The position numbers and the translations under genes were made by a program. The notes beneath the pieces are model-generated. The model saw nothing but the letters and a program-made list of their open reading frames with translations. It searched no databases and was not told the DNA's origin. A stretch of 64,000 nt of DNA, from contig CAZNDZ010000001.1 in assembly GCA_964572155.1 (NCBI GenBank), forward strand, positions 782,290 through 846,289. The letters run 5' to 3'. Source of the stretch: an uncultured Planctomycetales bacterium. Its GTDB lineage: Bacteria > Omnitrophota > Gorgyraeia > Zapsychrales > Fredricksoniimonadaceae. Of this stretch, positions 1 to 64,000 are shown piece after piece; the first letter of the stretch is position 1, and the number at the start of each line of letters is the position of its first letter.

Positions 1-35
1 GAACCGCTGGATCGTCGGGCAACATCTCAACAAAG

Positions 36-341
36 ATGCAAGCACTGCAAGATGCCGTCGCTGAAATCAAGAAGTCTGCGGATGATATAAGCCGTAACAC
101 CAATGATTCGCAATCATCCTTGAAACAAATCATCGATGGTGTCAATCAGCTCTTATCGCGTGAATCTGCGAAGGCAGGGTTAGAAGATTCAATGACGGTC
201 GCGGATCTTTCAGCTCAACAAGCTAAGGACATGGAAAAAGTACATATGAAGTTGGAAGAAATTACCGCGAAAATCAATGCCTTGAAGGAAGCAATGCAGT
301 CATCCGACGTGGTTGTCAAGTCCTGGTTTGAAAGTGACTAA
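36..341 (+). CDS. Hypothetical coiled-coil protein (101 aa from the ATG). Possibly 5'-partial, because the frame stays open to position 3.
   Basis: ORF with ATG at 36. No in-frame stop lies between position 3 and 36, so it may be the C-terminal tail of a gene that begins before the window. Helical, charged sequence with no recognisable family. Sits 8 nt upstream of the next gene. Confidence 0.45.
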   Translation: MQALQDAVAEIKKSADDISRNTNDSQSSLKQIIDGVNQLLSRESAKAGLEDSMTVADLSAQQAKDMEKVHMKLEEITAKINALKEAMQSSDVVVKSWFESD

Positions 342-349
342 TACATATT

Positions 350-1654
350 ATGAAGATTAAAAAACACATCATCTTAGGCGTCATCTTTGCTATGATCATG
401 ATACCGTGTGTCTATGCCGACGTGTATATCAACGTTATGGCGGTTAACGGTTCTGAGATTAAAAAAGAAACGCCGGTAAAGTTTAATTTACCGGGAGATG
501 TAACTGCGGGTGATATATTAGACACCAATGGTTTAACTTTAGATTATAATGCCAACGATGGCAATTATGTTGTTTCAGGCACAGCTACCTTAGATCCCAA
601 AGCATCAAAGACCTACCGCATCCGTATTCGTGATGTATGGAAATTATCACAAGAAGAAACAGATAAAATTAAGAATCAAATCAATAAAGGTTTTGAAGAA
701 ATTGGTAAGCAATTTGATTCAACCCATACGCAAGAATTAAAGGATAGGCTTTTAAAGCGTTTGGATTTGGTTATTGAACAGCAAAATGTAAAGGCAGACA
801 GCATAGAAAAACGCATTGACGCTGCGCGTTCGTATCGCAAAGAGATGCAGCGCATTCAAGATGAGGCATTAGCGGTAGATTACTGGCGTTCACAACCAGA
901 AGAAGTTAAGGCGCAGAAAGCCATCCGTTTAAAAATAGAAGTTGAGAATCCAGCGTCGAGCGCGAATACAAAGGTGAAACAGAAAATCTTTTTGCCGTCC
1001 GAGGTTAAGCCGCAACATGTCTTGGACGCAGCTGGGCTTGAAGTACGCTACGATCAAGCTAAACAACAACCATTTTTGTTCAAAGAAGATGATATTATCC
1101 CAGGTCAGAAAAAGACCTATGTGGTTAGTATTTTAGATATTTGGAATGTTGAAGCAGGGGACATAGAAGGCATGCGCAAGCGTGGGTCCTATGCTTACGA
1201 TTTCTTAAAGAATTCTAAATTTGTTGACACAGCGAAGATGTTGTTCGATAGTGCTAATGCCCATTTAGATGATATAGAAAAATCTCAAGCGGTACCAAAG
1301 GAGATTAAAGAACACATTAGTGCATATCGCGTTAATCAAGAAAGTTTTGAAGCATCACGATCAGACATTGAGAACTTAGAAAAGTTGCTGAATGTGTATC
1401 GTGAAGATCTGGAAAAGAGTAAAGTTAAGAATGTATTGCAAACCATTAGCACCTTTAAAGGTATTGGGGATGTTTCCAAGCAAGTCTTTGAAAAGAAGCC
1501 AACGCCGTCGACAACATGGAATTTTATTGGGTATGTTTTAATATTCGTAGCTGTCATCGCCGTCTTGTATTTCGTTTTCTTAATGATACGTAGCAGCGCT
1601 AAACCCAAAGTGGCTAAAACAGAAGAGAAGCCTCAAGAACAGCCAAAAGCTTAA
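350..1654 (+). CDS. Hypothetical exported protein, tail-anchored in the membrane (434 aa). It has a signal peptide, two ~90-aa internal repeats separated by helical linkers, and a C-terminal TM helix.
   Basis: N-terminal signal peptide MKIKKHIILGVIFAMIMIPCVYA. Repeat 1 (~aa 24-118) and repeat 2 (~aa 190-290) share the pattern LP..V...LD..GL...YD / KTY...I.D.W. C-terminal hydrophobic segment WNFIGYVLIFVAVIAVLYFVFLMI, then a basic tail. No family recognised. Confidence 0.6.
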   Translation: MKIKKHIILGVIFAMIMIPCVYADVYINVMAVNGSEIKKETPVKFNLPGDVTAGDILDTNGLTLDYNANDGNYVVSGTATLDPKASKTYRIRIRDVWKLSQEETDKIKNQINKGFEEIGKQFDSTHTQELKDRLLKRLDLVIEQQNVKADSIEKRIDAARSYRKEMQRIQDEALAVDYWRSQPEEVKAQKAIRLKIEVENPASSANTKVKQKIFLPSEVKPQHVLDAAGLEVRYDQAKQQPFLFKEDDIIPGQKKTYVVSILDIWNVEAGDIEGMRKRGSYAYDFLKNSKFVDTAKMLFDSANAHLDDIEKSQAVPKEIKEHISAYRVNQESFEASRSDIENLEKLLNVYREDLEKSKVKNVLQTISTFKGIGDVSKQVFEKKPTPSTTWNFIGYVLIFVAVIAVLYFVFLMIRSSAKPKVAKTEEKPQEQPKA

Positions 1655-1673
1655 TGCGTTGTTAAGGAGCAAT

Positions 1674-3203
1674 ATGGAATTAAAACCCTTACAGTATACA
1701 GAAGTTGGTGTTGTTAAATCCTTGCGCGGTTGTATTGTTATCGTCGTAGGGTTTAAGAATTGTATCAATGGTCAGAAAATTAATTTTGGTTATGGAACCA
1801 TGGGCATGATCGTTGGTTTCAATGAAACCGAAGCCCAGGTTTTATTAATCAAAGAAGTTGATAAGATAAAGACGGGTGACAAGGCCATTGCGTCGATTGA
1901 ACCTTTTGAAATGCCAGTTGGTGATAAGTTTATTGGACGCATTATCAATGTGTTGGGTGACCCCATGGATGGTTTGGGTCCCATTGAGAGCGATAAGACT
2001 GCACCCATTTTTCCAGAAGCCCCCCCTATCCTTGTTCGACAACCATTAAAGAAAACATTAGAAACAGGCATTAAGGTATTAGACGCGATGATTCCTATTG
2101 GTTTAGGGCAGCGTGAATTGATCTTAGGGGATAAGGCAACGGGAAAAACAACCTTTGTTACCGATACCATATTAAATCAAAAAAATACCGACGTGCTTTG
2201 TATTTATTGCGCTATTGGTAAACCACGTTCTGCATTAGCAAAAATTGTTCAATTATTTAAAGATCATGATTGCTTTAAATACAGCATGATTGTTACCGCA
2301 GGCGCGTCTGTGCCTCCAGGGCAACAATATTTAGCCCCATATGTTGCTTGTTCTTTAGCAGAACACTTTTTGCATCAAGGTAAAAATGTTTTCATCGGTT
2401 TTGATGACTTTACCAAACATGCATGGTGCTACCGTGAAATCTCTTTGCTATTAGGTCGTCCTCCAGGACGCGACTCTTACCCAGGAGACATTTTCTATTT
2501 GCATTCAAAGATGATCGAACGTGCATGTTACATGGATGAAAAACATGGCGGTGGTTCGATCACATTCTTCCCGATCGTCGAGATTCTGGAAGGTGACTTA
2601 ACAGCATTCGTTCCTTCTAATCTTGTTTCGATGACCGATGGACAGATTTTGCTAAGCAGCACACTTTTCGGTGAAGGTCAAAAGCCCGCTTTGGATCTTG
2701 GGTTGTCGGTTTCTCGCGTTGGTTCTAAAGTTCAGTGGCATGCCATTAAGACTTTGTCAGGGCCACTACGTTTGCAATACTTGCAATACCGTGAGTTGTT
2801 GCGTATTTCAAAACTAAAAACTACAGGGCACTCCGACGAAACATTAGAAAAATTAAAGCGTGGTGCTATCTTAACTGAAATTTTGAAACAAGATAAAGAT
2901 AAACCTGTGTCGCAAGAAATTCAGGTCATTATTTTCTTTGCATTTAATAAAAAATTATTAAATGATCTTTTGGTTGAAGAAGTGCGTATCTTCCAAGACG
3001 AAATTTTAGAATATGCTCAAGCTGTGAACGAGAATTTATTGAAGTTGATCCGGGAACGTCGTAAGTTAGACCCAGAGTTGGAAACGGGTATGACAGAACT
3101 TGTTAAAGAGCATGTGAAAGATATTGTAGGTCGTCGTAAGAAAGAACCTACGGATAATATGGATGATTATTTAAATAAGGACAGCAAGGCAGCGGCGGTG
3201 TAG
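1674..3203 (+). CDS. atpA: F-type ATPase alpha-subunit-like protein (divergent)
   Basis: Alpha-type Walker A GDKATGKTT followed by FVTDTILNQ (E. coli: GDRQTGKTA...IINQ). GRIINVLGDPMDGLGPI motif. N-terminal beta-barrel. Real start taken at ATG 1674, which is preceded by AAGGAG; the ORF track starts at a TTG at 1659. Confidence 0.8.
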   Translation: MELKPLQYTEVGVVKSLRGCIVIVVGFKNCINGQKINFGYGTMGMIVGFNETEAQVLLIKEVDKIKTGDKAIASIEPFEMPVGDKFIGRIINVLGDPMDGLGPIESDKTAPIFPEAPPILVRQPLKKTLETGIKVLDAMIPIGLGQRELILGDKATGKTTFVTDTILNQKNTDVLCIYCAIGKPRSALAKIVQLFKDHDCFKYSMIVTAGASVPPGQQYLAPYVACSLAEHFLHQGKNVFIGFDDFTKHAWCYREISLLLGRPPGRDSYPGDIFYLHSKMIERACYMDEKHGGGSITFFPIVEILEGDLTAFVPSNLVSMTDGQILLSSTLFGEGQKPALDLGLSVSRVGSKVQWHAIKTLSGPLRLQYLQYRELLRISKLKTTGHSDETLEKLKRGAILTEILKQDKDKPVSQEIQVIIFFAFNKKLLNDLLVEEVRIFQDEILEYAQAVNENLLKLIRERRKLDPELETGMTELVKEHVKDIVGRRKKEPTDNMDDYLNKDSKAAAV

Positions 3204-3206
3204 GCC

Positions 3207-3512
3207 ATGGCCAAAGTTTATAAAAATAATTTTTGGTGCACTATTCTTAGCCCTAAGAATATTATTTTTGAGAACAATGTTAATAGTTTGTTTATCATTG
3301 GTGACAGAAGTGAATATGAATTGTTAGCTTATCATTATCCATTGGTAGGATTGGTAAAAAAGGGCGATATCATCATTGATTGGAAGCGACGTTTACCTAT
3401 TCGTTCAGGGATCTTAAGATTTTTTGCAAATGAATGTACGATTTTGATTGAAGAGACAGCGGAAACATTTGCGGCTTCTCAAAATAAACAAGAACAAGCC
3501 ATTTCTATTTAG
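3207..3512 (+). CDS. atpC: F-type ATPase epsilon-subunit-like protein. Beta-sandwich only; the C-terminal helical hairpin is missing.
   Basis: 101 aa. The pattern ILSP..IIFE..V.SLF..G..SEY.LL..H.PLVG.VK.GDIII......LPI.SGIL....NE.TILIEETAE matches the epsilon N-terminal domain. Follows atpA after 3 nt. Confidence 0.5.
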   Translation: MAKVYKNNFWCTILSPKNIIFENNVNSLFIIGDRSEYELLAYHYPLVGLVKKGDIIIDWKRRLPIRSGILRFFANECTILIEETAETFAASQNKQEQAISI

Positions 3513-3524
3513 GAAGGAACAGGC

Positions 3525-3746
3525 ATGATAGCCGAAACGATTATTATCATGACAGTCATGTTCATCGCCGTCATGGGGCCATCTGTGGTCATTGCGGTGC
3601 TTGGTTATGCTGTTATAAAAGCGTTGAGCCGTAACCCATCAGCAGCACCAAAAGTTTTCATGGGCATGGCGATCATGTTGGTTTTTGTCGAGGCCATTGC
3701 TGTTGTTGCCATATTAATTGTATTCCAGCTCTTTTCACCTAAGTAG
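3525..3746 (+). CDS. atpE: F-type ATPase c subunit (proteolipid)
   Basis: 73-aa two-helix hairpin. Polar loop RNPSAAP. Conserved carboxylate in helix 2 (LVFVEAIAV). RBS GGAAGGAA upstream. No Na+-binding Q/ES/T signature, so it looks H+-type. Confidence 0.8.
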   Translation: MIAETIIIMTVMFIAVMGPSVVIAVLGYAVIKALSRNPSAAPKVFMGMAIMLVFVEAIAVVAILIVFQLFSPK

Positions 3747-3755
3747 GGATAACAT

Positions 3756-3983
3756 ATGGGTTTTAAATTTTGGCATGAAGCGTTTATCTTTGTATTGGTG
3801 TTTAGCGTCTTAATCATTGTTCCATGTTATTTTATCGCAGCATTTGGAGCCAAAATGATCAATGAGATTGGCAATTTTCCAACGCGTTCCGATGAGATTC
3901 AATCGAAGTCGTTGTGGAAGATCTTAGTGATATTTATTGTGACAGCATTGTTACTGTCGTTATTTTTTCATATTTTCTATTAA
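3756..3983 (+). CDS. Small 2-TM membrane protein of unknown function. Could be an Fo accessory protein analogous to AtpZ/AtpR/AtpQ.
   Basis: 75 aa with two hydrophobic helices. Lies between the c and b genes with 9- and 19-nt gaps. Too short and too hydrophilic to be subunit a. Confidence 0.45.
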   Translation: MGFKFWHEAFIFVLVFSVLIIVPCYFIAAFGAKMINEIGNFPTRSDEIQSKSLWKILVIFIVTALLLSLFFHIFY

Positions 3984-4002
3984 TCAAAGATAGGAGACTC
4001 TT

Positions 4003-4755
4003 ATGAGTTGGAATTTAATCATTCAATTTTTAGTCCTGACGACATTTATATCAGGCGCCATTATTTTTGCGTTATACATGGTCTTGATTAGAACCGTTGA
4101 TGGTGCTAAGCAACGTTTAGACCGTGATGCGGAAGCGGCGCGTAAACGTGAAGCTGAACTTAATCAAAAGATTAAGGAAGCTGATGCCCAGTTGCAACAA
4201 CGCAAAAAAGAATTAGACATCATGGAAAAGAAAATGCGTCAAGAGTTAGAAGAGCAATCAGCAAAACAAAAAGAAGAAATTATTAGCAAAGCGCGTACCG
4301 AAGCTGAAGAAATCATTGTTAAAGCACAGAATGCCCGTGATCAGATTAAGAAAGAATTAGAAAAGAATTATGAAATTAAAACTTTGGATTATTCCGTTAA
4401 GATCTTAGCAGACGTCTTCTCAAATAGTGTTAAGGATACCATTGACCGTCAATTGTTTAATGAATTTATTGAACGTTTAAAGACGGTTGATTTCTCTAGG
4501 CTTGGTCCTGATGTTAAGACAGCAGATATCATTACAGCTAATCCATTGGATCAAGCGGCGATCACGACGGTGTCTAACATATTCAAAGAAAAGTTAGGTC
4601 GTGAGATCAAATTTAATCCAAAGATTGATAAGACAGTTATTCAAGGTGTTGTTTTGCAATTTGAAAGTTTGTTATTAGATGGTAGTTTGCAAAATTCATT
4701 CAAAGAAGCTGCGGGGGCATTACGGCAACAGGTTGAGAAACAATACGCAGCATAA
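4003..4755 (+). CDS. atpF: F-type ATPase b-subunit-like protein with a delta(OSCP)-like C-terminal domain (a b/delta fusion)
   Basis: N-terminal TM helix (LIIQFLVLTTFISGAIIFALYMVLI), then a long charged coiled coil with KREAELNQK... The C-terminal segment ITANPLDQAAITTVSNIFKEKLGREIKFNPKIDKTVIQGVVLQFESLLLDGSLQNSF matches the delta C-terminal consensus (..SA.PL....I...L..K.G..V.....VD.SLIGG..I..GD.V.DGS....L). RBS TAGGAG. Confidence 0.55.
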   Translation: MSWNLIIQFLVLTTFISGAIIFALYMVLIRTVDGAKQRLDRDAEAARKREAELNQKIKEADAQLQQRKKELDIMEKKMRQELEEQSAKQKEEIISKARTEAEEIIVKAQNARDQIKKELEKNYEIKTLDYSVKILADVFSNSVKDTIDRQLFNEFIERLKTVDFSRLGPDVKTADIITANPLDQAAITTVSNIFKEKLGREIKFNPKIDKTVIQGVVLQFESLLLDGSLQNSFKEAAGALRQQVEKQYAA

Positions 4756-4769
4756 TACCTTGAGGCGAC

Positions 4770-5627
4770 ATGGGCAAAGCCAGTAAAGTTAAATATGAAG
4801 TTATGGAAGTCCGTGAGCTCGTCGACCTCGTTCAAGTTTTAAAAGACGTTGCGGATATGAAGTATCACTCGCTGATTGCCCAGCGATCAAAGTTTAATCG
4901 TTTTACAGAATCCTTTACCGATTTCTTTAGTCTCGTCAGTTTCTCAGAAGTAAGACACCCTTTAGTTAATAACAGCACCCCTAAAACAGCCATTTTAGTT
5001 ATCTCATCTGAACGTGGTTTCGTTGGCGATTTAAATACGCGTGTGGTTAATCGTGCTGTTGAAGAATTAGAAAAATTAAATGGTAATGCAGAATTTGTTG
5101 TTATTGGCAAAAAAGGTGTTGGTAAATTAGAGAGCATGGGCTACAAGCTCTTAAAATCATGGGAAGATGTTGAAGACAAAGGTTTTTATGAAATGTCTTT
5201 GGAGATCAAAGACTTTCTAGTTAAAGAAGTTATGGAAGAGCGCATTGGACGTGTGATTGTCGTTTACCCATGGCCTAAAGACTATACCGTGATCAAGCCG
5301 CGTGCCGTTAAATTATTGCCCTGTGAAGATCTTTTGCCGCAGCAACAAGCGAGTGTTGATTTTTTTAAAGAACTGATTGAAGAATCTGATCCTGTCGATA
5401 TGATGGGTTATCTAGCAGATATGTGGTTGTCATCGAAAATATTTGAAATATTTTATGATACAAATTTAGCGGCAGCATCGGCGCAAACCCAGCAATTGGA
5501 TAATAGTTTAGGAAAGATGAAGAAAGAGCGGGAAGTTGTTAAGTTAAAATATCGCAAAGCCCGTCGTGGTGACATTGATAAGAGTTTACGTGAAGTTTTC
5601 TCAGCCAGAATGATGGCGATCAAATAG
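4770..5627 (+). CDS. atpG: F-type ATPase gamma-subunit-like protein
   Basis: 285 aa. TAILVISSERGFVGDLN resembles the gamma motif VGYLVVSTDRGLCGGLN. Helical N and C termini (YRKARRGDIDKSLREVFSA resembles the gamma C terminus). Position between b/delta and beta. Divergent. Confidence 0.55.
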   Translation: MGKASKVKYEVMEVRELVDLVQVLKDVADMKYHSLIAQRSKFNRFTESFTDFFSLVSFSEVRHPLVNNSTPKTAILVISSERGFVGDLNTRVVNRAVEELEKLNGNAEFVVIGKKGVGKLESMGYKLLKSWEDVEDKGFYEMSLEIKDFLVKEVMEERIGRVIVVYPWPKDYTVIKPRAVKLLPCEDLLPQQQASVDFFKELIEESDPVDMMGYLADMWLSSKIFEIFYDTNLAAASAQTQQLDNSLGKMKKEREVVKLKYRKARRGDIDKSLREVFSARMMAIK

Positions 5628-5634
5628 GAGATAG

Positions 5635-7095
<1,461 letters not shown>

Positions 7096-7096
7096 T

Positions 7097-8842
7097 ATGT
7101 TTAAATCCGTTTCCAATAAGATCCTCCAAGATGTCCTTATCAAACAAGGTATCTCAAGCGTTACCGATGTAGCCAGCCATTTTTTTGCCGCACAATCCCA
7201 GCGACGGGATTTGTATGCATATCTCATTGAGAATAATGTTATCCCTGAGACGGTCTTAGCTGGGGCATTGGCCAAAGAATTTCGCGTTGACATCGTTGAT
7301 CTGCGCAAAATTGAAATCCCCGATAGTGTCATCGACCGAGTTCCTGTCAAAATAGCTAGTTTCTATGAATTCATGCCTGTCGCTTTAAATGGCAATGAAT
7401 TAACCATTGCCGTCTATCTTCCAGGTGATTTGCGTATGGAAGATGACATTCGTATTAATCTTGGTTTGTCACCTAAGTTTGTTTTAGCACCTAAGTTGCA
7501 AATTCAAGAAGCGTTAAAAAAATATTATGGTTTTGCCTCCCAAACCATTGAAGGCATTTTAAATAAAGAGCCTCAAAAAATAGCGACTGATCACACGCAA
7601 GCTTGGGTTGAGGATATTGAGAAAAAGAGTGAAGATCCGTCGGTAGCCAAGTTGGTTAATCAGATCATTCTGGAAGCGTATCAAAAAAGAGCTACCGATA
7701 TTCATTTGGAACCGTACCGTGATAAAGTGCGTTTACGTTATCGCATTGATGGTGTTTTGGTTGATGCAAATTTACCTCCTGAGGCGAAACATTTTTTGTT
7801 GCCCATCTTATCGCGCATCAAGATCATGTCGAACTTAAGCATCACTGAGCGTCGCTTGCCGCAAGATGGCAGTACGGTTGTGCGCACCAATGAGCAAGAT
7901 TTGGATTTGCGTATCTCAACTATTCCCACACCTCGGGGGGAGAGTATGGTGATTCGCATCTTGCCAACAAAAAGCATGCGCAATAATTTAGAAAGTTTAG
8001 GGCTTAACGCCTACAATGCAGAAAAGTTTCGTAAATTAATTAGCCAACCCCATGGCATCATCTTTGTTACAGGACCGACGGGAAGTGGTAAGACCACAAC
8101 CTTATACGCATGTTTGCATGAATTAAATCGAGATGCTCATAAGATCATCACGATTGAAGATCCCATTGAATATGAGATGGAAGGTATCACCCAGATTCAG
8201 GTCAACCCTAAGATCAATTTTTCATTTGCGGAAGGTTTGCGTAGCATCTTGCGTCATGACCCTGATATCATCATGGTCGGGGAAGTTCGAGATTTAGAGA
8301 CAGCAGAAATAGCCATTCGGACAGCATTGACTGGTCATTTGGTTTTTTCAACCTTGCACACCAATGATGCTGCCTCAGGCATTACACGGTTGATTGACAT
8401 GGGGCTGGAGCCCTATTTGATTGCCTCTTCTGTTGAAGCATTTGTGGCTCAACGTTTGGTGAGATTGATTTGTCCTCAATGCAAACAGAAAGATGATCAG
8501 GTGCCTAAGGAAATTCGCCAAGAGATTAAAGAATCGTTGCAATTACCGACGGATGACTTCGTGGCATATAAGGGTGTTGGGTGTGATCATTGCAATCGTA
8601 CCGGTTATTTTGGGCGAACGGCAATTTACGAGATTTTTGAAATGAGCCCTGCGGTTAAAGCCATGCTTAATACAAAACCAAAATTAGAACAATTAAAAGC
8701 GTTAGGTTTGCAAAACGGGATGGTGACATTGCGTCAAAATGGTTGGCAAAGTGTTGTCGAAGGTTTGACGACGGTATCAGAAGTCTTGAATGTCACGGGA
8801 AGAAAAGACCCGGTTTCCGATTATGCCCTCGTTCGTCTATAA
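7097..8842 (+). CDS. gspE: Type II secretion / type IV pilus assembly ATPase, GspE/PilB family
   Basis: N-terminal T2SSE_N-like domain. Walker A GPTGSGKTTT. Walker B DPDIIMVGEVRD. His box GHLVFSTLHTND. Tetracysteine CPQC...CDHC. Starts 1 nt after the atpD stop. Confidence 0.85.
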   Translation: MFKSVSNKILQDVLIKQGISSVTDVASHFFAAQSQRRDLYAYLIENNVIPETVLAGALAKEFRVDIVDLRKIEIPDSVIDRVPVKIASFYEFMPVALNGNELTIAVYLPGDLRMEDDIRINLGLSPKFVLAPKLQIQEALKKYYGFASQTIEGILNKEPQKIATDHTQAWVEDIEKKSEDPSVAKLVNQIILEAYQKRATDIHLEPYRDKVRLRYRIDGVLVDANLPPEAKHFLLPILSRIKIMSNLSITERRLPQDGSTVVRTNEQDLDLRISTIPTPRGESMVIRILPTKSMRNNLESLGLNAYNAEKFRKLISQPHGIIFVTGPTGSGKTTTLYACLHELNRDAHKIITIEDPIEYEMEGITQIQVNPKINFSFAEGLRSILRHDPDIIMVGEVRDLETAEIAIRTALTGHLVFSTLHTNDAASGITRLIDMGLEPYLIASSVEAFVAQRLVRLICPQCKQKDDQVPKEIRQEIKESLQLPTDDFVAYKGVGCDHCNRTGYFGRTAIYEIFEMSPAVKAMLNTKPKLEQLKALGLQNGMVTLRQNGWQSVVEGLTTVSEVLNVTGRKDPVSDYALVRL

Positions 8843-10031
8843 AGCCAAGAATACTAGCGCACAAACTGTTACGGGGCATGTTCAAGCCCAGCATCAGGAA
8901 GAAGCGTTGGAATTTATCTACAATCAAGGCCTTGTTCCTGTTTCCATCGAAGAAGAAACCAATCGCGGTGTTTTAGTCAGCCAAATTCAAACAAAGAAAA
9001 TTAAGAGCAAAGAAATCTATTTGTTTACAAAACAATTAGCAGGCTTAGTCAAATCTTCCGTGTCGTTGTTAAAAGCTTTAGAAGTTATTGCGCAACAAAA
9101 TCGTAATCCTTATTTTTCAAAAGTTATCGACGAGATAGCTCAAGGGGTCAGGACTGGTCGTTCATTTTCAAATTGTTTGGCGCAGTATCCGGTGATATTT
9201 TCAAATGTCTATGTGTCTATGATTCGTGTTGGGGAGGAGATGGGGCATTTGCGAGATGTGTTGATTGACTTGGCGCAGTTTTATAAACGCCAAGATGAAT
9301 TATCAAGCAAGGTATCGAGTGCGATTGTTTATCCGCTTGTCATGTTAGGCGTGGGTTCATTAACCGTAATCTTTATTCTGACCTTTGTCTTGCCAAAGAT
9401 AGCTGTGATCTTTGCTGATGCACATGAGCAATTACCAACACCGACGATCATCGTGATGACGATTAGTCAGTATGTGCGTTTATTCTGGATTCCAACATTT
9501 GCAGCAGGAGCGATCCTTTTTGTCGGGTTTAATCGTTGGCGCAAAACAAATATGGGTAAGATTGTCATTGGCGGGTGGTTGTTGCGGTTACCCGTCATAA
9601 AAGATTTGGTTATTAAGATTGATTTCACCCGATTTAGTCGCACCACCTTCTTGTTATTGCAGAGTGGTTTGCCATTATTGCGGGCAATTGAGACAGCCGC
9701 TCAAACAATGTCTAATCCGCAGTTAAGGATGGATATGTTAATGACCGCAGAAGCGTTAAGTGGTGGTGAGAATTTTGGACGATCATTAGCGCGTTGTCAT
9801 CATGTGCCTCCTATTTTTATAGAGACTTTGGCGGTTGCGGAAGAGGGTGGGCACTTAAAAGAAGCCTTTGCGGATATTGCTGATTCTTGTGAAATGGATG
9901 TTTCCGACGCTATTAAAACAATTACAACGTTGCTCGAACCTTTTATGATTCTAGCCGTTGGTGCCGTTGTTGGTTTTATTATCTTTGCAATGCTCTTGCC
10001 TATTTTTTCTATGGATATCATGGCCAGATAA
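8823..10031 (+). CDS. gspF: T2SS/T4P inner-membrane platform protein, GspF/PilC family
   Basis: Two tandem GspF domains with 3 TM segments. N terminus MPSFVYKAKNTSAQTVTG is GspF-like. Start taken at ATG 8823, which overlaps the gspE stop by 20 nt; the ORF track begins at 8790. Confidence 0.8.
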   Translation: MPSFVYKAKNTSAQTVTGHVQAQHQEEALEFIYNQGLVPVSIEEETNRGVLVSQIQTKKIKSKEIYLFTKQLAGLVKSSVSLLKALEVIAQQNRNPYFSKVIDEIAQGVRTGRSFSNCLAQYPVIFSNVYVSMIRVGEEMGHLRDVLIDLAQFYKRQDELSSKVSSAIVYPLVMLGVGSLTVIFILTFVLPKIAVIFADAHEQLPTPTIIVMTISQYVRLFWIPTFAAGAILFVGFNRWRKTNMGKIVIGGWLLRLPVIKDLVIKIDFTRFSRTTFLLLQSGLPLLRAIETAAQTMSNPQLRMDMLMTAEALSGGENFGRSLARCHHVPPIFIETLAVAEEGGHLKEAFADIADSCEMDVSDAIKTITTLLEPFMILAVGAVVGFIIFAMLLPIFSMDIMAR

Positions 10032-10032
10032 A

Positions 10033-10860
10033 ATGCCTAACATGTTTACATGGATGCTGTGTTTTTTATTGTTTCTTAATGTTCCAGCACAAGCTTTTGA
10101 GATCAATTTTGATTTGGAACAATGGAAACAGAAGAAAGGCGACCATTTTGTTGTTTATTATACGCAACAATCACAGGAACAGGATGCAGGAGAAATCCTG
10201 CGACATGCTGAAGAGGATTATGAGCGTATCCTAGATCGTATTGGTGCTAAGAAGGTTGATAATTTCTGGACGTGGGATGATCGTGTAAAGATTGTTTATT
10301 ACCCAGATGCGCAAAGTTTTGTGAAAGCAACTGGGCAACCGTCATGGTCTAAGGGTGTTTCCCTGAGCCATGCATCTAATTTCAAAATGCGTTTGATTGT
10401 TAGCTTTCAAGGTCAAGATGACTTTCTAGGTGCCGTCTTGCCACACGAAATTAGTCATTTGGTGATGCATGATTTTATGCGCAATAAACCCATGCCACGT
10501 TGGTTTGATGAGGGGGTTGCACAATTAGACGAAAGCAATAATAACGAGGAGCATCGCAAACTTTTAGCAAAATTGATTGAAAGCAATCGTGGGATTCCTT
10601 TTGCGATGTTGGATGCGTTTCCTTCCATGATCAGTGAGGATCCCATGAAGGCTGCAATATTTTATGCAGAAAGTCTTTACATTGTTGACTTTTTGATTAA
10701 AACTTATGGTAAGGATAATTTTGCCGAATTATGCCGGTTATTAAGAGATGGTCAAAATTTTGAAGCAGCTTTGGCAAAAGCGTATTATCCGACCATAGAT
10801 TCGTGGCAAACATTAGAAGCAAAGTGGAATCAGTACATGTTGTCTTTTGTACACATTTAA
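10033..10860 (+). CDS. Secreted HExxH zinc-metallopeptidase-like protein (gluzincin-like), embedded in the T2SS operon
   Basis: Start at ATG 10033, 1 nt after the gspF stop. Signal peptide MPNMFTWMLCFLLFLNVPAQA. HEISH motif with a downstream DEG glutamate (LPHEISHLVMHDF...WFDEGVAQ). Not a PilD/GspO-type polytopic prepilin peptidase. Confidence 0.55.
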   Translation: MPNMFTWMLCFLLFLNVPAQAFEINFDLEQWKQKKGDHFVVYYTQQSQEQDAGEILRHAEEDYERILDRIGAKKVDNFWTWDDRVKIVYYPDAQSFVKATGQPSWSKGVSLSHASNFKMRLIVSFQGQDDFLGAVLPHEISHLVMHDFMRNKPMPRWFDEGVAQLDESNNNEEHRKLLAKLIESNRGIPFAMLDAFPSMISEDPMKAAIFYAESLYIVDFLIKTYGKDNFAELCRLLRDGQNFEAALAKAYYPTIDSWQTLEAKWNQYMLSFVHI

Positions 10861-10880
10861 TAGAATAAACAGGGGGCTAT

Positions 10881-11300
10881 ATGAATCTACGTAAATTTAA
10901 CCAAGCATTTACCTTAGTTGAGATCTTGCTAGTGGTTGTGATCATTGGGGCATTGGCTGCTATGATCATCCCACGATTTGCAGGTCGAGGAGAAACAGCC
11001 AAGGTCAAAGTTGCTCGGACTGATATCGAAGCAAATATTTCAACAGCCTTGAAATTATATGAATTAGATAATGGCAGCTTTCCTTCAACGTCACAAGGTT
11101 TAGCGGCCTTGAAAACCCGTCCAAGTGGCAATCCAATTCCTGCAAATTGGAATGGTCCTTACATCGAGAAAGCTCCTCTTGATCCTTGGGGTCATGCATA
11201 TGTTTATGCTTCTCCAGGGGAACATCGTTCTGACTATGACCTTTCTTCAAAGGGAAAGGATGAGGCATCTGACAAGGATGACATCACCAATTGGCAATAA
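10881..11300 (+). CDS. gspG: T2SS major pseudopilin GspG
   Basis: Prepilin leader and N-methylation motif (KFNQAFTLVEILLVVVIIG). GspG-specific C-terminal signature GLAALKTRP...PANWNGPYIEKAPLDPWGHAYVYASPGEHRSDYDLSSKGKD...DDITNWQ. Confidence 0.85.
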   Translation: MNLRKFNQAFTLVEILLVVVIIGALAAMIIPRFAGRGETAKVKVARTDIEANISTALKLYELDNGSFPSTSQGLAALKTRPSGNPIPANWNGPYIEKAPLDPWGHAYVYASPGEHRSDYDLSSKGKDEASDKDDITNWQ

Positions 11301-11682
11301 TTCAAAAGGGTTTACCTTTGTTGAAGTAATGGTGACGTTGGTTGTTCTTTCCTCGGGGATTGTTTTTATCTACAAATCTTTTTTCTTGTGCGCTGATTAT
11401 TTAACCCGCCTATCATTGCGCTTGGATGCGAATCAATTGCTCGATAATAAGATCACAGAGATCAAACGCTATGTTAGCGGTAGTCATGATCTTTCTTTTT
11501 CGCGTTCAGGAATTATCCCCGTGGAAGCGTTTAATCATCGCACGATTCAATTCTTCTATCAGACGGAGTTGTCGCCGATCATTGGTTCTGAGGATTTGTA
11601 TCAGATGAATGTTAGTCTGTCGTGGGAAGAATATGGTCATAAAAAACATTTAAATCGCATGAGCTTGTTGGAGATAGGATGA
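11278..11682 (+). CDS. Minor pseudopilin (GspH/GspI-like)
   Basis: Prepilin motif NNSKGFTFVEVMVTLVVL. Start is the ATG at 11278, overlapping the gspG 3' end by 23 nt in another frame. The ORF-track start at 11125 is spurious. Confidence 0.6.
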   Translation: MTSPIGNNSKGFTFVEVMVTLVVLSSGIVFIYKSFFLCADYLTRLSLRLDANQLLDNKITEIKRYVSGSHDLSFSRSGIIPVEAFNHRTIQFFYQTELSPIIGSEDLYQMNVSLSWEEYGHKKHLNRMSLLEIG

Positions 11683-12269
11683 GATTACGTCGTTCTGGAT
11701 TTACCTTAATGGAAATTTTGTTGGTCTCTGTCCTTATTGCTACGGTTTCGATTGCCATTTTTGGTGTTTTAAATAATGGCATTAAGTTATGGAGTCGTGG
11801 TATGGCGGTTGATAAAAAGGGCGAATTATTTATTGGCCTTGAGAAGATTGCCCAAGATTTTAGAGGGGTGTTGCCTTTTTCATTAATTAAATTTAAAGGC
11901 ATGGAATCGCAAGTTTCATTCGCAACCATTGTACTGACGCCTGCGGATGTTCGCAGCAGTCGCGTAACGGAGGGGATTGTGGATCAGCTTGGTGCTGTTG
12001 AATATCGTTTTGATCCTGCTTTAGGCAAGATGTTCCGACGACAAGCAGATTATGGTCAGGCCATTAAAAAGCAATGGGGTCAAGAACAAGAAATAGCATC
12101 GGGGATAAGTGATGTCCGTTTTGATTATTATATTGACGGGCAGAAAAGTTATGAACGCAAAGCGCATATTGAAACTCACATCCCAAAGGGTGTGATGTTG
12201 ACCATGCGATTTGGTGAACGTGGTCCACAAATGCAGCGTTATTTTGAAATCCCTGTGGGAGGACAGTAA
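11679..12269 (+). CDS. Minor pseudopilin (GspJ-like)
   Basis: Prepilin motif RRSGFTLMEILLVSVLIA. 196 aa. Four-nt ATGA overlap with the preceding gene. Confidence 0.55.
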   Translation: MRLRRSGFTLMEILLVSVLIATVSIAIFGVLNNGIKLWSRGMAVDKKGELFIGLEKIAQDFRGVLPFSLIKFKGMESQVSFATIVLTPADVRSSRVTEGIVDQLGAVEYRFDPALGKMFRRQADYGQAIKKQWGQEQEIASGISDVRFDYYIDGQKSYERKAHIETHIPKGVMLTMRFGERGPQMQRYFEIPVGGQ

Positions 12270-12274
12270 AAGCC

Positions 12275-13297
12275 GTGCGATTTAGAACATTACGACAAAA
12301 TGGTTTTGTTTTGATCTTTGCCTTATGGGTTTTGGGGTTGTTGACTTTTTTGGCCGTGAGCGTCGCTTTAGGTGTGCGCCAAAAAACGTTAGCGGCAGAG
12401 AAACTCGAAGAGCAAAGTCGCATGTATTATTTGCAAGAAGCGGTGCTTAAGCAAGTTAAGGTGTATATTCGCAAACAAATGAATGACCATCAATTTATTT
12501 ATACGGCAGATCTTAAACAACAACTTCATAATAATATAAACTTTTTTGGCCGCATTCCATTCGGAGCGGACAATGCATCTGTTAGTTTTACGTTGTATGA
12601 TCAAGGTCGTTCCATGGAACAGTTTGGTGTTGTTGACGAGGAGAGAAAGGTTAATCTCAATACAACTAATATCTATGTTTTACAGCGTCTAATCGAGCAA
12701 GTATTAGATGTAAAGCCAGAAGAGCGTTTACAGTTAGCTCAAGCCATTTTGGATTGGCGTCAACAAGGACAATCACAAGCTGACGGTTTTTTTAGCGATG
12801 ATTATTATGGGAATTTGAAACATGCATATTTTAAGAAAGATGCAAATTATGAATTGATGGAAGAGTTGCTATTGGTTAAGTGGATGACGCGCACTAAGTA
12901 TGAACGTTTATTGCCGTATGTGACGGTGTATGGTGAAGGTAAGGTGAATATCAATACAGCGTCGGGTGTTGTGTTGTATGCTTTGGGGCTTGATCATGCT
13001 GTCGTTGAAAAGGTTTTAACGGCCCGACGTGGAAAAGATGGGTTGGAGGCAACCGGGGATGATTTATTTTTTACAAAGACATTTGATGTGGCCAGTGATG
13101 TTGGAAGTCGTGTGAAGTTGGAACCGCAAGAAATGCGCGCCATAGATGCGCTTAATTTACAGGGTGTCTTGACGACAAATTCATATTATTTTTATTGTGC
13201 CATGCAGTCGCGTTTGTCACGCTCGGGTTGGTCTCGCCAAGCCCAAGCCATTTACGCGTCTAGGGATAATAAGGTTTTATATTGGAGAGAAAAATAA
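12275..13297 (+). CDS. gspK: Minor pseudopilin GspK-like protein
   Basis: N-terminal NGFVLIFALWVLGLLTFLAVSVAL matches the GspK G.ALL.VLW.L.LL signature. ~340 aa. Sits after the GspH/I/J-like genes as in gsp operons. Confidence 0.6.
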   Translation: MRFRTLRQNGFVLIFALWVLGLLTFLAVSVALGVRQKTLAAEKLEEQSRMYYLQEAVLKQVKVYIRKQMNDHQFIYTADLKQQLHNNINFFGRIPFGADNASVSFTLYDQGRSMEQFGVVDEERKVNLNTTNIYVLQRLIEQVLDVKPEERLQLAQAILDWRQQGQSQADGFFSDDYYGNLKHAYFKKDANYELMEELLLVKWMTRTKYERLLPYVTVYGEGKVNINTASGVVLYALGLDHAVVEKVLTARRGKDGLEATGDDLFFTKTFDVASDVGSRVKLEPQEMRAIDALNLQGVLTTNSYYFYCAMQSRLSRSGWSRQAQAIYASRDNKVLYWREK

Positions 13298-13366
13298 TTA
13301 TTTTTCCATGGTACGGTTATAAAATTTAGTTATAATAAAAACAATTAAATAAATACCAGAGGGCTC

Positions 13367-14788
13367 ATGTTCGGAAATGACAAAAAATTTTTAAGTGTCT
13401 TGATCGCAGATGCAACCATCAAAGTGGCACAGGTTACATCTTCCGGTAACGTAGAAAAAATCGCCCGTGCCACAGCAGCGAGCTCTACGCAGGATGAAGT
13501 TGTTAAGGCGCTTAAACCGCTTCTTGGTGGTTTTGATCGCAAGGCATCGGTTGTCTGTGTTATTTCAACAGCACATGCCACATCGAAGAGCATTGAAGTT
13601 CCATCCAGTGATCCAAAAGAAATAAAATCCATTATTAATTTACAAGCTAGCCGTCATACACCATATTCCCGTGAGGAAGTTATCATTGGGCACGTGAATC
13701 TTGGTAGCATGGCAAATGGTAATACCAAAATCCTACTCGTCATTGCTCATCGCAATGTGATAAAAGAACGTTTAGCTATTTTAGAAAAATGTGGTTTAGT
13801 TGCTGATAAGATCTTGTTTGCTCCTGAAGGCATTGGTCGTTTATATTCTAAGGGATTAAATCTTAAGAATAATGCCAGTGTTGGTGTTATCGATTTCGGT
13901 CTAAATAACGTTAATTTCTGCGTAGTCGGTCGAGGCAGCGTGATTTTTGCACGTTCCATCAATTTAGGCATCAAGAATTTGCTAGAGCCTGAAGGTGCAA
14001 AAGCGGTGGCTGATGAAATTAGCAAAACATTGGTTGCATTTCAAGCAGAAGACACCCAAGCGGTTGAATCTTTTATTGTGACAGGCGATCATAGTGTTAT
14101 CAAAGATTTCTTAACCACGTTAAATGATATTTTAAAAGTTGAAGTTCGTCTAAGTCCATATGTATCGCTTTTAAAGACAAATGCAGTGAAGGGTAAATTA
14201 CAAAAAGATTATGCCGATGACTCATTCTTAGAGGTTGTTGCTTCTGCTGTCACAAGCGCTAAATCAGAAGTTAATTTCATCCCAGATGAAATTGTCATGA
14301 AGCGCACGGTTGAACAACAAAGTGTTGAGGCAAGCAAAGCAGGTGTCGCAGGTGTTGTCATCATGTTGCTTTTAGGTGGCATCTTGATGAGTAAGATTTA
14401 TTTCAAAGATGTTTTCTTGACGAAGAATTTAAAACAGCGTTATGCAGAGCAACATGAAGAAGTTGTAGCGTTGCAAAATAAGATGGCTAAGGTGAGGATC
14501 GTCCGGGAATACATGCGCGATCGTCTGGTAGGTCTTGATGTTTTAAAAGAAATTTATCGTGTCACGCCTAATGACATCTATTTGTCAGCGATTAGTTTAG
14601 AAGAAGATGGCTCGTTGACCTTGTCAGGTATTTCACCATCAATGTCACAAATCTTTACTTATGTTAAGACGCTCGACGATTCACCAATGTTTGTCGATGC
14701 CAAAACAAAATCAACCTCAACAAAAAAAGACGGCGCCAAAGATTTAGCTGTGTTTGAGGTGGCATTAAAATTAAAGGAAGCGAATTAG
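13367..14788 (+). CDS. GspL-like / PilM-PilN fusion protein (cytoplasmic actin-like domain, TM, periplasmic domain)
   Basis: N-terminal actin-fold (PilM/GspL-cyto-like) region. Single TM (AGVAGVVIMLLLGGILMSKIYF) near aa 320. PilN/GspL-periplasmic-like C terminus. Preceded by a 69-nt AT-rich gap. Confidence 0.5.
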   Translation: MFGNDKKFLSVLIADATIKVAQVTSSGNVEKIARATAASSTQDEVVKALKPLLGGFDRKASVVCVISTAHATSKSIEVPSSDPKEIKSIINLQASRHTPYSREEVIIGHVNLGSMANGNTKILLVIAHRNVIKERLAILEKCGLVADKILFAPEGIGRLYSKGLNLKNNASVGVIDFGLNNVNFCVVGRGSVIFARSINLGIKNLLEPEGAKAVADEISKTLVAFQAEDTQAVESFIVTGDHSVIKDFLTTLNDILKVEVRLSPYVSLLKTNAVKGKLQKDYADDSFLEVVASAVTSAKSEVNFIPDEIVMKRTVEQQSVEASKAGVAGVVIMLLLGGILMSKIYFKDVFLTKNLKQRYAEQHEEVVALQNKMAKVRIVREYMRDRLVGLDVLKEIYRVTPNDIYLSAISLEEDGSLTLSGISPSMSQIFTYVKTLDDSPMFVDAKTKSTSTKKDGAKDLAVFEVALKLKEAN

Positions 14789-14789
14789 C

Positions 14790-15350
14790 ATGAATGTGAT
14801 CACACAATTTATAGCTGGCTTATCGAGCACAGGAAAAAAGTTATTTGCGATTGCATTTGTGATTGTTGCCATTGCCTTATTTGATCGCTTGCTTATCTCG
14901 CCGACATTGTCCCGCATGTCTGCCATCGATAGTGACATTGAAAAAGAGACCAATAGCATTAAGCAAGATTTACGATTTTTAAGTTATAAAGATAAAATTA
15001 ATTCAGAAAGCAAGGTTTATGCACCATACTTAAGCGAAAAAGCTTTGTCAGAAGAAGAAATTATCTCAGCTTTTTTAAAGAGCATTGAAGTTTTGGCTAA
15101 AAAAGGAAATGTCACGGTTGCAAAAGTAACGCCATCGTCTGGTAGTAAAGAAAAAGATTATGTGAAGTATGTTGCTGATTTAGAATGTTCAGGGGTGTTG
15201 TCTGACGTGGTGACGTTTATCCATTTAATTGATACTTCCGAAGAATTAATGAAGGTAGTGAAATTTAGTTTCTCTTCAAAGAAAGCCGACTCCGACGAAA
15301 TCAAAGCCGTCATGACCATCCACAAGGTCGTTATCTCAAAACGTGATTAG
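14790..15350 (+). CDS. GspM/PilO-like bitopic membrane protein
   Basis: 186 aa with an N-terminal TM (LFAIAFVIVAIALF) and a periplasmic domain. Follows the GspL-like gene after 1 nt. Confidence 0.4.
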   Translation: MNVITQFIAGLSSTGKKLFAIAFVIVAIALFDRLLISPTLSRMSAIDSDIEKETNSIKQDLRFLSYKDKINSESKVYAPYLSEKALSEEEIISAFLKSIEVLAKKGNVTVAKVTPSSGSKEKDYVKYVADLECSGVLSDVVTFIHLIDTSEELMKVVKFSFSSKKADSDEIKAVMTIHKVVISKRD

Positions 15351-16083
15351 ATTTTTCCTCATAGTTTTATTAAGTCTATTCGTTGTTATCCCCAATGCGA
15401 TGTCTGCAACTGTGCGCGAATTATACGAACAAGCTGTTGATAGTTACAATCAACAAAAGTTCGATGATGCCATTACGTCTTATCAAGAGATTTTAAAGAT
15501 GGCTCCAAATTTTGCGCCAGCCTATGTTGGCATCGGTCTTTCTTTGAAAGCTAAGGGGGCAGAGACCGACGAAGTTGTTCATTATTATAATGAAGCTGTG
15601 AATCATGATCCAACCAATTTGCAGGCCTTAGAGCAATTGGGGCGATTGTATTATGCTATTAATCAATTTGATAAAGCAGAGAAGGTTTTTTTAAAATCAC
15701 TTAAGATAAATCCTGCCCAACCAGAGATTAAACAAGCATTGGCATGGGTATATTTGATTGGAAAATCTAAGCCTGAGCTTGCCATCAAGTATTTTAAATC
15801 CGCAGGTCAATTAAATAAGCCAGACACGATGTATGGCCTTGGCATGGCGTATTTTTCTAACAATCAGCGCGTGGAAGCAATGGATATGATGATGCAATTG
15901 CGTTCCGGTGGTTTTGATGATTATGCCAAGCGGCTTGAGCAAGCCATCCGTGAGAACAGGCGTGTTGTCTTAGATAGTAATGAAGATGGTGGTTCGAAAG
16001 AAGATTTTTCCGATATGACAACCAAATCAAGTAAAAGTGGTGTCAAGGTCCGCTTACGCGGCAAGCTCTCCGATTTGAATTAG
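15343..16083 (+). CDS. Exported TPR-repeat protein
   Basis: Signal peptide MIRFFLIVLLSLFVVIPNAMSA. Several TPR-like repeats (AITSYQEILKMAPNFAPAY..., ALEQLGRLYYAINQFDKAEKVF...). Last gene of the T2SS block. Confidence 0.55.
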   Translation: MIRFFLIVLLSLFVVIPNAMSATVRELYEQAVDSYNQQKFDDAITSYQEILKMAPNFAPAYVGIGLSLKAKGAETDEVVHYYNEAVNHDPTNLQALEQLGRLYYAINQFDKAEKVFLKSLKINPAQPEIKQALAWVYLIGKSKPELAIKYFKSAGQLNKPDTMYGLGMAYFSNNQRVEAMDMMMQLRSGGFDDYAKRLEQAIRENRRVVLDSNEDGGSKEDFSDMTTKSSKSGVKVRLRGKLSDLN

Positions 16084-16115
16084 CCATTATATAGATAATA
16101 TGGTATTCTTTTGGC

Positions 16116-19100
16116 ATGCAAGGGAAGTTCTTAAAATTACTCCTATGTTGTTGTTTACTGCCATTTCCTAGATTATTTGCAGGGGAGATTGTATTGCCTG
16201 CACCAGGGACAATGGTGCATTTAAGCCCTGCTGTAGAAATACCCATCTTAAAAGGCATTAAAGTTCACAGCGACGATCCTTTCCGTCTCGAATTCGTCTT
16301 AGACTCCGGAAACAATACATCCACCGATCTAAAGGAAGAATCTAATAAGCTGATTAAATATTTCCTAGCCAGCTTAACCACCCCCGATAAAGACATGTGG
16401 GTCAATCTAAGCCCATATGAAAAAGACCGCATCATCCCAGATCAATTCGGCCAAACTCAAATGGGGCGCGATCTATTGGCGCAAGATTATATCCTCAAAC
16501 AAATCACCGCGAGTTTGATTTATCCCGAGGACACAGTTGGTCGAGAATTTTGGCGACGCGTTTATCAATCTTCAGCAAATAAAAACATTCCCGTTAAGAC
16601 ATTTAACAAAGTATGGATCGTCCCTGATAAGGCTGTTGTCTATGAAAATGCTAAGGCAGGGGCTGCGTATGTTGTGGAATCATCCCTTAAGGTTTTAACA
16701 GAACAAGATTACCTCGCCAGTACCAAAAATAACAATGAATCAAATAACAATCAAATCATCAAAGACGTTGTGATCCCGCAATTAACCAAAGAAATCAACA
16801 CCGGCGCCAACTTTGCTCAGTTGCGACAAGTATACAATGCCTTAATTTTAGCGACGTGGTACAAAAAGAAGATTCAAGACAGTATTTTAAATAAGGTTTA
16901 TTCGGATAAGCATAAGATTCATGGAGCAACATATGAGGACACGTTAGATACTAAATTGATTTATGCGCGTTATTTGGAAGCATTTAAGAAAGGTGCGTAT
17001 AACTACATCAAAGAAGATACTGAAACGCTTGGCATTACAGGGCCAAGAAAGTATTTTTCTGGTGGATTTAATTTGGCGTTGAGTGGTGATGACAGCCTAA
17101 AGGTTACAACGGATGCGGCCATGGTATATCGACGTAGGGATCATTTAATGCAAGTGGATGTTAATCTTTCAGGCATTTCATCACCATCAAGAAACTTGTC
17201 AGGGAAGAAAGTTAAGTTTTCTGAATTTGTTGAATGGATGAATCAAGATTTTGATAATCCTCATGTGCTTTCTGACGCAGAAGTTTCCTCGTTAGCTGCA
17301 AGATTTAATATTCAACATCGAGATTTTGATCTATTGAAAAAAGAAGGAATGAATATTGCTAAGGGAAGTTATGCGTTTTATCAAGATTTACCAAAAGATG
17401 GAAAGTTAAATGTCTATTTATTCCGTGATGCATTTGGACTATACCTTGCGGATAAGATGTCTGGTGGAGATCCTTTAGCCATGATGGTTTCAAAAACCTC
17501 TGTTAGTTCATTAGGATTGGATGGATTAGACGTGGAGATGTCTGCCGTTGTTGATGAGATCAAAAGGAGGATGGGTTTAGCACTGGATGCTCCTATACCT
17601 GAAGAGCAATATGCTAGATTTAAGCAATTATTTTTTAAGTTTTGGGACAACTTATTTGAACATAAAAGCGTTGGAAAGATGTCGTCGGATGATGCGTTTG
17701 TTTTGAAGGATCAAGATAATCTCATCAATGCCATGCATCAGTTATCTGCATATGCCAATAGCATAGGGATAACCAGTCAATTGGTAAAGACGAGAGGGGT
17801 TAGATTTATTGATACTACGATGAGAGGGACCCTTGTTCTTTTTATGGAAGCTGTGGTGCATATGATGGCTAAAAGTGATGGTTTACAACAGGATCAGATT
17901 AAAACAGATAGTCGGATGTTTTATAGTCAATGGTCGCAAGCTTTAAGCGCACTAAAGTTATCTTCATCTGAAAAGATTGCGCGCATGACAGAATATTTTG
18001 ATTATCCTATTAGGTTTAGAGGATTTGATAAGAATTATACGCCACGCGTAGAATTTCGAGATCCTCACTTTATCAACAAGTTTATTTTTTTAACACGATT
18101 AATAAAAAGTGAACTCTTAAGATTAAATCAAGATCACGCTCAAATGTCACAAAGTTTGTCGATGGATGATATTTCAATAATACAGACGATGCCTTTGAGT
18201 GAGGCTGGCAAGCAATTGATTGTACGTAAGGCGCGGGGGTTGATGGGACAAATGCAAGCTAATAGAGCACTATACCAAAATGGTCAGCACGATATATGGC
18301 AGGATGTTCCATCTTTAATAATGAGTAATCCATATTCTGCTGTTTTTCGTCCAGAAAATAAAGAGGCAATTCATGTGTATGCAGAGGAATTAAAAAGATT
18401 ATGGCTAGAGAATGGATTTGATGAGGCTTATGGGGCGCTTACTGAGGTTATCGCAGCGTTTGAAGCAAACAAAGGCGCCCGTCCATCACAGCTCACATTG
18501 TTTCACCAAGTATTCCTGCAATTTCTAGAGAGTTTCGATGCGCAAGCGAAGGCGATGGGTTTAGCACAGTTAGTCGTTAATCATAGTTTGCATTTAAGGT
18601 TTAATGGATTGCATGATGAGGTGCATGATGTTAATTGGGGTTCAGTCTTTATTGATAATGAATTATTAATTGGTCATGATGATATACAGGGAGCGCTTCA
18701 GAGGTATTTACTATCATTAGTTGAGTTAAGCAAAGACAAAAACAGATGGGAATCTATTCTACCGGGTAAGGACGGAGCAGCGAATCATTTAGGGATTAGA
18801 TTAAAAGATCATTTGTTATGGGTGCTTGTTCTAGGAATAGATCCTAGTCTTCATGCATTTACAAATCAACCAAATGATGTCATAGATGAGGTGTTGAAGA
18901 AATATTGGGGCACTGATAATCGAGAACAGGTGATGCAATTGGCTGTAAAGAAGATATTTAGCGATCCATTATTAAAAGATCATCTGGAAGAGATTAATGT
19001 ATTAGTCAAAGAAGCGTTAACGATTTCTTCTCAAGAGTGGGAAAGCAAAGGTTTACGTTCACCATATCGTTTTGGTGTGGATTTTGGAAGTGCTGAATTA

Positions 19101-19508
19101 TTATTCAAATCGACAAGATTTGCAGATACATCAGCTTGGGAAAAGTATCCTTTAAAAGATAGGTTTTTGATGGTTGGTTTGCAACCTGAATTTCTGCCCA
19201 CGTATGAGATCTTTGAAGATAGAGGTCTTAAGGGGAGAGTTGATGTGTATTTGGCACAAGATAAGGGTAAAGATTTGAGACCTTTGTATGAAAGAATTTT
19301 AGAGAAACAGTTATCCCTGTCGCCAACAGGTGGGATTGATTTGAATGCGAGTAGAATGAATTTGGAGACGCAGCAGGTTGGGGAGGGGATTCGGTTTAGG
19401 TTGGATGAGGGGCAAATTGAGCGTTTGAAAGATATGGAAGGTTTGTCGCATGTGATTATTAAGATTGCACCTGTCACAGATCTGCAGCAGTTTTTAGGGA
19501 TTTTATAA
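16116..19508 (+). CDS. Giant exported protein, paralog 1 of 3 (1130 aa). Conserved N-terminal ~330-aa domain and conserved C-terminal ~60-aa 'GGIDLNA' domain.
   Basis: Signal peptide MQGKFLKLLLCCCLLPFPRLFAG. The N-domain is near-identical in long stretches to those at 38454 and 55642 (LPAPGTMV.LSP, LIKYFLASLT, WVNLSPYEKDRI, GRDLLAQDYLLKQITASL, FNKVWIVP, LRQVYNALILATWYK, AFKKGAYNYIKE, PRKYFSGG). C terminus PTGGIDLNASRMNLETQ...IKIAPVTDLQQFLG. Confidence 0.8.
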   Translation: MQGKFLKLLLCCCLLPFPRLFAGEIVLPAPGTMVHLSPAVEIPILKGIKVHSDDPFRLEFVLDSGNNTSTDLKEESNKLIKYFLASLTTPDKDMWVNLSPYEKDRIIPDQFGQTQMGRDLLAQDYILKQITASLIYPEDTVGREFWRRVYQSSANKNIPVKTFNKVWIVPDKAVVYENAKAGAAYVVESSLKVLTEQDYLASTKNNNESNNNQIIKDVVIPQLTKEINTGANFAQLRQVYNALILATWYKKKIQDSILNKVYSDKHKIHGATYEDTLDTKLIYARYLEAFKKGAYNYIKEDTETLGITGPRKYFSGGFNLALSGDDSLKVTTDAAMVYRRRDHLMQVDVNLSGISSPSRNLSGKKVKFSEFVEWMNQDFDNPHVLSDAEVSSLAARFNIQHRDFDLLKKEGMNIAKGSYAFYQDLPKDGKLNVYLFRDAFGLYLADKMSGGDPLAMMVSKTSVSSLGLDGLDVEMSAVVDEIKRRMGLALDAPIPEEQYARFKQLFFKFWDNLFEHKSVGKMSSDDAFVLKDQDNLINAMHQLSAYANSIGITSQLVKTRGVRFIDTTMRGTLVLFMEAVVHMMAKSDGLQQDQIKTDSRMFYSQWSQALSALKLSSSEKIARMTEYFDYPIRFRGFDKNYTPRVEFRDPHFINKFIFLTRLIKSELLRLNQDHAQMSQSLSMDDISIIQTMPLSEAGKQLIVRKARGLMGQMQANRALYQNGQHDIWQDVPSLIMSNPYSAVFRPENKEAIHVYAEELKRLWLENGFDEAYGALTEVIAAFEANKGARPSQLTLFHQVFLQFLESFDAQAKAMGLAQLVVNHSLHLRFNGLHDEVHDVNWGSVFIDNELLIGHDDIQGALQRYLLSLVELSKDKNRWESILPGKDGAANHLGIRLKDHLLWVLVLGIDPSLHAFTNQPNDVIDEVLKKYWGTDNREQVMQLAVKKIFSDPLLKDHLEEINVLVKEALTISSQEWESKGLRSPYRFGVDFGSAELLFKSTRFADTSAWEKYPLKDRFLMVGLQPEFLPTYEIFEDRGLKGRVDVYLAQDKGKDLRPLYERILEKQLSLSPTGGIDLNASRMNLETQQVGEGIRFRLDEGQIERLKDMEGLSHVIIKIAPVTDLQQFLGIL

Positions 19509-21971
19509 GACTTGAAATGTTTTGATTTGTGTCCTGCCGGTTAAATCACTGCTTGATTTGATGAGTTTGAAGTTTTCCATCCCTTGTCCGTTAAAGAAAT
19601 ATAATTTCATCATCAGTGAATTCGCTAATGAAGTATCCATCAAGCGGCATAGGGTTTGATTGTCTTGGGTGTAGATGACGATGGAGTAATTCAGTGATGC
19701 GTTGGGAATCTTTTGTTCAGTTATCACGCCGTCTTTAAGGTAAACAATGCTCTGCGGGCTGCCGTGGCCGTATTGATTTGAGTTCATGATGGCGCGTTTA
19801 TAATCTGGGCTGACGAGCAAGCCAGGGGCAAAGAGCAGGCCATCGTCGGTTTTATTCACGACAGTAAATTGTTCGCTAAACTTAGACGGGCCGCCGGCTA
19901 ATTCCCAGAGATAATTGATGAAATCTTTGGAGTTAGGTTTTGGCGCAAGGCTTAATAGGGCGGGGCTTGAATTAATTTCTTCGATCTTCCGAAAGTTGCG
20001 TCGGCCCACAAAAACAATCCCGATATTTTCTTCTACAATCTCATTATAAATTAACAAATAGCTATGTGGCATGGTGCTATGGGTGAGGCGTAATAATTGA
20101 TTGGCATCGTTGACACTCATTAATGAAGTCAAAGTACCGCGCGCGTCATTTAATGATTGCGGGGCAATGGTGGTTAAGATATCGACTGCATCAGAAGTCT
20201 TGAATTTCTTCGATAATAAAAATTCCGTTGCTTTATTGCCGCTTAAATTGAGCATGCGCAAGATGCCTTTGGCTTCTTGCTCGTCGTTGCTAAGGTAAAC
20301 TTTGGCCATCCAATAGCCGGTCTGACCTTCACTTAATGAGGCGCCATCAAACATGACCCGTCTGTTAGCAATGGCTTTGATAAAATGACCGGGCGGCCAC
20401 CACGTGTTGATGATGGCGTCACTGGGTGTTTTTGTTCTAAGTGCGGATAAGTTGTCATTCCACACGTCATTGAAGATGGGGGTTAAGACGGTGCGGATAT
20501 TAGCATTGGCTTCAACCCAACAAAATCCAACCAAGCCCAAACCACATGCGAGGCTGATCCATGTTGATTGAGGAATACGTCTGATGTTCTCAAGTATCAT
20601 CTGAAGTGCTAAACCAAAGAATAAACTTAGAGGGATGATCATAAAGATAACAAAACGCGTGGCTTTAAGTGTTAATACCGTCGTGATCAATAAGAATATT
20701 AAGACGATGATATTCTTTAAGTGAGCAGGATTCAGGCGATCTTTAAATAATTTAAAACAAGCAATCATGCTTCCTATAAAACTTAATGTTAAAAATATTG
20801 GACCGCCGGTGTCGCCTAAGATATCGGTAAGACTAGATTTCTTTAATTCACCAACTTCCATAAATAAATTAGGCCATAGGTTTAAACCTTTGTTGGTGAA
20901 TTTGCCCAATTCACTGCTACCCTCGGTAAAGAAGGTAAAAAATCCGCTCACACCATAAATCAATATTCCGATGACAATGATTGTTGTTAAAAAGGTCAGT
21001 ATAAACGTAAATTGAAGCGAGATGATGGATTTATTCTTTTGAATAATAAAGCCATATCCGCCGATCGCGCATGCGGCTATGAGGGTTAAGAAGAACAAGA
21101 AAATCCAACCTTGCCATATGAGTGAGAATAAGATTAAGTTAAGACTCAATAACCCTGCCCAGATCATCATATTGCGTGTCGTGGAAGTGGGGATGGCCTT
21201 AAAGATGATATACAGAAAGCCTAAGGTGAAAAGCAAGTTGTAAGGATCTGTGTCATACCAACCTAATGCACTACGTTTAAGAAAAACAGGGAGCATAGCA
21301 AAGTAAAATGTGCTGATTGCAACGACGGGGTAGGATAAGCCAAATAATCGTGCGCAAGCAATAAAAGCCCCGATGACAAAAAATGTTAACACCAGTGGTG
21401 TGATGGCGGCAGCTTCCATGAGTTTGATTGAGCTATTGAATATTTGTGCAATTTTGTAGACGATAAATCCAACATATGGGTGAAGGCTTAAGGGTTGCCA
21501 GAAACCAAATGGGGCGCCCATGTAGGTGTTGAAATATTGATGGCCTTTGATCACTTTTGCCATTTTCCCAGTGTTTAAGATGTTTTCTGTTAAGTTATAA
21601 AAATAAAAGGGGTCAGCCTCAAGCAAATACACATTATTTGGCAATCCACTTTGAGCAAACATGGCTTGATTTGTTTTCTCAATGGCGCGAGACAGGTTGC
21701 TTTTTTCTTTGCGCAATGTTTCGTTTAATTTCGTTGTCGCAATGTGGCTAGCTTCCTCGATGGACATTTGAGGATATTGCGCGTGAATTTGGGACAAAAA
21801 ATTTTGTTTGAGGTTATAGACAACCGACATGGTTGCGGCTTCATGGGTGGGGGCCCAAATGTGGCCCCAGTGGGGAAAACAGCGGATGTAAATGCTTAAT
21901 AGGCCAACAATAACCCAAATGCATAAAGCCCACCCCCAAGATTTTTGAAGATTTTTTAACATAGAAGGCAT
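19503..21971 (-). CDS. STT3/PglB/AglB-family oligosaccharyltransferase-like polytopic membrane protein
   Basis: 822 aa with ~13 TM segments, then a soluble C-terminal domain. The first external loop GWYDTDPYN resembles PglB GYYDTDM. INTWWPPGHFIKAIANRRVMFDGASL matches the WWDYGY...DGG region of PglB. Convergent with the giant gene; their 3' ends overlap by 6 nt. Confidence 0.55.
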   Translation of the reverse strand: MPSMLKNLQKSWGWALCIWVIVGLLSIYIRCFPHWGHIWAPTHEAATMSVVYNLKQNFLSQIHAQYPQMSIEEASHIATTKLNETLRKEKSNLSRAIEKTNQAMFAQSGLPNNVYLLEADPFYFYNLTENILNTGKMAKVIKGHQYFNTYMGAPFGFWQPLSLHPYVGFIVYKIAQIFNSSIKLMEAAAITPLVLTFFVIGAFIACARLFGLSYPVVAISTFYFAMLPVFLKRSALGWYDTDPYNLLFTLGFLYIIFKAIPTSTTRNMMIWAGLLSLNLILFSLIWQGWIFLFFLTLIAACAIGGYGFIIQKNKSIISLQFTFILTFLTTIIVIGILIYGVSGFFTFFTEGSSELGKFTNKGLNLWPNLFMEVGELKKSSLTDILGDTGGPIFLTLSFIGSMIACFKLFKDRLNPAHLKNIIVLIFLLITTVLTLKATRFVIFMIIPLSLFFGLALQMILENIRRIPQSTWISLACGLGLVGFCWVEANANIRTVLTPIFNDVWNDNLSALRTKTPSDAIINTWWPPGHFIKAIANRRVMFDGASLSEGQTGYWMAKVYLSNDEQEAKGILRMLNLSGNKATEFLLSKKFKTSDAVDILTTIAPQSLNDARGTLTSLMSVNDANQLLRLTHSTMPHSYLLIYNEIVEENIGIVFVGRRNFRKIEEINSSPALLSLAPKPNSKDFINYLWELAGGPSKFSEQFTVVNKTDDGLLFAPGLLVSPDYKRAIMNSNQYGHGSPQSIVYLKDGVITEQKIPNASLNYSIVIYTQDNQTLCRLMDTSLANSLMMKLYFFNGQGMENFKLIKSSSDLTGRTQIKTFQVL

Positions 21972-21987
21972 TATCCTAAAATTTCAT

Positions 21988-22674
21988 TTATTGTCTACGG
22001 ATATTTGAGAGTAAAGTTAAATATTGTTCGTGGATTTTGTCAGAAGCAATGCAGAGGCTAGAACGTTCTTTGCTTTGATGTTTACCCATCACCATTCCAA
22101 GTAACTTTCCTTGGCGGTTAAAGATAGGGCCGCCACTATCTCCTTGATATAAATTCAAGTTTGTTTCTATGAATTCTATTGTACCTTGTGAACGACTTTG
22201 AATCAGGCTTGTGATATTTCCTGATAAGATGCTGTTATTGTTATATTCAGATGATCCAATGGCAATGATAGGTTCTCCAATTTGCGCTAACGCTGAGTCT
22301 GCAAACTTAACAGGGCTTAGTCCGAAACCAGGATTGATTTTAAGGATACTAAAGTCGTGGTCGATAGATACATATAGCACTTGTGCGTTATAGCTTTTTT
22401 TGTTAGACAAGGTGATGATAATGCGTGGCGCATTCTTAATAATATGGGTGTTGGTGACGATTAAACCCTTTGCGTCAATGATGATCCCTGTACCTTGGCG
22501 GGTGTAGGCTACTTGTTTCTTGCCTTTTTTTGTCGACATGACCTTGGTATAAACGGTTTGAACGCTAACCAAAGATTTTTCTAAACGTTGCATTTGCTCT
22601 AAAACAGAGGGTCCGGCATGGCACACCTGCGGTACAAAAAATATACAAATAAGGCAGTAAATAATTCTTAACAT
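21988..22674 (-). CDS. Exported trypsin-like (S1 family) serine protease
   Basis: Signal peptide MLRIIYCLICIFFVPQVCHA. Catalytic serine motif GDSGGPIF. TNTHI histidine region. 228 aa with no PDZ domain. Lies upstream of the OST-like gene on the minus strand. Confidence 0.7.
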   Translation of the reverse strand: MLRIIYCLICIFFVPQVCHAGPSVLEQMQRLEKSLVSVQTVYTKVMSTKKGKKQVAYTRQGTGIIIDAKGLIVTNTHIIKNAPRIIITLSNKKSYNAQVLYVSIDHDFSILKINPGFGLSPVKFADSALAQIGEPIIAIGSSEYNNNSILSGNITSLIQSRSQGTIEFIETNLNLYQGDSGGPIFNRQGKLLGMVMGKHQSKERSSLCIASDKIHEQYLTLLSNIRRQ

Positions 22675-22703
22675 TATTTTATTCTACCGTATAATAATCG
22701 CTT

Positions 22704-23354
22704 ATGTCTAACCTTATTATACGTCCCTTTACGAAATCTGACACCCAAGCTGTTCGAGATATTTGTGCAGACGCAGCGGATAGGGGAGAGCGGGTTGAGA
22801 ATTTTTATCCAGATAGGGAAAGCATTACGGATCTCTTGTGTGGCTATTATACCGACTATGAACCGCAGTCTTTGTTTGTAGCTCAACAAGATGGTCGTGT
22901 AGTTGGTTACATCATGGGTTGTTTTGATAATCGTCGCTATGGTTTGGCCATGACATGGATTATCATTCCTAAAGCATTGTTTAAAGCATTTAAGCGTGGC
23001 GTTTTCTTTCAGCAGCAATTTTGGGCATTAATCGCTGGTATGTTGCAGAATTGGCCGCGTTTATTTGCATGGCGCAAAGAATCATTTCATAGTCACGCTG
23101 GTCATTTTCATATTGGCATTGCCAAAGATTTTAGGGGACAGCATATTGGTCCTAAATTAATGGAAGCATTATCAACGTATGCCAAAGGTCAGCATGTTAC
23201 ATCCTTATCTGCGTCGGTGCATGATGGTAATATTTCTGCAGTTAAGTTTTTTGAGAAAGCAAAATTTAAAATCATTCAACGTTACCCCATGCGCATGTAT
23301 CAGGGGGGTAAGTACGTTGATTATCAATCGCTCTTATATGTTAAAGAAATTTAG
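22704..23354 (+). CDS. GNAT-family N-acetyltransferase
   Basis: 216 aa. GNAT-like core (IRPFTKSDTQAVRDI..., acetyl-CoA-binding-like region HIGIAKDFRGQHIGPKLMEAL). Confidence 0.55.
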   Translation: MSNLIIRPFTKSDTQAVRDICADAADRGERVENFYPDRESITDLLCGYYTDYEPQSLFVAQQDGRVVGYIMGCFDNRRYGLAMTWIIIPKALFKAFKRGVFFQQQFWALIAGMLQNWPRLFAWRKESFHSHAGHFHIGIAKDFRGQHIGPKLMEALSTYAKGQHVTSLSASVHDGNISAVKFFEKAKFKIIQRYPMRMYQGGKYVDYQSLLYVKEI

Positions 23355-24720
23355 TCTAATCATTGTGTTATTGTTGGTCACCGTCGTGAATGCTTTGGCC
23401 GCAGATACTAGTATTCCTGAATTGACCTTGTCCCCAGATGATCGCATTTTGGTTTTAGCGCCACATCCTGATGATGAGGTTTTGGGTACGGCAGGCATTT
23501 TGCAAAGGGCTGTAAGCATGAATATCCCCGTCAAGGTCGTTTTCTTTACATATGGGGATAGCAATCAATGGTCATTTTTGCTCTACCGCAAGCACCCTGT
23601 TTTTATCCCCAAGGCGGTTGAGAATATGGGGCTTGTCCGTCGAGATGAAGCGATTTCAGCCGCAAGTATTTTAGGGGTAAAACGAGACGATTTAATCTTC
23701 TTAGGGTATCCGGACTTTGGTACCATGAATATTTGGTCTGCGCATTGGAATGATCGCAAACCTTTGCGTAGCATGTTCACCCGCGTTAAGAAGGTTCCGT
23801 ATCAAGGGGCTTTAAGACCAGGAGCACCATATAAGGGAGAAGAAATCCTGCGTGATTTGCGTTCCGTCTTACATGCATTTAAACCAACCAAGATTTTTCT
23901 GTCACATCCTGCGGATCATAATGGGGATCATTTGTCCTTGTATTTGTTTACGCGGGTCGCTTTATGGGACGAAGGGATGGAGAACAATGTCGCGCTGTAT
24001 CCATATTTAATCCATTACGTGGGTTGGCCTAAACCATTTGGTTTTCATCCAGAGCGCACCTTAAAGCCACCCGAAGCGTTTAGTAAAATTATTTCGTGGC
24101 AACAATTTACGTTATCAAAACAGGAATTTACTTTTAAGAAAGCTGCTTTACAAGCGCATAAAACACAATACACCTCCTCGCGCAGTTATTTATCGTCGTT
24201 CTTGCGTCAAAATGAACTCTTTGGAGATTTTCCAGTAATACGTTTGCATATCAATGAAAACTCTTCGGTATTTTCAACTAAATATAAATTTACCCCCAGC
24301 GCTGCGTTGCCTGAAGAATTAAGTCCTAAAGAAAAGTTAGCATTTGTTGGTATTGAATGGAAATTTGTGCGTTGGGAAGGGGACCATTTGTCTGTATCCA
24401 TAGCCTTATCAAAGCCATTGGCCGCAAATGTGGAAGCCTCGATTTATATTTTTGGTTACCAAAGAAATGGGGATAAAACGCCCTTTGCTCAAATGCCAAA
24501 GATTAGGGTGAATTTGGGTGTTCTTAGTTATAATGTTTTTGATCAGGACAAACGCATCGACCAAGGCTCTGTTGAGATCAAGCGGAGTGCCAATGAGATT
24601 ATCATTAATGTTCCTTTAAAATTAATTGGTAATCCTGACCGTATTCTAACCAGTGCGCGCACCTATTTGGATAATGTGCCGCTTGATAGTGCCTCGTGGA
24701 TGGCTGTGGAGCTAAATTAA
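23338..24720 (+). CDS. Exported PIG-L/LmbE-family N-acetylglucosaminyl deacetylase with a ~220-aa C-terminal beta-rich extension
   Basis: Start at ATG 23338 (the ORF track begins at 23179). Signal peptide MLKKFSLIIVLLLVTVVNALAA. PIG-L motif LVLAPHPDDEVLG plus a HPADHNGDH histidine cluster. Overlaps the GNAT 3' end by 17 nt. Confidence 0.7.
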   Translation: MLKKFSLIIVLLLVTVVNALAADTSIPELTLSPDDRILVLAPHPDDEVLGTAGILQRAVSMNIPVKVVFFTYGDSNQWSFLLYRKHPVFIPKAVENMGLVRRDEAISAASILGVKRDDLIFLGYPDFGTMNIWSAHWNDRKPLRSMFTRVKKVPYQGALRPGAPYKGEEILRDLRSVLHAFKPTKIFLSHPADHNGDHLSLYLFTRVALWDEGMENNVALYPYLIHYVGWPKPFGFHPERTLKPPEAFSKIISWQQFTLSKQEFTFKKAALQAHKTQYTSSRSYLSSFLRQNELFGDFPVIRLHINENSSVFSTKYKFTPSAALPEELSPKEKLAFVGIEWKFVRWEGDHLSVSIALSKPLAANVEASIYIFGYQRNGDKTPFAQMPKIRVNLGVLSYNVFDQDKRIDQGSVEIKRSANEIIINVPLKLIGNPDRILTSARTYLDNVPLDSASWMAVELN

Positions 24721-25500
24721 ATGGATTTCTTTCATGCGATTATTCTAGGGATTGTAGAAGGGGTAACCGAGTATTTGCCTGTTTCTTCGACGGGGCATAT
24801 GATCATTGCCTCACATTTATTGCATTTACCTGAAACAGAATTCTTAAAGACATTTGAAATTGCTATCCAATTAGGCGCCATTGTGGCAGTGTTTTCATTG
24901 TATTGGCGCACATTTTTATTAGATTGGGAAGTGGGGCAAAAAGTATTAGCAGCTTTTATACCTACGGCCGTCATCGGGTTTGTTGTTTATAAATTCGTGA
25001 AGCATTTTTTGATGGGGAATGTTTTTGTTGTTGTTCTTTCATTATTTATTGGCGGGGTTATCCTTATTGTTTTTGAAATGCTTCATAAAGGCAAAGAAGG
25101 TAAGACCAATCGATTAGAGGCCATTTCATACCCACAAGCCATTGTGATTGGTTTGTGTCAGTCTGTGGCTGTTATCCCAGGGGTTTCACGTTCTGCTGCC
25201 ACCATCCTTGCTGGTTTAATGGTTGGGATAAGCCGACAGACAATTGTAGAATTTTCATTTCTACTTGCCGTACCGACGATTAGTGCCGCTGTTGCTTTAG
25301 ATATCTTAAAAAGTTCTGCGAGCATTACTTCAATGCAATGGGGTTTATTGGCGGTAGGGTTTCTGGTGGCTTTTGTGGTGGCATGGGGCAGTGTGAAGTT
25401 CTTATTGAGGTTTATCAAACATAATGATTTTATCGTTTTTGGGGTTTATCGCATTTGTGTGGCTGTGCTTTTATTCTTTTTACTTTTAGGACATTTGTAG
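24721..25500 (+). CDS. uppP: Undecaprenyl-diphosphate phosphatase
   Basis: N-terminal VEGVTEYLPVSSTGHMII and the PGVSRSAATI motif, both typical of UppP/BacA. 8 TM segments. Confidence 0.85.
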   Translation: MDFFHAIILGIVEGVTEYLPVSSTGHMIIASHLLHLPETEFLKTFEIAIQLGAIVAVFSLYWRTFLLDWEVGQKVLAAFIPTAVIGFVVYKFVKHFLMGNVFVVVLSLFIGGVILIVFEMLHKGKEGKTNRLEAISYPQAIVIGLCQSVAVIPGVSRSAATILAGLMVGISRQTIVEFSFLLAVPTISAAVALDILKSSASITSMQWGLLAVGFLVAFVVAWGSVKFLLRFIKHNDFIVFGVYRICVAVLLFFLLLGHL

Positions 25501-25556
25501 TAGAATTTCTTCTTTATTAATGAAAGGAATACCTTTTAACAGGTATCATAGGTTAT

Positions 25557-27524
25557 ATGAGTTTTATAGGTAAGTTAAAAAATACGGTTATTGGCAAGGC
25601 GCTTAATTTGCATGAGGGGGGCATCTTTCATCAGATGTCCTTGATTGCTTTCTTTGCGTGGGTTGGTCTTGGGGCGGATGGTTTATCGTCATCTTGTTAC
25701 GGCCCAGAAGAAGCTTTCTTAGCGCTTGGTCAACATCAACATTTAGCTGTGTTTGTCGCTTTAGCTACGGTGATCACAGTTTTTGTCATCAGCGCTAGCT
25801 ATTCTCAAATCATTGAAGTTTTTCCTTCAGGTGGTGGTGGATATCTTGTCGCAAGTAAATTGTTATCGCCTAATTGGGGGATGGTTTGTGGTAGTGCTTT
25901 GTTGATTGATTATTTGTTAACGATCACCATATCGATAGCTAGTGGAACGGATGCTTTATTTAGTTTTCTTCCGCTTGATTGGCAGCCTTGGAAGATACAT
26001 TTTTCTGCATTTGCACTTATTTGTTTGATGGTGTTGAATTTGCGTGGTGTTAAAGAATCTGTACTACCGTTAGTTCCTATTTTCCTTACGTTTATTTTTA
26101 CACATTTCTTTATTATTATTTACGCTATTAGTACGCATTTAATGGATTTTCCTCAAATGGGAGTGAATATTCATAATGATGTACAGTCTTCATTTTCAGA
26201 GGTTGGTTTTTGGGGATTGTTCTTTTTGATTTTACGGGCATATAGTTTAGGTGCAGGTACATATACAGGTATTGAAGCTGTTAGTAATGGCATGTCAATT
26301 CTAAGGGAGCCTAAGGTTAAGACTGGTAAGCGAGCGATGTTATATATGTCGTTATCTTTGGCCTTCACGGTCATGGGCCTCATGTTGGCATATTTGATTT
26401 ACCAAGTCAGTCCTCAGCCAGGAAAAACACTCAATGCTGTAATGTTTTCAACCATTTCTCAGGGTTGGGGTACGAATGGCTATATCTTTGTGTTGGTTAG
26501 TTTAATTTCAGAAGCATTGTTGTTGTATATTGCTGCTCAAACAGGTTTCTTAGGGGGGCCAAGGGTTTTAGCAAGCATGGCGGCTGATCGATGGTTTCCG
26601 ACGAAGTTTGGGGCTTTAAGTGATCGATTGGTCTATCAAAAAGGCATTTTGTTGATGGGCATTGCCGCACTTGTTGTTATGATAATGACCCATGCGTCAG
26701 TAAAATTTCTCGTTGTTTTATATAGTATTAATGTGTTTATCACATTCTGTTTATCCCAGTTGGGGATGGTGCGTCATTGGTGGATCTCGCGTAGTCGTAA
26801 CAAAGAATGGGTTAAGAAGATTTTTATTAATGGTTTAGGTCTTTCGTGCACAACATTTATCTTGCTTTCTGTGACGGTGATCAAATTTCATGAGGGCGGC
26901 TGGATCACCTTACTTATGACGGGCTCTGTGGCTATGATCGCTGTTGCCATCAAACGCCATTATATTAATACGGCTAAGCAGCTAAAGCGTTTAAATCCTT
27001 TGGTTCAAGGGATTATGGCAACTAATGCCACGCGGCTTAAAGTTGATGGCCCAAGTGAGTTTGATCCGAAAGCTAAGACAGCGGTGTTGGTCGTTAATGG
27101 TTTTAATGGGTTAGGACTGCACACGCTATTTAATGTGGTCCGTTTGTTCGGCGATCAATTTAAAAATTATATTTTTATTCAAATCGGTGTTATTGATGCT
27201 GGAAACTTTAAAGGGCATGAAGAAGTAGAAGCCTTGCAGACAAAGATTGATGCGGAAAATCAACGTTATGTAGATTACATGCGTTCGGAAGGGTATTTTG
27301 CACAAAGCTATACAGCCACAGGCATTGATGTTATTTCCGAAGTTGAAAAATTAAGCATTGATGTGTCACAAAAATATCCTGGGGTTGTTTTCTTTGGTGG
27401 GCAGGTTGTTTTTGAGAAAGAAACTTTCTTTAATAAGTGGTTGCATAACTACACCGTTTTTGCCTTACAGCGTCGATTGTATAGTCATGGTGTGCCATTC
27501 GTCGTTATGCCAATTCGGGTGTAA
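25557..27524 (+). CDS. APC-superfamily transporter, KimA (YdaO)-like K+ importer with a cytoplasmic C-terminal domain
   Basis: GADGLSSSCYGPEEAFLAL and FPSGGGGYLVASKLL...GSALLIDYLLTITISIASGTDAL closely match the KimA N-terminal core. ~12 TM segments plus a ~200-aa C-terminal soluble domain. Confidence 0.6.
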   Translation: MSFIGKLKNTVIGKALNLHEGGIFHQMSLIAFFAWVGLGADGLSSSCYGPEEAFLALGQHQHLAVFVALATVITVFVISASYSQIIEVFPSGGGGYLVASKLLSPNWGMVCGSALLIDYLLTITISIASGTDALFSFLPLDWQPWKIHFSAFALICLMVLNLRGVKESVLPLVPIFLTFIFTHFFIIIYAISTHLMDFPQMGVNIHNDVQSSFSEVGFWGLFFLILRAYSLGAGTYTGIEAVSNGMSILREPKVKTGKRAMLYMSLSLAFTVMGLMLAYLIYQVSPQPGKTLNAVMFSTISQGWGTNGYIFVLVSLISEALLLYIAAQTGFLGGPRVLASMAADRWFPTKFGALSDRLVYQKGILLMGIAALVVMIMTHASVKFLVVLYSINVFITFCLSQLGMVRHWWISRSRNKEWVKKIFINGLGLSCTTFILLSVTVIKFHEGGWITLLMTGSVAMIAVAIKRHYINTAKQLKRLNPLVQGIMATNATRLKVDGPSEFDPKAKTAVLVVNGFNGLGLHTLFNVVRLFGDQFKNYIFIQIGVIDAGNFKGHEEVEALQTKIDAENQRYVDYMRSEGYFAQSYTATGIDVISEVEKLSIDVSQKYPGVVFFGGQVVFEKETFFNKWLHNYTVFALQRRLYSHGVPFVVMPIRV

Positions 27525-27526
27525 GC

Positions 27527-27778
27527 ATGGGCGGTAAATTAAAGTTAGATCTACATGACATCTTTAATAAAGGCTCAGAGATTGATGATGCTCTGCAAGA
27601 TGTTGTTGATCAAGCTGTCACTAAAAAGATTGATATTGTAGAGATCATCCCAGGCAAAGGTAGCGGTCAGTTAAAGAAGAAAGTCATTCGCTTTTTAGAG
27701 CAGAAGCATATTAAGTCTTTATATCGGCGTTTAGAAAAAGACGATAAGAATTTTGGCCGCATCTTTGTTCACTTCTAA
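27527..27778 (+). CDS. Smr-domain protein
   Basis: 83 aa. DLHD...IDIVEIIPGKGSG resembles the Smr DLHG...hGkG signature. Confidence 0.5.
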   Translation: MGGKLKLDLHDIFNKGSEIDDALQDVVDQAVTKKIDIVEIIPGKGSGQLKKKVIRFLEQKHIKSLYRRLEKDDKNFGRIFVHF

Positions 27779-27779
27779 A

Positions 27780-28235
27780 ATGAATAAAATCAAAGCATTC
27801 TTCCAAGGCATTTATCATCAAATCATCACCATGCATGATTCACCGCATCACATTGCGTTGGGTTTTGCGTGGGGAGTCTTCCTTGGTATTTTACCTTTCA
27901 CAGGTGTTGTTGCTGCCGTCACAGTTGCTGCCATCTTCAAATTTAATAAAGCAGCGGCATTAATGGGGAGTTTGCTTACAAATGCTTGGCTTAGCATTGT
28001 GACCTTTGTGCTCGCAGGTAAACTTGGATGCATGATTTTAGGTCTTGATTGGGAGAAGATTTATCAACAGGCTAAAGATGTGATCTTTCATTTTTCTTGG
28101 AGCGCTTTGTTTAAGACGGCATCATTTCAAATCCTTTTGCCGCTTTTTTTGGGTTATGCGATTGTTGGTGCGTTATGTGGTTTTGTGTCATATTGGGTTA
28201 TTTTGTTTATTTTAAAGAAAAACAATCCACGTTGA
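27780..28235 (+). CDS. DUF2062-family membrane protein
   Basis: Start at ATG 27780 (MNKIKAFFQGIYHQIITMHDSPHHIALGFAWGVFLGILPF), typical of DUF2062. 3-4 TM segments. The ORF-track start at 27753 overlaps the Smr gene. Confidence 0.45.
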   Translation: MNKIKAFFQGIYHQIITMHDSPHHIALGFAWGVFLGILPFTGVVAAVTVAAIFKFNKAAALMGSLLTNAWLSIVTFVLAGKLGCMILGLDWEKIYQQAKDVIFHFSWSALFKTASFQILLPLFLGYAIVGALCGFVSYWVILFILKKNNPR

Positions 28236-28280
28236 ATTTTTCTTGTCTTTTTTTTCGCGTAGCGATATACTACCCGCACT

Positions 28281-28661
28281 ATGTTAGATAATCGTCGTCA
28301 TATACGTATTAGAGAAATCACCGATGTGCGTTGGACTGTCCTTGGCACAGAACTTTTAGGTGAAGGTAAGATTGTGAACATCAGCTCATCGGGTTTATTG
28401 CTTCAAACAGATAAGAATTATAATCCACATGTGCGCGGTAAGGTGTATGTGGATGCTGTTGGTGCAGATCCTTTGGTGTTTGGCCCTAAACGTGGTCGAG
28501 TGGTGTGGACCCGCCGTATAGAGAATGCTGAGGGGTTTCAATGTGGGGTTGAGTTTGAGAAAAATATGCCATTTGATTCACGCCTAGAGCAGTGGATAGA
28601 TAAAAAGGCAGAGGAGATCTCACAAACAACCAATGCAAATATTTTAAGTCATTACGTTTAA
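28281..28661 (+). CDS. PilZ-domain protein (putative c-di-GMP receptor)
   Basis: RRHIRIRE near the N terminus (RxxxR) and NISSSGLLL (D/NxSxGG), the two halves of the PilZ c-di-GMP binding signature. A TATACT -10-like element lies upstream (~28255-28265). Confidence 0.6.
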   Translation: MLDNRRHIRIREITDVRWTVLGTELLGEGKIVNISSSGLLLQTDKNYNPHVRGKVYVDAVGADPLVFGPKRGRVVWTRRIENAEGFQCGVEFEKNMPFDSRLEQWIDKKAEEISQTTNANILSHYV

Positions 28662-28696
28662 AAGCTTACATCGTCATAGTAAAACAGGAGGAGCAC

Positions 28697-29494
28697 GTGG
28701 CAGAATCAGTATTGAATCAGCAAGAGCAAAAAGATAATCAGGTCAATGATGGGCAACATCAGAAGAACACATTAAAGAAGATCATTGGCGGGATTTTAAC
28801 CGTGATCATGGTGGCTTTAACGGTTTATGTTCTAAATATTCAAAGTCAGAATTATAACACACTCAATAAGAGCTCAGATTTGGCTAATGTTGCTCAAGCG
28901 CATCAAGCTGCCAATTACCGTGCCTATGTTAAACAATATAAAGAAACGAAAGTTGAATTAGAAGAGACAACAGAAAAGTTAGCACAAGTCACCAAAGACT
29001 TGGATCGTGTGAGTGGTGAATTAGCCACAGCGAAGAGCATGTTGACTCAAACACAAGATTTATTGACGTCTGCTCAGCAAGAGAATACTAAGTTAAAGGC
29101 AGATATTCAAGAATTAGAAGCGTTACGTAACGCTGAGAATGTAAGCAATATCGGTGAATTAGAAAATAAAATCAATTCATTGAAGAAAAAGAATGTGGAA
29201 GTGACAGACCAATTAAATTCTGTGAAGACTGAAATGCGTGCATTTGAAGCTGACTTTAATAATATGGAAGAAGGAAAGTCTTTATTAGTCTTATTCCAAA
29301 ATAAATTGAAATTGGTTAAAAGTCGTATGCGTTATTTGAAGCAAGAGGCATATTTTGCTAAAGTCGCTGCTCAAAAAGAACGTGATCGTATTGAAGCATT
29401 AACTGGAAATAATGGGTTCCTAGTTAAGGATGGAGCACAGTCAAAGGGCAATGCCTCTAAAGGGTTCGCCATTGATGTTAAGATTGTTCCATAA
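28697..29494 (+). CDS. Bitopic coiled-coil protein of unknown function
   Basis: Single TM (IIGGILTVIMVALTVYVL), then ~200 aa of heptad-rich sequence. Followed by a rho-independent terminator. Confidence 0.5.
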   Translation: MAESVLNQQEQKDNQVNDGQHQKNTLKKIIGGILTVIMVALTVYVLNIQSQNYNTLNKSSDLANVAQAHQAANYRAYVKQYKETKVELEETTEKLAQVTKDLDRVSGELATAKSMLTQTQDLLTSAQQENTKLKADIQELEALRNAENVSNIGELENKINSLKKKNVEVTDQLNSVKTEMRAFEADFNNMEEGKSLLVLFQNKLKLVKSRMRYLKQEAYFAKVAAQKERDRIEALTGNNGFLVKDGAQSKGNASKGFAIDVKIVP

Positions 29495-29517
29495 GTAGTT
29501 GTGAGGCTAAACTTCAA

Positions 29518-29550
29518 GGCGTATGATGAATTTCTCATACGCCTTTTTTT
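29518..29550 (+). terminator. Rho-independent terminator
   Basis: GGCGTATGA-tgaatttc-TCATACGCC hairpin, then TTTTTTT, directly after the 28697-29494 gene. Confidence 0.7.
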
Positions 29551-29563
29551 ATAGGGAGGAAAT

Positions 29564-30016
29564 ATGTCGTTAGAAGAAAAAATCAACCAAGATTATGTAG
29601 TTGCTATGAAAGAACGTAACAAAGAACTTTCTGCGATGTTAAGCTTTTTGCGTGCTGCTGTTAAGAATGTGAAGATTGATAAACGCATCGACGTTGTTCC
29701 TGATGAAGAAGTGATTGCGGTTATAAAGAAACAAGTCAAGCAGCGTCAGGATTCTATTGCGCAATTTACTAGTGGTGGTCGCCCTGAGCTTGCAGCGAAA
29801 GAAGCTGCAGAGATGGATATGTTAAAAGCATATTTGCCTGCGGAAATGTCAGCGGATGCTTTAAAAGTGATCGTTGAAGAGGTGATTAAGGCAACGGGTG
29901 CGACATCAATCAAGGATATGGGCCGTGTGATGAAAGATGTGCTGGCGAAGGTGGCTGGTCAAGCGGATAATCAAACGGTTGGGGCTTTGGTTAAGGAACG
30001 TCTGTCTAAGGTATAG
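29564..30016 (+). CDS. GatB/YqeY-domain protein
   Basis: 150 aa. N-terminal INQDYVVAMKERNKELSAMLSFLRAAVKNVKIDKR and a C-terminal region typical of YqeY. Confidence 0.65.
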   Translation: MSLEEKINQDYVVAMKERNKELSAMLSFLRAAVKNVKIDKRIDVVPDEEVIAVIKKQVKQRQDSIAQFTSGGRPELAAKEAAEMDMLKAYLPAEMSADALKVIVEEVIKATGATSIKDMGRVMKDVLAKVAGQADNQTVGALVKERLSKV

Positions 30017-30027
30017 GAGCATTAAAC

Positions 30028-30843
30028 TTGCCGCGTAAAAGAAGAATTCTTTTCTCCGTTTTTGTTGTTTTGGCCATTGCGGTTCTCACCTTTGTGTTTT
30101 GGGTACGAGATCGTTATGTGGTACCTATTATAACGTATCATAATGTTTCAAATCAGCATGGTTTGTATTCTCTTAATAATGTGTCTCCGAAGTCATTTGC
30201 TTGGCAAATGAAATTTTTGAACAAGCACCGTTATAATGTGATAAGTTTTGATGATTATGTCCAAGGGATGAAGAAAGGCGTTGCTTTTGCGCGCAATACG
30301 GTGGTCATTCATTTTGATGATGGGTATGAAGATAATTATACCTATGCATACCCCATCTTAAAGCAGTACCAATTTCCAGCCAGTATTTTCTTAGTATCCG
30401 ATAGTATAGGTAAAGATAATTTTCTGAAATGGGATCAAGTTAAAGAAATGGAAAGTTCCCGTATTGAATTTGGTTCACATACTCGTCGTCATGCGTATCT
30501 TCCAGAGTTAAATATTTCGAATGCTGTGGATGAAATTGCTGGCAGTAAACAGGTGATTGAAAAAAACCTTGGTCATTCGATAAAATATTTTGTTTATCCC
30601 TCAGGCGGATATACAGATGAGGTTAAAGGCATTGTGCAAACAGCCGGATATGAAGCAGCAGGGACAACAAATCGCGGCAGGGATATGTTTAACCGAGACC
30701 TGTTTGAATTAAATCGCATTCGTGTAAAAAATAAAGAAACAGCGTTAACATTTTGGGCTAAGTTGTCGGGTTATTATAATTTATTCCGCAAATCACGTTG
30801 CGGTGAGCATTGTGGAAAGGAAAAATATGCCGTATCGTCTTGA
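30028..30843 (+). CDS. Polysaccharide deacetylase (NodB-homology domain) with an N-terminal TM anchor
   Basis: N-terminal TM. NodB motifs VVIHFDDGYEDNY and FGSHTRRH...P. Confidence 0.7.
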   Translation: MPRKRRILFSVFVVLAIAVLTFVFWVRDRYVVPIITYHNVSNQHGLYSLNNVSPKSFAWQMKFLNKHRYNVISFDDYVQGMKKGVAFARNTVVIHFDDGYEDNYTYAYPILKQYQFPASIFLVSDSIGKDNFLKWDQVKEMESSRIEFGSHTRRHAYLPELNISNAVDEIAGSKQVIEKNLGHSIKYFVYPSGGYTDEVKGIVQTAGYEAAGTTNRGRDMFNRDLFELNRIRVKNKETALTFWAKLSGYYNLFRKSRCGEHCGKEKYAVSS

Positions 30844-33800
30844 TCAAGCAGGCGCATTTGAAATCACGGATTATAACCAAGAAAAAGTTTTTGCCAATTT
30901 CTTCCCAGGTGTTGCGGGTTTATACGGGATCCCCATGTGGGCTTTTTATATTAACCGAGGGCAGGGGATCAGCTCATTTGGCATTGAATCTAAAGATAAG
31001 AGCATTCTTGAATTTCAACCCGCCAATCGCGCGTATCGTTTAACATCAATTCAAGGTTTCCGTACTTTCCTAAAAGTTGGTCATGCATCGGCTCAAAAGT
31101 TTTACGAGCCATTTGCTAATCCTGTAGCAAGTCCTTATAAGATTAAGCAACGCATGATCATGCAAAGCCATGATTTAACCGTTGAAGAAATCAATAGCAC
31201 CTTGGGGATTAAAACAACGGTCAATTATTTTACATTGCCACAAGAACCATATGCGGCTTTGGTTCGTCGTGTAACATTTGAGAATATTTCAAAGAAAGAT
31301 CTGCAAATACAATGCATTGATGGTCTGCCGGCGCTCAATCCATACGGCCTCAAAGATTGGTTGGGTAAACATATCTCACGCACCGTTGAAGCATGGGTGG
31401 CCGTGCATAATATTGCTAAAAAGGCTCCGTTTTATCAATTGAAGGTAGAAGTGGCTGATACACCTCAAGTTACCCACATTCACGAGGGGAATTTCTATTT
31501 TGCCTTTGATGCGAGCACCAAAAAATTGTTGGATCCAATTGTTGAAGCTGCGTTGGTTTTTGGGCAATCTAGTGATTTCTTGGTTCCAGAAATATTTTTG
31601 AAGTCCGATAAATTTAGCGTTCCATTAAAACAACAAACGACCAACCGTACGCCCAGCGCTTTTGTTACCCAAGCGTTTAATTTAAAGTCGGGTAAAACAC
31701 ATCAGATCACCGCATTAGCAGGGTATGCGCATGACATGGATGAATTAAATCGTGTGGTCAAGCAAGCGACCAAATCAGATTTTATCGAAAATAAGTCCAA
31801 AGAAAATCAAGCCATCATCGACGATATCAAAGGGTATTCCTTGACGCACAGTGCGGCTAATAATTTTGATCAATATTGTGGTCAAAACTTCCTAGATAAT
31901 GTGTTGCGAGGTGGTTTGCCAATATCGTTGCAAACAGCCCAAGGCCCTGTGTCGTTTAATGTGTATAGCCGTAAACACGGTGATCTAGAACGTGATTATA
32001 ATTTCTTTACGCTGGCACCTACATTTTTATCGCAAGGTAATGGTAACTTCCGTGATGTGAATCAGAATCGCCGTAATGACATCTGGTTTAACCAAGACGT
32101 GAAGGATAGTTTGGTTATTAACTTCTATAATTTGATTCAAGCAGACGGGTACAATCCTTTGGTGATCAAAGGTTTAAGTTTCACCGTGTTGGAAGATGCA
32201 CAGATCGACGCTATCATTAAAGAATTTTCCCCTCAAGGCAATTTGGCTAAGTTAAAGAGCATCTTAAAGAAAGGCTTTATGCCAGGTGACCTCTTAAAGC
32301 TCATTGATCGTGAAGTGCCGATCACTGGCAAGAGCGCAGATTTCTTAAGCCGCGTTTTAAGTGTTAGTCAAAAGCAAGAACAGGCGGATTTTGGGGAAGG
32401 GTACTGGAGTGATCATTGGACGTATAATCTAGATTTAATTGAAAGTTATTTGAGTGTTTATCCAGAGAAATTAAAAGAAATCCTTTTAGATAAGAAGGTT
32501 TTCTATTTCTATTTTAATGATGCGTACGTTTTACCGCGTGAGAAACGTCATGTGTTAACACCTTATGGTGTGCGTCAATATCATTCTTTAGCCGAGCATG
32601 ATAAAACAGTTCAAGCCACGGCCAAGGGTCATCGCCTGCGTACCAAGGGTGGCTCAGGGGATATTTATCATACAAATTTAATGGTTAAGTTATTGGCCAT
32701 GTTGGCTAATAAAGCAGCCACCTTAGATCCCAGTGGTATTGGCGTTGAAATGGAAGCCAATAAACCAAATTGGTATGATGCCTTAAACGGCTTGCCAGGG
32801 TTATTAGGTTCATCCATTAGTGAAACGTTTGAAGTAAATCGTTTGGCAAAGTTTGTTAGGAAAAATATCGACGCCTTGCGGTTAAACGATCATGAAAAAG
32901 TGACCATGATGGTTGAATTAGCGGATTTCATCGAGGGGTTGACCCACGTTTTAACCAATGAACACAATAGCCTAGAATATTGGAAGAAATCAAACAATCT
33001 CAAAGAACATTATCGCCGCAGCGTTCATTTAGGGATAGATGGGGCAGAGCGTCCATTAACGATCCTTGAGGTGAAGCATTTCTTAGATGGTGTTATTAAG
33101 AAGACATCCCAAGCCCTTAAGAATGCCCAAGATGACAAGGGTTTGTTTGCGACCTATTATTATCATGAAGTCACACAATATGAAGAATTAGATAAGAGCC
33201 ATCATGGTGATCATCATGTCAGGGCTTTGGCGTTTAAACGTCATGACTTACCATATTTCTTAGAAGGTTTTGTGCACGCATTGCGTGTTATGGATCAAGC
33301 GGATGCGTCAGCTTTGTATCAAGCCATTAAGAAAAGTGCGTTATACGATAAACCTTTAGGCATGTATCGTGTCAATGCGTCATTGTCCAAGGAAACCGAA
33401 GAGATCGGCAGAACACGTATATTCCCGTCGGGTTGGTTGGAGAATGAGTCGGTGTGGCTGCATATGGAGTATAAGTATTTATTAGAATTGTTGCGCGTTG
33501 GTTTGTATGAAGATTTCTTTAAGGATGCCAAGCAATGTTTTGTTCCATTCCTTGACCCCAAACGTTATGGGCGCAGTGTTTTAGAAAATTCTTCGTTCAT
33601 TGCCTCAAGTGCGCATGAGGATAAGAATCTTCATGGTCAAGGTTTTGTAGCCCGTTTGTCAGGTTCCACGGCGGAGTTTATTCATATTTGGTTAACGTTG
33701 TGTATTGGCAATAAACCATTTGTGTTAAATGCGGCAGGTCAGATTGAATTGCATGTAAAGCCCATTTTACCTGCATGGTTGTTTACAACGCAGGCGACGG

Positions 33801-34033
33801 AAGATTTTTCAAATGATACGTTTGCGTTTAAATTCTTAAACAAGACCATGATTGTTTATCATAATCCCAAACGTCAAAACACCTTTGGCAAGCAAGGTGT
33901 GCGCGTGCAAGAAGTTCATGTGTTGTATCATGATAAAAAAGAAGTTGTCTATAAAGGTGATGTGTTACCGTCGGCAATCGCATTGGACGTGCGTTCGCTT
34001 AAAGTGCAGCGCATGGATGTTATCTTAGGTTAA
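30827..34033 (+). CDS. Large (1068 aa) putative glycoside hydrolase/phosphorylase-like protein. Family not resolved.
   Basis: Start taken at ATG 30827 (RBS GGAAAGG), 17 nt inside the deacetylase 3' end. Long soluble protein with no signal peptide. General resemblance to multi-domain (alpha/alpha)6 glycoside phosphorylase/hydrolase architectures. Adjacent to a NodB deacetylase. The family call is weak. Confidence 0.35.
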   Translation: MPYRLDQAGAFEITDYNQEKVFANFFPGVAGLYGIPMWAFYINRGQGISSFGIESKDKSILEFQPANRAYRLTSIQGFRTFLKVGHASAQKFYEPFANPVASPYKIKQRMIMQSHDLTVEEINSTLGIKTTVNYFTLPQEPYAALVRRVTFENISKKDLQIQCIDGLPALNPYGLKDWLGKHISRTVEAWVAVHNIAKKAPFYQLKVEVADTPQVTHIHEGNFYFAFDASTKKLLDPIVEAALVFGQSSDFLVPEIFLKSDKFSVPLKQQTTNRTPSAFVTQAFNLKSGKTHQITALAGYAHDMDELNRVVKQATKSDFIENKSKENQAIIDDIKGYSLTHSAANNFDQYCGQNFLDNVLRGGLPISLQTAQGPVSFNVYSRKHGDLERDYNFFTLAPTFLSQGNGNFRDVNQNRRNDIWFNQDVKDSLVINFYNLIQADGYNPLVIKGLSFTVLEDAQIDAIIKEFSPQGNLAKLKSILKKGFMPGDLLKLIDREVPITGKSADFLSRVLSVSQKQEQADFGEGYWSDHWTYNLDLIESYLSVYPEKLKEILLDKKVFYFYFNDAYVLPREKRHVLTPYGVRQYHSLAEHDKTVQATAKGHRLRTKGGSGDIYHTNLMVKLLAMLANKAATLDPSGIGVEMEANKPNWYDALNGLPGLLGSSISETFEVNRLAKFVRKNIDALRLNDHEKVTMMVELADFIEGLTHVLTNEHNSLEYWKKSNNLKEHYRRSVHLGIDGAERPLTILEVKHFLDGVIKKTSQALKNAQDDKGLFATYYYHEVTQYEELDKSHHGDHHVRALAFKRHDLPYFLEGFVHALRVMDQADASALYQAIKKSALYDKPLGMYRVNASLSKETEEIGRTRIFPSGWLENESVWLHMEYKYLLELLRVGLYEDFFKDAKQCFVPFLDPKRYGRSVLENSSFIASSAHEDKNLHGQGFVARLSGSTAEFIHIWLTLCIGNKPFVLNAAGQIELHVKPILPAWLFTTQATEDFSNDTFAFKFLNKTMIVYHNPKRQNTFGKQGVRVQEVHVLYHDKKEVVYKGDVLPSAIALDVRSLKVQRMDVILG

Positions 34034-34035
34034 GT

Positions 34036-35169
34036 ATGGCGAAACAAAAATTACGTGTGGGATTGATCAAGGGTGGACAGCTGGGTTTAATGCTCTTAGA
34101 GGCTGCCAAAGGATTCGATGTCCAAACCTTTGTTTTAGATGATGATCCCAATTGCCCGTGCCGCCATTTATGTGACAATTTTGTTCAGGGTGATTGTCAG
34201 AATTTTGATCAAGTGTTTATGTTTGGCAAATCGTTGGATTTGTTGACATTTGAATATGAGCACATCAATATCGATGCGTTAAAAGAATTACAGTCTGCGG
34301 GATTAACCATTTATCCGGATCCCAAAATCTTAAGTGTTGTTCAAGATAAGGGAACGCAGAAAGAATTTTATCGCACGCATGAAATACCCACTAGCCCATT
34401 TCATTTAATACGTTCAAAAGAAGAATTAAAGTCCTTAAAAGTTGCATTGCCCTTTGTGCAGAAGACGCGTAAGGCTGGGTATGATGGCAAGGGTGTATTA
34501 AAGATCAATACAAAAGCAGATCTAGATAGAGCATTTGATGAGCCTTGCGTTGTGGAAGAATTCATAGATTTTGAAAAAGAGATCGCGGTTGTGGTTGCGC
34601 GCAATCTCAAAGGTGATGTTGAAGTGTATCCGACGGTTGAAATGGTTTTTCATCCGGTTAAAAATTTAGTGGAGTTCTTGGCCAGCCCTGCTAATATCAC
34701 GCCGGAAGTTCATATAGAGGCACGACGCATTGCGGTTGATTTGGCGCATCAGTTAGAAATGGTGGGGATCTTGGCGGTAGAAATGTTTGTGACTAAGAGC
34801 GGTAAGGTCTTGGTTAATGAAATTGCACCACGCGTGCATAATAGCGCCCATCACACTATTGAGGCCAATGTCACCTCGCAGTTCGAACAACATTGGCGGG
34901 CGGTGTTGGGCATGCCCTTAGGGTCGACGGATATAAAATCACCTGCTGTGATGGTGAATATACTTGGGGAAGATGGTTGCCAAGGCAAGGCGCGTTATGA
35001 AGGCATTGAAGATGCAAAGCAATTAGGCGACGTCTATGTTCATTTGTATGGCAAAGCCATTACAAAACCTTTTAGGAAAATGGGGCACGCAACCATTTTA
35101 GATGGTAAAATTGATAGGGCATTAACAAAAGCGCGGTTGGTCAAAGAAATCATCAAAGTAAAGGCCTAA
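34036..35169 (+). CDS. purK: N5-carboxyaminoimidazole ribonucleotide synthase (ATP-grasp)
   Basis: N-terminal [18 protein letters not shown]-grasp motifs. Immediately upstream of purE. Confidence 0.8.
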
Positions 35170-35170
35170 T

Positions 35171-35692
35171 ATGAGTAAACCACAAGTCGCGATCATCATG
35201 GGTAGCCAAAGTGATTTAAAAATCATGGGTGGAGCTGCTGAAATCTTAGAAAGTTTTGGCGTTGCTGTTGAAGTGACGGTTGTCTCAGCACATCGCACGC
35301 CAGCACGCATGTATGATTATGCAACCAAGGCGCAAGCGCGTGGCATTAAAGTGATCATTGCTGGTGCAGGTGGTGCAGCGCATTTGCCAGGGATGGTGGC
35401 GTCATTATCGACGATGCCTGTGATTGGCGTTCCTGTCTTGCTTAATAATTCATTAAATGGTTTAGACGCATTATTATCGATCGCTCAAATGCCTGAGGGT
35501 ATTCCTGTTGCGACTGTGGCGATCAACGGGGCAAAGAATGCCGGCATCTTAGCAGCAGAAATCATTGCCATTAACGATCAGAAGGTTGCCCAAAAGTTGA
35601 TTGTTTATAAGAAACAATTAAAAACAAAAGTAGAAAAAAGCGTGAAGGAAATTGCCGCCAAGGGTTATAAGGCTGTGCGTGCTTTAAAATAA
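35171..35692 (+). CDS. purE: N5-CAIR mutase
   Basis: [11 protein letters not shown]...VVSAHRTP...[13 protein letters not shown], the canonical PurE motifs. Confidence 0.85.
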
Positions 35693-35694
35693 TT

Positions 35695-38436
35695 ATGTTT
35701 TCAGATTCTCACGGGATATCTTCCCATACACATATTCGCCAAGATGTTCGTTTTTTAATGGGGTTGTTGTCGGACATCATTAAAGAGCAAGAAGGTGAAG
35801 AATTGCTCTTGAAGATCGAGCAAATCCGCACATTGGCTAAAGAAATTCGTCATACACATAATCCATTGTTGGTGGAGTCTCAAAAGAAGCTGATTGCATC
35901 GTTGACGCTGACCGAAAGTTATCACGTGGCGCGCTCCTTTACGATTTATTTTCAATTGGTTAACATCGCCGAGGAAGTGCAGCGTATCCGTCGGTTAAGA
36001 GACTATGATAAGAGTGAAGATGTGTTGCAAGACATGTCCTTGCGCAAACTTTTCAAAGAATTGATGGAAGATGGGTTTACACCGAAGGAAATTACAAACT
36101 TTATTTCAGAAAGTGATATCCAGCCTGTATTAACAGCGCATCCAACAGAGGCAAAACGAAAAACCGTGTTGGATCATTTGTTCTTTATTTCCGGACAGCT
36201 TATCCAATTAGATCGTCCTGATTTGACTTATTCCGAGAGAGATTATCTAACCAAAAACATTAAAGAGACGTTGGAGATTTTATGGCAAACCTCAGAAGTG
36301 CGTAGCCGCAAGGTGGAGGTTTTAGATGAGGTGGATCAAACGCTATATTATTTTGATCGCACCATCATCATGTTGATTGCTAATATGCATGAAAAAATTC
36401 ATCGTGAATTTCATCGCTTAGGTGTTGAGATTGATGAGGAGCTTAAGCCGTTTTTGCATTTTGGTTCATGGGTTGGTTCTGATCGCGACGGTAATCCTAA
36501 TGTGACAGCAGAAATCACCAAGACCGTTGCACGCAAACAGAGGCAAGTGATCATTAATTTTTATCTAAAGCAAATCGAAGGTTTCATTAAGAAATCTAGC
36601 CAGTCAGACCAGTACATTGATTTTACTAAGAAGTTTTATGATTCATTAGAACGTGATCGCGCGCTGATGCCTGATTTAGCGCATGATTTAAATCGGTATG
36701 AGACACAAGAACTCTATCGTAAGAAGTTTTCTTTTATTCACCGTCGATTAACCTTGGTTTTGATTGATGCCAAGGCAGCGTATAAGAATGCGGATGAGTT
36801 CATTGAAGATTTAGAGATTGTAAAAGAGAGCTTATTAAAACATAAGGGGATGTTGGCCGCTAATGGTGATTTAAAGCGCTTGATCATTCAGGCCAAGACC
36901 TTTGGTTTTCATTTGGCACGTTTAGATTTCAGAGATCATTCTGGGAAATTACGTAAGACCATCACGGAACTATTTAAAGGTGAAACCACACAAGCAGAAT
37001 TATTAGATGCTTTAAATGAAAAAGTAGTTCGCAAATGGCCGCATGTGACAAGTAATGAGGCGAAAGATATCCTCGAACAAATGGCTATGTTTCGATTCCT
37101 CAAAGAAAAATTTGATCCTAATATCGTTGATGCGTATATCATCAGCATGACGGAATCTGCGTGGGATATGTTGGCTTTATTTTATTTGGCCAAACGCGAA
37201 GGCATCATTGAAATTGCTCATAAACGTGTCAAAGTAGCCAATATGGGGCTGGTCCCTTTATTTGAAACCATTCATGGTTTAGAGACGGCACATGAGGTGA
37301 TGGAGGGATTATTTAAGATCCCTATTTATCGTTCTTATTTGAAAGCCCGTGGGGATGTGCAAGAGATCATGTTGGGTTATTCCGATAGTAGCAAAGACGG
37401 TGGTTATTTAGCCGCGAATTGGAATTTGTACATGGCTCAAAAAAATCTCCATAAGGTCGCCGAGAAATATGGCATTAGTTTGAAATTCTTTCATGGCAAA
37501 GGCGGCACCATTGATCGTGGTGGTGGTGAGTCACATAAAGCCATTTTAGGTCAACCATATTCAGCAAGTGAAGGCCGCATTAAGTTAACAGAGCAAGGCG
37601 AAGTTGTTTCTCAAAAATATGCCAACTCCATGGTAGCAAAGCGCAATTTGGAACAACTGATTTCGGCGGTTGTGACGGCGAATTTAGTGACCAATAAAGA
37701 AATCAAACATAATGCTAAGATTAAGGTATGGGAAGAACGACTAAAGCATTTGTCATCGAGTTCTTTTACCTTTTACCGTAATCTTGTCTTTGGTACACCA
37801 GGCTTCTTAGATTTTTATCATGAAGCAACGCCCATCAATGTCTTGAAGATCACCAAGATTGGGTCTCGTCCTTCAGCGCGCGGTAATCTACGTTCGTTTG
37901 AACAATTGCGGGCGATCCCGTGGGTATTCTCGTGGGTGCAATCGCGTTATATCATTTCTGCATGGTATGGGGTGGGGGCTGCGTTACGTCAATATATTGA
38001 TGATAACCCAGAAGATGGTTTAGCACAATTGCAAGAAATGTATCGCCAATGGCCCTTGTTTAATTCCATGATGCATAATGTGCAAGCGTCACTGGCTAAA
38101 ACAGATTTATATATCGCGCAGTTGTACGCCGATATTGTGGAAGATGAAACCTTGCGTGCAAAAATCCATACGATGATTTCCGACGAGTATGAACGCGCCT
38201 TAAATGTTGTCTTAGAGATCACTGAACAACAAGAGTTGTTGGATTATCACAAGGTTTTGCAAGAATCGATCAAATTGCGTAATCCTTATGTTGATCCACT
38301 AAACTACATTCAGGTTCATTTCTTAAAAGAACAAAGCAAGTTATCCGCCACATCCGATACCAAGCGTGCCGCCATCGATGAAATCCTACTGTTGACGGTC
38401 AACGGCATCGCTTCGGGTATGAAAAGTACGGGTTAG
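35695..38436 (+). CDS. ppc: Phosphoenolpyruvate carboxylase
   Basis: VLTAHPTE motif. FHGKGGTIDRGGG (the FHGRGG(T/S)xGRGG box). 913 aa with a C-terminal ...TG. Confidence 0.9.
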   Translation: MFSDSHGISSHTHIRQDVRFLMGLLSDIIKEQEGEELLLKIEQIRTLAKEIRHTHNPLLVESQKKLIASLTLTESYHVARSFTIYFQLVNIAEEVQRIRRLRDYDKSEDVLQDMSLRKLFKELMEDGFTPKEITNFISESDIQPVLTAHPTEAKRKTVLDHLFFISGQLIQLDRPDLTYSERDYLTKNIKETLEILWQTSEVRSRKVEVLDEVDQTLYYFDRTIIMLIANMHEKIHREFHRLGVEIDEELKPFLHFGSWVGSDRDGNPNVTAEITKTVARKQRQVIINFYLKQIEGFIKKSSQSDQYIDFTKKFYDSLERDRALMPDLAHDLNRYETQELYRKKFSFIHRRLTLVLIDAKAAYKNADEFIEDLEIVKESLLKHKGMLAANGDLKRLIIQAKTFGFHLARLDFRDHSGKLRKTITELFKGETTQAELLDALNEKVVRKWPHVTSNEAKDILEQMAMFRFLKEKFDPNIVDAYIISMTESAWDMLALFYLAKREGIIEIAHKRVKVANMGLVPLFETIHGLETAHEVMEGLFKIPIYRSYLKARGDVQEIMLGYSDSSKDGGYLAANWNLYMAQKNLHKVAEKYGISLKFFHGKGGTIDRGGGESHKAILGQPYSASEGRIKLTEQGEVVSQKYANSMVAKRNLEQLISAVVTANLVTNKEIKHNAKIKVWEERLKHLSSSSFTFYRNLVFGTPGFLDFYHEATPINVLKITKIGSRPSARGNLRSFEQLRAIPWVFSWVQSRYIISAWYGVGAALRQYIDDNPEDGLAQLQEMYRQWPLFNSMMHNVQASLAKTDLYIAQLYADIVEDETLRAKIHTMISDEYERALNVVLEITEQQELLDYHKVLQESIKLRNPYVDPLNYIQVHFLKEQSKLSATSDTKRAAIDEILLLTVNGIASGMKSTG

Positions 38437-38453
38437 CCGCGTTAAAAGAAATT

Positions 38454-41400
38454 TTGGCTTATATAGTATTTATATTCTATACTTTCCGTGTGAAATCCCC
38501 CTATAAGAAGCTTATTGCAATTGTGGTTATTTTAACTTTTTGGGCATCGCTATTTGTCCCACAGCAAGTCCATGCCCAATTAAGCTTACCAGCACCCGGC
38601 ACCATGGTGTCGCTTAGCCCTTCATTTCATCCGCCCGTCCTCAAAGGCATTAAGATTAATCCCAATGATCCTTTAAAGTTTGATTTCATCCTAGATAAAG
38701 GTTCCATAGAGACGCGATTGATCGCGTCTCAAACAACAACTTTAATTAAATACTTTTTGGCCGCATTAACAATCCCAGAACAAGACCTTTGGGTTAACTT
38801 AAGTCCGTATGAAAAAGACCGCATTGTGCCAGATTCTTTTGGTCAAACCGAAATGGGCAGAGATTTATTAGCCCAAGATTATTTGCTCAAACAAATCACG
38901 GCATCATTGGTTTATCCCGAAGGGGATATTGGCAAAGCATTTTGGAAAAAAGTTTATGCGTCATCCTCGACAAAAGATGTCCCAATCAATGCATTTAACA
39001 AAGTTTGGATTGTGCCTAATAAGGCCGTTATTTACGAAAATACCAAAGCAGGTACGGCTTATGTTATTGAATCTTCGTTAAAAGTTTTAACCGAACAAGA
39101 TTATCTTGCCAGCACTAAGAATAGTATTAAAACGAATAATAATCAAATCGTTAAAGATGTGGTGCTCCCGCAATTAACCAAGGAAGTCAACGAAGGGGCA
39201 AATTTTGCCAAGCTTCGTCAAGTCTACAATGCGCTCATCTTGGCCACGTGGTACAAAAGAAAAATCAAAGATAGTATCTTTTCAAAAACATATGCCGACC
39301 AAAACAAGATTAACGGCATAGCGATAAGCGACCTTAAAGAAAAACAGAAAATCTATGAACGTTACTGTGAAGCTTTTAAAAAAGGCGCATATAACTACAT
39401 CAAAGAAACACCGATGCCTGACGGGACAATGGTTCCAAGGAAATATTTCTCAGGAGGGGTAGTCCTAAAATTTGGCAACAATGATTTCGCCATGGTTGAT
39501 CATATTTCGGGAGAAGTGAAGGGAGATTTTGCACAGGTTAGCGTTGCATTGAAGTGGTTAAAGAAAATATTTGGTTCAAATACAAAAGGGATGTCGCAGC
39601 TAGAAATAAAGTTGATTGGCGATAATCCATTAAAGAAACAGGCGATTGAGGCGATATTGCAACGCATCGAATTGGGGAATTTAGTTGATAAGCAACGTCT
39701 AAGAGAGCTTGTGAGTATAGACCCAGAACATATTGCCATGGTCATAGACCCAAGAAATTATTCTGAAGCGATTCCATATAGTGCCGATTTTGTAACCATG
39801 GTGATAGGTAATGGCAAGGCTTTGGCTCAAGTAAGTCTAAGTCATGTCGGGATGGATTTCTTTCAGTCGGATGAAGGCGTTTTAATATTAAAAGAATTAG
39901 GCATGGGCATAATTTGGAAGACGCAGTTTGATCAGAATAAGGCAGTGATTCCAAATGTGGTCAATTTTTATTCTGTGCAAGGCATTAATAAGATTATCAC
40001 GGAGAATGCAGAATTTTTAAAACGTTATGGATATCGCGTTCAAGGTTTTATGGGGCAAGCTGACATTGAGCGTTTCATCACGTTATTGCTTATTAGTGAT
40101 TCAGCGCCACAACATGAATCGTCGATAAGCGCATTGTTTTACGGTTATCCTCGCGAGGCTGTAGAATCGTTTATGAAGCATATACAAACCATGTACTCCT
40201 TTCGAGACGCAATAAGAAACATATTCCCAATATATTTTCATAAAATCAAAGGCATTCATCCATTTGCCAAATTTGCCATCACCAAGGAGTCGTTTTTACC
40301 AGCCATGAAAAAATTAGAGGAGCGATATCGCGGCATTGATACCGTCTCAGCTGCATTAAGATATTCAAAAGATACAGATCAAGCGCAGATGGTTAAAGGG
40401 GTTTCATTAACGATAGAAGAGGCGAAGGCTATTAAGGTTTTAAGAAATATTTTGTCTAAGAATCAAAATGATATTTTATCGATTGGCGGCACGTCTGATG
40501 TTTTCTTTAATCGCATACGTTTTGAGCTTATTTTTGGTTTATTAGGTCAACACGTCGATGTTTTTCAGCCAAGGAAAGCATATTACAAGCAGTGGCAAAG
40601 AGATTTAAAGACGAGGGATTGGCAGAAGGTAAAAGATAATGTTTCGTTATATGAGGAGCCCTTTAGAAGCAACAGTCGCATAAATCCAAAAACTAAGTCA
40701 GTTGCTGTATTGATGAGTGTTCTTTCTGATCCTGAAGTAGCGGATTGGATAAAACAACGGTTGTTACAAAATGTATTAAATGTACTTCAAGAAAATGGGG
40801 TGTTGATTGTTGGTTGGTATAAAGATCGGAAGATCAGAGATCGTGAATTCCAAGATACCAAACGCATACTAGATTGGTTTGTCGAAAGAGGGTATACCTT
40901 TACGCTTGATACAGAACATCAGATCACAAGTTCCATGCATGAGATACAAATTTATCGTGTCACAGGGCAGCGTATAGGTTTCTTTCGATACTGGGCAAAG
41001 AGGTTATTTAATCAGCCTGTTGATCAAGCGATCCCAATTAGATTAAATGAAGCCTCGACTGATGAGATTAATTTCATCCGTGAGATGTCGTCGTTAAACT
41101 TAAGAGATGGTTCAAATATTGCAGCCATAGGTTCAACTAATGGGAAAGAAACGCATCTTCATGAAAAACAAATTCGAGTTCCAGAAGTTTTTGCGTCGAT
41201 GGGGCATCATGTGGACGTTTTTCAACCAGAAACATTTGGTGCAGATAAGTGGGAAACAGCAAAAGCTGCTGCAAATAGGCCTAAATATTTCAACAATATA
41301 ACCATTCACCGAAAATCCGTTGGTTATAACGGCGTGCTTCCAAAAGATTCAGTGTCGGTTGCTTTTCTAGATGCTGTCTTATCAGATCCTTTTATCATGG

Positions 41401-43613
41401 CTACAGAAAGAAATGGGTTTGCTTTGCTAGGATCTGTTATGGAGGCGATCAAGGATAAGGGCTATTTGATGGTTGGTTGGTATAAGAATGATCCCACGGA
41501 TTCTGAGCGAAGAGACACCTATTACTTTTTAGATTTGATTAGAAATCGTGGATATCATTTACAGAAATTGCCAAATAAGATAAGTAGCGAAGCACATCAA
41601 ATAGAGGTGTACCGTGTGATCAAAGATCATGCGCAGAGTTCTTTGGTTAATGGCGTGCGTTTAGTTCAATACGCTCTTGCAACTGATGTTGCCCAACACG
41701 TCGCACGTCGTATGGCAGATGTGATTAAAGCAAATAATGAGTTGGGTCGAGAGACGCGTTTTATTACTCCGACGGGTGGGACCTATGAGGCGGTGTATCA
41801 GCAATTGATTGCGATTATTGAGCAAGAACAGATCGATTGTTCACGGTTAATCACGTTTAATATGGATGAATATATTGGCGTTGCAGATGAGCAAAGTTAT
41901 CGGCATTACATGGAGCAGAATTTATTTAGCGCCTTAGAGCGATTTGGCTGGAAGAAAGCAAATGGGCATGTGTTAAATGGTAAAACCGTTAACATAGAGG
42001 ATGAAGTAAATGCCTATGAAAAAGCCATTCGTGACGGTGGGATTGATTTAGCATTAGGTGGCATCGGCCAAGATGGCCATATCGCGTTTAATGAGCCGAT
42101 CATCCGTGTTGGAACAACTGGGGTCACCTTTGAACAAGCGCGCGATTTTAATGAGTTTGTCCTCGATGTTCCAGAAAGTCAACGCGCTGCTATTATCCAA
42201 CAAATTCATGATCAGCGTAGAAAAGCACGAGAAATTGAATCTTTAAAAAGTTATTTAGCTTCTAAAATTTTTGGTAAAGATGTGACAGGTTTAGCGGCAA
42301 GGCTGAAAGATCAACCGATAAAGATTTATACAGATTCAAAAGAAATATCAAACCTACAAACACGCCATGTGCAACTAGCCCTACAAACCATCATCGACAA
42401 TAGCCGCTATTTCCCCGATGCCAATCAAATGCCAATAGAGGCGCTTACCATTGGCATTGCCACGATCAAGATCGCCAAGGAAGTTATGATTGCGGCCACA
42501 GGTTCAAATAAGGTGGATGCGCTGATGGCTGCTCTTAAGAAAGAACCATCGACGGAGGTTGCGGCTTCGCAGTTAAGGGGTCATGAAAATGTAGCTTTCG
42601 TGGTTGATTTTAATTTGACCGAAGAAATACATGCGCGTTTGATTAAATACATGTTACATCAGGAAGAATTTGATTTAAAAGAAATCATAGCCTATGGCAA
42701 AACCTTAGGGCTAGATCAAGGGGAATTATTCAAGACCATTGAACAGTTAACAAATCAAAAAGCGTTTATTCGAGAGCCTCAAAAAGATCCACATCGATGG
42801 ACATCATTTCTTCCCATTTTTAGACGGGATGGTACTTTTACAGGTAAGGTCAAAGATTATTGGGCGACGGGTAGAGACGGGGATTGGTACAAGGCAAGTT
42901 GTGTTTTTCTCCAGAGTCAATCAGGGAAATTATTGCTTCAGATCCGTAAGGATGGAACGCTTGATATTTCCATTGGTGGTGCTGTGGATATTGGTTTTGA
43001 TGAAGAAAGCACGGCCATTAAAGAAGCACGGGAAGAATTGGCGTTAGATATTAAAAGCAAAGATTTAAATCAAATCAAAGGTTCTAGTAATGGTTCGATC
43101 ATCGAGCCTGTTGATGAATACGTTATATTTAATTTTTTTCATGTTGCTTTGACGCGGGCTAAAGAGAATTCTTGGAGAAAAAATGTGGGGCATGTGGTGA
43201 TGTCATGGGACGATTTTTTACAAGGCAAGACGCGCGTATTAAATGATGAAGTTTCGGGCATTGTTGAAGTTCAAGCCAAAGAGCTTATTGACTACTACTT
43301 CAAGGATCCAAAAAACCAGATAAAGTTTGCACAGGGTTTAAAAGCTGCATTGGAAGATCAAGATGTGCGTTCCTATCTTAAATCCATCGATCCTGCACAA
43401 ATAGGGCAAATGGCAGAGCGTCTGACGCCAGGTGGTATCGACCTAAATGCTTCTAAGATGAATGTTGAGACGCATAATGCTGGTGAGGCCATGAAGTTGG
43501 GCGTTGACCCAGTGCTTTTGAAGCAACTTCAAGAGGCTGGAGGGTTTATGCCGGTTATCCTGAAAATCCAGCCTTTGGTGGATGTGAAGGCCTTTTTGGG
43601 TGTGAGCGGTTAA
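38454..43613 (+). CDS. Giant exported multidomain protein, paralog 2 of 3 (1719 aa). Conserved N-domain, two ~170-aa internal tandem repeats, a NagB/6-phosphogluconolactonase-like module, a Nudix-like module and the conserved C-terminal GGIDLNA domain.
   Basis: Signal peptide ...LIAIVVILTFWASLFVPQQVHA. The true start may be the GTG at 38490, giving MKSPYKK..., because the ATG at 38454 sits inside a promoter-like TTGGCT-17-TATACT. N-domain shared with 16116 and 55642. Tandem repeats each contain HVDVFQP...VLSDP...GWYK...YRV. ITPTGGTYEAVYQQL...LALGGIGQDGHIAFNEP is NagB/Pgl-like. GGAVDIGFDEESTAIKEAREELAL resembles a Nudix box. C terminus TPGGIDLNASKMNVETH...LKIQPLVDVKAFLG. Confidence 0.8.
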   Translation: MAYIVFIFYTFRVKSPYKKLIAIVVILTFWASLFVPQQVHAQLSLPAPGTMVSLSPSFHPPVLKGIKINPNDPLKFDFILDKGSIETRLIASQTTTLIKYFLAALTIPEQDLWVNLSPYEKDRIVPDSFGQTEMGRDLLAQDYLLKQITASLVYPEGDIGKAFWKKVYASSSTKDVPINAFNKVWIVPNKAVIYENTKAGTAYVIESSLKVLTEQDYLASTKNSIKTNNNQIVKDVVLPQLTKEVNEGANFAKLRQVYNALILATWYKRKIKDSIFSKTYADQNKINGIAISDLKEKQKIYERYCEAFKKGAYNYIKETPMPDGTMVPRKYFSGGVVLKFGNNDFAMVDHISGEVKGDFAQVSVALKWLKKIFGSNTKGMSQLEIKLIGDNPLKKQAIEAILQRIELGNLVDKQRLRELVSIDPEHIAMVIDPRNYSEAIPYSADFVTMVIGNGKALAQVSLSHVGMDFFQSDEGVLILKELGMGIIWKTQFDQNKAVIPNVVNFYSVQGINKIITENAEFLKRYGYRVQGFMGQADIERFITLLLISDSAPQHESSISALFYGYPREAVESFMKHIQTMYSFRDAIRNIFPIYFHKIKGIHPFAKFAITKESFLPAMKKLEERYRGIDTVSAALRYSKDTDQAQMVKGVSLTIEEAKAIKVLRNILSKNQNDILSIGGTSDVFFNRIRFELIFGLLGQHVDVFQPRKAYYKQWQRDLKTRDWQKVKDNVSLYEEPFRSNSRINPKTKSVAVLMSVLSDPEVADWIKQRLLQNVLNVLQENGVLIVGWYKDRKIRDREFQDTKRILDWFVERGYTFTLDTEHQITSSMHEIQIYRVTGQRIGFFRYWAKRLFNQPVDQAIPIRLNEASTDEINFIREMSSLNLRDGSNIAAIGSTNGKETHLHEKQIRVPEVFASMGHHVDVFQPETFGADKWETAKAAANRPKYFNNITIHRKSVGYNGVLPKDSVSVAFLDAVLSDPFIMATERNGFALLGSVMEAIKDKGYLMVGWYKNDPTDSERRDTYYFLDLIRNRGYHLQKLPNKISSEAHQIEVYRVIKDHAQSSLVNGVRLVQYALATDVAQHVARRMADVIKANNELGRETRFITPTGGTYEAVYQQLIAIIEQEQIDCSRLITFNMDEYIGVADEQSYRHYMEQNLFSALERFGWKKANGHVLNGKTVNIEDEVNAYEKAIRDGGIDLALGGIGQDGHIAFNEPIIRVGTTGVTFEQARDFNEFVLDVPESQRAAIIQQIHDQRRKAREIESLKSYLASKIFGKDVTGLAARLKDQPIKIYTDSKEISNLQTRHVQLALQTIIDNSRYFPDANQMPIEALTIGIATIKIAKEVMIAATGSNKVDALMAALKKEPSTEVAASQLRGHENVAFVVDFNLTEEIHARLIKYMLHQEEFDLKEIIAYGKTLGLDQGELFKTIEQLTNQKAFIREPQKDPHRWTSFLPIFRRDGTFTGKVKDYWATGRDGDWYKASCVFLQSQSGKLLLQIRKDGTLDISIGGAVDIGFDEESTAIKEAREELALDIKSKDLNQIKGSSNGSIIEPVDEYVIFNFFHVALTRAKENSWRKNVGHVVMSWDDFLQGKTRVLNDEVSGIVEVQAKELIDYYFKDPKNQIKFAQGLKAALEDQDVRSYLKSIDPAQIGQMAERLTPGGIDLNASKMNVETHNAGEAMKLGVDPVLLKQLQEAGGFMPVILKIQPLVDVKAFLGVSG

Positions 43614-43665
43614 GTATTTTTTCCTATCCTAAAGCCCCTGCTTTGTGCTAGAATAACCCCTTCCT

Positions 43666-44685
43666 ATGAATAAATACTATAATATTATAAATAAATTTAA
43701 GTCCAAAAGGCTTCTCGTTATTGGGGATCTGGTGTTGGACCAGTATATCAAGGGGTCAGTTTCCCGCATTTCTCCGGAAGCGCCGGTGCCCATTGTGGTT
43801 CAACAAGAGTCTTTTTTCACCCCAGGGGGCGCGGCTAATGTGGCCAATAACCTAAGTAGTTTAGGCGCGGATGTGACCTTGATTGGTAAGGTTGGGGATG
43901 ATATTGAAGGCGCTATTTTAAAACGGGAATTAAGCCATCGTAAGATTCATACCAACGGCATTTTCATGGATGAAACCATCCAGACCATATTTAAGACCCG
44001 CATCATCGCCCAACATCAACAAATTGTACGTTTGGATCGTGAGACGGTTGGTGTCACCAATGATGAGCTTTTTAAAACCAAGATTGTGCCATTTTTAAAG
44101 AAGAATTTTACCAAGTATGATGCGGTGATTATTTCTGATTATGGCAAAGGCATGATTGATATGGGGCTCATGGCAATGGTTCATGAGTTGGCCTTGCAAC
44201 ATAAAATTCCCGTCGTGGTTGATCCTAAATTTGAAGATTTGCGTGCTTATGGTGTTGTGACCTGCATCACACCCAATAAAAAAGAAGCAGAAACAGCCTT
44301 GAAGGCGATCACAGAAGCGGCACGCAAAACATTTGGCGTTGTATCCACACGGTTGGATAAAAAAGAAGAGATTGAGAAAAACGGCCAAGGGTTATTGGCT
44401 TACTTAGGCATTGAATCATTGCTCATCACCTTAGGTGAGCATGGCATGTATTTATTTGAACATGATCGCAAACCTTTTCCCATTGCAACCCGCGCCCAGG
44501 AAGTTTTTGATGTTAGTGGTGCAGGGGACACGGTGATTTCTGTTTTTTCTCTAGCACTAGCAGCCAAGGCTGATCGTCGCAATGCAGCCGATATTGCTAA
44601 TTATGCCGCCGGTGTGGTTGTTGGTAAAATGGGGGCAGTTGCCATTGAACCTGATGAGTTAAAGCAGGCGGTTAAAGCATCATGA
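43666..44685 (+). CDS. hldE: D-glycero-beta-D-manno-heptose-7-phosphate kinase (RfaE domain I, PfkB family). Stand-alone kinase domain.
   Basis: LVIGDLVLDQYIKGSVSRISPEAPVPIV is typical of RfaE domain I. PfkB C-terminal GAGD motif (VSGAGDTV). 339 aa, so no adenylyltransferase domain. Confidence 0.7.
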   Translation: MNKYYNIINKFKSKRLLVIGDLVLDQYIKGSVSRISPEAPVPIVVQQESFFTPGGAANVANNLSSLGADVTLIGKVGDDIEGAILKRELSHRKIHTNGIFMDETIQTIFKTRIIAQHQQIVRLDRETVGVTNDELFKTKIVPFLKKNFTKYDAVIISDYGKGMIDMGLMAMVHELALQHKIPVVVDPKFEDLRAYGVVTCITPNKKEAETALKAITEAARKTFGVVSTRLDKKEEIEKNGQGLLAYLGIESLLITLGEHGMYLFEHDRKPFPIATRAQEVFDVSGAGDTVISVFSLALAAKADRRNAADIANYAAGVVVGKMGAVAIEPDELKQAVKAS

Positions 44686-45419
44686 GAACCATTGGCGTCA
44701 TCCCTGCACGCATGGCCTCAACGCGTTTTCCAGGGAAAGTTTTAGCCAAGATAGGCGATCAAACCATGATCGAACGGGTTTGGCGCAAGGCAAAAGCGGC
44801 GACAAAATTAGATGATGTCTTAATAGCGTGTGATCACGACGATGTTTTAAAGACAGCCAAGAGTTTTGGCGCACGGGCGGTGATGACAGATCCAAATCAT
44901 CCCTCGGGTTCTGATCGCATTGCACAGGCCATTTCAAATGAGGTTTGTGAGATTGTCATCAATATTCAAGGTGATGAACCTTTTATTGATACAGGTGTGA
45001 TTGATGCTTTAGCAGGGGCATTGCAAGCAGATGCGAAAATTAGCATGAGCACGGTGATCAAGCCCATTGCCTCCGATGAAGAATTTCTTAACCCTAATGT
45101 GGTTAAATGCGTCATTGATGAACAAGGCTTTGCATTGTACTTTTCACGCGCACCTATTCCCTATAAACGAGATGCGCAATCAGCGACGATCAAACGCTAC
45201 AAACATTTAGGTATTTACGCGTATCGTAAAGAATTTTTATTGCAGTATAAAGATTGGCCTAAGTCGAGTTTAGAAAATTGTGAGCAACTTGAACAATTAC
45301 GGGTTTTAGAAAAGGGCTATCGCATTAAGACCGTTGAAACACATCAAGAGTCGATTGCGATTGATACACCCGCAGATTTAGAAAAGGCGCTTCTATGGTT
45401 ACAAAAACAGTCAAATTAA
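44682..45419 (+). CDS. kdsB: 3-deoxy-manno-octulosonate cytidylyltransferase (CMP-Kdo synthetase)
   Basis: IGVIPARMASTRFPGKVLAKIGDQTMIERV. NIQGDEPFI motif. Confidence 0.85.
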   Translation: MRTIGVIPARMASTRFPGKVLAKIGDQTMIERVWRKAKAATKLDDVLIACDHDDVLKTAKSFGARAVMTDPNHPSGSDRIAQAISNEVCEIVINIQGDEPFIDTGVIDALAGALQADAKISMSTVIKPIASDEEFLNPNVVKCVIDEQGFALYFSRAPIPYKRDAQSATIKRYKHLGIYAYRKEFLLQYKDWPKSSLENCEQLEQLRVLEKGYRIKTVETHQESIAIDTPADLEKALLWLQKQSN

Positions 45420-46222
45420 ATAACAATGTTCATTTTGGTGGCAAGCATCCGTTTGTTTTGATCGCAGGCCCCTGTGTTATTGAATCCCCAGACAGTGCCT
45501 TTAAAATTGCACAAACATTAAAGGCCATCACCAAAAAGTTAGGGGTTGCCTTTGTGTTTAAAGCCAGCTACGACAAGGCGAATCGCACGTCCATTCATTC
45601 ATTTCGCGGTCCAGGCATCGTCGAAGGTTTAAAAGTATTGGCGAAGATCAAAGAAAAGTTAGATGTGCCGGTGGTGAGTGATGTTCATTCCGTCGAGGAA
45701 GCAACGATTGCCGGAGATTTCTTAGATATCATTCAGATCCCCGCGTTCTTATGCCGTCAAACAGATTTGATTGTTGCTGCTGCCAAGACCGGTAAGATTG
45801 TTAATGTTAAGAAGGGTCAATTCTTGGCACCGAGCGATGTGAAGGGTATTATCAAGAAAATGGAAGAAGCGGGTAATAAGAAATTATTATTAACAGAGCG
45901 TGGGTCGAGCTTTGGTTACAATACCTTGATCACTGATTTTAAAGGCATGTGCGCCATGCGAGAATTAGGTTATCCTGTTGTGTTTGATGCAACCCATAGC
46001 GTGCAAAAGCCAGGTGGGTTAGGTCATGCCACTGCAGGGGAGAGTCAATATATCCCTGCATTATCCAGAGCCGCGGTTGCTGTTGGGGTGGATGGTTTAT
46101 TTATTGAAACGCATCCAAATCCAGCAAAGGCTTTGTCCGACGGGCCTAATATGTTGCCCTTAAATAAAATGGAAAGCTTACTCAAAGATTTAATCGCCAT
46201 TAATAAGGTGGTCTTAAAATAA
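45395..46222 (+). CDS. kdsA: 3-deoxy-8-phosphooctulonate synthase
   Basis: FVLIAGPCVIES. DFLDIIQIPAFLCRQTDL. DATHSVQKPGG motifs. Confidence 0.85.
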   Translation: MVTKTVKLNNNVHFGGKHPFVLIAGPCVIESPDSAFKIAQTLKAITKKLGVAFVFKASYDKANRTSIHSFRGPGIVEGLKVLAKIKEKLDVPVVSDVHSVEEATIAGDFLDIIQIPAFLCRQTDLIVAAAKTGKIVNVKKGQFLAPSDVKGIIKKMEEAGNKKLLLTERGSSFGYNTLITDFKGMCAMRELGYPVVFDATHSVQKPGGLGHATAGESQYIPALSRAAVAVGVDGLFIETHPNPAKALSDGPNMLPLNKMESLLKDLIAINKVVLK

Positions 46223-46223
46223 C

Positions 46224-47180
46224 ATGTTAAAACGCGCAAAAGAAGTCATCACGATTGAAGCCAATGCCATCAAAGCGCTTTTAAAAAAGCTCGATGGTAA
46301 TTTTGCAACGGCGGTAGATTTGATCGCCAAGTGTTCAGGGCGTGTGGTTGTTTGTGGCATGGGCAAGACGGGCATCATCGGCCGCAAGATTGCTGCCACC
46401 TTATCATCGACCGGAACGCCGAGCGTCTATTTGCATAGTGCTGAGGCTGTTCATGGTGATTTAGGGCAAGTGACATCTAAAGATATTATCATCGTCATTT
46501 CACAAAGCGGCGAAACCGAAGAAACAGTGCGTTTGTTGCCTGCGGTTAAAAAGATTGGTGTTAAGACTATTGCCATGACAGGCAATTTAAAATCATCTTT
46601 GGCGAAACATAGCGACGTGGTGCTAAATACATCTGTTGCTAAAGAAGGTTGTCCATTAGGGTTAGCGCCCATGGCATCGACGACAGCAACCTTGGCCCTA
46701 GGCGATGCCTTGGCTGCATGCTTGATTGATCGTCGAGGATTTAAAAAAGAAGATTTTGCCTTTTATCACCCAGGCGGTAGTTTGGGGCGACGTTTATTAT
46801 TGAAGGTTGAAGATATCATGCGCACAGGTGCAGGTTTAGCCTTGGTTAAGCCGACGATGAAAGTCAAAGACGTCTTATTGGCCATCACCAAAGCTCGCAG
46901 CGGTTGTGCGTGCGTGGTTGATGCCAAGGGTCACTTGGTCGGGTTTTTTACAGACGGTGATTTGCGTCGACATTTGAATGAAGGCGCTTTGGTTTTATCG
47001 CAACCTGTTGAAGGGATCATGACCAAAAAGCCAACATCCATCACCAAAGATAAATTAGCTGCGGCAGCGTTTGATATTTTAAAAACCCGTCGTATTGATG
47101 AGTTGCCTGTTGTTGATAAAACCAATAAGGTGGTCGGATTGGTGGATGTTCAAGATTTGCTTAAAGCAGGTTTGGTATGA
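46224..47180 (+). CDS. kdsD: Arabinose-5-phosphate isomerase (SIS plus tandem CBS domains)
   Basis: SIS domain (VVVCGMGKTGIIGRKIAATLSSTGTPS) plus two CBS domains. Canonical KpsF/GutQ architecture. Confidence 0.85.
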   Translation: MLKRAKEVITIEANAIKALLKKLDGNFATAVDLIAKCSGRVVVCGMGKTGIIGRKIAATLSSTGTPSVYLHSAEAVHGDLGQVTSKDIIIVISQSGETEETVRLLPAVKKIGVKTIAMTGNLKSSLAKHSDVVLNTSVAKEGCPLGLAPMASTTATLALGDALAACLIDRRGFKKEDFAFYHPGGSLGRRLLLKVEDIMRTGAGLALVKPTMKVKDVLLAITKARSGCACVVDAKGHLVGFFTDGDLRRHLNEGALVLSQPVEGIMTKKPTSITKDKLAAAAFDILKTRRIDELPVVDKTNKVVGLVDVQDLLKAGLV

Positions 47181-47689
47181 ACACCGCGGCTCTAAAGAAT
47201 ATAAAAGTCTTGGTCATGGATGTCGATGGTGTATTAACCGATGGTAAGATCATTGTTGATAGCAATGGTGTTGAGTCAAAAAATTTTGATGTTCAAGATG
47301 GCTTAGGGATTGTCTTGTTGCATCAATGTGGGATTAAGACAGCGATCATTTCAGCACGTCAAAGTGAAGTGGTTAAGTTCCGTGCTGGTGATTTAAAGAT
47401 CGATCAAGTTTTTGTAGGCGTGTATCCAAAGATGAGTGCCTATGAAGAAATGCTTAAGAATTTAAATGTCAGCGATAGTGAAGTATGTTTTATCGGTGAT
47501 GATGTTGTTGATTTAAAAGTTTTACGCCGTGTTGGTTTTGCTGTGGCGGTTGATAATGCCGTGTTTGAAGTTAAAAAAGCAGCACATTATGTCACAAAGA
47601 AGCGTGGCGGTAACGGGGCAGTGCGGGAAGTTGTGGAGTTAATCTTAAAGGCCAAGGGCCAATGGACAAAAGAGCTATATGAACATTAA
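47177..47689 (+). CDS. kdsC: Kdo-8-phosphate phosphatase (HAD family)
   Basis: VLVMDVDGVLTDGKI. CFIGDDVVDLKVL HAD motifs. 170 aa. Confidence 0.8.
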   Translation: MNTAALKNIKVLVMDVDGVLTDGKIIVDSNGVESKNFDVQDGLGIVLLHQCGIKTAIISARQSEVVKFRAGDLKIDQVFVGVYPKMSAYEEMLKNLNVSDSEVCFIGDDVVDLKVLRRVGFAVAVDNAVFEVKKAAHYVTKKRGGNGAVREVVELILKAKGQWTKELYEH

Positions 47690-48524
47690 AACATGCATGT
47701 TGATAATGTTGTTGCTTTTAAATGTGTCGTTGGTTGTTGCTGATGATAGTGGTCCAACGCAGCAATTAGAAGGCTTTAATTTGAATGGTTATACGACGGG
47801 TGGGAAAAAGTCTTGGGAAATTAATGGCGATAAAGCAGACATCACGGATGAAAGCATTAAGGTCACCAATGTCAATGCCAATATGTATGATAAACAGAAT
47901 GCAAATTTAAAATCAAAGAGTGGGGTCATCAATAAGGTTAACGGCGATGTGCATTTGCAAGATGATGTGGTCTTAACATCTGACCGTGGCACCACCATGA
48001 CAACCGATAGTTTGGATTGGAGCCGAAACAATGATTTGGTTAAGACCGATGACAAAGTGACCATTCAAGATGAGAAGGGTACATTGACGGGAACCGGGTT
48101 AACTGGTCATCCAAACTTAAAGAAGGCGCAATTAAATGAAGATGTGACAGCAACAATCAAAGCAGGGCAATCTACGGCTTTATCTGGTTCTTTGGTGCAA
48201 ATCACCTGTGATGGGCCAATGGAAGTTGATCAGCAAAAAATGAATGCGGTGTTTAATAAGAATGTCGTTGCGCGTGAATTACAAACAGGGCGTCAGCTGC
48301 AAGCAGATAAGATGACCATTTGGTTTGATGACAAAAACAAGAAGTTAAAGAAGGTTGTTTGTTCTGGCCATGTGATCGCCACCCAAGGCAACAATTCAAC
48401 ATATGCCGACGAGATGATTTATACCGGCGATGATGAGAAGTTGATCATGACAGGGAGGCCTAAATTGATTTTTGATACAGGCACTGAAGGCAGTAATAAT
48501 TTGTTCGATAAGATAGGTCAATAA
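47679..48524 (+). CDS. LptC/LptA (OstA)-family periplasmic LPS transport protein. A single gene where lptC and lptA are usually separate.
   Basis: N-terminal hydrophobic segment (MNIKTCMLIMLLLLNVSLVVA), then a beta-jellyroll-like sequence. Sits between kdsC and lptB, where lptC-lptA normally lie. Confidence 0.5.
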   Translation: MNIKTCMLIMLLLLNVSLVVADDSGPTQQLEGFNLNGYTTGGKKSWEINGDKADITDESIKVTNVNANMYDKQNANLKSKSGVINKVNGDVHLQDDVVLTSDRGTTMTTDSLDWSRNNDLVKTDDKVTIQDEKGTLTGTGLTGHPNLKKAQLNEDVTATIKAGQSTALSGSLVQITCDGPMEVDQQKMNAVFNKNVVARELQTGRQLQADKMTIWFDDKNKKLKKVVCSGHVIATQGNNSTYADEMIYTGDDEKLIMTGRPKLIFDTGTEGSNNLFDKIGQ

Positions 48525-48526
48525 TC

Positions 48527-49249
48527 ATGCGTTTATTGGAAGCAAAGAATCTGGTGAAAATTTATGGCGGCCGTAAGGTTGTCGACGGGTTAACCATATC
48601 TGTTGGCCGTTCTGAAATTGTGGGGTTGTTAGGCCCCAATGGCGCAGGGAAGACCACGGCGTTTTACATGGTTGTTGGCATCGTTGCGCCCGATGAAGGA
48701 CAAGTGATTTTTGACCAAGAGGACATTTCCAAAAAACCCATCCATGAGCGCAGTCGTCTAGGGATGGGCTATTTGGCGCAAGAAAGTTCGATCTTTCGCA
48801 AGTTAACTGTTGAGGAAAATATTTTAGCGGTTTTAGAGACCTTGCCCATTAGTCCGCAAGAACGCAAGCGTCGCCTTGAATCGCTTTTAGAGGAACTCAA
48901 TATTTCACATTTGGCAAAATCAAAAGCATTTACGTTGTCCGGCGGAGAACGCCGTCGTTTGGAAATCACCCGTGCGCTGGTGACCAACCCATCGTTTTTA
49001 TTGTTGGACGAACCTTTTTCCGGCATTGATCCGATTGTGGTTGCTGAAGCGCAAGAAATCATCAAAGATTTAAAGAAGCGTGGTTTAGGGATTTTGTTAA
49101 CCGATCACAATGTGCGTGAAACCTTGTCGATCACCGACCGTGCGTATCTGGTTGCTGACGGCAGGATATTGATTTCAGGTACTGCCCAAGATCTCATCAA
49201 TGATCAAAAAGCCCGCAAGATTTACCTAGGCGAAAAATTTAGCATGTAA
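48527..49249 (+). CDS. lptB: LPS export ABC transporter ATP-binding protein
   Basis: Walker A GPNGAGKTT. Signature LSGGERRRLEI. Walker B LLLDEPFSGIDP. 240 aa. Downstream of the lptC/A-like gene. Confidence 0.85.
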   Translation: MRLLEAKNLVKIYGGRKVVDGLTISVGRSEIVGLLGPNGAGKTTAFYMVVGIVAPDEGQVIFDQEDISKKPIHERSRLGMGYLAQESSIFRKLTVEENILAVLETLPISPQERKRRLESLLEELNISHLAKSKAFTLSGGERRRLEITRALVTNPSFLLLDEPFSGIDPIVVAEAQEIIKDLKKRGLGILLTDHNVRETLSITDRAYLVADGRILISGTAQDLINDQKARKIYLGEKFSM

Positions 49250-49322
49250 CCCTCCTTCGCTCCAAAACTTTCGTTTGGGAGCTATGGCGGGTAAACCAAC
49301 AACAGAAATGGAGTCCAGTATC

Positions 49323-50267
49323 ATGAAAGTCGAAGTTAAAAAAGTAGATGCATTACGTCGTGAATTATCCATTGAAATCCCTCGTGAACGTGTGACTGTT
49401 GCGATGGATGAAGTTTATAAAGAAATCGGCAAATACGCCAAGGTCAAGGGTTTTCGCCCAGGGAAGGTGCCGCGCAATTTATTGGTGAGCTCCCATGGCA
49501 AGATGGCCCAAGAAGAAACGATTAAGAAATTAATCCCAGAAGCCTATCAACAAGGCTTGGTTCAAGAAAAATTAAATCCAATCGATTTGCCAGAAATCAC
49601 CGACGTGGCTTTAAAAGATGGTGTGTTAACATTCAAGGCAGCGCTTGATATTCGTCCTGAAATCAAGACCGGTGATTATAAAGGCATTTCTGTAACACCC
49701 ATTAGCACCAAGGTGACGGAAGAAGATATTAATAAGACATTAGAGTTTTTCAAGAAGGGCCGTGGGGATGATAAGGAAGTCACCATTGACGATGCCTTTG
49801 CGCATGGCATGGGCTTTCCGTCACTTGAAGAATTCAAAAAAGCGCTGACACGCCAATTGGAATTTGACAAGGATCGCCAGAACCGCATAGAACTAGAAAA
49901 TCAAATTGTTGACCACTTGTTAAAACATGCTAAATTAATTGTTCCTCAATCGCTTGTTAAGCGCCAATTTGAATACCGTTTAAATGAAACACTGCGCCGC
50001 TTGAAATCCCAAGGCATGGGGGATGAAGAGCTAAAGACCAAGCAAGAAGAAATTGCCAAGAATTTAAATGAAGTCGTTGAACGCGATGTAAAAATCTTTT
50101 TAGTCTTAGAAGAAATCGCGAAGATCGAAAAAATTGAAATCACCTCAAAGGAAGAAAGTTTACCGATGAAGGTGATGGAGCTGTTATTAAAAGAAGCAAA
50201 GTGGGAACCAGCTAAAGATGTGAAAGAAGTCAAAGAAGCGAAAGAATCTAAAAAAGATAAGAAATAA
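49323..50267 (+). CDS. tig: Trigger factor lacking the PPIase (FKBP) domain
   Basis: Start at ATG 49323 ([20 protein letters not shown]...). The ribosome-binding N-domain, including the GFRPGKVP signature, runs directly into the C-terminal chaperone arm. Only 314 aa, against ~430 for the canonical protein. Lysine/glutamate-rich tail. Immediately upstream of clpP. Confidence 0.65.
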
Positions 50268-50293
50268 TCGTTTATACAAAAGGGAGAGATCAT

Positions 50294-50899
50294 ATGGCAC
50301 AATCATCGCTGTTAGTTCCAATGGTTATTGAAAAATCATCACACGGTGAGAGAGCGTATGACATTTACTCCCGTTTGCTTAAAGAGCGCATCATCTTTTT
50401 AGGTACAGCTATCGATGACAATGTTGCCAATTTGATCATTGCCCAACTGTTGTTCTTGCAGTCAGAAGATAGCACCAAGGATATTAGCATTTATGTTAAT
50501 TCCCCAGGCGGTTCGGTGACGGCAGGTATGGCTATTTATGACACCATCCAATTTATCAAGGCGCCGGTTGCGACCTTTTGTTTAGGTCAAGCGGCAAGTA
50601 TGGGGGCGGTGTTATTAGCAGCAGGTGCCAAAGGCAAACGTTATGCGTTACCCAATGCACGTATCATGATTCACCAACCATGGGGCGGCGCACAAGGTAC
50701 AGCTAGCGATATTTCTATTCAAGCAGAAGAAATCTTACGTATGAAACGTGAATTAAACGGCATCTTAGCCAAGCATTCTGGTCAAAGCATTGAAAAGTTG
50801 ACCAAAGATACCGATCGTGATTATTTTATGTCTGGTCAAGAAGCCAAAGATTATGGTTTGGTCGACGGCGTTATTACCAGTATGAATGATTTGAAATAA
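50294..50899 (+). CDS. clpP: ATP-dependent Clp protease proteolytic subunit
   Basis: [12 protein letters not shown]. Catalytic GQAASMGA (Ser). IMIHQP (His). 201 aa. Confidence 0.9.
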
Positions 50900-50929
50900 T
50901 AATGTTTTCTTAAGGAAGGAAAAAACCTC

Positions 50930-52075
50930 ATGAAACGCAATCTGTTGTTAACACCAGGACCAACACAAGTGCCAGCAAAACTTTGCGCTGCGTTGGGTCG
51001 TCCCATCATCCATCACCGCACACCAAAGTTTCAAGAATATTTGAAACTCGTGGTGCAAGGCTTGCAAGAAATCATTCAAACCAAGAATGATGTCTACTTG
51101 CTCGCGTCATCGGGATCAGGTGGGATGGAGGCTGCTGTTGTTAATATCTTATCCCCAGGGGATAAGGCAATTGCTGTCGACGGAGGAAAATTTGGTGAAC
51201 GTTGGGTAGAATTATGTCAAACGTATAAAGCCAACACCATTGTTCATAAAGTGCAATGGGGTAAAGCGCCAACAGCGGCGGAGATCAAAGCTTTATTAGC
51301 TGCCAATCCTGACACCAAGGCTGTCTTTATCACCTTGGCAGAAACATCGACGGGTGTAACCCCTGATGTGAAGGCCATTGGGGAAGTTGTCAAAGATAGT
51401 AAGGCTGTCTTAGTTGTCGACGCTGTTTCTGGTTTAGCTGTGCAAGAACTTAAAGCCGATGATTGGCATGTTGATATGGTGATCTCAGGTTCACATAAAG
51501 GCTTGATGTTGCCTCCAGGGGTTGGTTTTATCACCGCCTCACCTAAAGCCATTGCGTATATTAACGCGTGCACAACACCACGCTATTATTTTGATTTGCG
51601 CGAAGCCAAGAAAGCATTAGAGAAAACAGATACACCATTTACCCCTGCAATTGGCATCATCATTGCCATGGTTGATAGTATCGCCATGATCAAGGAACGC
51701 GGGTTAGAAAACATGTTCAAACATTTTGCGCGTTTGGCTAAAGGTGTTCGCGCGGGATGTAAGGCGATTGGTTTGGAATTGTACACCGACCCATCATGTG
51801 CGACTAATGTGTTATCCGCAGTGGTATTGCCTGCTGGCATCGACGGAGAAAAGTTAGCTAAGATCATGCGTGATACACATGGCATCACCGTTGCAGGTGG
51901 TCAAGATCAATTAAAGGGAAAAATCATCCGCATTGCTCATATGGGTGCGCTTGATGAATATGACATTCTGACAGGTCTTGCCTGTTTAGAAAAAGTCTTA
52001 CTCGAAATGGGTCATAAATTTGAATTGGGCGCGAGCTTAACCGCAGCTCAAAAGGTTTTTAATCAAAAAGCATAG
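50930..52075 (+). CDS. Class V aminotransferase, probably phosphoserine / serine-glyoxylate aminotransferase
   Basis: 381 aa, class V fold. SGSHKGL lysine motif. Immediately upstream of serA. Confidence 0.65.
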   Translation: MKRNLLLTPGPTQVPAKLCAALGRPIIHHRTPKFQEYLKLVVQGLQEIIQTKNDVYLLASSGSGGMEAAVVNILSPGDKAIAVDGGKFGERWVELCQTYKANTIVHKVQWGKAPTAAEIKALLAANPDTKAVFITLAETSTGVTPDVKAIGEVVKDSKAVLVVDAVSGLAVQELKADDWHVDMVISGSHKGLMLPPGVGFITASPKAIAYINACTTPRYYFDLREAKKALEKTDTPFTPAIGIIIAMVDSIAMIKERGLENMFKHFARLAKGVRAGCKAIGLELYTDPSCATNVLSAVVLPAGIDGEKLAKIMRDTHGITVAGGQDQLKGKIIRIAHMGALDEYDILTGLACLEKVLLEMGHKFELGASLTAAQKVFNQKA

Positions 52076-52087
52076 ATAGAGGATGAT

Positions 52088-53674
52088 ATGTTTAAAGTAT
52101 TGATTAGCGACAAGCTAGAAAAAGAAGGTTTAGATATTTTTGCTGAAGAAAAAAATATCACCGTTGATTGCAAATTTGGCATCCCAGCCGCTGAACTCAA
52201 AAGCATCATCAAAGATTATGATGCCTTGATTGTGCGTTCAGGTACTCAAGTCACAGCTGAGATCATTGAAGCTGCGGCAAAGTTAAAGGTCATTGGCCGT
52301 GCAGGCGTTGGTTTAGACAACGTTGATTTACCAGCTGCCACCAAAAAAGGCATTGTGGCGATGAATACACCGGCGGGGAATACCACCTCAACGGCAGAAC
52401 ACACCATGAGTTTGATCTTAGCATTATCACGTAACATTGCTCAAGCAGTTGCGTCGGTTAAGTCGGGCAAATGGGAACGCGCTAAATTTACTGGTGTGGA
52501 ATTATATGGAAAAACATTGGGCATTGTTGGTTTAGGCCGCATTGGCTCGACGGTCGCTAAGATGGCACAAGGTTTTGGCATGAAGACAATCGGCTATGAT
52601 CCATTTTTATCTGCCGAGATTGCTGCCAAAAATGGCATCACCTTGGTTGATTTAGAAAAATTGTATAAAGAAGCAGATTATATCACCGTCCATATTCCAA
52701 AGACGGAAGAGACGACCAATATGATCAGCGACAAGCAAATTGCCATGATGAAAAAAAATGTGCGTTTGATCAACTGCGCACGTGGTGGCATCATCGATGA
52801 AAAAGCCTTGGTTGCTGCGTTAAAAGAAAAACGCATTGCTGGTGCTGCGCTCGACGTATATGACGTTGAACCACCAGATTTTTCTCAAGAAATTTTCAAA
52901 TTAGATAATTGTGTAACAACACCACATTTAGGCGCATCCACATCTGAAGCCCAAGTCAACGTGGCCATCGAAATCGCACATGCGGTCAAAGATGCCTTGT
53001 TGGGTCGCGGGATTCGCAATGCTGCTAACTTCCCGTCGTTGTCAGAAGAGGCGTATAAGGGTGTTGAGCCATATTTGAATTTGGGTGAACGCATGGGCAA
53101 GTTTGCTGGCCAATTGGTTCAAGGCCGCATTAGCGCTGTGAAAATTACTTACAGCGGTACTGTCACCAAGCAAAATTTAAAAGCGGTGACCATGGCGGTG
53201 GCTAAAGGTATTTTAACTCCTGTCTTAGGTGAAGGGGTTAACACCATCAATGCGCTTAACATGATGAAAGATCGTGGCATCAACATCGCAGAAGTTTCAT
53301 CGAATGTGGAAGGCGAATATGTGAACTCCATTGCCTTTGATATCACGACCGATAAAGAAAGTGTTGCCTTGCTTGGAACATTAACCAGCAACAAGCAGCC
53401 ACGCATTGTTAAAATTAATAATGTCTACGTCGAGGCAGTGCCAGCAGGTCATATTTTGTTTATCAATAATAATGATAAGCCAGGGATTGTTGGTGCGATT
53501 GGTACAATCTTAGCCGGTGCCAATGTGAATATCGCGGGCATCACCTTAGGCCGTGAAAATCAACAAGGTGTCGCTGTTAGTTTGGTGAATGTTGATAGCG
53601 AAGTGCCCGAGAAGGTCATCGAGCAATTGCGTCAGACAAAGAATATTTTATTTGTCAAAACCATTAAGGTGTAA
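52088..53674 (+). CDS. serA: D-3-phosphoglycerate dehydrogenase (with ASB and ACT domains)
   Basis: NAD-binding GIVGLGRIGSTVA. 2-hydroxyacid dehydrogenase catalytic region. 528 aa with a C-terminal ACT domain. Confidence 0.85.
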   Translation: MFKVLISDKLEKEGLDIFAEEKNITVDCKFGIPAAELKSIIKDYDALIVRSGTQVTAEIIEAAAKLKVIGRAGVGLDNVDLPAATKKGIVAMNTPAGNTTSTAEHTMSLILALSRNIAQAVASVKSGKWERAKFTGVELYGKTLGIVGLGRIGSTVAKMAQGFGMKTIGYDPFLSAEIAAKNGITLVDLEKLYKEADYITVHIPKTEETTNMISDKQIAMMKKNVRLINCARGGIIDEKALVAALKEKRIAGAALDVYDVEPPDFSQEIFKLDNCVTTPHLGASTSEAQVNVAIEIAHAVKDALLGRGIRNAANFPSLSEEAYKGVEPYLNLGERMGKFAGQLVQGRISAVKITYSGTVTKQNLKAVTMAVAKGILTPVLGEGVNTINALNMMKDRGINIAEVSSNVEGEYVNSIAFDITTDKESVALLGTLTSNKQPRIVKINNVYVEAVPAGHILFINNNDKPGIVGAIGTILAGANVNIAGITLGRENQQGVAVSLVNVDSEVPEKVIEQLRQTKNILFVKTIKV

Positions 53675-53680
53675 AACACC

Positions 53681-54307
53681 ATGAGCATTTTGCTCTTTAA
53701 CGTCTTGATTGCAGGTCTCAAAGACGGTTACAGTTCGACGATGATCATGGCTGCTGGGTTGATCATGGTGCTGTATATTTATGGTTGGCGACGTGGTTAC
53801 AAAGTGAATTGGTTTGTAGGTTGGTTTATTTTTGAGTTAATGCTCTTTGGTTTTTTTGCACATTTAGATGCAATCACCTATAACCCGTATCGTATTTTCT
53901 CGTTGTTGCACGATGTGTTGGCTGGTTTGCTTTTTGTTATTGGGGTTAAGTTGTTTTTAAATTGGATTGCAAAAAAACAAGCAGTGTCGTTAGCACCAAC
54001 ACCACTTAAACTGTGGCAAAGAAGTTTGTTGAGTTTAGTCATTGCCGTATGTGCATTAACCTTGGTGATTGCCGATGTGCGTTATCCCATGGATCCATAC
54101 ATGGTGGCATTAAGTAATAATATTTTTGCCAAAGTGGCAGGTGTGATCAGTATTTTGGCGTTATGTTTATATACCATCTTAAAGTTTTGGATGGTTTGGG
54201 TTGTGGTGATCGTATTTTTAAGTTCACGGATTGAAAAGAATTTTAAGATTATCTTAGCAGCAGCGTTTTGTTTAGCGTCGGGATTAAGCATTTTTTATTT
54301 GAGATAA
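53681..54307 (+). CDS. Hypothetical polytopic membrane protein (about 6 TM)
   Basis: 208 aa, strongly hydrophobic. No recognisable family. Confidence 0.45.
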   Translation: MSILLFNVLIAGLKDGYSSTMIMAAGLIMVLYIYGWRRGYKVNWFVGWFIFELMLFGFFAHLDAITYNPYRIFSLLHDVLAGLLFVIGVKLFLNWIAKKQAVSLAPTPLKLWQRSLLSLVIAVCALTLVIADVRYPMDPYMVALSNNIFAKVAGVISILALCLYTILKFWMVWVVVIVFLSSRIEKNFKIILAAAFCLASGLSIFYLR

Positions 54308-54316
54308 ATTTTTTAG

Positions 54317-55600
<1,284 letters not shown>

Positions 55601-55603
55601 GAC

Positions 55604-55633
55604 TTGATTTTTACCCCATTTATAGTGCATACT
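55604..55633 (+). promoter_or_regulatory. Putative sigma70-type promoter for giant paralog 3
   Basis: TTGATT, 18-nt spacer, CATACT. Ends 8 nt upstream of ATG 55642. The ATACTTT element also occurs just upstream of paralog 2 (38478-38485). Confidence 0.35.
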
Positions 55634-55641
55634 TTAGCTGT

Positions 55642-57852
55642 ATGCTACATATTTTCCTGACATTTACATTTATTTTGAGCCTTTGTATTGGCCCTAGAGC
55701 TGTTATGGCTGAGGGGTTAGTTGTGCCGTTGATGCCAAAGCCAGGTGAAATGGTGGGGTTGAGTTCTGCGTTTACGCCGGCGTTGATGCAGGGGATTACG
55801 GTTAATAAGGACAATGCACTGCAATTTGATTTTATCATGAATCGTGGTGAAGATAATTTGACGGATGCGGATAAGACACTTGAATACAATAAGCTCATCA
55901 AATATTTCCTCGCGTCGCTGACCATTGCGGACAAAGATCAATGGGTCAACCTTTCGCCTTACGAAAAAGAACGCATCATCGAAGATGGTTTTGGTCGGAC
56001 AGAAATGGGGCGTGATTTGCTCGCGCAAGATTATTTGCTTAAACAAATTACTTCATCTTTGATGTACCCTGAAAATGGTTTGGGTAAAACATTTTGGGAT
56101 AAGATTTATGAACGCGTGGGCAAAGAATTTGGTTCCATCAATATCCCTGTTAATACGTTCAATAAAGTTTGGATCGTCCCTAGTGATGTCACCGTTTATG
56201 AAAGCGGCACGAGCGCGGTGATTTTAAAAAGCCATTTGAAGGTCATGTTAGAAGAAGACTATTTGGCTACACAAAAACATCAGGTCATTCAAAATAAAAC
56301 AGCTGTCCAAGAAATCATCCGCGATGTCATCTTGCCTGAATTAGAGAAAGAAGTAAACACAGGCAAAAATTTTGCACCGTTGCGTCAAGTGGTCAGCGCC
56401 ATGATTTTAGCGACGTGGTATAAGAAGTCCTTAAAAGAATCATTGCTTGGCAAAGTCTACATGGACCAAGCAAAAGTCCAAGGCATCAACACTGACCCCA
56501 AAAATAACACCATCATCTATGATCAATATTTAGAAGCTTTCAAAAAGGGTGTCTACAACTTCATTAAAGAAGAAGTCAATCCTAAGACGCAGCAATTGAT
56601 TCCTAGAAAATATTTTGCGGGTGGGATTCAAGGCATCCAAGAAATGAATGTGGTTCAAAACATTGATAGAGCTATGGTGGATCCTACAGATATAGGCGTT
56701 GATTTTTTGATTCCAGATATTGATATTGTTAGATCTGAAGTTAAGCCAGCAAGGTTTGAATTGTCTCCAGGTCCGCTTCCTGTAATGAGCATTCGGCAAA
56801 GAAGTTGGAATGCGTTAGATTCACAAGTAATAGCTGATAAGGTTTTTAAGTATTTATCAACCAAATATAAGGGTTACGCTTTACTAGGAAAGGTTTTTCA
56901 AGTCAATGTTAGCGCAACTGACATAGTTGAAGGCAGAAGACTTGAAGTAGCGGCAATAGGCTTAGATGCTAAAGAACAGGATCCTATTTCATTATTAAAA
57001 GAACAATTTATGGATGGCAGGATGCTGCCTTTAAAGATTCGTTTTACGGATAAAGGTATTAAGGTTTCTCTGGGGGAAATACTTGAATCATTTTTAGAGC
57101 CTAATGAGATTAATGATTATCTAGTTAATACAAATATTGTTTTAAATAAAGTGCAGCAGCAACTGAATCAGATGTGGGATCAAGAAGCGACGGTTAATAA
57201 AAATTTGACGACGCCTGTGCAAGATTTAAAAACTGATATTAAAATATTTCAAAACAATCAAGATGGATCAATTCGATTAGATGGAATTAAGAATGAGGTT
57301 GAGGTAAATATTCTTGGTGAGAAATACAAAGTGATCAAGCAGTTAAAAAGCGGTGGATTTGAATGGGTTTTGATATTGCCAAATTTGCAGTTTTTTTACT
57401 TTAAAGTGCGCTTAACAAGGCAGTATCCTGTTGAGTTCTTAACCACAGATCTTGAAGGGCACTATATTGTTAAAGATGGAAAGAAAATCCCAATTGAATT
57501 TGTTCTGTATTCTAAAGAAGATAGGAATCAATTAATTATTAGGATGGGTAATAAGTTGTTATTTTCTGATATTACATTAGGTGATACAAAGACGGATAGA
57601 GCCATGCTAAATAATATCAATCAAGTTGTTGTTGATAGGCAAGGTGGGATTGATTTGAATGCGGAGCATTTTGATATGTTGATTAAGCGGGATGAGAAGG
57701 GTGTGGTTTTGCCTTTTGCGTTGCAGGATTTGGAGAAGTTGCAAAGTATTCAAGGTTTTACGCCGCGCATTTTGGAGATTAAACCGGCGGTTAATGTGCC
57801 CATCTTAAGTGAGATTCAAGAGCGGTTGAAAATGGCTCAATCGGCTTCTTAA
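55642..57852 (+). CDS. Exported protein, paralog 3 of 3 (736 aa), with the same conserved N-domain and C-terminal GGIDLNA domain
   Basis: Signal peptide MLHIFLTFTFILSLCIGPRAVMA. N-domain motifs LIKYFLASLT, WVNLSPYEKERI, GRDLLAQDYLLKQITSSL, FNKVWIVP, LRQVVSAMILATWYK, AFKKGVYNFIKE, PRKYFAGG. C terminus DRQGGIDLNAEHFDM...LEIKPAVNVPIL. Confidence 0.8.
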   Translation: MLHIFLTFTFILSLCIGPRAVMAEGLVVPLMPKPGEMVGLSSAFTPALMQGITVNKDNALQFDFIMNRGEDNLTDADKTLEYNKLIKYFLASLTIADKDQWVNLSPYEKERIIEDGFGRTEMGRDLLAQDYLLKQITSSLMYPENGLGKTFWDKIYERVGKEFGSINIPVNTFNKVWIVPSDVTVYESGTSAVILKSHLKVMLEEDYLATQKHQVIQNKTAVQEIIRDVILPELEKEVNTGKNFAPLRQVVSAMILATWYKKSLKESLLGKVYMDQAKVQGINTDPKNNTIIYDQYLEAFKKGVYNFIKEEVNPKTQQLIPRKYFAGGIQGIQEMNVVQNIDRAMVDPTDIGVDFLIPDIDIVRSEVKPARFELSPGPLPVMSIRQRSWNALDSQVIADKVFKYLSTKYKGYALLGKVFQVNVSATDIVEGRRLEVAAIGLDAKEQDPISLLKEQFMDGRMLPLKIRFTDKGIKVSLGEILESFLEPNEINDYLVNTNIVLNKVQQQLNQMWDQEATVNKNLTTPVQDLKTDIKIFQNNQDGSIRLDGIKNEVEVNILGEKYKVIKQLKSGGFEWVLILPNLQFFYFKVRLTRQYPVEFLTTDLEGHYIVKDGKKIPIEFVLYSKEDRNQLIIRMGNKLLFSDITLGDTKTDRAMLNNINQVVVDRQGGIDLNAEHFDMLIKRDEKGVVLPFALQDLEKLQSIQGFTPRILEIKPAVNVPILSEIQERLKMAQSAS

Positions 57853-57956
57853 TACTTCCTCATAGACTGTCCAATTCCCTTGACTTACCTGTGTGCTTAT
57901 GTTAATTTGAATGTCTAAATTTCGTTTAAATTAACCCCATGGATAGGGAGGTTGTA

Positions 57957-58568
57957 ATGTTTTTTCGTAAACTTTGTAGTTTCCTCGTGATCTTAACTTT
58001 AGCGGTCGGTTTAACTGGCTGTACCGTCATTTTCCAAAAAGGCCGTCGTACAGATATTGAAAAAATATCCAAATTAAAAAATGAGCTCTCCGAACTTGAA
58101 CGTGCCAAGTTGGAATTAGAGAATCGTTTGAAGAATGAAATCAACGACAAGCAAGTCAAGGTTGAAATGCAAGACAAGGGGCTAGTTATCACCTTCGTCG
58201 CTGAAGTTTTATTCGATTCTGGCCGCGCGATCTTACGTAAAGATTCCGCACCTAAATTAGAAAAAGTTTCTTCTGTTTTAAACACCACCGTCGCTGATTT
58301 AAACATTGGCGTCGAAGGTCACACCGATAATGAACCCATTAAGAAATCTGGTTGGAAATCCAACTGGGAATTGTCAACCGCACGCGCATTAAGCGTCTTG
58401 CATTTCTTAAGTGAAAATGGTGTGAGTGAACCACGTTTAGCAGCGACAGGTTTTGGTGAATACAAGCCTGTGGCCGATAATGGTTCACGTGAAGGTCGTC
58501 AAAAGAATCGTCGTGTAGAAATTGTTATTTTGCCTAAGACTGAAAAACAAAAAGCACAAGAAGAATAA
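57957..58568 (+). CDS. OmpA/MotB-domain lipoprotein
   Basis: Start at ATG 57957 (RBS GGGAGG). Lipobox LTGC. OmpA-like C-terminal domain (GHTDNEPI...NRRVEIVI). Confidence 0.7.
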   Translation: MFFRKLCSFLVILTLAVGLTGCTVIFQKGRRTDIEKISKLKNELSELERAKLELENRLKNEINDKQVKVEMQDKGLVITFVAEVLFDSGRAILRKDSAPKLEKVSSVLNTTVADLNIGVEGHTDNEPIKKSGWKSNWELSTARALSVLHFLSENGVSEPRLAATGFGEYKPVADNGSREGRQKNRRVEIVILPKTEKQKAQEE

Positions 58569-58588
58569 TTCACCTTTTAGGGGGTTTT

Positions 58589-59026
58589 ATGAAGAATACG
58601 CTGCTGATTGTGATCACGTCCGTTATTACTGTTGGAGCTTTGTTGGTTGCATTTTTTTCGTTTGAGAAACAGAATAAGTTAGGTAAAAGTTTAGCAGAAG
58701 AGAAATATAGCCGCATGGTCGCGGAAGAAAGTTCTCAAAAAAGCGCCGCAAAATTAGCTTCTTTGGAAGTGCAATTACGGTCCGCAGAAGATCGCATGAC
58801 AAAGGTTAAAGATGTGTTGGATCAGGAAAAGGGTGTTAATTCTGATCTAAAGAATCAATATGAAAAGTTGCAGGAAGCTAAGGCTGATTTAGAAAGCAAG
58901 GTTAGAGAATTAGCGGCGCAAAAAGAAGAAGCCGATAAGAAAGCTCAAGAATTAGCGGCTAAGATTGATGCAGCGACATCACAAGCATCAGCACAGGTTG
59001 CTGCTGCGGAGCCTGTTGTACAATAA
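58589..59026 (+). CDS. Bitopic coiled-coil protein of unknown function
   Basis: N-terminal TM (LLIVITSVITVGALLVAFF), then ~110 aa of coiled coil. Followed by a terminator. Confidence 0.5.
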   Translation: MKNTLLIVITSVITVGALLVAFFSFEKQNKLGKSLAEEKYSRMVAEESSQKSAAKLASLEVQLRSAEDRMTKVKDVLDQEKGVNSDLKNQYEKLQEAKADLESKVRELAAQKEEADKKAQELAAKIDAATSQASAQVAAAEPVVQ

Positions 59027-59056
59027 GGGTTTTGCCTTTTAAGGGTTAAGGCGTAT

Positions 59057-59084
59057 GAGGGGGAATTATATCCCCCTTTTTGTT
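59057..59084 (+). terminator. Rho-independent terminator
   Basis: GGGGG-aattatat-CCCCC stem-loop, then TTTTT. Confidence 0.65.
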
Positions 59085-59085
59085 T

Positions 59086-59799
59086 ATGTCAGAAGATAAG
59101 CTTCCACAACATGTAGCGATCATCATGGACGGCAATGGGCGCTGGGCAAAATCCCGTCATTTGCCGCGCACGCAAGGTCATGCGGAAGGTGTTAAACGTG
59201 TTGAAGAGATCATCATTCAAGCGCATGCGCTTGGTATAAAGGTCATGACGTTGTATGCATTCTCCACGGAGAATTGGGCAAGACCTGCCGAAGAAGTTAG
59301 CATGCTCATGCGTTTGTTTATCATGGTTTTGTCGTCACGTGTTAAAGATATTGCAGAGCAAGGTGTGCGGCTGCGTTTTATTGGGCGCCGCCAAGGTGTT
59401 CCCAATGAAGTTTTAAATGCCATTGATGCGGCGATGGATAAGACTAAGCACAATACAGAATTAATTGTTAATATTGCTTTTAATTATGGCAGCCGTGCAG
59501 AAATTGTTGATGCCGTTAAAGTCTTGACCCAAGATGTTTTGGATAAGAAATTAACGGTTGATCAAATCGATGAAGCCTCCATCACACAATATTTGTATAC
59601 GGCAGGACAACCAGAAGTTGATTTGTTGATTCGCACGTCGGGAGAACAACGCATTAGTAATTTCTTGTTGTGGCAGTTGTCTTACGCTGAGTTTTATTTT
59701 ACACAAAAGTTTTGGCCGGATTTTAACGCGGCTGAATTTGAAATAGCGATTAAAGAATTTGCTAGACGACACCGTCGATACGGAGGTGTATATGCCTAA
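59086..59799 (+). CDS. uppS: Undecaprenyl diphosphate synthase
   Basis: HVAIIMDGNGRWA. AFSTENWARP. RTSGEQRISNFLLWQ motifs. Start taken at ATG 59086; the ORF track begins at a TTG at 59080. Confidence 0.9.
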   Translation: MSEDKLPQHVAIIMDGNGRWAKSRHLPRTQGHAEGVKRVEEIIIQAHALGIKVMTLYAFSTENWARPAEEVSMLMRLFIMVLSSRVKDIAEQGVRLRFIGRRQGVPNEVLNAIDAAMDKTKHNTELIVNIAFNYGSRAEIVDAVKVLTQDVLDKKLTVDQIDEASITQYLYTAGQPEVDLLIRTSGEQRISNFLLWQLSYAEFYFTQKFWPDFNAAEFEIAIKEFARRHRRYGGVYA

Positions 59800-60610
59800 A
59801 AATCGTTTATTATCTGCATTGTTTATGATTGCGCTCACCATTGGTGCGGTTATCAATGAGTGGATGTTCATTGCGGTCATTTGTTTTTTGACCGTGGGAG
59901 GATTGTATGAATTCTTCTACATGGTCAAAAAGAAAGATGTGCCAATATATAGTTATGTCGGTACCTTTATCGGGCTTTTGATTCCTTTGTCGATCTTTAC
60001 GCGCTTTGAGTTGACCAAGAATTGGGAATTGTTATTTATTGTCGTTGGGTTCTTGATGATCTTGTTGATGCAGTTTTCCCGTCAAGATAATAAGAATGCC
60101 ATCTTGGGTTTGTCGACGACGCTTTTTGGTGTTTTGTATGTGGCGTGGTTTCTTAGTTTTTTAGTGAAGATTCGTTTGTTGTTGCCAGGTGTTGAGGGCG
60201 TTAAATTGTTGGCCTTTATTTTATTGGTGACAAAGAGTGCTGATGTGGGCGCTTATGTGATCGGCAGTAAGTTTGGTCGCACACCGCTCATACCCAAAGT
60301 AAGTCCTAATAAATCGGTGGAAGGTTGTATTGGGGCGATCATTTTTAGCACAGCTTTTGCCGTGATGTTTCGTTCCTTCTTACCAGCGACGATTGAGTAT
60401 CCGCTGTGGCTGGTGATGTTCATGGGTGCATTCTTTGGAAGCCTTGGACAATTAGGGGATTTATCAGAATCATTGATCAAGCGTGATTGCGGTGTTAAAG
60501 ATTCTGGAAAGTTAATGCCAGGTTTAGGTGGCATTTTAGATATGATTGATAGTTTGTTATTTGCGGCACCGGCATTTTATTTATACATTAGTTCATCATT
60601 AAGAGCATAA
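59792..60610 (+). CDS. cdsA: Phosphatidate cytidylyltransferase
   Basis: Start at ATG 59792, overlapping the uppS 3' end by 8 nt. Polytopic membrane protein. C-terminal signature SESLIKRDCGVKDSGKLMPGLGGILDMIDS. Confidence 0.8.
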   Translation: MPKNRLLSALFMIALTIGAVINEWMFIAVICFLTVGGLYEFFYMVKKKDVPIYSYVGTFIGLLIPLSIFTRFELTKNWELLFIVVGFLMILLMQFSRQDNKNAILGLSTTLFGVLYVAWFLSFLVKIRLLLPGVEGVKLLAFILLVTKSADVGAYVIGSKFGRTPLIPKVSPNKSVEGCIGAIIFSTAFAVMFRSFLPATIEYPLWLVMFMGAFFGSLGQLGDLSESLIKRDCGVKDSGKLMPGLGGILDMIDSLLFAAPAFYLYISSSLRA

Positions 60611-60619
60611 CCGTAAGGC

Positions 60620-61720
60620 ATGAAGAAAAAAAATATTGCGATCTTAGGATCGACGGGATCCATCGGGATAAATGCACTTAAAGTCATTGACCGTTTTCGT
60701 GACCGGTTTAATGTGGTGGCGTTAAGTGCATATCAGAACAAAGACCTCTTGGCAAAACAGCAGGCGAAATATAACCCACAGCATGTTGCCTTAGGTGCTG
60801 ACAATGCAGCGGCATTGACGGATTTTGCGTCGTTAAAAGAAGTGGATATTGTTGTCTTAGCATTACGCGGTGCAGGGGCATTGGCGCCGTTTTTAGCAGC
60901 TGCTAAAGCAGGTAAAACAATTGCACCTGCCAATAAGGAAGCTTTAGTCATTGCGGGTGATTTGATCATGGCAACCGCGCGCAAACATAAAGCGACGATC
61001 ATTCCGGTTGATAGTGAGCAAAGCGCGATTTTTCAATGCATTGATGGTCAAAAAGCGCCCGTGCATAAGGTGCATTTAACAGCGTCGGGTGGACCGCTAA
61101 GGACAGTAAAGCAAAAGAAGTTTAAAAGTGTTACCGTTGAAGATATTTTGAAGCATCCCCGTTGGAACATGGGGCCGAAGATCACGGTTGATTCAGCAAC
61201 GCTCTTTAACAAAGGTTTTGAATTTATTGAAGCACAACGCTTGTTTGATTTGCGCCACGACCAGATTGAAGTGGTGGTGCATCCTCAGGCGATCATCCAT
61301 TCCATGGTTGAGTTTGTGGATGGCTCAGTGTTGGCTCAATTGGGTGCGACCGATATGCGTTTGCCAATACAGTACGCATTGACATACCCACAACGATGGT
61401 CAACGGGTATAGCGGCGCTTGATTTTGCGCAATTAAAGAGCTTGGATTTTGAAAAGCCAGACTTAAAAAAGTTTCCTGCATTGCAGTTGTGTATGGATGT
61501 GGCTAAGGCTGCAGGTACGCTTCCAAGCGTTCTTAATGCGGCAGATGAAGAAGCGGTCGAAGCGTTCTTAAAGGGGAAGATTGGCTTTAATGCAATTTAT
61601 AAAGTGGTTGAAAAAGTTATTACCCGTCATAAAATAGTACATAAACCAACACTCAATGATATTCTAGCTGCGGATAGTTGGGCTAGGATTGAAGCGTGCA
61701 ATTTAATCGCAAAGGTGTGA
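60620..61720 (+). CDS. dxr: 1-deoxy-D-xylulose 5-phosphate reductoisomerase
   Basis: ILGSTGSIG NADPH-binding motif. Dxr-typical core and C-terminal domain. Confidence 0.9.
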   Translation: MKKKNIAILGSTGSIGINALKVIDRFRDRFNVVALSAYQNKDLLAKQQAKYNPQHVALGADNAAALTDFASLKEVDIVVLALRGAGALAPFLAAAKAGKTIAPANKEALVIAGDLIMATARKHKATIIPVDSEQSAIFQCIDGQKAPVHKVHLTASGGPLRTVKQKKFKSVTVEDILKHPRWNMGPKITVDSATLFNKGFEFIEAQRLFDLRHDQIEVVVHPQAIIHSMVEFVDGSVLAQLGATDMRLPIQYALTYPQRWSTGIAALDFAQLKSLDFEKPDLKKFPALQLCMDVAKAAGTLPSVLNAADEEAVEAFLKGKIGFNAIYKVVEKVITRHKIVHKPTLNDILAADSWARIEACNLIAKV

Positions 61721-61721
61721 C

Positions 61722-62840
61722 ATGTCATTAATTGTTTTCTTAATTATTTTAAGCATCTTGGTCTTGGTTCACGAATGGGGCCATTTTATCACTGCTAAAA
61801 AATGCGGTGTTAATGTTGAGCAATTTTCATTAGGCTTTGGGCCAAAATTGTTTAGTCGCGTCCATGATGGTACGGAATTCTGTTTATGCGCCATTCCTTT
61901 GGGTGGTTACGTTAAGATGTCTGGCGATGAACGTGAAAAATGTAAGGGTACCAAAGATGAATACTTTTCTCAAAGTGTTGGTAATCGTTCTCTCATTGTC
62001 TTGATGGGGCCTGTTGTTAATGTGGTTCTCGCCTTTGTGTGCTTCTGGGCGGTGTTCATGTTGGGTTATGTCGACATGGAAGCGTCAGGCAAGAAAGTTG
62101 CGCCATATGTTGGTCAAGTCGTGGCTAATTCCCCATCAGAAAAAGCAGGATTGAAAACAGGGGACAAGATTCTAAAGATCGATGACACGGTCATTAATCA
62201 TTGGCCTGATTTGCAAGATTATGTGACAAGTTCAACAACGCCTGAATTAAGCGTTTTGATTGAGCGTAATCAACAAAGCATGGTCTTAAAGATTAAGCCC
62301 AATGAAGTAAAACAAAAGGATATTTTTGGTCGAGAGCATAATACGCGCCGGATTGGTGTTGGCCCTGTTCAAATCAAAGATAATAGCGATGTGGTGATTG
62401 TGCGCTATGGTCCGATAGGTGCTTTAAGAAGAGCTTTTGAAGAAATCATCGATATATCTGGTAAGACGTACAAAGCGCTTTACGAGATGTGCATTGGCTT
62501 GCGTAGCCCCAAAGAAGCCATGGGCATTGTTGGCATGTTCTTTGTTATCAAGTTTGCACTAACAATCAGTTTTTCATTTTTGTTGCATATCGTCGGTGTT
62601 ATATCGTTAAGCTTGGCTATTTTTAATCTATTGCCATTGATACCTTTGGACGGTGGACATTTATTATTGTTGGCCATTGAAAAGATACGAGGCAAGGCCT
62701 TGTCGTTAAAGACAGATGTCACGATCACGCGCATTGGTTTTGGTTTGATCATGACGCTGGCGGCTTTTGTTTTTTATGTTGATTTTGAACGTATTGGTGT
62801 TTTTGAAAAAATCTTTCAATTATTTAAACCAATGGGTTAA
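61722..62840 (+). CDS. rseP: Site-2 protease (RIP zinc metalloprotease) with a PDZ domain
   Basis: HEWGHF zinc motif in TM1. PDZ domain. LDGG motif (NLLPLIPLDGGHLL). Classic uppS-cdsA-dxr-rseP order. Confidence 0.85.
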   Translation: MSLIVFLIILSILVLVHEWGHFITAKKCGVNVEQFSLGFGPKLFSRVHDGTEFCLCAIPLGGYVKMSGDEREKCKGTKDEYFSQSVGNRSLIVLMGPVVNVVLAFVCFWAVFMLGYVDMEASGKKVAPYVGQVVANSPSEKAGLKTGDKILKIDDTVINHWPDLQDYVTSSTTPELSVLIERNQQSMVLKIKPNEVKQKDIFGREHNTRRIGVGPVQIKDNSDVVIVRYGPIGALRRAFEEIIDISGKTYKALYEMCIGLRSPKEAMGIVGMFFVIKFALTISFSFLLHIVGVISLSLAIFNLLPLIPLDGGHLLLLAIEKIRGKALSLKTDVTITRIGFGLIMTLAAFVFYVDFERIGVFEKIFQLFKPMG

Positions 62841-62852
62841 CAAGGATAACGT

Positions 62853-64000
62853 ATGCCTCCACAACAACTAAGTGCTGCTGAAATGAAAGAGTTGGTACAA
62901 GCTTTCTTGATTAACAAGACGAATTTCTTGCAGATCAAAGACACCATGCACGAAGATGGCTTGCGTAGTTTTGTGGATACAGCGATCACCAATATGTGTA
63001 AAGAAAAGCAGTTGATGATCAACATGGATGATCGTTTAAAGATGATCCGTGAGCTGGTCAGTGGCGTGGTTAGTTTAGGCCCGTTGCGTCCTTTGATTGA
63101 AGATCCAACGATCACTGAAATCATGATTAACGGCCATCGCACCGTCTATATCCAGCGCAAGGGGATGATTGAAAAGACCAATGTCATGTTTGAGGATAAT
63201 CAATCCTTGATGCATACGATTCAAAAGATTTTAGCGGCCTCACAATCTAGTCGTCGGGTTGATGAAAGTTCTCCCTATGTTGATTTTTCTATGACGGATG
63301 GATCACGTGTGAATGTTATTTTACCGCCATGTTCACCGATTGGTCCAGTCATGACCATTCGTAAATTCTCGAGGGACTTGACGTCGATTGATGATTTGAT
63401 TGAACGCAAGACCTTAAATAAACAAATGGCGGCGTTTTTAATTGCAGCCATTAAAGCGCGTCTGAATATCATTTTTTGCGGTTCAACCGGTAGTGGTAAG
63501 ACCACATTATTAAACGTTTTGTCGCGCCATATCCCTGAACATGAACGCATCATCACGATTGAAGACACGGCAGAATTGCGTTTGATGCAAGAGCATGTGG
63601 TGGCCTTGCAGTCTAAGCCTGCAAATATAGAAGGTAAGGGTGTGGTGACGATCCGTGATTTATTTGTTAATTCATTACGCATGCGCCCAGATCGTTTGAT
63701 TATCGGTGAAGTTCGTGGGGAAGAAATTCTAGACTTGGTTCAATCCATTTCATCAGGTCACTCGGGTTCTTTAGGGATTGTGCATGGTGATTCACCCCAA
63801 GAATGTTTTAACCGCATGGTGACCATGATGTTGATGTCGGGTATCCGTTTATCCGGCGAGCAAATCCGTAATCAATTGGCCAATTCGATTGATTTGATTG
63901 TGTATGCGGAATTGTATATGGATGGTGTGCGTCGGGTGACAAATATCACCGACTTAAAATATGATAAAGAAACTAATGAGATCTCTTTGGAAGATATTTT
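62853..64000 (+). CDS. cpaF: CpaF/TadA-family (VirB11-like) pilus/secretion ATPase. 5' partial; it runs off the window end.
   Basis: Translation from ATG 62853. Walker A GSTGSGKTT. Walker B/Asp box LIIGEVRGEE. His box SGHSGSLGIVHGDS. The frame is still open at position 64000. Confidence 0.75.
   Translation, partial: MPPQQLSAAEMKELVQAFLINKTNFLQIKDTMHEDGLRSFVDTAITNMCKEKQLMINMDDRLKMIRELVSGVVSLGPLRPLIEDPTITEIMINGHRTVYIQRKGMIEKTNVMFEDNQSLMHTIQKILAASQSSRRVDESSPYVDFSMTDGSRVNVILPPCSPIGPVMTIRKFSRDLTSIDDLIERKTLNKQMAAFLIAAIKARLNIIFCGSTGSGKTTLLNVLSRHIPEHERIITIEDTAELRLMQEHVVALQSKPANIEGKGVVTIRDLFVNSLRMRPDRLIIGEVRGEEILDLVQSISSGHSGSLGIVHGDSPQECFNRMVTMMLMSGIRLSGEQIRNQLANSIDLIVYAELYMDGVRRVTNITDLKYDKETNEISLEDI

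Follow-up and report, generated by a model that had tools for sequence, protein, structure and literature searches.

Organization of the locus

The window, by which we mean the whole 64-kb stretch of DNA that was analysed, begins within a long reading frame, X, which is followed by gene Y (350-1654, 434 amino acids, a real gene in the list of open reading frames) and by a run of F-type ATPase and type IVa pilus genes. All features described here are on the forward strand. The stop codon of X and the start codon of Y are separated by 8 nt, and 19 nt lie between the stop codon of Y and the ATG of the alpha subunit gene at 1674, a start taken from the gene call on a longer contig, L001. These gaps had been noted in an earlier, sequence-only reading and are confirmed; Y is tightly packed with the ATPase genes. 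An AAGGAG sequence is read directly at 1663-1668, ahead of the alpha ATG. Promoter-like and terminator-like sites between positions 1 and 11500 do not exceed the expectation from shuffled sequence, and none lies in the X-Y or the Y-alpha gap.

The first gene of the ATPase cluster encodes the F1 alpha subunit (1674-3203; Pfam ATP-synt_ab, 5.9e-68; TIGR00962 atpA, 513.7 bits with a cutoff of 484). The name atpA, used for it earlier, stands as far as the subunit is concerned, but the gene belongs to an atypical, 'symbiotic' F-type ATPase (PMC10066038). The next gene product is a short epsilon subunit (3207-3512), the sole match of which is ATP-synt_DE_N at residues 11-83, the N-terminal beta-sandwich domain. 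It is 101 residues long in the window and 75-78 residues long in other lineages, has no match past the N-terminal domain, and is not a full-length epsilon with a C-terminal helical domain. The C-terminal part that is missing here is the domain that inhibits hydrolysis.

The c subunit (3525-3746, Pfam ATP-synt_C) is a hairpin with a membrane carboxylate: it has an RNPSAA loop and a glutamate in its second transmembrane helix (TM2) that is invariant in the orthologue alignment. It is followed by a 75-residue two-helix hairpin (3756-3983) without a Pfam match, which, from an alignment of 41 orthologues, we read as a putative c-like paralogue (c-prime). Its loop, G.YPSK, parallels the RNPSAA loop of c; the copy in the window lacks the TM2 glutamate, which most orthologues keep. 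That this protein is a minimal a subunit or AtpZ was considered and rejected, as Pfam gives no support and the alignment is that of a c-like hairpin. The peripheral stalk is a b-delta fusion (4003-4755) with an OSCP domain at residues 171-236 (2.2e-10); its best NCBIfam match, the F0 subunit B of the alternate F1F0 ATPase (4.6e-12), is below the cutoff. The gamma subunit (4770-5627; Pfam ATP-synt, 1.9e-30) and the F1 beta subunit (5638-7095; Pfam; TIGR01039 atpD, 534.9 bits with a cutoff of 462.85) complete the cluster. The translation of beta has an intact Walker A motif (GGAGCGKT), GERIREGN and the EELSKED loop, and alpha and beta both have the intact nucleotide-binding motifs of a canonical F1Fo enzyme.

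A canonical F1Fo cluster also encodes the a subunit together with the other Fo genes, and this one does not. No gene for an a subunit (Pfam ATP-synt_A) is found between or beside c, the c-like gene and b-delta in more than 130 loci, and none of the six multi-pass membrane reading frames of the window is an ATP-synt_A protein. In the supplement of PMC10066038, some genomes have alpha and beta KEGG orthologues and no a-subunit orthologue. This pattern is weak evidence on the a subunit because divergent subunits also escape KEGG detection.

The pilus genes start at 7097, directly after the end of beta at 7095, and less than 10 kb thus separates the F-type ATPase from the type IV pilus genes. The first of them encodes an assembly ATPase of the PilB/GspE type with an N-terminal MshEN domain (7097-8842; T2SSE, 1.8e-129; MshEN, 1.2e-15), and the second a platform protein of the PilC/GspF type (8790-10031), whose orthologues match Pfam T2SSF and which is syntenic in nearly all loci reaching it. 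The rest of the conserved block (9958-16083, assigned by Pfam) encodes a peptidase-MA-like protein, three pilin-like proteins, a GspK-like protein, a PilM-PilN fusion, a TPR protein and a 186-residue protein without a match. The peptidase-MA-like and the first pilin-like genes are syntenic as well. The translated N-termini of the three pilin-like proteins (10881-12269) contain FT(L/F)(V/M)E.

Structure of the Y protein

Y starts with a signal peptide (residues 1-23, positions 350-418) that has a hydrophobic segment at residues 3-22 and a predicted cleavage site between VYA and D; the small residues at -3 and -1 before D24 are kept in the homologues shown in the alignment. The mature protein is comprised of two similar modules. 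Module 1 (419-886) consists of a beta-sandwich, residues 24-94, and a helical segment, residues 101-179, and has the conserved motifs [IV][YIV]INV.AVNG, LPG, KESKTFRI..D.W and VDYWRS. Module 2 (920-1489), a duplicate of module 1, consists of a beta-sandwich, residues 191-262, and a helical segment, residues 269-380. When residues 43-110 are aligned with residues 211-278, the score is 68, and 500 shuffles give 27 +/- 4.9 (z = 8.4). Both repeats have the pattern LP..V....LD..GL...YD ... KTY..I.D.W. The AlphaFold2 model (mean pLDDT 83), the structure prediction proposed earlier as a check on the repeat unit, has the two beta-sandwich-plus-helix modules with helices at 101-179 and 269-380, and a membrane helix at 386-415.

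By hydropathy, the membrane helix comprises residues 391-413 and is followed by a tail of residues 414-434 and the stop codon (1520-1654). The helix and its flanks are unusually conserved in the homologue alignment: W390 is invariant, and F380, K382, K383, I393, F399, R414 and S415 are conserved to 90% or more. The tail is short, rich in Lys, Glu and Pro and poorly conserved; it is predicted to be cytoplasmic, with RSSAKPK directly after the hydrophobic segment. Hydropathy and the conserved A-x-A-type site identify Y as a type I membrane protein by its predicted signal peptide, stop-transfer anchor and positive residues after the anchor. The cleavable signal peptide, duplicated beta-domains, long helical segments and single C-terminal membrane helix seen in the sequence-only reading are all borne out by hydropathy, the internal alignment and the model. 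Its term 'tail-anchored' is right about the C-terminal membrane helix and loose otherwise, since a tail-anchored protein in the strict sense has no N-terminal signal sequence, and that of Y is kept in the homologues shown.

The Y family is large: 928 cluster representatives are found at E <= 1e-3 and 792 at E <= 1e-10. It is a new, unnamed family without a Pfam or NCBIfam model. Its members have two or more beta-sandwich-plus-helix modules with LP..V....D..G....YD ... D.W, followed by F.(G)K.P...TW, one membrane helix, and a place beside ATPase genes, and Y has all of these. Y has no significant Pfam or NCBIfam match, and the AtpI/AtpZ and T2SS/T4P families are absent at E <= 0.1. A Pfam scan of 42 relatives finds no consistent family, with AtpI/AtpZ and T2SS/T4P absent among the 25 most frequent families listed; one relative, P0171, has a sub-threshold DUF11 match. 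A PDB profile search with Y gives only chance-level matches, and Foldseek with the Y model gives nothing in the PDB at E <= 0.001. The earlier statement that Y is unlike any known ATP synthase subunit, AtpI/AtpZ or T2SS component agrees with these searches. The named relatives are Omnitrophota, except for a few metagenome-assembled genomes that are labelled otherwise. In the distant relatives P0197, P0142, P0146 and P0187, the Y modules and the membrane helix are followed by a cytoplasmic GGDEF domain, the motif of which is intact in P0197 and P0146.

The giant repeat protein upstream of Y

The X frame (36-341) is open back to base 3 of the window. On two longer contigs with an identical Y, L001 and L002, it remains open for at least 788 amino acids upstream, so that X is a C-terminal tail and has no gene of its own: the supposed 101-residue gene is the final stretch, of ~100 residues, of a giant secreted protein. 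The 3-341 segment is the helical tail of this protein, and the gene starts upstream of the window. Of the two possibilities considered from the window alone, that X is a separate uncharacterised gene or the tail of a larger upstream protein, the latter is correct. Extending the sequence upstream, as had been proposed, places X inside a long frame of 13-residue repeats, which rules out the end of a housekeeping gene.

The repeats are exactly 13 residues long, with the pattern G-[IV]-N-W-x-D... Relatives of the X-parent range from 868 to more than 3,330 residues. Orthologous reading frames are open for at least 3,267-3,330 residues, run off the fetched DNA, and contain 231-237 repeats, each of exactly 13 residues. 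The single complete copy, of 868 residues, has a signal peptide and Ig-like domains. In its general layout, the protein starts with a signal peptide and Ig-like domains, continues with tens to hundreds of 13-residue repeats and a Ser/Thr-rich linker, and closes with the helical tail, which ends in ...VVK(S/T)W(F/Y)ES in the family and in VVVKSWFESD at the stop codon here; this end motif is kept in all 30 loci examined. No Pfam or NCBIfam model and no PDB sequence matches X significantly. A word-index search for homologues of the X tail on its own finds two short fragments only, and the distribution of the tail was taken from tblastn on the fetched loci.

The AlphaFold2 model of the complete 868-residue protein has one short helix per repeat, at a pLDDT of ~40 over the repeats, which makes this feature untrustworthy. 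Because the repeat region folds with such low confidence, the word fibre is used on the strength of the repeat architecture. Foldseek finds a generic Ig-like match of the N-terminal domains to 8qox_B, and these domains resemble S-layer and adhesin domains.

An STT3 homologue is encoded near the locus in the window and was not found in the other fetched loci, most of which end short of that region. N-glycosylation of the repeats by this protein was considered and set aside, as N-W-S/T occurs in just 3-62% of the repeats, and is kept as a lead.

Split and fused forms

The X-parent and Y are one continuous chain in other lineages. When mature Y is appended to the C-terminal 260 residues of the X-parent, the joined sequence aligns as one segment to the single-chain proteins P0156 (E 2e-57, 702 columns), P0167 (9e-47) and P0179 (6e-35), and the junction is gapless in the printed P0156 and P0167 alignments. 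The split pair is thus the two-gene form of one membrane-anchored surface protein. In the fused forms, the Y part is the C-terminal anchor of the fibre, a structural role, and to judge by their sequences the natural fusions show that the X-parent and Y would act as one unit. There is no need to invoke a read-through or a frameshift between X and Y in this genome, since Y carries a conserved signal peptide of its own.

Linkage of Y with the ATPase genes

In the 57 loci fetched by Y, alpha comes directly after Y wherever the downstream DNA is usable, and the longer loci continue eps-c-(c-like)-b/delta-gamma-beta-PilB-PilC. Seven loci with other architectures, fused or with GGDEF and with a different gene order, were looked up. 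ATPase subunit genes come after the Y-family gene in six of them, an unrelated gene intervenes in one locus (L064), and PilB/PilC follow where the contig is long enough. The order of the ATPase genes varies, from Y-alpha-eps-c... to Y-eps-c-b/delta-alpha..., and Y is directly beside ATPase genes in most loci. In the reverse direction, retrieval by the c subunit alone, with the best 80 kept, gave a sample of metagenome loci; among those with at least 3.3 kb upstream of c, Y is present in 37 of 37 and the X tail in 36. Both samples are biased to close relatives by the pattern-based retrieval and by the keeping of the best 80, and within them Y and the ATPase are strictly co-inherited. The idea that Y homologues might never be linked to ATPase or secretion genes fails: they are linked to the same ATPase, and to the pilus genes where the sequence reaches.

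Comparison with known systems

An Omnitrophota 'symbiotic' F-type ATPase beside type IVa pilus genes has been published (Seymour et al. 2023, Nat Microbiol, PMC10066038), and the window is a member of this locus type: the phylum is the same, and a non-respiratory F-type ATPase is beside PilB/PilC and pilin genes. Term searches of the main text of that paper turn up neither the two leading genes of the cluster nor the missing a subunit, the c-like paralogue or the fusion and GGDEF variants. The ATPase-pilus locus is therefore already known; for the X-parent and Y genes, no description was found.

A functional precedent is offered by the F1-like X0 ATPases of mycoplasmas, on which a surface protein system depends and which power gliding (PMC12994834, PMC3369863, PMC11864180). 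The MIB-MIP system loses its function in a catalytic beta-subunit mutant. The Type 3 F1-like X0 with MIB-MIP and the Type 2 gliding motor resemble the Omnitrophota cluster in having an atypical F1 without a normal proton channel that is genetically tied to surface proteins, and the Type 3 protein MMCAP2_0577 has a Y-like topology, combining two globular domains outside the cell with a signal peptide and C-terminal membrane helices. At the sequence level, no similarity between the Type 2/3 systems and the Omnitrophota cluster was detected. The window alpha and beta score 303, 374, 402 and 424 bits with the mycoplasma models MSC_0619 alpha, MSC_0618 beta, MMOB1660 and MMOB1670, all below the NCBIfam cutoffs of 520, 570, 600 and 850. 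The mycoplasma clusters are described (PMC3369863, PMC12994834) as consisting of seven genes, four of them alpha-, beta-, gamma- and epsilon-like and three without known homologues, and as marked by a novel membrane sector without recognisable Fo-type subunits. The Omnitrophota cluster, unlike these, keeps c and b-delta and has no 12-helix membrane protein.

The N-ATPase (alternate F1Fo, atpDCQRBEFAG) similarly has a single long b-type stalk subunit, no separate delta gene and small extra membrane proteins encoded in the operon. Its operons differ in having an a subunit and AtpQ/AtpR and in their gene order, and all alternate-ATPase models score below their cutoffs in the window. The giant Omnitrophota proteins ('Archaeovorins' and dockerin-type; West-Roberts et al. 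2023, 10.1101/2023.11.21.568195) are from the same phylum, very long, repeat-rich and predicted to be extracellular; they are beside T2SS/T4P-like genes and also break assemblies. They contain SecA-like, HEAT, TPR, glycosyltransferase or dockerin/TSP3 domains and many membrane helices, whereas the X-parent has a simple 13-residue array and a separate or fused Y anchor, and is next to an ATPase.

A large surface protein with an anchored partner is also found in the two-component S-layer of Sulfolobus (PDB 8qox), where SlaB holds the large surface protein SlaA. In SlaB, beta-sandwich domains are combined with a coiled coil and a C-terminal membrane helix. It is an analogy for how X and Y might work; SlaA/SlaB has no ATPase linkage, and the sole computed link is the Ig-like Foldseek match of the fibre, with none for Y.

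Possible function of the X-parent and Y

On balance, we favour the explanation that the X-parent and Y probably form a two-chain, membrane-anchored surface fibre of the 'symbiotic' F-type ATPase/type IVa pilus locus of Omnitrophota. The upstream gene would give a secreted giant repeat protein ending in the helical tail X, and Y would be the anchor or adaptor of the fibre, with its N-terminal beta-sandwich exposed after cleavage of the signal peptide and its two modules leading to the one conserved membrane helix. Since single-chain relatives continue the tail into the first beta-sandwich of Y, the tail most likely docks there. The cluster would supply a rotor (gamma, short epsilon, c and c-like), a stalk (b-delta) and catalytic alpha and beta. 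Because Y is fixed at the head of an ATPase cluster without an a subunit, the pair may be the outward-facing partner of an ATP-hydrolysing motor and the pilus machine, and its likely role would be attachment to host cells or movement on them. The docking, oligomeric state, ATPase contact and function of the pair are what we infer. It counts against a contact with the ATPase or the pilus machine that Y ends in a short, poorly conserved cytoplasmic tail; any contact would be within or outside the membrane. An inner-membrane-anchored protein of thousands of residues would somehow have to reach the surface of cells thought to be bounded by two membranes, which counts against a surface fibre. The conserved adjacency of Y and the ATPase could also be due to co-regulation inside one attachment locus, an a subunit may be encoded elsewhere in the genome, and the ion-binding glutamate kept by c is more in keeping with ion translocation than with a purely mechanical role; all three points count against the explanation.

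It is possible, though doubtful, that the repeat protein and Y are simply a surface coat, S-layer-like or an adhesin, exported or displayed with the help of the T2SS/T4P machinery next door, and that the ATPase is a separate entity with no mechanical or physical link to them. Giant Omnitrophota proteins are generally beside T2SS-like loci (10.1101/2023.11.21.568195; 10.64898/2026.06.07.730766), secretin genes are near in L059 and L064, the Ig-like domains resemble those of S-layers and adhesins, and the SlaB-like composition of the anchor would fit a coat by analogy. Such a coat, however, would leave the ATPase itself without a role, and Y is directly beside the ATPase genes, not the pilus genes, in most loci and across differing gene orders, a linkage that held both ways within the samples. 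The same linkage, with the missing a subunit and the conserved membrane helix of Y, could be taken to mean that Y is a stator, an a-subunit substitute or an assembly factor, as Y always adjoins ATPase genes, and that the giant gene is functionally unrelated. We consider this highly improbable: natural fusions and the conservation of the tail motif link Y with the giant protein, Y has only one membrane helix and no membrane-embedded arginine conserved across the wider family, and ~90% of its mass is outside the cytoplasm.

Y might also be mainly a transmembrane sensor or regulator of load or contact on the fibre, signalling via its membrane helix to pilus extension or to the ATPase, by c-di-GMP where GGDEF is present and by protein contacts otherwise. 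P0197, P0142, P0146 and P0187 join GGDEF to the Y modules and membrane helix, which suggests that the module can pass information across the membrane. In the GGDEF lineages, PilB carries MshEN and PilZ (MshEN in the window), and the signal would probably go to c-di-GMP-binding PilB. As a main function this is quite unlikely, since the window Y and most relatives, with just ~20 poorly conserved cytoplasmic residues, have no output domain, and the role of Y in the fused forms is structural. A sensor is, moreover, compatible with the anchored fibre and not exclusive of it.

The anchored-fibre explanation has a stronger version, which we regard as unlikely, in which the fibre and Y are the mechanical output of a rotary F-type ATPase without an ion channel. 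ATP hydrolysis would turn the gamma/epsilon/c-ring rotor, the membrane helix and helical stalks of Y would couple the motion, or the reaction force, to the fibre, and the fibre would act in concert with the type IVa pilus next to it. If true, this version would mean that a two-membrane bacterium has an ATP-driven machine for attachment or motility that had gone unrecognised, analogous to the mycoplasma gliding legs, yet independent of them.

Omnitrophota are widespread, uncultured, ultra-small bacteria, presumed to live on other cells. The atypical ATPase that they encode beside pilus genes has been proposed to be an attachment or motility device, for which no outward-facing partner has been named so far. 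The giant repeat protein and its anchor Y are a candidate for this partner, and the pair gives targets for finding out how an F-type ATPase without an a subunit in its cluster is used. The giant repeat gene also accounts for the breaks that many assemblies have just upstream of the locus. Finally, the pair offers a parallel to the F1-like X0 systems of mycoplasmas, in which a surface protein system has recently been shown to depend on an atypical ATPase.

Gene order and the reading frame of X

X (36-341) and Y (350-1654) appear in the ORF table on the forward strand, and neither has a significant Pfam or NCBIfam match. Nine genes on the same strand come after Y without real gaps: alpha (ATG at 1674, end at 3203), epsilon (101 aa, 3207-3512), c (3525-3746), a two-helix protein of 75 aa (3756-3983), a b-delta fusion (4003-4755), gamma (4770-5627), beta (5638-7095), PilB/GspE (7097-8842) and PilC/GspF (8790-10031). 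Pilin-like genes follow PilC/GspF. The identities of the ATPase and pilus genes are backed by Pfam and NCBIfam. X is separated from Y by 8 nt and Y from alpha by 19 nt, and AAGGAG precedes the alpha ATG. Consensus scans of 1-11500 for promoters and terminators gave results at or below those of shuffled sequence, with no site in either of the two gaps. The sequence-only reading considered co-transcription with atpA almost certain because of the short gaps; the gaps stand, but the claim is better worded as likely for the upstream protein, Y and alpha. The pilus block is closed by a 1,130-aa ORF (16116-19508) without a Pfam match, partial homologues of which sit between PilB and PilC in two related loci, L076 and L079. 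Another ORF, of 1,719 aa (38454-43613), contains one glucosamine-6-phosphate isomerase-like domain, the remainder being unannotated, and could belong with the long multi-domain proteins that have been described from the phylum Omnitrophota.

The same reading had treated X as a gene, while allowing that it might be the tail of a larger upstream protein, and had proposed extending the contig as a check. The second possibility is the correct one. The X frame has no stop back to the first bases of the window, and on longer contigs, obtained by exact-sequence look-up of Y, no stop is met over at least 788 residues, the frame running off the end of the contig. X is the tail of a giant repeat protein, the X-parent, and is no gene of its own; what had been said of Y as a real gene is borne out, and with X re-assigned the sequence-only interpretation is right for the most part.

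The X-parent

On the longer contigs, the X-parent consists of a 13-residue repeat array, a Ser/Thr-rich stretch and the helical tail noticed in the sequence-only reading, in this order. In most of 54 genome loci retrieved through Y, the orthologous ORF extends as far as the fetched DNA does. Five loci have an ORF open for at least 3,267-3,330 residues, with 231-237 repeats at exact 13-residue spacing. The repeat consensus is G-[IV]-N-W-x-D-[FIL]-x-x-[LM]-[ST]-x-x, the N and W being invariant among matched units. Adjacent units are only ~45-57% identical, so the array must be old and did not arise by recent expansion. Many contigs stop within the repeat gene (upstream ends of L004-L057), probably because the repeats break short-read assemblies, and the length of the array is therefore systematically underestimated.

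The one complete copy, P0270 (868 aa, locus L009), is comprised of a signal peptide, two Ig-like beta domains, ~31 repeats and the tail. The Ig-like domains are modelled confidently (pLDDT ~85), and their Foldseek matches are Ig domains of S-layer proteins, titin and adhesins. The repeat region is modelled at a pLDDT of only ~40, and its fold prediction is unreliable. In 3-62% of units, the share varying with the lineage (repeat ORFs of L001-L057), the N-W of the repeat is followed by S or T and so forms an N-x-S/T sequon. Some 18 kb downstream of Y there is a gene for an oligosaccharyltransferase of the STT3 family (19503-21971, reverse strand). N-glycosylation of the repeats is a possible lead from these two observations.

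Y and its family

The N-terminus of Y is hydrophobic, and the small-x-small site preceding D24 is conserved. Y further has a module of a beta-sandwich plus helices present in two copies (internal alignment z = 8.4 versus shuffles), and a C-terminal part with a single hydrophobic helix followed by basic residues. The mean pLDDT of its AlphaFold2 model is 83. Y is predicted to be a type I membrane protein, most of it extracytoplasmic and ~20 residues cytoplasmic. A word-index search with Y found 133 relatives, among which 'hypothetical protein' from Omnitrophota is the sole name given, and a profile search of 1.84 billion cluster representatives gave 928 matches at E <= 1e-3 and 792 at E <= 1e-10. 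Y represents a new, unnamed, large family of duplicated-module type I membrane proteins. Many loci of the family are labelled 'uncultured Planctomycetales', and a few come from MAGs with labels other than Omnitrophota, among them L064 (GCA_016213065.1, Deltaproteobacteria) and L030 (Elusimicrobia); such labels may stem from mislabelling, mis-binning or a true spread beyond Omnitrophota. On a 1.29-Mb Omnitrophota contig (L053, 10001-12770), Y and alpha are broken into several frames; assembly frameshift errors are suspected rather than pseudogenes.

In some members of the family the membrane helix is followed by a cytoplasmic GGDEF domain, which is intact (L063, 1130-3208; L065, 10001-11872; L062, 313-2268). 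In L065 and in L061, a locus with the X-parent and Y fused, PilB bears both MshEN and PilZ. These domain combinations suggest that in such lineages c-di-GMP signalling may run from the Y module to the pilus ATPase.

Split and fused forms

The profile matches include proteins of 1,167 to 3,399 residues with the Y modules at their C-terminus. These single-chain relatives have a signal peptide, Ig-like or repeat regions (related 13-residue repeats, T-D-T-I-x-W, in P0202) and the same helical tail as the X-parent, in which '...V[IV]KTW[FL]E[SP]G' is continued without a break by 'SV.LK..V.NPS...', where the Y module has its first strand. A query made of the 260 C-terminal residues of the upstream protein in the window's own genome, joined to mature Y without its signal peptide, aligned in one segment with each of three such proteins: P0156 (E 2e-57, 702 columns), P0167 (E 9e-47) and P0179 (E 6e-35). 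The junction is free of gaps in the printed P0156 and P0167 alignments, where VVVKSWFESD/DVYINVMAVNGSE stands over DAVIKTWLEPG SVKLKMIVINPSE. The tail end, ...LEEI.AK..A..E.....[DE][VI]V[VI]K[ST][WY][FY]ES[DE] and stop, is kept in all 30 loci examined, including lineages where Y is only 30-40% identical. By these alignments and the conserved tail end, the X-parent and Y are the split form of one membrane-anchored surface protein and constitute one functional unit, split or fused. The split coincides exactly with the point at which the signal peptide of Y is cleaved.

Linkage to the ATPase and the pilus

In all 57 loci fetched by Y with usable downstream DNA, alpha comes directly after Y. The longer ones continue with epsilon, c, the c-like gene, b-delta, gamma, beta, PilB and PilC, usually followed by a peptidase-MA-like gene and a pilin-like gene. 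Conversely, among 80 metagenome loci retrieved with the c-subunit alignment alone, Y is found in all 37 with at least 3.3 kb upstream of c, and the X tail in 36 of them. The co-occurrence check proposed for Y homologues thus came out in favour of linkage, with zero exceptions in either sample, both being skewed to closer relatives. Two loci that gave no tblastn match for the tail were inspected manually: in L022 the repeat ORF stops 2 nt before Y, and in L032 Ns mask the stretch just upstream of Y.

Divergent members of the family keep the linkage though the gene order differs. The fused P0156 (1,851 aa) is preceded by genes for a secretin, a TPR protein and two FGE-sulfatase-domain proteins, and followed by epsilon, c, b-delta, two alpha-like genes, gamma, beta, PilB and PilC. 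The fused P0257 (3,399 aa) is followed by ATPase genes and then PilB and PilC; the GGDEF proteins P0197 and P0142 by ATPase genes as far as the contig end; and P0146, also with GGDEF, by ATPase genes, PilB and PilC, with a 1,924-aa surface protein before it. After P0202 comes an unrelated gene, and beyond it ATPase-like genes with a secretin gene interspersed. The contigs of P0167 and P0179 are too short to reach downstream genes. The X-parent/Y unit is linked to an F-type ATPase cluster lacking the a subunit and to a type IVa pilus locus.

Clusters of the fused or GGDEF lineages have two alpha-like genes (L059, 15707-18635; L065, 11883-14876; L064, 5312-6739 and 12141-13457), whereas the window has one. 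In the same lineages, the gene of the large surface protein is immediately preceded by one or two genes with an FGE-sulfatase domain (L059, 5554-8583; L060, 253-1755; L065, 491-3969), and in L059 the secretin and TPR genes lie further upstream still.

The ATPase

Alpha and beta score above the curated cutoffs of canonical atpA and atpD and below those of the mycoplasma Type 2/3 and alternate-ATPase models, and the catalytic motifs are intact in the translations. The sole match in epsilon is the N-terminal beta-sandwich domain; epsilon therefore lacks the C-terminal helices, the part of the subunit that inhibits hydrolysis. Conservation of the c subunit is extremely high, and the TM2 glutamate is retained. 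The 75-aa protein aligns as a c-like hairpin, with G.YPSK in the loop versus RNPSAA of c; most orthologues have the TM2 glutamate, and the window copy has Phe at that position. By this alignment it looks like a diverged c-subunit paralogue. It is apparently missing from the fused-form lineage of L059. An a subunit was found in none of more than 130 ATPase clusters (1674-7095 of the window and related loci), and none of the six ORFs for multi-pass membrane proteins in the 64-kb window is ATP-synt_A.

Relation to known systems

The ATPase-pilus locus itself is already known; term searches of the main text of Seymour et al. (PMC10066038) gave no mention of the two upstream genes. Other kinds of giant Omnitrophota proteins have been tied to T2SS-like loci and not to the ATPase (West-Roberts et al. 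2023, 10.1101/2023.11.21.568195; a 2026 preprint, 10.64898/2026.06.07.730766). The fibre/anchor pair and its obligatory ATPase linkage appear to be new. In mycoplasmas, Type 2 ATPases power gliding (PMC11864180), and Type 3 'F1-like X0' ATPases occur together with the MIB-MIP system of the cell surface, which needs them to function (PMC12994834). In one non-F1 component of the Type 3 enzyme, two extracellular globular domains stand between a signal peptide and membrane helices at the C-terminus, which is also the topology of Y.

Since the split falls at the Y cleavage site in an otherwise continuous chain, the free tail of the X-parent would dock on the first beta-sandwich of Y. Y would hold the repeat protein in the inner membrane, and its conserved membrane helix may touch the membrane sector of the ATPase or pass signals. 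The overall system is of a known kind, an atypical F1-type ATPase that has a surface protein system dedicated to it; the X-parent and Y would be what faces outward in an apparatus for attachment or motility driven by ATP.

Follow-up and report, generated by a model that had tools for sequence, protein, structure and literature searches.

Inner-membrane and pseudopilus genes of a probable type II secretion-type locus in Candidatus Omnitrophota

Genes of the gsp block

We analysed a 64-kb stretch of Omnitrophota DNA, referred to below as the window, in which an initial annotation had described the genes at 7097-16083 as an operon resembling those of type II secretion systems (T2SSs). Profile searches and ORF translations placed every gene of that description on the + strand at its listed position, and the E, F and G components, the three minor pseudopilins including a K-like one, the PilM-PilN fusion and the M/PilO-like protein that it had named were all recovered. 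For three genes, the called genes on contigs identical to the window gave starts later than those of the longest ORFs (peptidase, 10033; first minor pseudopilin, 11278; TPR protein, 15400).

The block opens with an assembly ATPase of the GspE/PilB family that bears an MshEN domain at its N terminus (7097-8842; PF00437, 432 bits); this protein scored 560 bits against the NCBIfam PilB model and 555 bits against the GspE model, each below the equivalog cutoff; in the PDB, PilB ranked first and GspE next. The GspF platform protein (8790-10031; PF00482, 192 bits) had TIGR02120 as its top model, at 328 bits compared with 234-244 bits for the PilC models. The product of the gene at 10881-11300 is the major pseudopilin, and its GspG identity, first read from its C-terminal signature, was borne out: it has a class III signal peptide and a GFTLVE motif, scored 146.5 bits against TIGR01710 (cutoff 88.85), and had GspG as all of its 8 best PDB matches. 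Of the minor pseudopilins that follow, the one in the GspI position (11278-11682) combines an N-methylation motif with a globular part that has no recognised match, the second (11679-12269) is weakly GspJ-like on a weak GspJ match, and the third (12275-13297) is GspK, with T2SSK domains, a PF21687 score of 45.2 bits against a cutoff of 26.2 and GspK as its sole PDB match. Prepilin motifs of the G-F-T-L-x-E type are kept in all pseudopilins.

Next comes a GspL-type protein (13367-14788), recognised by its PilM_2 and PilN domain matches, in which a cytoplasmic PilM-like actin-fold domain is joined to a periplasmic PilN-like domain; it matches the PilM and PilN models, not GspL. The PilO/GspM-like protein at 14790-15350, whose matches were weak and below cutoff, was assigned mainly from the position of its gene; it is conserved in 49 loci. 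Neither E. coli GspL nor E. coli GspM, used as phmmer queries, found a match in the window. A competence or Tad pseudopilus was rejected as the identity of the cluster: the ComGA, ComGB and ComGC models scored far under the Gsp and Pil models, and Flp, TadB and TadC were not found in the cluster.

Two further genes of the block encode proteins with SPase-I signal peptides, namely a periplasmic or secreted gluzincin metallopeptidase of the Peptidase_MA_2 type (10033-10860) and a periplasmic TPR protein without a lipobox (15400-16083). The peptidase has an invariant HExxH motif and, further downstream, an invariant Glu, and its AF2 model (pLDDT 84.8) has M9 collagenase peptidase domains as its closest folds. 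The order ATPase-gspE-F-peptidase-G-...-TPR is common to 67 loci, and the source names of the homologues, where given, are Omnitrophota or Omnitrophica; in 8 loci sampled independently of the peptidase, its gene lies between gspF and gspG in 6 and is missing in 2. Immediately after the block, a gene at 16116-19508 (+) encodes a 1130-aa secreted protein, big1130, of a large Omnitrophota family whose members are conserved in an N-terminal domain of ~300 aa and in a C-terminal GGIDLN domain and vary in between. Relatives of big1130 are inserted at three different positions within or beside the operon, and we regard the protein as candidate cargo, not as a machine part.

A repeat gene and an F-type ATPase cluster upstream of gspE

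The sequence to the left of gspE, likewise read on the + strand, begins with the last 112 codons of a gene for a large secreted GINW-repeat protein (3-341). In this organism the protein has at least 788 aa, as seen on the identical contig L085; its orthologues range from 868 to 7,879 aa, and five loci carry its conserved C terminus at their upstream edge. The following gene (350-1654) encodes unk434, a conserved bitopic coiled-coil protein that begins with a signal peptide or an anchor and has a transmembrane helix at its C terminus; it had no match in Pfam or NCBIfam but has 133 homologues at 37-78% identity, the named ones being from Omnitrophota. At every place examined, a big ORF lies directly upstream of unk434 (868, at least 1027, at least 2360, at least 2476, at least 3073, 4146, 7686 and 7879 aa), and unk434 always stands between this ORF and the ATPase genes.

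The seven genes at 1659-7095 form a divergent F-type ATPase cluster comprising alpha (1659-3203), epsilon (3207-3512), a c-like protein with a Glu in its second transmembrane helix (3525-3746), a small two-helix membrane protein (3756-3983), a b/delta fusion (4003-4755), gamma (4770-5627) and beta (5638-7095); no subunit a was found in the cluster. A gap of 1 nt separates the stop codon of beta from the start of gspE, and 48 of 49 loci have a beta-like gene directly 5' of gspE (median gap, 13.5 nt). The alpha and beta proteins score above the canonical cutoffs for AtpA and AtpD and lower on the Mycoplasma models. Seymour et al. 2023 (PMC10066038) describe this type of cluster as a "symbiotic" F-ATPase, place its alpha subunit near the Mycoplasma type 2/3 F1-like ATPases, and report co-location of ATPase and pilus genes, as "symbiotic F-ATPase/T4aP loci," for every class of Omnitrophota; the pilus clusters are classified there as type IVa pili (T4aP) by TXSScan and tied to attachment.

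The secretin half of the locus in relatives

A Pfam scan that covered nearly all ORFs of the window with 100 aa or more that are not nested in a larger gene gave 0 matches to Secretin, T2SS-C or Peptidase_A24, and the one ORF outside that scan, at 61722-62840, encodes a Peptidase_M50/PDZ protein according to precomputed Pfam. Similarly, E. coli GspC, GspD and GspO had no phmmer match at E <= 1 when the window was translated in all six frames; the same GspD query retrieves Omnitrophota secretins at about 1e-30. These results agree with the earlier observation that secretin, GspC and GspO are absent from the 64 kb, and the absence of secretin, GspC and A24 holds for about 5 kb of extensions as well. 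None of the three was found within 10 kb of the peptidase gene in 67 related loci, whose 10-kb flanks never extend beyond the big ORF. Peptidase_A24 was found neither in the window nor in any fetched locus, and GspH, GspN and GspO were not found in the locus. Because the class III signal peptides and cleavage motifs that the pseudopilins retain require an A24 prepilin peptidase, this enzyme is presumably encoded elsewhere.

The two halves of the array are joined on one contig only, L093 from a related MAG, which has the shortest repeat gene and no peptidase gene. On this contig the whole array lies on a single strand, with gaps of at most 40 nt in its upstream half, in the order GspC-like protein, GspD-type secretin, TPR protein, two FGE-sulfatase proteins, GINW-repeat protein, unk434, ATPase, and gspE onward; that is, C-D-E-F-G-I-J-K-L-M with two inserted blocks. 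The 868-aa repeat protein of L093, which has a signal peptide, is an end-to-end orthologue, to the last residue, of the protein that opens the window. The array is also seen as overlapping pieces, on one strand, in dozens of contigs. The L093 secretin has Secretin_N and Secretin domains (precomputed Pfam), and its top PDB match is the T2SS GspD 5wln (3.5e-36), with PilQ behind and the sole solved RcpA, at 7e-17, well below both.

Consistent with this arrangement, in 40 further metagenome loci that carry this secretin, a GspC-like gene is directly 5' of the secretin in 26 of 28 loci, a TPR gene is 3' of it in 30 of 31, and two FGE genes followed by the repeat ORF were present in all 14 loci of sufficient length (14/14). 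The GspC-like protein of the relatives is bitopic and 190 aa long, and its gene overlaps the start of the secretin gene; its sole PDB match is the GspC HR domain, a weak one (E = 0.17), and hhalign was not significant. The inspected N termini of the secretin-adjacent FGE-sulfatase proteins suggest SPase-I signal peptides over lipoproteins. To the left of the secretin lie glycosyltransferase genes and apparent glycine-cleavage genes, the latter judged from N-terminal sequences only; Tad or other filament genes were not found beside it.

Overall, we think it likely that the genes at 7097-16083 make up the inner-membrane and pseudopilus half of a T2SS-type locus conserved across Candidatus Omnitrophota, with its secretin half probably to the left. 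Because the window opens within the final codons of the repeat gene, that half is probably beyond the left edge, cut off there and not absent. Contigs identical to the window end inside the GINW repeats, so we infer the secretin of this genome by synteny. Of the two alternatives offered in the initial annotation, that of remotely encoded parts gained support from the orthologous loci, in which secretin and GspC-like genes lie on the same strand upstream of the repeat and ATPase genes, and that of a reduced, contact-dependent pseudopilus without a secretin found no positive support. Its suggestion that GspD and GspC are replaced by the HExxH and TPR proteins was wrong, since the peptidase is missing in 2 of 8 loci and a second TPR protein goes with the secretin in relatives; both are extra components.

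By analogy with the established T2SS mechanism, the A24 peptidase encoded elsewhere would cleave the prepilins, and a GspE hexamer docked to GspL and GspF would polymerise a short GspG pseudopilus capped by I-J-K, which would push Sec-exported periplasmic cargo out through the secretin; the GspC-like protein would link platform and secretin. The array itself encodes candidate cargo with Sec signal peptides: the repeat protein and the big1130 family would be likely substrates, and the peptidase may be one too. Our best guess is that the peptidase and the TPR proteins act in accessory assembly or cargo processing and that the F-type ATPase is a mechanical or energetic partner of the machine.

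Alternative readings and known systems

We consider it unlikely that the locus instead builds a type IVa pilus, in which the GspG-like pilin would form a fibre on the cell surface, and not a periplasmic secretion piston, with which the bacterium attaches to host or prey cells or moves over them. In favour of a pilus, the lifestyle is epibiotic or predatory, Seymour et al. (PMC10066038) read clusters of this class so by TXSScan with a link to attachment, the ATPase is closest to PilB in the PDB and scores marginally higher on the NCBIfam PilB model than on the GspE one, and the L-like protein has its matches among PilM and PilN models. However, the major pilin exceeds the GspG equivalog cutoff and resembles GspG in its 8 best PDB matches, the cluster includes a GspK with T2SSK domains, PilM and PilN form a GspL-like fusion with no separate PilP, and the window holds no PilT-type retraction ATPase, its only other T2SSE-family gene being TadA-like. 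Further, the gene order is colinear with gsp operons, and the secretin of the relatives matches GspD best.

That the arrangement is mere synteny, with the gsp genes functionally unlinked to the ATPase, the repeat gene and a secretin that serves, for example, a Tad system, seems to us quite improbable. Secretins do occur in further type IV filament systems of Omnitrophota (RcpA; gspD near giant genes), and a TadA-like ATPase gene lies at the end of the window, but the neighbours of the upstream secretin are glycosyltransferase and apparent glycine-cleavage genes and not those of Tad or another filament, the gaps are tiny with all genes on the same strand, the order fits gspC-D...E-M, and the L093 secretin is far closer to GspD than to RcpA. 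A truly secretin-less and GspC-less reduced pseudopilus, one that perhaps depends on contact or crosses the outer membrane by another route, is very improbable: it would accord with the empty searches of the extended window and of the 67 loci, but the 10-kb flanks stop short of the far side of the big ORF, the secretin module was found wherever sequence passes that ORF, the window contains the 3' end of an orthologue of the repeat gene found after the module elsewhere, and a diderm such as this organism, which has LPS genes, needs a conduit.

The preferred T2SS-type reading can be set beside several known systems. With the T9SS of Bacteroidota the array shares the FGE-sulfatase domain (precomputed Pfam) of both secreted proteins after the secretin, which we take to be the domain family of PorK/GldK and GldJ; the likeness noted here is at the level of the domain family, no other T9SS component was seen, and the FGE N termini suggest SPase-I signal peptides. 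The Mycoplasma type 2/3 F1-like ATPases (gliding motor; MIB-MIP) resemble the cluster in a non-respiratory-looking alpha/beta/gamma/epsilon set with surface-interaction genes, whereas the alpha and beta proteins here pass the canonical AtpA/AtpD cutoffs, and the Omnitrophota cluster has a c-like subunit and a b/delta fusion and resides in a diderm host. Type IVa pili (PilBCMNOPQ, PilA, PilT) have in common with the locus a PilB-like ATPase with MshEN, PilM-, PilN- and PilO-like domains and a TPR protein that recalls PilF, PilW or Tgl; in contrast to them, the major subunit here is of the GspG type, PilM and PilN are fused, PilP and PilT are absent, and the TPR proteins are without a pilotin lipobox. 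The window belongs to the Omnitrophota locus type of Seymour et al. 2023 (PMC10066038), with an F-type ATPase cluster within 10 kb of pilus genes. The consulted portions of that paper say nothing of the repeat protein or the upstream secretin module, nor of the peptidase, the TPR proteins or the identification of GspG and GspK.

Compared with canonical Gsp T2SSs (E. coli gspC-O, Klebsiella Pul, Pseudomonas Xcp), the Omnitrophota locus differs in a D-E gap that holds the TPR gene, two FGE-sulfatase genes, the giant repeat protein, the bitopic protein and the seven-gene ATPase, in a gluzincin peptidase that usually separates F from G, in a second TPR gene behind M, in lacking GspH, GspN and GspO, and in an ATPase and an L protein that are more PilB-like and PilM/PilN-like. 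It resembles them in a GspG above the equivalog cutoff, a GspE/GspF-family motor and platform, a minor pseudopilin set capped by GspK, a GspL-type architecture and a GspM-like protein and, in relatives, in a GspD-type secretin after a small bitopic GspC-like gene and an order colinear with C-D-E-F-G-I-J-K-L-M.

Gene content and conservation of the pseudopilus cluster

The genes that the initial annotation had named for a T2SS-like cluster, namely an E-type ATPase, an F platform protein, GspG, three minor pseudopilins, and L- and M-like proteins, were all recovered by ORF listing together with Pfam and NCBIfam scans. Genes called on identical contigs shifted the starts of a peptidase (10033), the first minor pseudopilin (11278), and a TPR protein (15400). 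All genes between 3 and 19508 lie on the + strand with gaps of at most 70 nt, and a promoter and terminator scan revealed no signal above shuffles that would split this array. At the level of sequence, the assignment of GspG is solid: the protein scored 146.5 bits against the TIGR01710 cutoff of 88.85, its PDB matches ranked 1–8 were GspG throughout, and it carries a GFTLVE prepilin motif and a C-terminal DxxSxGxD...DDIxNW region. Similarly, GspK was identified by a match to PF21687, and its single PDB match was also GspK. The ATPase in the gspE position is ambiguous between PilB and GspE, the L-like protein matched PilM and PilN models, and the M-like protein is weakly recognizable. Because the window contains LPS genes (kdsA/kdsB-type genes, an LptC/LptA fusion at 47679–48524, and lptB), its source is a diderm.

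Named homologues of the peptidase (a Peptidase_MA_2 HExxH protein, 10033–10860) come nearly all from Candidatus Omnitrophica/Omnitrophota, and a scan of species-representative genomes yielded 80 peptidase loci. The order unk434 (the gene of a bitopic coiled-coil protein), F-type ATPase genes, gspE, gspF, peptidase, gspG, two minor pseudopilins, gspK, L-like, M-like, and TPR is shared by 67 of them. Further, a beta subunit-like gene ends right before gspE in 48 of the 49 loci with enough sequence (median gap, 13.5 nt; 1 nt in the window). The window is a member of a locus type that has been published: the passages of Seymour et al. 2023 (PMC10066038) that deal with these genes describe "symbiotic" F-type ATPase clusters adjoining "type-4a pilus" clusters in every Omnitrophota class, with the two lying no more than 10 kb apart on 57 of 66 contigs.

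Consistent with the initial annotation, neither secretin, GspC, nor prepilin peptidase GspO was found in the 64 kb. The Pfam scan, which covered nearly all window ORFs of at least 100 aa, excluding those nested in larger genes, as well as the ORFs crossing the window ends (completed from identical contigs), gave no match to Secretin, T2SS-C, or Peptidase_A24; precomputed Pfam matches identify the product of 61722–62840 as a Peptidase_M50/PDZ protein. Phmmer searches with E. coli GspC, GspD, and GspO against the six-frame window and 1.38 Mb of related loci returned nothing at E ≤ 1. This negative is meaningful for GspD because the same query detects Omnitrophota secretins at ∼1e-30, and it is weak for GspC. 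A divergent secretin among the large unannotated proteins (350–1654, 16116–19508, 30803–34033, 55642–57852, and the upstream ORF on the identical contig L085) was rejected because none gave a Pfam or NCBIfam secretin signal; all five are coiled-coil, repeat, or novel-domain proteins. Prepilin peptidase was likewise found in none of the loci examined, and because the G-F-T-L-x-E motifs of the pseudopilins are kept across the Omnitrophota phylum, an A24 enzyme is presumably encoded elsewhere. Placement of the prepilin peptidase away from the T2SS locus is common, as with the shared PilD/XcpA of Pseudomonas.

Several other genes of the window were recorded in passing. A lone TadA/CpaF-like ATPase of 427 aa (62853–64000, running off the window end; L088:1280–2563) has an RseP-like M50 protease gene on one side and, on the other, a gene for a class II aminoacyl-tRNA synthetase (hisS-like), with no other Tad genes nearby. 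A protein of 1,719 aa (38454–43613) combines Glucosamine_iso with weak NUDIX domains, another of 1,076 aa (30803–34033) belongs to no family, and a stand-alone PilZ protein is encoded at 28281–28661.

The upstream half of the array

No secretin was found near the cluster within the 10-kb flanks of the 67 peptidase-anchored loci; because these flanks stop at unk434, the result is uninformative beyond the big ORF that precedes it. We used unk434 as an anchor instead and inspected 10 kb upstream. At every place examined, the preceding gene was a large ORF (868, at least 1027, at least 2360, at least 2476, at least 3073, 4146, 7686, and 7879 aa), and the closest relative on a long contig has a repeat ORF of 7,879 aa. 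In the source organism, the tail of this gene occupies 3–341 (+ strand), and an identical contig (L085:1–2367) shows no fewer than 788 aa of the protein, in which GINWNDFGVLSKT repeats of about 13 residues precede a coiled coil; the identical contigs are short and broken within the repeats. Between genomes, the secreted protein comprises dozens of 13-residue GINWNDFGVLSKT-type repeats and a coiled-coil tail and varies in length from 868 to 7,879 aa.

The short repeat ORF of one Omnitrophica MAG (L093) lets the flank extend further left. Here, a single strand encodes, in order, a 192-aa bitopic protein, a 548-aa secretin (Secretin_N and Secretin domains), a TPR protein, two FGE-sulfatase proteins, the 868-aa repeat protein (7392–9998), unk434, the ATPase genes, gspE, F, G, two minor pseudopilins, and K. 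The top PDB match of the secretin was the T2SS GspD 5wln (3.5e-36), followed by a second GspD, PilQ secretins, and more GspD (1e-31 to 1e-24), with RcpA far lower. The repeat protein has an N-terminal signal peptide, and its alignment with the orthologue in the window reaches the last residue. When the secretin was used as a query, 40 metagenome loci were retrieved, mostly at 60–76% identity. The small bitopic gene lies directly upstream of the secretin in 26 of 28 of these loci, a TPR gene lies downstream in 30 of 31, and all 14 loci of sufficient length have two FGE genes and, after them, the repeat ORF. In the places examined, the repeat gene always lies between the secretin module and unk434. 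Judged by N-terminal sequences only, the ORFs to the left of the module resemble glycine-cleavage and glycosyltransferase genes, not pilus genes. On one metagenome contig, a secretin (L133:3408–4514; 48% identical, possibly truncated) lies immediately beside STT3-like and PIG-L genes with no gsp gene nearby.

In the small bitopic protein, a cytoplasmic N-terminus is followed by a single transmembrane helix and then by a C-terminal domain of ∼70 residues. Its sole PDB match was the GspC HR domain (E = 0.17), and comparison with E. coli GspC by hhalign was not significant; we tentatively regard it as GspC-like, mostly on position and architecture. The two adjacent secreted FGE-sulfatase proteins (L093:4187–7382, with the same position in 14 metagenome loci) carry a domain whose family also includes PorK/GldK and GldJ, the ring proteins of the T9SS, a likeness at the level of the domain family.

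These loci bear on the two explanations offered initially for the missing components. A reduced pseudopilus system working without a secretin is not supported because orthologous loci carry a secretin past the repeat gene. The same loci support the alternative, that the missing parts are encoded beyond the cluster, as judged for the source genome by synteny. The window holds the second half of the array, and by synteny the first half most likely precedes position 1, on the other side of a repeat gene that may span many kilobases. The apparent lack of secretin and GspC is, therefore, most likely an effect of the window edge and not a sign of a secretin-free mechanism.

Peptidase, TPR protein, and candidate cargo

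In the peptidase, the HExxH motif and a Glu ∼20 residues downstream are both invariant. Its confident AF2 model (pLDDT 84.8) placed M9 collagenase peptidase domains nearest (TM about 0.6), and it is thus predicted to be an active gluzincin of generic type, with a modelled fold that points to no specific function. Its median identity across loci (42%) is the same as that of GspF. Because the gene is missing from two of eight loci sampled without regard to it, we consider it a frequent accessory, not a core component. A paralogue (about 30–34% identity) lies in a dcw cluster between murG and murC (L076:10001–10783), and another at L072:9923–10708 shows the same pattern as judged by gene lengths only; this location is a hint of an envelope role, not evidence for one. 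Other paralogues lie beside mutS/mutL and giant ORFs, and distant homologues in Gemmataceae and Desulfobacterota show no linkage to pilus genes. The TPR protein (15400–16083) was rejected as a canonical lipoprotein pilotin: it has an SPase-I signal peptide that lacks a lipobox in nearly all orthologues, and HMMs of unrelated TPR families match it at least as well as those of PilW and Tgl.

Directly after the TPR gene lies a member (16116–19508) of a family of large secreted proteins, with a paralogue at 55642–57852. Both carry a signal peptide and share a ∼300-aa N-terminal domain as well as a GGIDLN domain at the C-terminus. The family has at least 1,355 homologues, the named ones nearly all from Omnitrophota; the variable middles include HAD, methyltransferase, HEAT, and kinase domains, and the insertion site differs by genome (after the TPR gene, between ATPase beta and gspE, or between gspE and gspF). 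The N-terminal domain (AF2 pLDDT 74.9) found neither a fold nor a sequence match in the PDB. The architecture of the family resembles that of polymorphic effectors. This family and the repeat protein are plausible candidate cargo, and perhaps the peptidase is as well. Converging on the array end in most related loci are genes for an STT3-type oligosaccharyltransferase-like protein and a trypsin-like protease (19503–22674, - strand); PMT_2, GT2, and epimerase genes hold the same place in other genomes, suggesting a glycosylation neighborhood.

The F-type ATPase and the array as a whole

The unk434 product (350–1654) matches no known family and is 37–78% identical across Omnitrophota; its gene always lies between the repeat gene and that of ATPase alpha. 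The F-type ATPase cluster (1659–7095) encodes alpha, epsilon, c-like, a small two-helix membrane protein, a b/delta fusion, gamma, and beta, and lacks subunit a. Alpha and beta score above the canonical AtpA/AtpD cutoffs, whereas the scores of gamma, delta, and epsilon are far under the respective cutoffs; all subunits other than alpha and beta are very divergent, and the c-like subunit carries a Glu in its second transmembrane helix. A 2026 preprint on 176 complete Omnitrophota genomes reports the F-type alpha and beta subunits in 125 of them, with gamma at a strict threshold in 30 only, and subunits of the V/A-type ATPase in most of the class Gorgyraeia. These counts are consistent with the cluster not being the housekeeping synthase.

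We give a low probability to the reading that the entire co-directional array builds a single composite envelope machine from secretin, TPR protein, two FGE/GldK-like proteins, a giant secreted repeat fiber, the coiled-coil bitopic protein, an F-type rotary ATPase that lacks subunit a, and the T2SS pseudopilus. Pseudopilus and secretin would export or anchor the fiber, and attachment to host cells, or movement on them, would draw on rotary or mechanical work by the ATPase. If true, ultra-small bacteria with a predatory or parasitic lifestyle would have a surface apparatus of a new kind. The composite array is in any case unusual enough to merit follow-up: a T2SS operon of canonical order, yet divided by a giant secreted repeat protein and a divergent F-type ATPase, is conserved throughout a phylum whose members, uncultured nanobacteria, are believed to live on other cells.

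The published description, in the passages that deal with these clusters, gives only the adjacency of ATPase and pilus and labels the pilus T4aP. To this we add that the pilus part is Gsp-type, that a secretin module lies beyond the repeat gene, and that a gluzincin peptidase and a large polymorphic secreted family travel with the locus; the three additions suggest concrete cargo and partners. Overall, a split Gsp-type T2SS describes the locus better than T4aP does: without its inserts, the array runs C-like, D, E, F, G, I-like, J-like, K, L-like, M-like, which is the gene order of the E. coli gsp operon.

Follow-up and report, generated by a model that had tools for sequence, protein, structure and literature searches.

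The question raised by this locus is what kind of system is formed by three predicted exported proteins, A, B, and C, that share their N- and C-terminal regions and have unrelated middles. All three are encoded in the window (the whole 64,000-nucleotide stretch of DNA analyzed), where a tblastn search finds no fourth family copy, and their coordinates and lengths are as given in the initial annotation (Table 1). By BLASTP, the N-terminal ~330 aa of A and B are 61–64% identical (E 1e-127 to 1e-133), and those of C are 49–51% identical to those of A and B (E 1e-95 to 1e-99). The C-terminal ~60 aa are 45% identical between A and B (E 2e-12) and 25–38% identical between C and either A or B (E 1e-4 to 1e-5). 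In an all-vs-all comparison, the middles of A, B, and C have no match to one another, as had been claimed. The motifs quoted for the shared regions are found, but C, the most divergent of the three copies, departs from them, with MPKPGEMV and PRKYFAGG in its N-domain, a 17-aa extra tail, and no terminal FLG. The ~330-aa N-terminal conservation stands; the domain itself runs from the predicted signal peptidase site as far as PRKYFSGG and measures ~295 aa. The listed start of B, TTG 38454, is probably too far upstream; translation more likely begins at GTG 38490, which yields MKSPYKK... and a canonical signal peptide.

Table 1. Features of the three family members and the neighboring operon (positions in the window; a slash marks a predicted cleavage site)
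Feature	Position	Strand	Basis
Type IV filament (T2SS/T4aP-like) operon, directly upstream of A	7097..16083	+	context
Family member A, whole gene, 1130 aa	16116..19508	+	ORF list/translation; N- and C-domain similarity
A, predicted Sec signal peptide, aa 1-22, cleavage after LFA	16116..16181	+	hydrophobicity plus small-x-small site, heuristic
A, N-domain, aa 23-317, LPAPGTMV ... PRKYFSGG, alpha+beta	16182..17066	+	BLASTP, 123-sequence alignment A3, AF2
A, junction motif DAAM, aa 333-336, 16 aa past PRKYFSGG, low-pLDDT linker	17112..17123	+	
A, cargo, ~735 aa, no recognizable family	17124..19328	+	
A, internal DHAQ, inside cargo	18132-18143		
A, C-domain, GGIDLNAS ... FLGIL, extreme C-terminus	19329..19505	+	
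Family member B, 1719 aa as listed	38454..43613	+	
B, N-domain, aa 42-335, after predicted cleavage VHA/Q	38577..39458	+	
B, junction motifs DFAM (39483-39494) and DFAQ (39525-39536)	39483..39536	+	
B, further D-x-A-Q junctions	40377-40388, 41625-41636, 43389-43400		
B, cargo: internally duplicated ~170-aa module, aa 669-836 / 884-1055, 31% identity, E 3e-25	40458..41618	+	
B, cargo: glucosamine-6-phosphate deaminase (NagB)-like module, aa 1069-1385	41658..42608	+	
B, last cargo module, aa ~1353-1639, weak NUDIX match	42510..43370	+	
B, C-domain, GGIDLNASKMNVET ... FLGVSG	43431..43610	+	
Family member C, whole gene, 736 aa	55642..57852	+	
C, predicted signal peptide, cleavage VMA/E	55642-55710		
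C, N-domain, aa 24-328	55711..56625	+	
C, first junction motif DRAM, aa 342-345, in pLDDT<50 segment	56665..56676	+	
C, cargo, ~306 aa, unrecognized	56677..57594	+	AF2 pLDDT ~30
C, second junction motif DRAM, aa 652-655, 12 aa ahead of GGIDL	57595..57606	+	
C, C-domain, GGIDLNAEH ..., plus 17-aa tail	57643..57849	+	AF2 pLDDT 59-85 over aa 660-720

In terms of export, the signal peptides attributed to the three proteins are borne out by heuristics (n-, h-, and c-regions, Kyte-Doolittle hydropathy, and the small-x-small site): A, B, and C each have a predicted signal peptide with a basic n-region, a 12-aa hydrophobic core (Kyte-Doolittle 2.3–2.9), and a small-x-small site. These sites, LFA/G in A, VHA/Q in B, and VMA/E in C, lie 3–7 residues ahead of the LPxPGxMV motif, and a small-x-small site is found just upstream of that motif in 94 of the 104 homologues that bear it. 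No second hydrophobic segment is present in A, B, or C. Across the 113 full-length members, the cargo of 96 (85%) contains no hydrophobic segment, and a minority (P0309, P0308, and P0096) have a clear hydrophobic helix past the N-domain.

The N-domain opens a few residues past the predicted signal peptidase site with the near-invariant LPxPGxMV and closes with PRKYFSGG; 29 of its positions are invariant and about 70 near-invariant in 123 sequences. The AF2 model of the N-domain of A (pLDDT 81.7, pTM 0.79) predicts an alpha+beta fold composed of long helices plus two β-hairpins. The C-domain, ~60 aa in length, follows the pattern GGIDL ... PVIxxIxP ... FLG. It is visible only in the full-length AF2 model of C, which is poor (pLDDT 55; local pLDDT 59–85) and in which the domain comprises two short strands and one helix of at least 4 residues. 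The statement that neither module belongs to a named family was confirmed, with no match in Pfam, NCBIfam, PDB sequences, or PDB folds. No Pfam match at E ≤ 0.1 falls on either domain in 52 members, and the C-domain HMM returns just chance-level internalin matches (E 0.3) from PDB sequences. The roles first suggested for the two modules, recognition or translocation for the N-module and sorting or anchoring for the C-module, are plausible.

The junction that follows the N-domain carries one to three copies of a short motif, [DN]xAM, sometimes with A-Q in place of A-M, and in A and C the motifs fall in low-pLDDT segments that are predicted to be disordered. D.AM is observed 91 times vs 6.7 expected (~14-fold) and N.AM 28 times vs 4.3 expected, and the background in the non-family proteins of the window is 0.12 [DN]xAM per 1000 aa. 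At least one [DN]xAM occurs in 86 of 113 members; in these 86, the first lies a median of 18.5 aa past the N-domain, and in 55% of them a motif lies within 30 aa of the C-domain. The D-x-A-Q of B at 43389-43400 sits 10 aa ahead of GGIDL. The residues flanking [DN]xAM show no conservation. Position, enrichment, and disorder together suggest that the chain may be cleaved at [DN]xAM; we know of no protease with this specificity.

Between the two conserved ends, B contains at least four modules. The NagB-like module matches Pfam PF01182 (2.8e-14) and, in two stretches and under the curated cut-off, NCBIfam TIGR00502 (2.4e-52), and the last module recurs in another family member, P0254, as its only cargo (32% identity, E 2e-48). 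By eye, the NUDIX box of this last module looks degenerate, and the NUDIX match is weak. The cargo of A has no match in Pfam, NCBIfam, or PDB sequences and no similar cargo among the 113 members; that of C has no match in Pfam, NCBIfam, or PDB. Elsewhere in the family, the cargo includes methyltransferases, HATPase_c, glutamate and alanine dehydrogenases (an ELFV_dehydrog module scores 7e-47), protein kinases, PPDK_N, SNF2 with Helicase_C, GGDEF, GNAT, uridine kinase, Zeta toxin, APH, and Pol-beta nucleotidyltransferase, and the majority of cargo has no recognizable family. Many of the cargo modules are ordinary metabolic enzymes, not typical toxins.

A query with the N-domain matched 1357 proteins, and the named matches are all from Candidatus Omnitrophica/Omnitrophota except for one Minisyncoccia and one Auribacterota partial record. 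At least 580 loci were confirmed in species-representative genomes, several per genome. Among the best 80 of these at least 580 loci, up to eight occur per genome and tandem arrays are found, and ORFs with only the C-domain adjoin ORFs with only the N-domain or contig edges. About 8 of the 80 loci hold split or frameshifted copies; in L032 and L073 the frame is interrupted by TAA and TAG stops. The C-domain profile matches 6012 representative proteins (2709 with E ≤ 1e-10); in the best 150 of the 6012, the match is always at the C-terminal end. The C-domain occurs without the N-domain in 16 of 51 representative proteins of at least 600 aa, one of which, on examination, is a split gene.

That the N- and C-modules stay constant while the payload varies, as in a cargo-type family, had been proposed in the initial annotation, and the homologues bear this out. 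Of the ORFs at the best 80 loci, all in other genomes, 59 (800–3071 aa) have both domains, and in every one of these the N-domain leads and the C-domain comes last. The distance matrices of the two domains correlate with r 0.73, the benchmark being r 0.78 for random 60-column subsets of the N-domain against the remaining N columns. Similar cargo is found in just 53 of 6328 pairs among 113 members (99% unrelated). The N- and C-domains are thus inherited together while the cargo is swapped. The family is very large, unnamed, and one of the largest uncharacterized families of the phylum. No recurrent partner gene (transporter, protease, or immunity gene) accompanies it, the commonest neighbor being present in 7 of 80 loci. 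STT3-like glycosyltransferase genes, and a TPR membrane protein resembling TMTC-type transferases, recur near some family genes.

We favor, at a probability of roughly 0.5, the reading that these are Sec-exported modular carrier–cargo proteins that would act as host- or prey-directed effectors and be processed at the junction motifs. Each comprises, in order, a predicted cleavable signal peptide, the ~295-aa N-domain, a predicted-disordered junction, one to many cargo modules, often a second junction motif, and the ~60-aa C-domain. The entire protein would pass the inner membrane via Sec, the N- and C-domains would together act as a constant frame for targeting, holding, or translocating cargo beyond the cytoplasm, and the [DN]xAM junctions would be processing or recognition sites that release the cargo or hand it over. 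The dependence of the cargo on ATP, NAD, SAM, or nucleic acids makes another cell its most probable site of action, and the proteins would then be effectors of a host-dependent nanobacterium directed at its host or prey. Ultra-small, host-dependent or predatory traits have been described for Omnitrophota (PMC10066038), and a recent preprint reports signal-peptide-bearing multi-enzyme giant proteins in the phylum (10.64898/2026.06.07.730766). A bolder and distinctly tentative extension sees in the N- and C-domains two halves of an unrecognized Sec-dependent sorting or delivery route of Omnitrophota, by which cargo would enter an attached host or prey cell and be freed at [DN]xAM. Such a route would recognize the constant frame and carry arbitrary folded-enzyme cargo across the outer envelope, and the nanobacterium would reprogram host metabolism with its own "cytoplasmic" enzymes.

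The effector reading has to be weighed against the earlier proposal that the family members are substrates of the adjacent T2SS, with the N-domain as the recognition module, which we consider improbable. T2SS substrates need a Sec or Tat signal peptide, and A, which has the same orientation as the filament operon, begins 33 nt past the end of its final gene. The operon encodes PilB/GspE, GspF/PilC, a Peptidase_MA_2 protein, pseudopilins, a GspK-like protein (1.8e-22), a PilM-PilN fusion resembling GspL, and a TPR protein, with GspF as the best match for its GspF/PilC component. Family genes also lie a few kb from the same operon in two related loci, L055 and L007, and T2SS-like loci beside giant genes are reported in Omnitrophota by West-Roberts et al. 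(10.1101/2023.11.21.568195). In both L055 and L007, however, a convergent STT3 gene on the opposite strand stands between the operon and the family gene, which are therefore not co-transcribed there, and T2SS-type genes lie within 10 kb at just 3 of 80 related loci, these two included. Within the window, only A is near the operon, B and C being among housekeeping genes (B after PEP carboxylase, C after purA), and there is no secretin gene. The filament ATPase scores equally as that of a type IVa pilus or a T2SS (PilB 560 bits vs GspE 555 bits). To our knowledge, moreover, the known T2SS substrates have no common linear or domain-sized signal. The operon corresponds to what Seymour et al. 2023 call the "symbiotic F-type ATPase/T4aP locus"; they annotate such loci as type IVa pili with a coupled, non-respiratory F-type ATPase (PMC10066038). 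The link to the T2SS is weak.

It is also conceivable, though on balance unlikely, that the proteins are envelope or surface enzymes for the cell's own use, in which case the N-domain would anchor to peptidoglycan, outer membrane, or coat, the C-domain would cap or dock, and the cargo would stay in an enlarged periplasm or in a surface multi-enzyme "coat", a small version of the phylum's giant surface proteins. The very strong conservation of the N-domain suits binding of a constant self structure, some family genes have protein glycosyltransferase genes nearby, C is followed by an OmpA-family gene, and the Omnitrophota giant multi-enzyme proteins are read as periplasmic or extracellular in the literature (10.64898/2026.06.07.730766). 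Against this, ATP-, NAD-, SAM-, and DNA-dependent cargo would have no cofactor supply outside the cytoplasm; no SLH, LysM, OmpA-like, lipobox, sortase, or exosortase signal was detected in the family; and junction motifs in disordered linkers suggest release over permanent tethering. The cytoplasmic type of the cargo, together with the hydrophobic helix past the N-domain in P0309, P0308, and P0096, could instead indicate that the N-terminal segment is an uncleaved anchor or non-functional and that the proteins are membrane-tethered cytoplasmic multi-enzyme scaffolds. We judge this very improbable: the basic residues ahead of the hydrophobic core orient the chain outward, the cleavage-type site stands right before LPxPGxMV in 94 of 104 homologues, and 85% of members lack a further hydrophobic segment that could return the cargo inside. 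Least credible is that the genes are gene-capture debris, with the ends serving as recombination arms of fast-turnover cassettes and much of the cargo non-functional. Broken copies are common in other genomes, most cargo is unrecognizable, and cargo is swapped between constant ends; yet conservation of the ends is at the protein level (50–60% identity, some residues being invariant) rather than as near-identical DNA, A, B, and C have diverged from one another as far as they have from homologues elsewhere, intact ORFs as long as >3600 aa persist, and enzyme modules score well (e.g., NagB 2e-52 and ELFV_dehydrog 7e-47).

Carrier–cargo proteins of the kind favored here are reminiscent of several known systems. 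TpsA/CdiA proteins of two-partner secretion (type Vb) likewise have a Sec signal peptide, a conserved ~250–300-aa N-terminal domain, and a long variable passenger, can be present as several paralogues per genome, and exchange cargo behind a constant N-terminus. They differ in that the TPS domain (PF05860) is a β-helix and a gene for the Omp85 transporter TpsB is adjacent; PF05860 is absent from 52 members, the AF2 N-domain is alpha+beta with long helices, there is an extra C-domain, and no TpsB partner recurs among the neighbors of 80 loci (those in the window being PEPC, purA, OmpA-like, and STT3). Like the family, T9SS cargo combines an N-terminal Sec signal peptide and arbitrary domains with a conserved 60–100-aa domain at the extreme C-terminus across many paralogues, whereas it has no common N-domain and typically consists of hydrolases and adhesins rather than cytoplasm-type enzymes; the C-domain has no Pfam or NCBIfam match to the Por secretion tail. 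MARTX and polymorphic toxins (Rhs, LXG, CdiA-CT) also place constant terminal regions around exchangeable effector modules, and MARTX, whose central effectors are freed in the target cell by cleavage of linkers, offers the nearest analogy to the proposed mode of action. None of the MARTX hallmarks (type I secretion, glycine-rich repeats, and an internal cysteine protease domain) was detected in the family, and the immunity genes of polymorphic toxins are absent after the family genes in 80 loci. Autotransporters (types Va and Ve) have a terminal 12-stranded β-barrel translocator, whereas the N-domain is predicted to consist of helices and two β-hairpins and the C-domain is only ~60 aa. No C-terminal hydrophobic segment of a sortase, exosortase, or rhombosortase signal is present in A, B, or C, the C-domain ending in FLG without a helix. 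Encapsulin or microcompartment cargo, which is cytoplasmic and bears a short terminal targeting peptide but no signal peptide, was rejected on the predicted signal peptide and the lack of shell genes among the annotated neighbors.

Within the phylum, the family resembles the Omnitrophota giants, exported polypeptides tiled with enzymes, of two preprints (Nielsen & Lui 2026, 10.64898/2026.06.07.730766; West-Roberts et al. 2023, 10.1101/2023.11.21.568195). The domains given there include methyltransferase, HATPase_c, GNAT, HAD, NUDIX, PPDK_N, GGDEF, and starch-synthase, and the proteins cataloged are of at least 10,000 aa (Nielsen & Lui) and roughly 30,000 aa (West-Roberts et al.). Like the class 1 giants of Nielsen & Lui, the family has a predicted signal peptide and many distinct cytoplasm-type Pfam domains per polypeptide, but its members range from 438 aa to >3655 aa, and "giant", the term first applied to them, is an overstatement for Omnitrophota. 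The accessible portions of both preprints describe no shared N-domain, shared C-domain, or junction motif. The ends and junctions of the family may also organize these giant multi-enzyme proteins.

Omnitrophota are abundant, ultra-small, and mostly uncultured bacteria, presumed to grow on other cells or to prey on them. With its two compact domains and four-residue junction motif, the family provides a small, well-defined handle on how they act on their hosts and on why they export giants made of cytoplasm-type enzymes; it runs to thousands of 50%-identity clusters, with several copies to a genome. Two new domain models would name thousands of "hypothetical proteins". If the frame is an envelope anchor, it would account for the assembly of an enzyme "coat"; if it is a delivery signal, the family would be a novel set of effectors and might embody a principle of secretion or sorting that is itself new.

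The window encodes three paralogous proteins, A, B, and C, in which a constant N-terminal domain (N-domain) and a constant C-terminal domain (C-domain) enclose a variable central region, the cargo. All-against-all BLASTP comparison gives 61–64% identity between A and B over the N-terminal ~330 residues (E = 1e-127 to 1e-133) and 49–51% for A/C and B/C (E = 1e-95 to 1e-99); over the last ~60 residues, A and B are 45% identical (E = 2e-12) and match C at 25–38% (E = 1e-4 to 1e-5), and the middles have no mutual match. The three ORFs with shared ends and unrelated middles described in the initial annotation are thus borne out in coordinates, length, and alignment. A six-frame search of the window revealed no fourth copy. 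A, B, and C are as distant from one another as from homologues of other genomes and, as judged from their sequences, are old paralogues.

Family genes A, B, and C and neighbouring features in the window (nucleotide positions)
Feature	Position	Strand	Length (aa)
F1-type ATPase genes	1659-7095		
Filament operon	7097-16083	+	
Peptidase_MA_2 gene	9958-10860		
A	16116-19508	+	1130
STT3-like oligosaccharyltransferase gene	19503-21971	-	822
ORF after polysaccharide deacetylase gene	30803-34033		1076
B	38454-43613	+	1719
B, duplicated module, copy 1	40458-40961		~170
B, duplicated module, copy 2	41103-41618		~170
C	55642-57852	+	736
OmpA-family protein gene	57939-58568		

Each protein begins with a basic stretch and a hydrophobic core, followed by a small-x-small site (LFA↓G in A, VHA↓Q in B, and VMA↓E in C) a few residues upstream of the conserved LPxPGxMV sequence, and none of the three has a second hydrophobic segment. 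This pattern, which was read heuristically rather than with a dedicated predictor, is consistent with the signal peptide previously assigned to each protein. The listed TTG start of B places 12 hydrophobic residues (38454-38492) ahead of the basic stretch; initiation at the GTG at 38490 yields a protein that begins MKSPYKK and has a canonical signal peptide, and the listed start is probably wrong, this GTG being likelier. Cargo regions lack a hydrophobic segment in 96 of 113 members, so that the entire chain would exit the cytoplasm if the signal peptide works; in the same count, clear helices in the cargo are too rare to tell whether the N- and C-domains share one side of a membrane. Export of the family proteins is, in our assessment, likely.

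Pfam and NCBIfam searches of A, B, and C return no match outside the cargo of B, no Pfam family recurs among 52 full-length members (E ≤ 0.1), and comparison of PDB sequences with profiles of both domains yields nothing meaningful. The N-domain was modelled alone with AlphaFold2 (residues 1–345 of A, alignment of 123 sequences), and the resulting confident model (pLDDT 81.7, pTM 0.79) folds first into a signal helix, followed by an extended Pro-rich N-terminus, a β-hairpin, a helical bundle, a long β-hairpin (166–195), and three long helices. Foldseek finds nothing better than E = 0.5 for this fold in the PDB, and the best match in BFVD has E = 0.11. The negative sequence searches and N-domain fold search agree with the earlier reading, in which neither terminal domain was recognised as a named family. 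Across the 123 sequences, 29 columns of the N-domain are invariant and about 70 near-invariant, a striking degree of conservation for a domain with no assigned role. A model of full-length C (AlphaFold2, 51 homologues having both domains) reaches a pLDDT of 55, and about 30 in the cargo, values too poor for the cargo fold or N–C contacts. An alignment that mixed full N-domain matches with short C-domain fragments was discarded, as it wrongly placed the GGIDL sequence that opens the C-domain on GRDLL of the N-domain. A reading of the two near-invariant GG pairs (PRKYFSGG and GGIDL) as double-glycine (C39 peptidase) cleavage sites was not adopted, its support consisting of the residues alone.

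The N-domain of A matches 1357 proteins, and the named matches are from Candidatus Omnitrophica/Omnitrophota save two, one from Minisyncoccia and one a partial Auribacterota record. At least 580 family loci were confirmed in a scan of one genome per species; the best 80 of these comprise 55 records titled Omnitrophota/Omnitrophica and 25 TPA bins titled "uncultured Planctomycetales", with up to 8 loci from a single assembly. HMMs of both domains were run on the stop-to-stop ORFs of these 80 loci. Where an ORF carries both domains, the N-domain comes first and the C-domain closes the protein (59/59; total length 800–3071 aa), and one family ORF runs off its contig on both sides with more than 3655 aa. 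C-only ORFs are found either directly 3' of N-only ORFs, as in split genes, or at contig edges. The C-domain profile has 6012 matches among 1.84 billion 50%-identity representatives (2709 at E ≤ 1e-10); the match reaches the C-terminus in 150 of the 150 top proteins, and the N-domain is found in 35 of 51 C-domain representatives of at least 600 aa. Of the apparently N-less C-domain proteins, P0435 proved to come from a split gene whose preceding ORF encodes the N-domain, and P0386, which has the C-domain, no N-domain, and a different signal peptide, is encoded on a contig of 1.4 kb and could be a product of chimeric assembly. Tandem arrays of family genes with different cargo are present in L079 (2278-12790) and L044 (5028-21098), with three copies each, and in L040 (4383-12472). 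Split family genes are frequent in the related loci (L010, L020, L032, L073, L074, L078, and L082): a single in-frame stop is present in L032 (TAA, 4692-4694) and L073 (TAG, 18743-18745), frameshifts occur in L020 and L074, and in L082 an N-bearing ORF is followed by ORFs with the remainder. Such splits could stem from pseudogenisation or recoding, or from errors in sequencing. The reality of the family and of its architecture is virtually certain.

Cargo similarity is observed in only 53 of the 6328 pairs formed by 113 full-length members. Pairwise distances in the N-domain track those in the C-domain (matrix correlation r = 0.73, compared with r = 0.78 for random 60-column subsets of the N-domain against its remaining columns); with cargo pairs mostly unrelated, this correlation indicates that the N- and C-domains travel together in evolution and that cargo is replaced between them. 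The last module of B (residues ~1353–1639) is the sole cargo of the homologue P0254 (32% identity, E = 2e-48). Four parts are recognisable in the cargo of B: two tandem copies of a module without family assignment (31% identity, E = 3e-25; HVDVFQP, VLSDP, GWYK, and YRV in both), a NagB-type, glucosamine-6-phosphate deaminase-like module (TIGR00502, 2.4e-52), and a weak NUDIX match. No family was found for the cargo of A and C in Pfam, NCBIfam, or PDB sequences. A Pfam survey of 54 cargo regions of other genomes and 52 short members recovered methyltransferases, HATPase_c, glutamate and alanine dehydrogenases, protein kinases, PPDK_N, SNF2 and Helicase_C, GGDEF, GNAT, GDSL lipase, uridine kinase/PRK, a starch-synthase domain, Zeta toxin, APH, Pol-beta nucleotidyltransferase, and sugar transferase. 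By sequence, the cargo is of a cytoplasmic type.

A feature that goes beyond the initial annotation is the junction motif [DN]xAM. PRKYFSGG is followed shortly by DAAM in A (residue 333), DFAM in B (344), and DRAM in C (342); C carries a second DRAM 12 residues ahead of GGIDL, and B has D-x-A-Q at later module borders, one of them 10 residues ahead of GGIDL. Counts in the cargo regions of 62 family proteins reach 91 for D.AM versus 6.7 in shuffles and 28 for N.AM versus 4.3, and D.AL, D.AI, and D.AV show no enrichment over shuffles. The background in the non-family proteins of the window is 0.12 per 1000 residues. At least one motif is present in 86 of 113 members; among these 86, the first lies a median of 18.5 residues past the N-domain, 55% carry a motif no more than 30 residues from the C-domain, and the flanks have no conserved positions. 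When unrelated cargo regions are aligned (MAFFT), DxAM appears in the consensus at both ends. At 438 aa, P0072 (recorded on five contigs of up to 43,909 bp) is the shortest intact member and consists of N-domain, 10-residue linker, and C-domain, without cargo and without the motif. In both AlphaFold2 models (N-terminal part of A and full-length C), the motifs sit in low-confidence segments that are presumably disordered. Borders of shared cargo modules fall within 40 residues of a motif in 48% of cases versus 29% for random positions, a modest difference. Such a bare four-residue motif, in presumably disordered linkers at module borders, has the look of a processing site or a short docking site and may serve as one or the other.

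In terms of genomic context, A starts 33 nt past the last gene of a type IV filament operon that encodes a PilB/GspE ATPase, a GspF/PilC protein, a Peptidase_MA_2 protein, prepilin-type proteins, a GspK-like minor pseudopilin, a PilM-PilN fusion, and a TPR protein. The type of system is not separable by NCBIfam scores for the ATPase (PilB 560 bits versus GspE 555 bits, both under the cut-off); the platform protein matches GspF best, GspK is recognised at 1.8e-22, and the window contains no secretin gene. Directly 5' of the operon lie F1-type ATPase genes (alpha, OSCP-like, gamma, and beta, beginning at 1659, 4003, 4770, and 5638), and the scanned ORFs yielded no Fo subunit gene; the alpha subunit also matches a Mycoplasma gliding-motor family (NF045863, 5e-120). 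In its arrangement the region corresponds to the "symbiotic F-type ATPase/type-4a pilus locus", a non-respiratory locus reported from every Omnitrophota class (Seymour et al. 2023, PMC10066038), and similar T2SS-like loci are reported to adjoin giant genes (West-Roberts et al., 10.1101/2023.11.21.568195).

The proteins had been proposed as substrates of this system from the position of A. In a scan around A, promoter-like sites are at expectation (22 versus 22.5 in shuffles), and no terminator-like site falls between the operon and A. B comes after PEP carboxylase and C after purA, and of 80 related loci only 3 have filament-operon-type genes within 10 kb of the family gene. In L055 and L007, the operon is followed by a TPR gene, then by an STT3 gene on the opposite strand, and only then by the family gene. 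Clustering of 802 neighbouring ORFs yielded no conserved partner gene, the most frequent cluster reaching 7 of 80 loci. Linkage between the family and the filament locus is weak. Since secretion substrates need no genomic linkage to their machine, the filament system may still take part, and gene position gives little support either way.

Several neighbours deserve mention in their own right. The STT3-like gene (PF02516, 1.4e-22) is convergent with A, the 3' ends overlapping by 6 nt, and STT3 homologues also occur at most a few kb from family genes in L007, L051, and L055; this proximity hints that the family proteins, predicted to be exported, may be glycosylated. The most frequent neighbour (7/80 loci; in L019 a minus-strand ORF of 642 aa) is a membrane protein with several membrane passes and TPR repeats in its C-terminal part, which we take to resemble TMTC/PMT-type protein O-mannosyltransferases. 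Directly downstream of C is the gene of the OmpA-family (peptidoglycan-binding) protein. The 1076-aa ORF has no Pfam match and, in NCBIfam, matches GH149 beta-1,3-glucan phosphorylase only weakly and over part of its length (6e-36, far under the cut-off). The Peptidase_MA_2 protein (zinc metalloprotease superfamily), encoded between the platform protein and pseudopilin genes and with a homologue in L057, is a candidate processing enzyme, although nothing ties it to [DN]xAM.

These observations can be rationalized with a carrier–cargo (effector) system, a reading to which, as a whole, we assign a probability of about 0.5. The whole protein would leave through Sec, and the N- and C-domains would form a constant frame recognised by a constant partner, either in a transport step or in a structure of the envelope or host. 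The cargo would act inside another cell, where the ATP, NAD, SAM, or nucleic acids that it needs are to be found, and the junction motifs would release it. Delivery into a host is a tentative part of this proposal, and cleavage at [DN]xAM is likewise possible rather than probable. The chief alternative is an envelope coat for the bacterium's own use, anchored by the N-domain; the strong conservation of this domain favours such a role, as does the published interpretation of Omnitrophota giant proteins, but the cofactor needs of the cargo speak against a coat.

The carrier–cargo reading has parallels in known systems. The family-defining N-domain directly after the signal peptide is reminiscent of TpsA proteins, the terminal C-domain of T9SS cargo, and the exchangeable effectors between constant arms, with cleavable linkers, of MARTX and polymorphic toxins; the family is homologous to none of them and lacks one or more of the defining features of each. 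Members are deposited only as "hypothetical protein" or under the name of their cargo (e.g., "protein kinase"), and the searchable portion of the literature on Omnitrophota giant and secreted proteins does not describe the two domains or [DN]xAM. Both domains appear to be new. Constant ends with variable cargo are a design already known in other secretion systems; a dedicated delivery route, if found, would make this a categorically new system.
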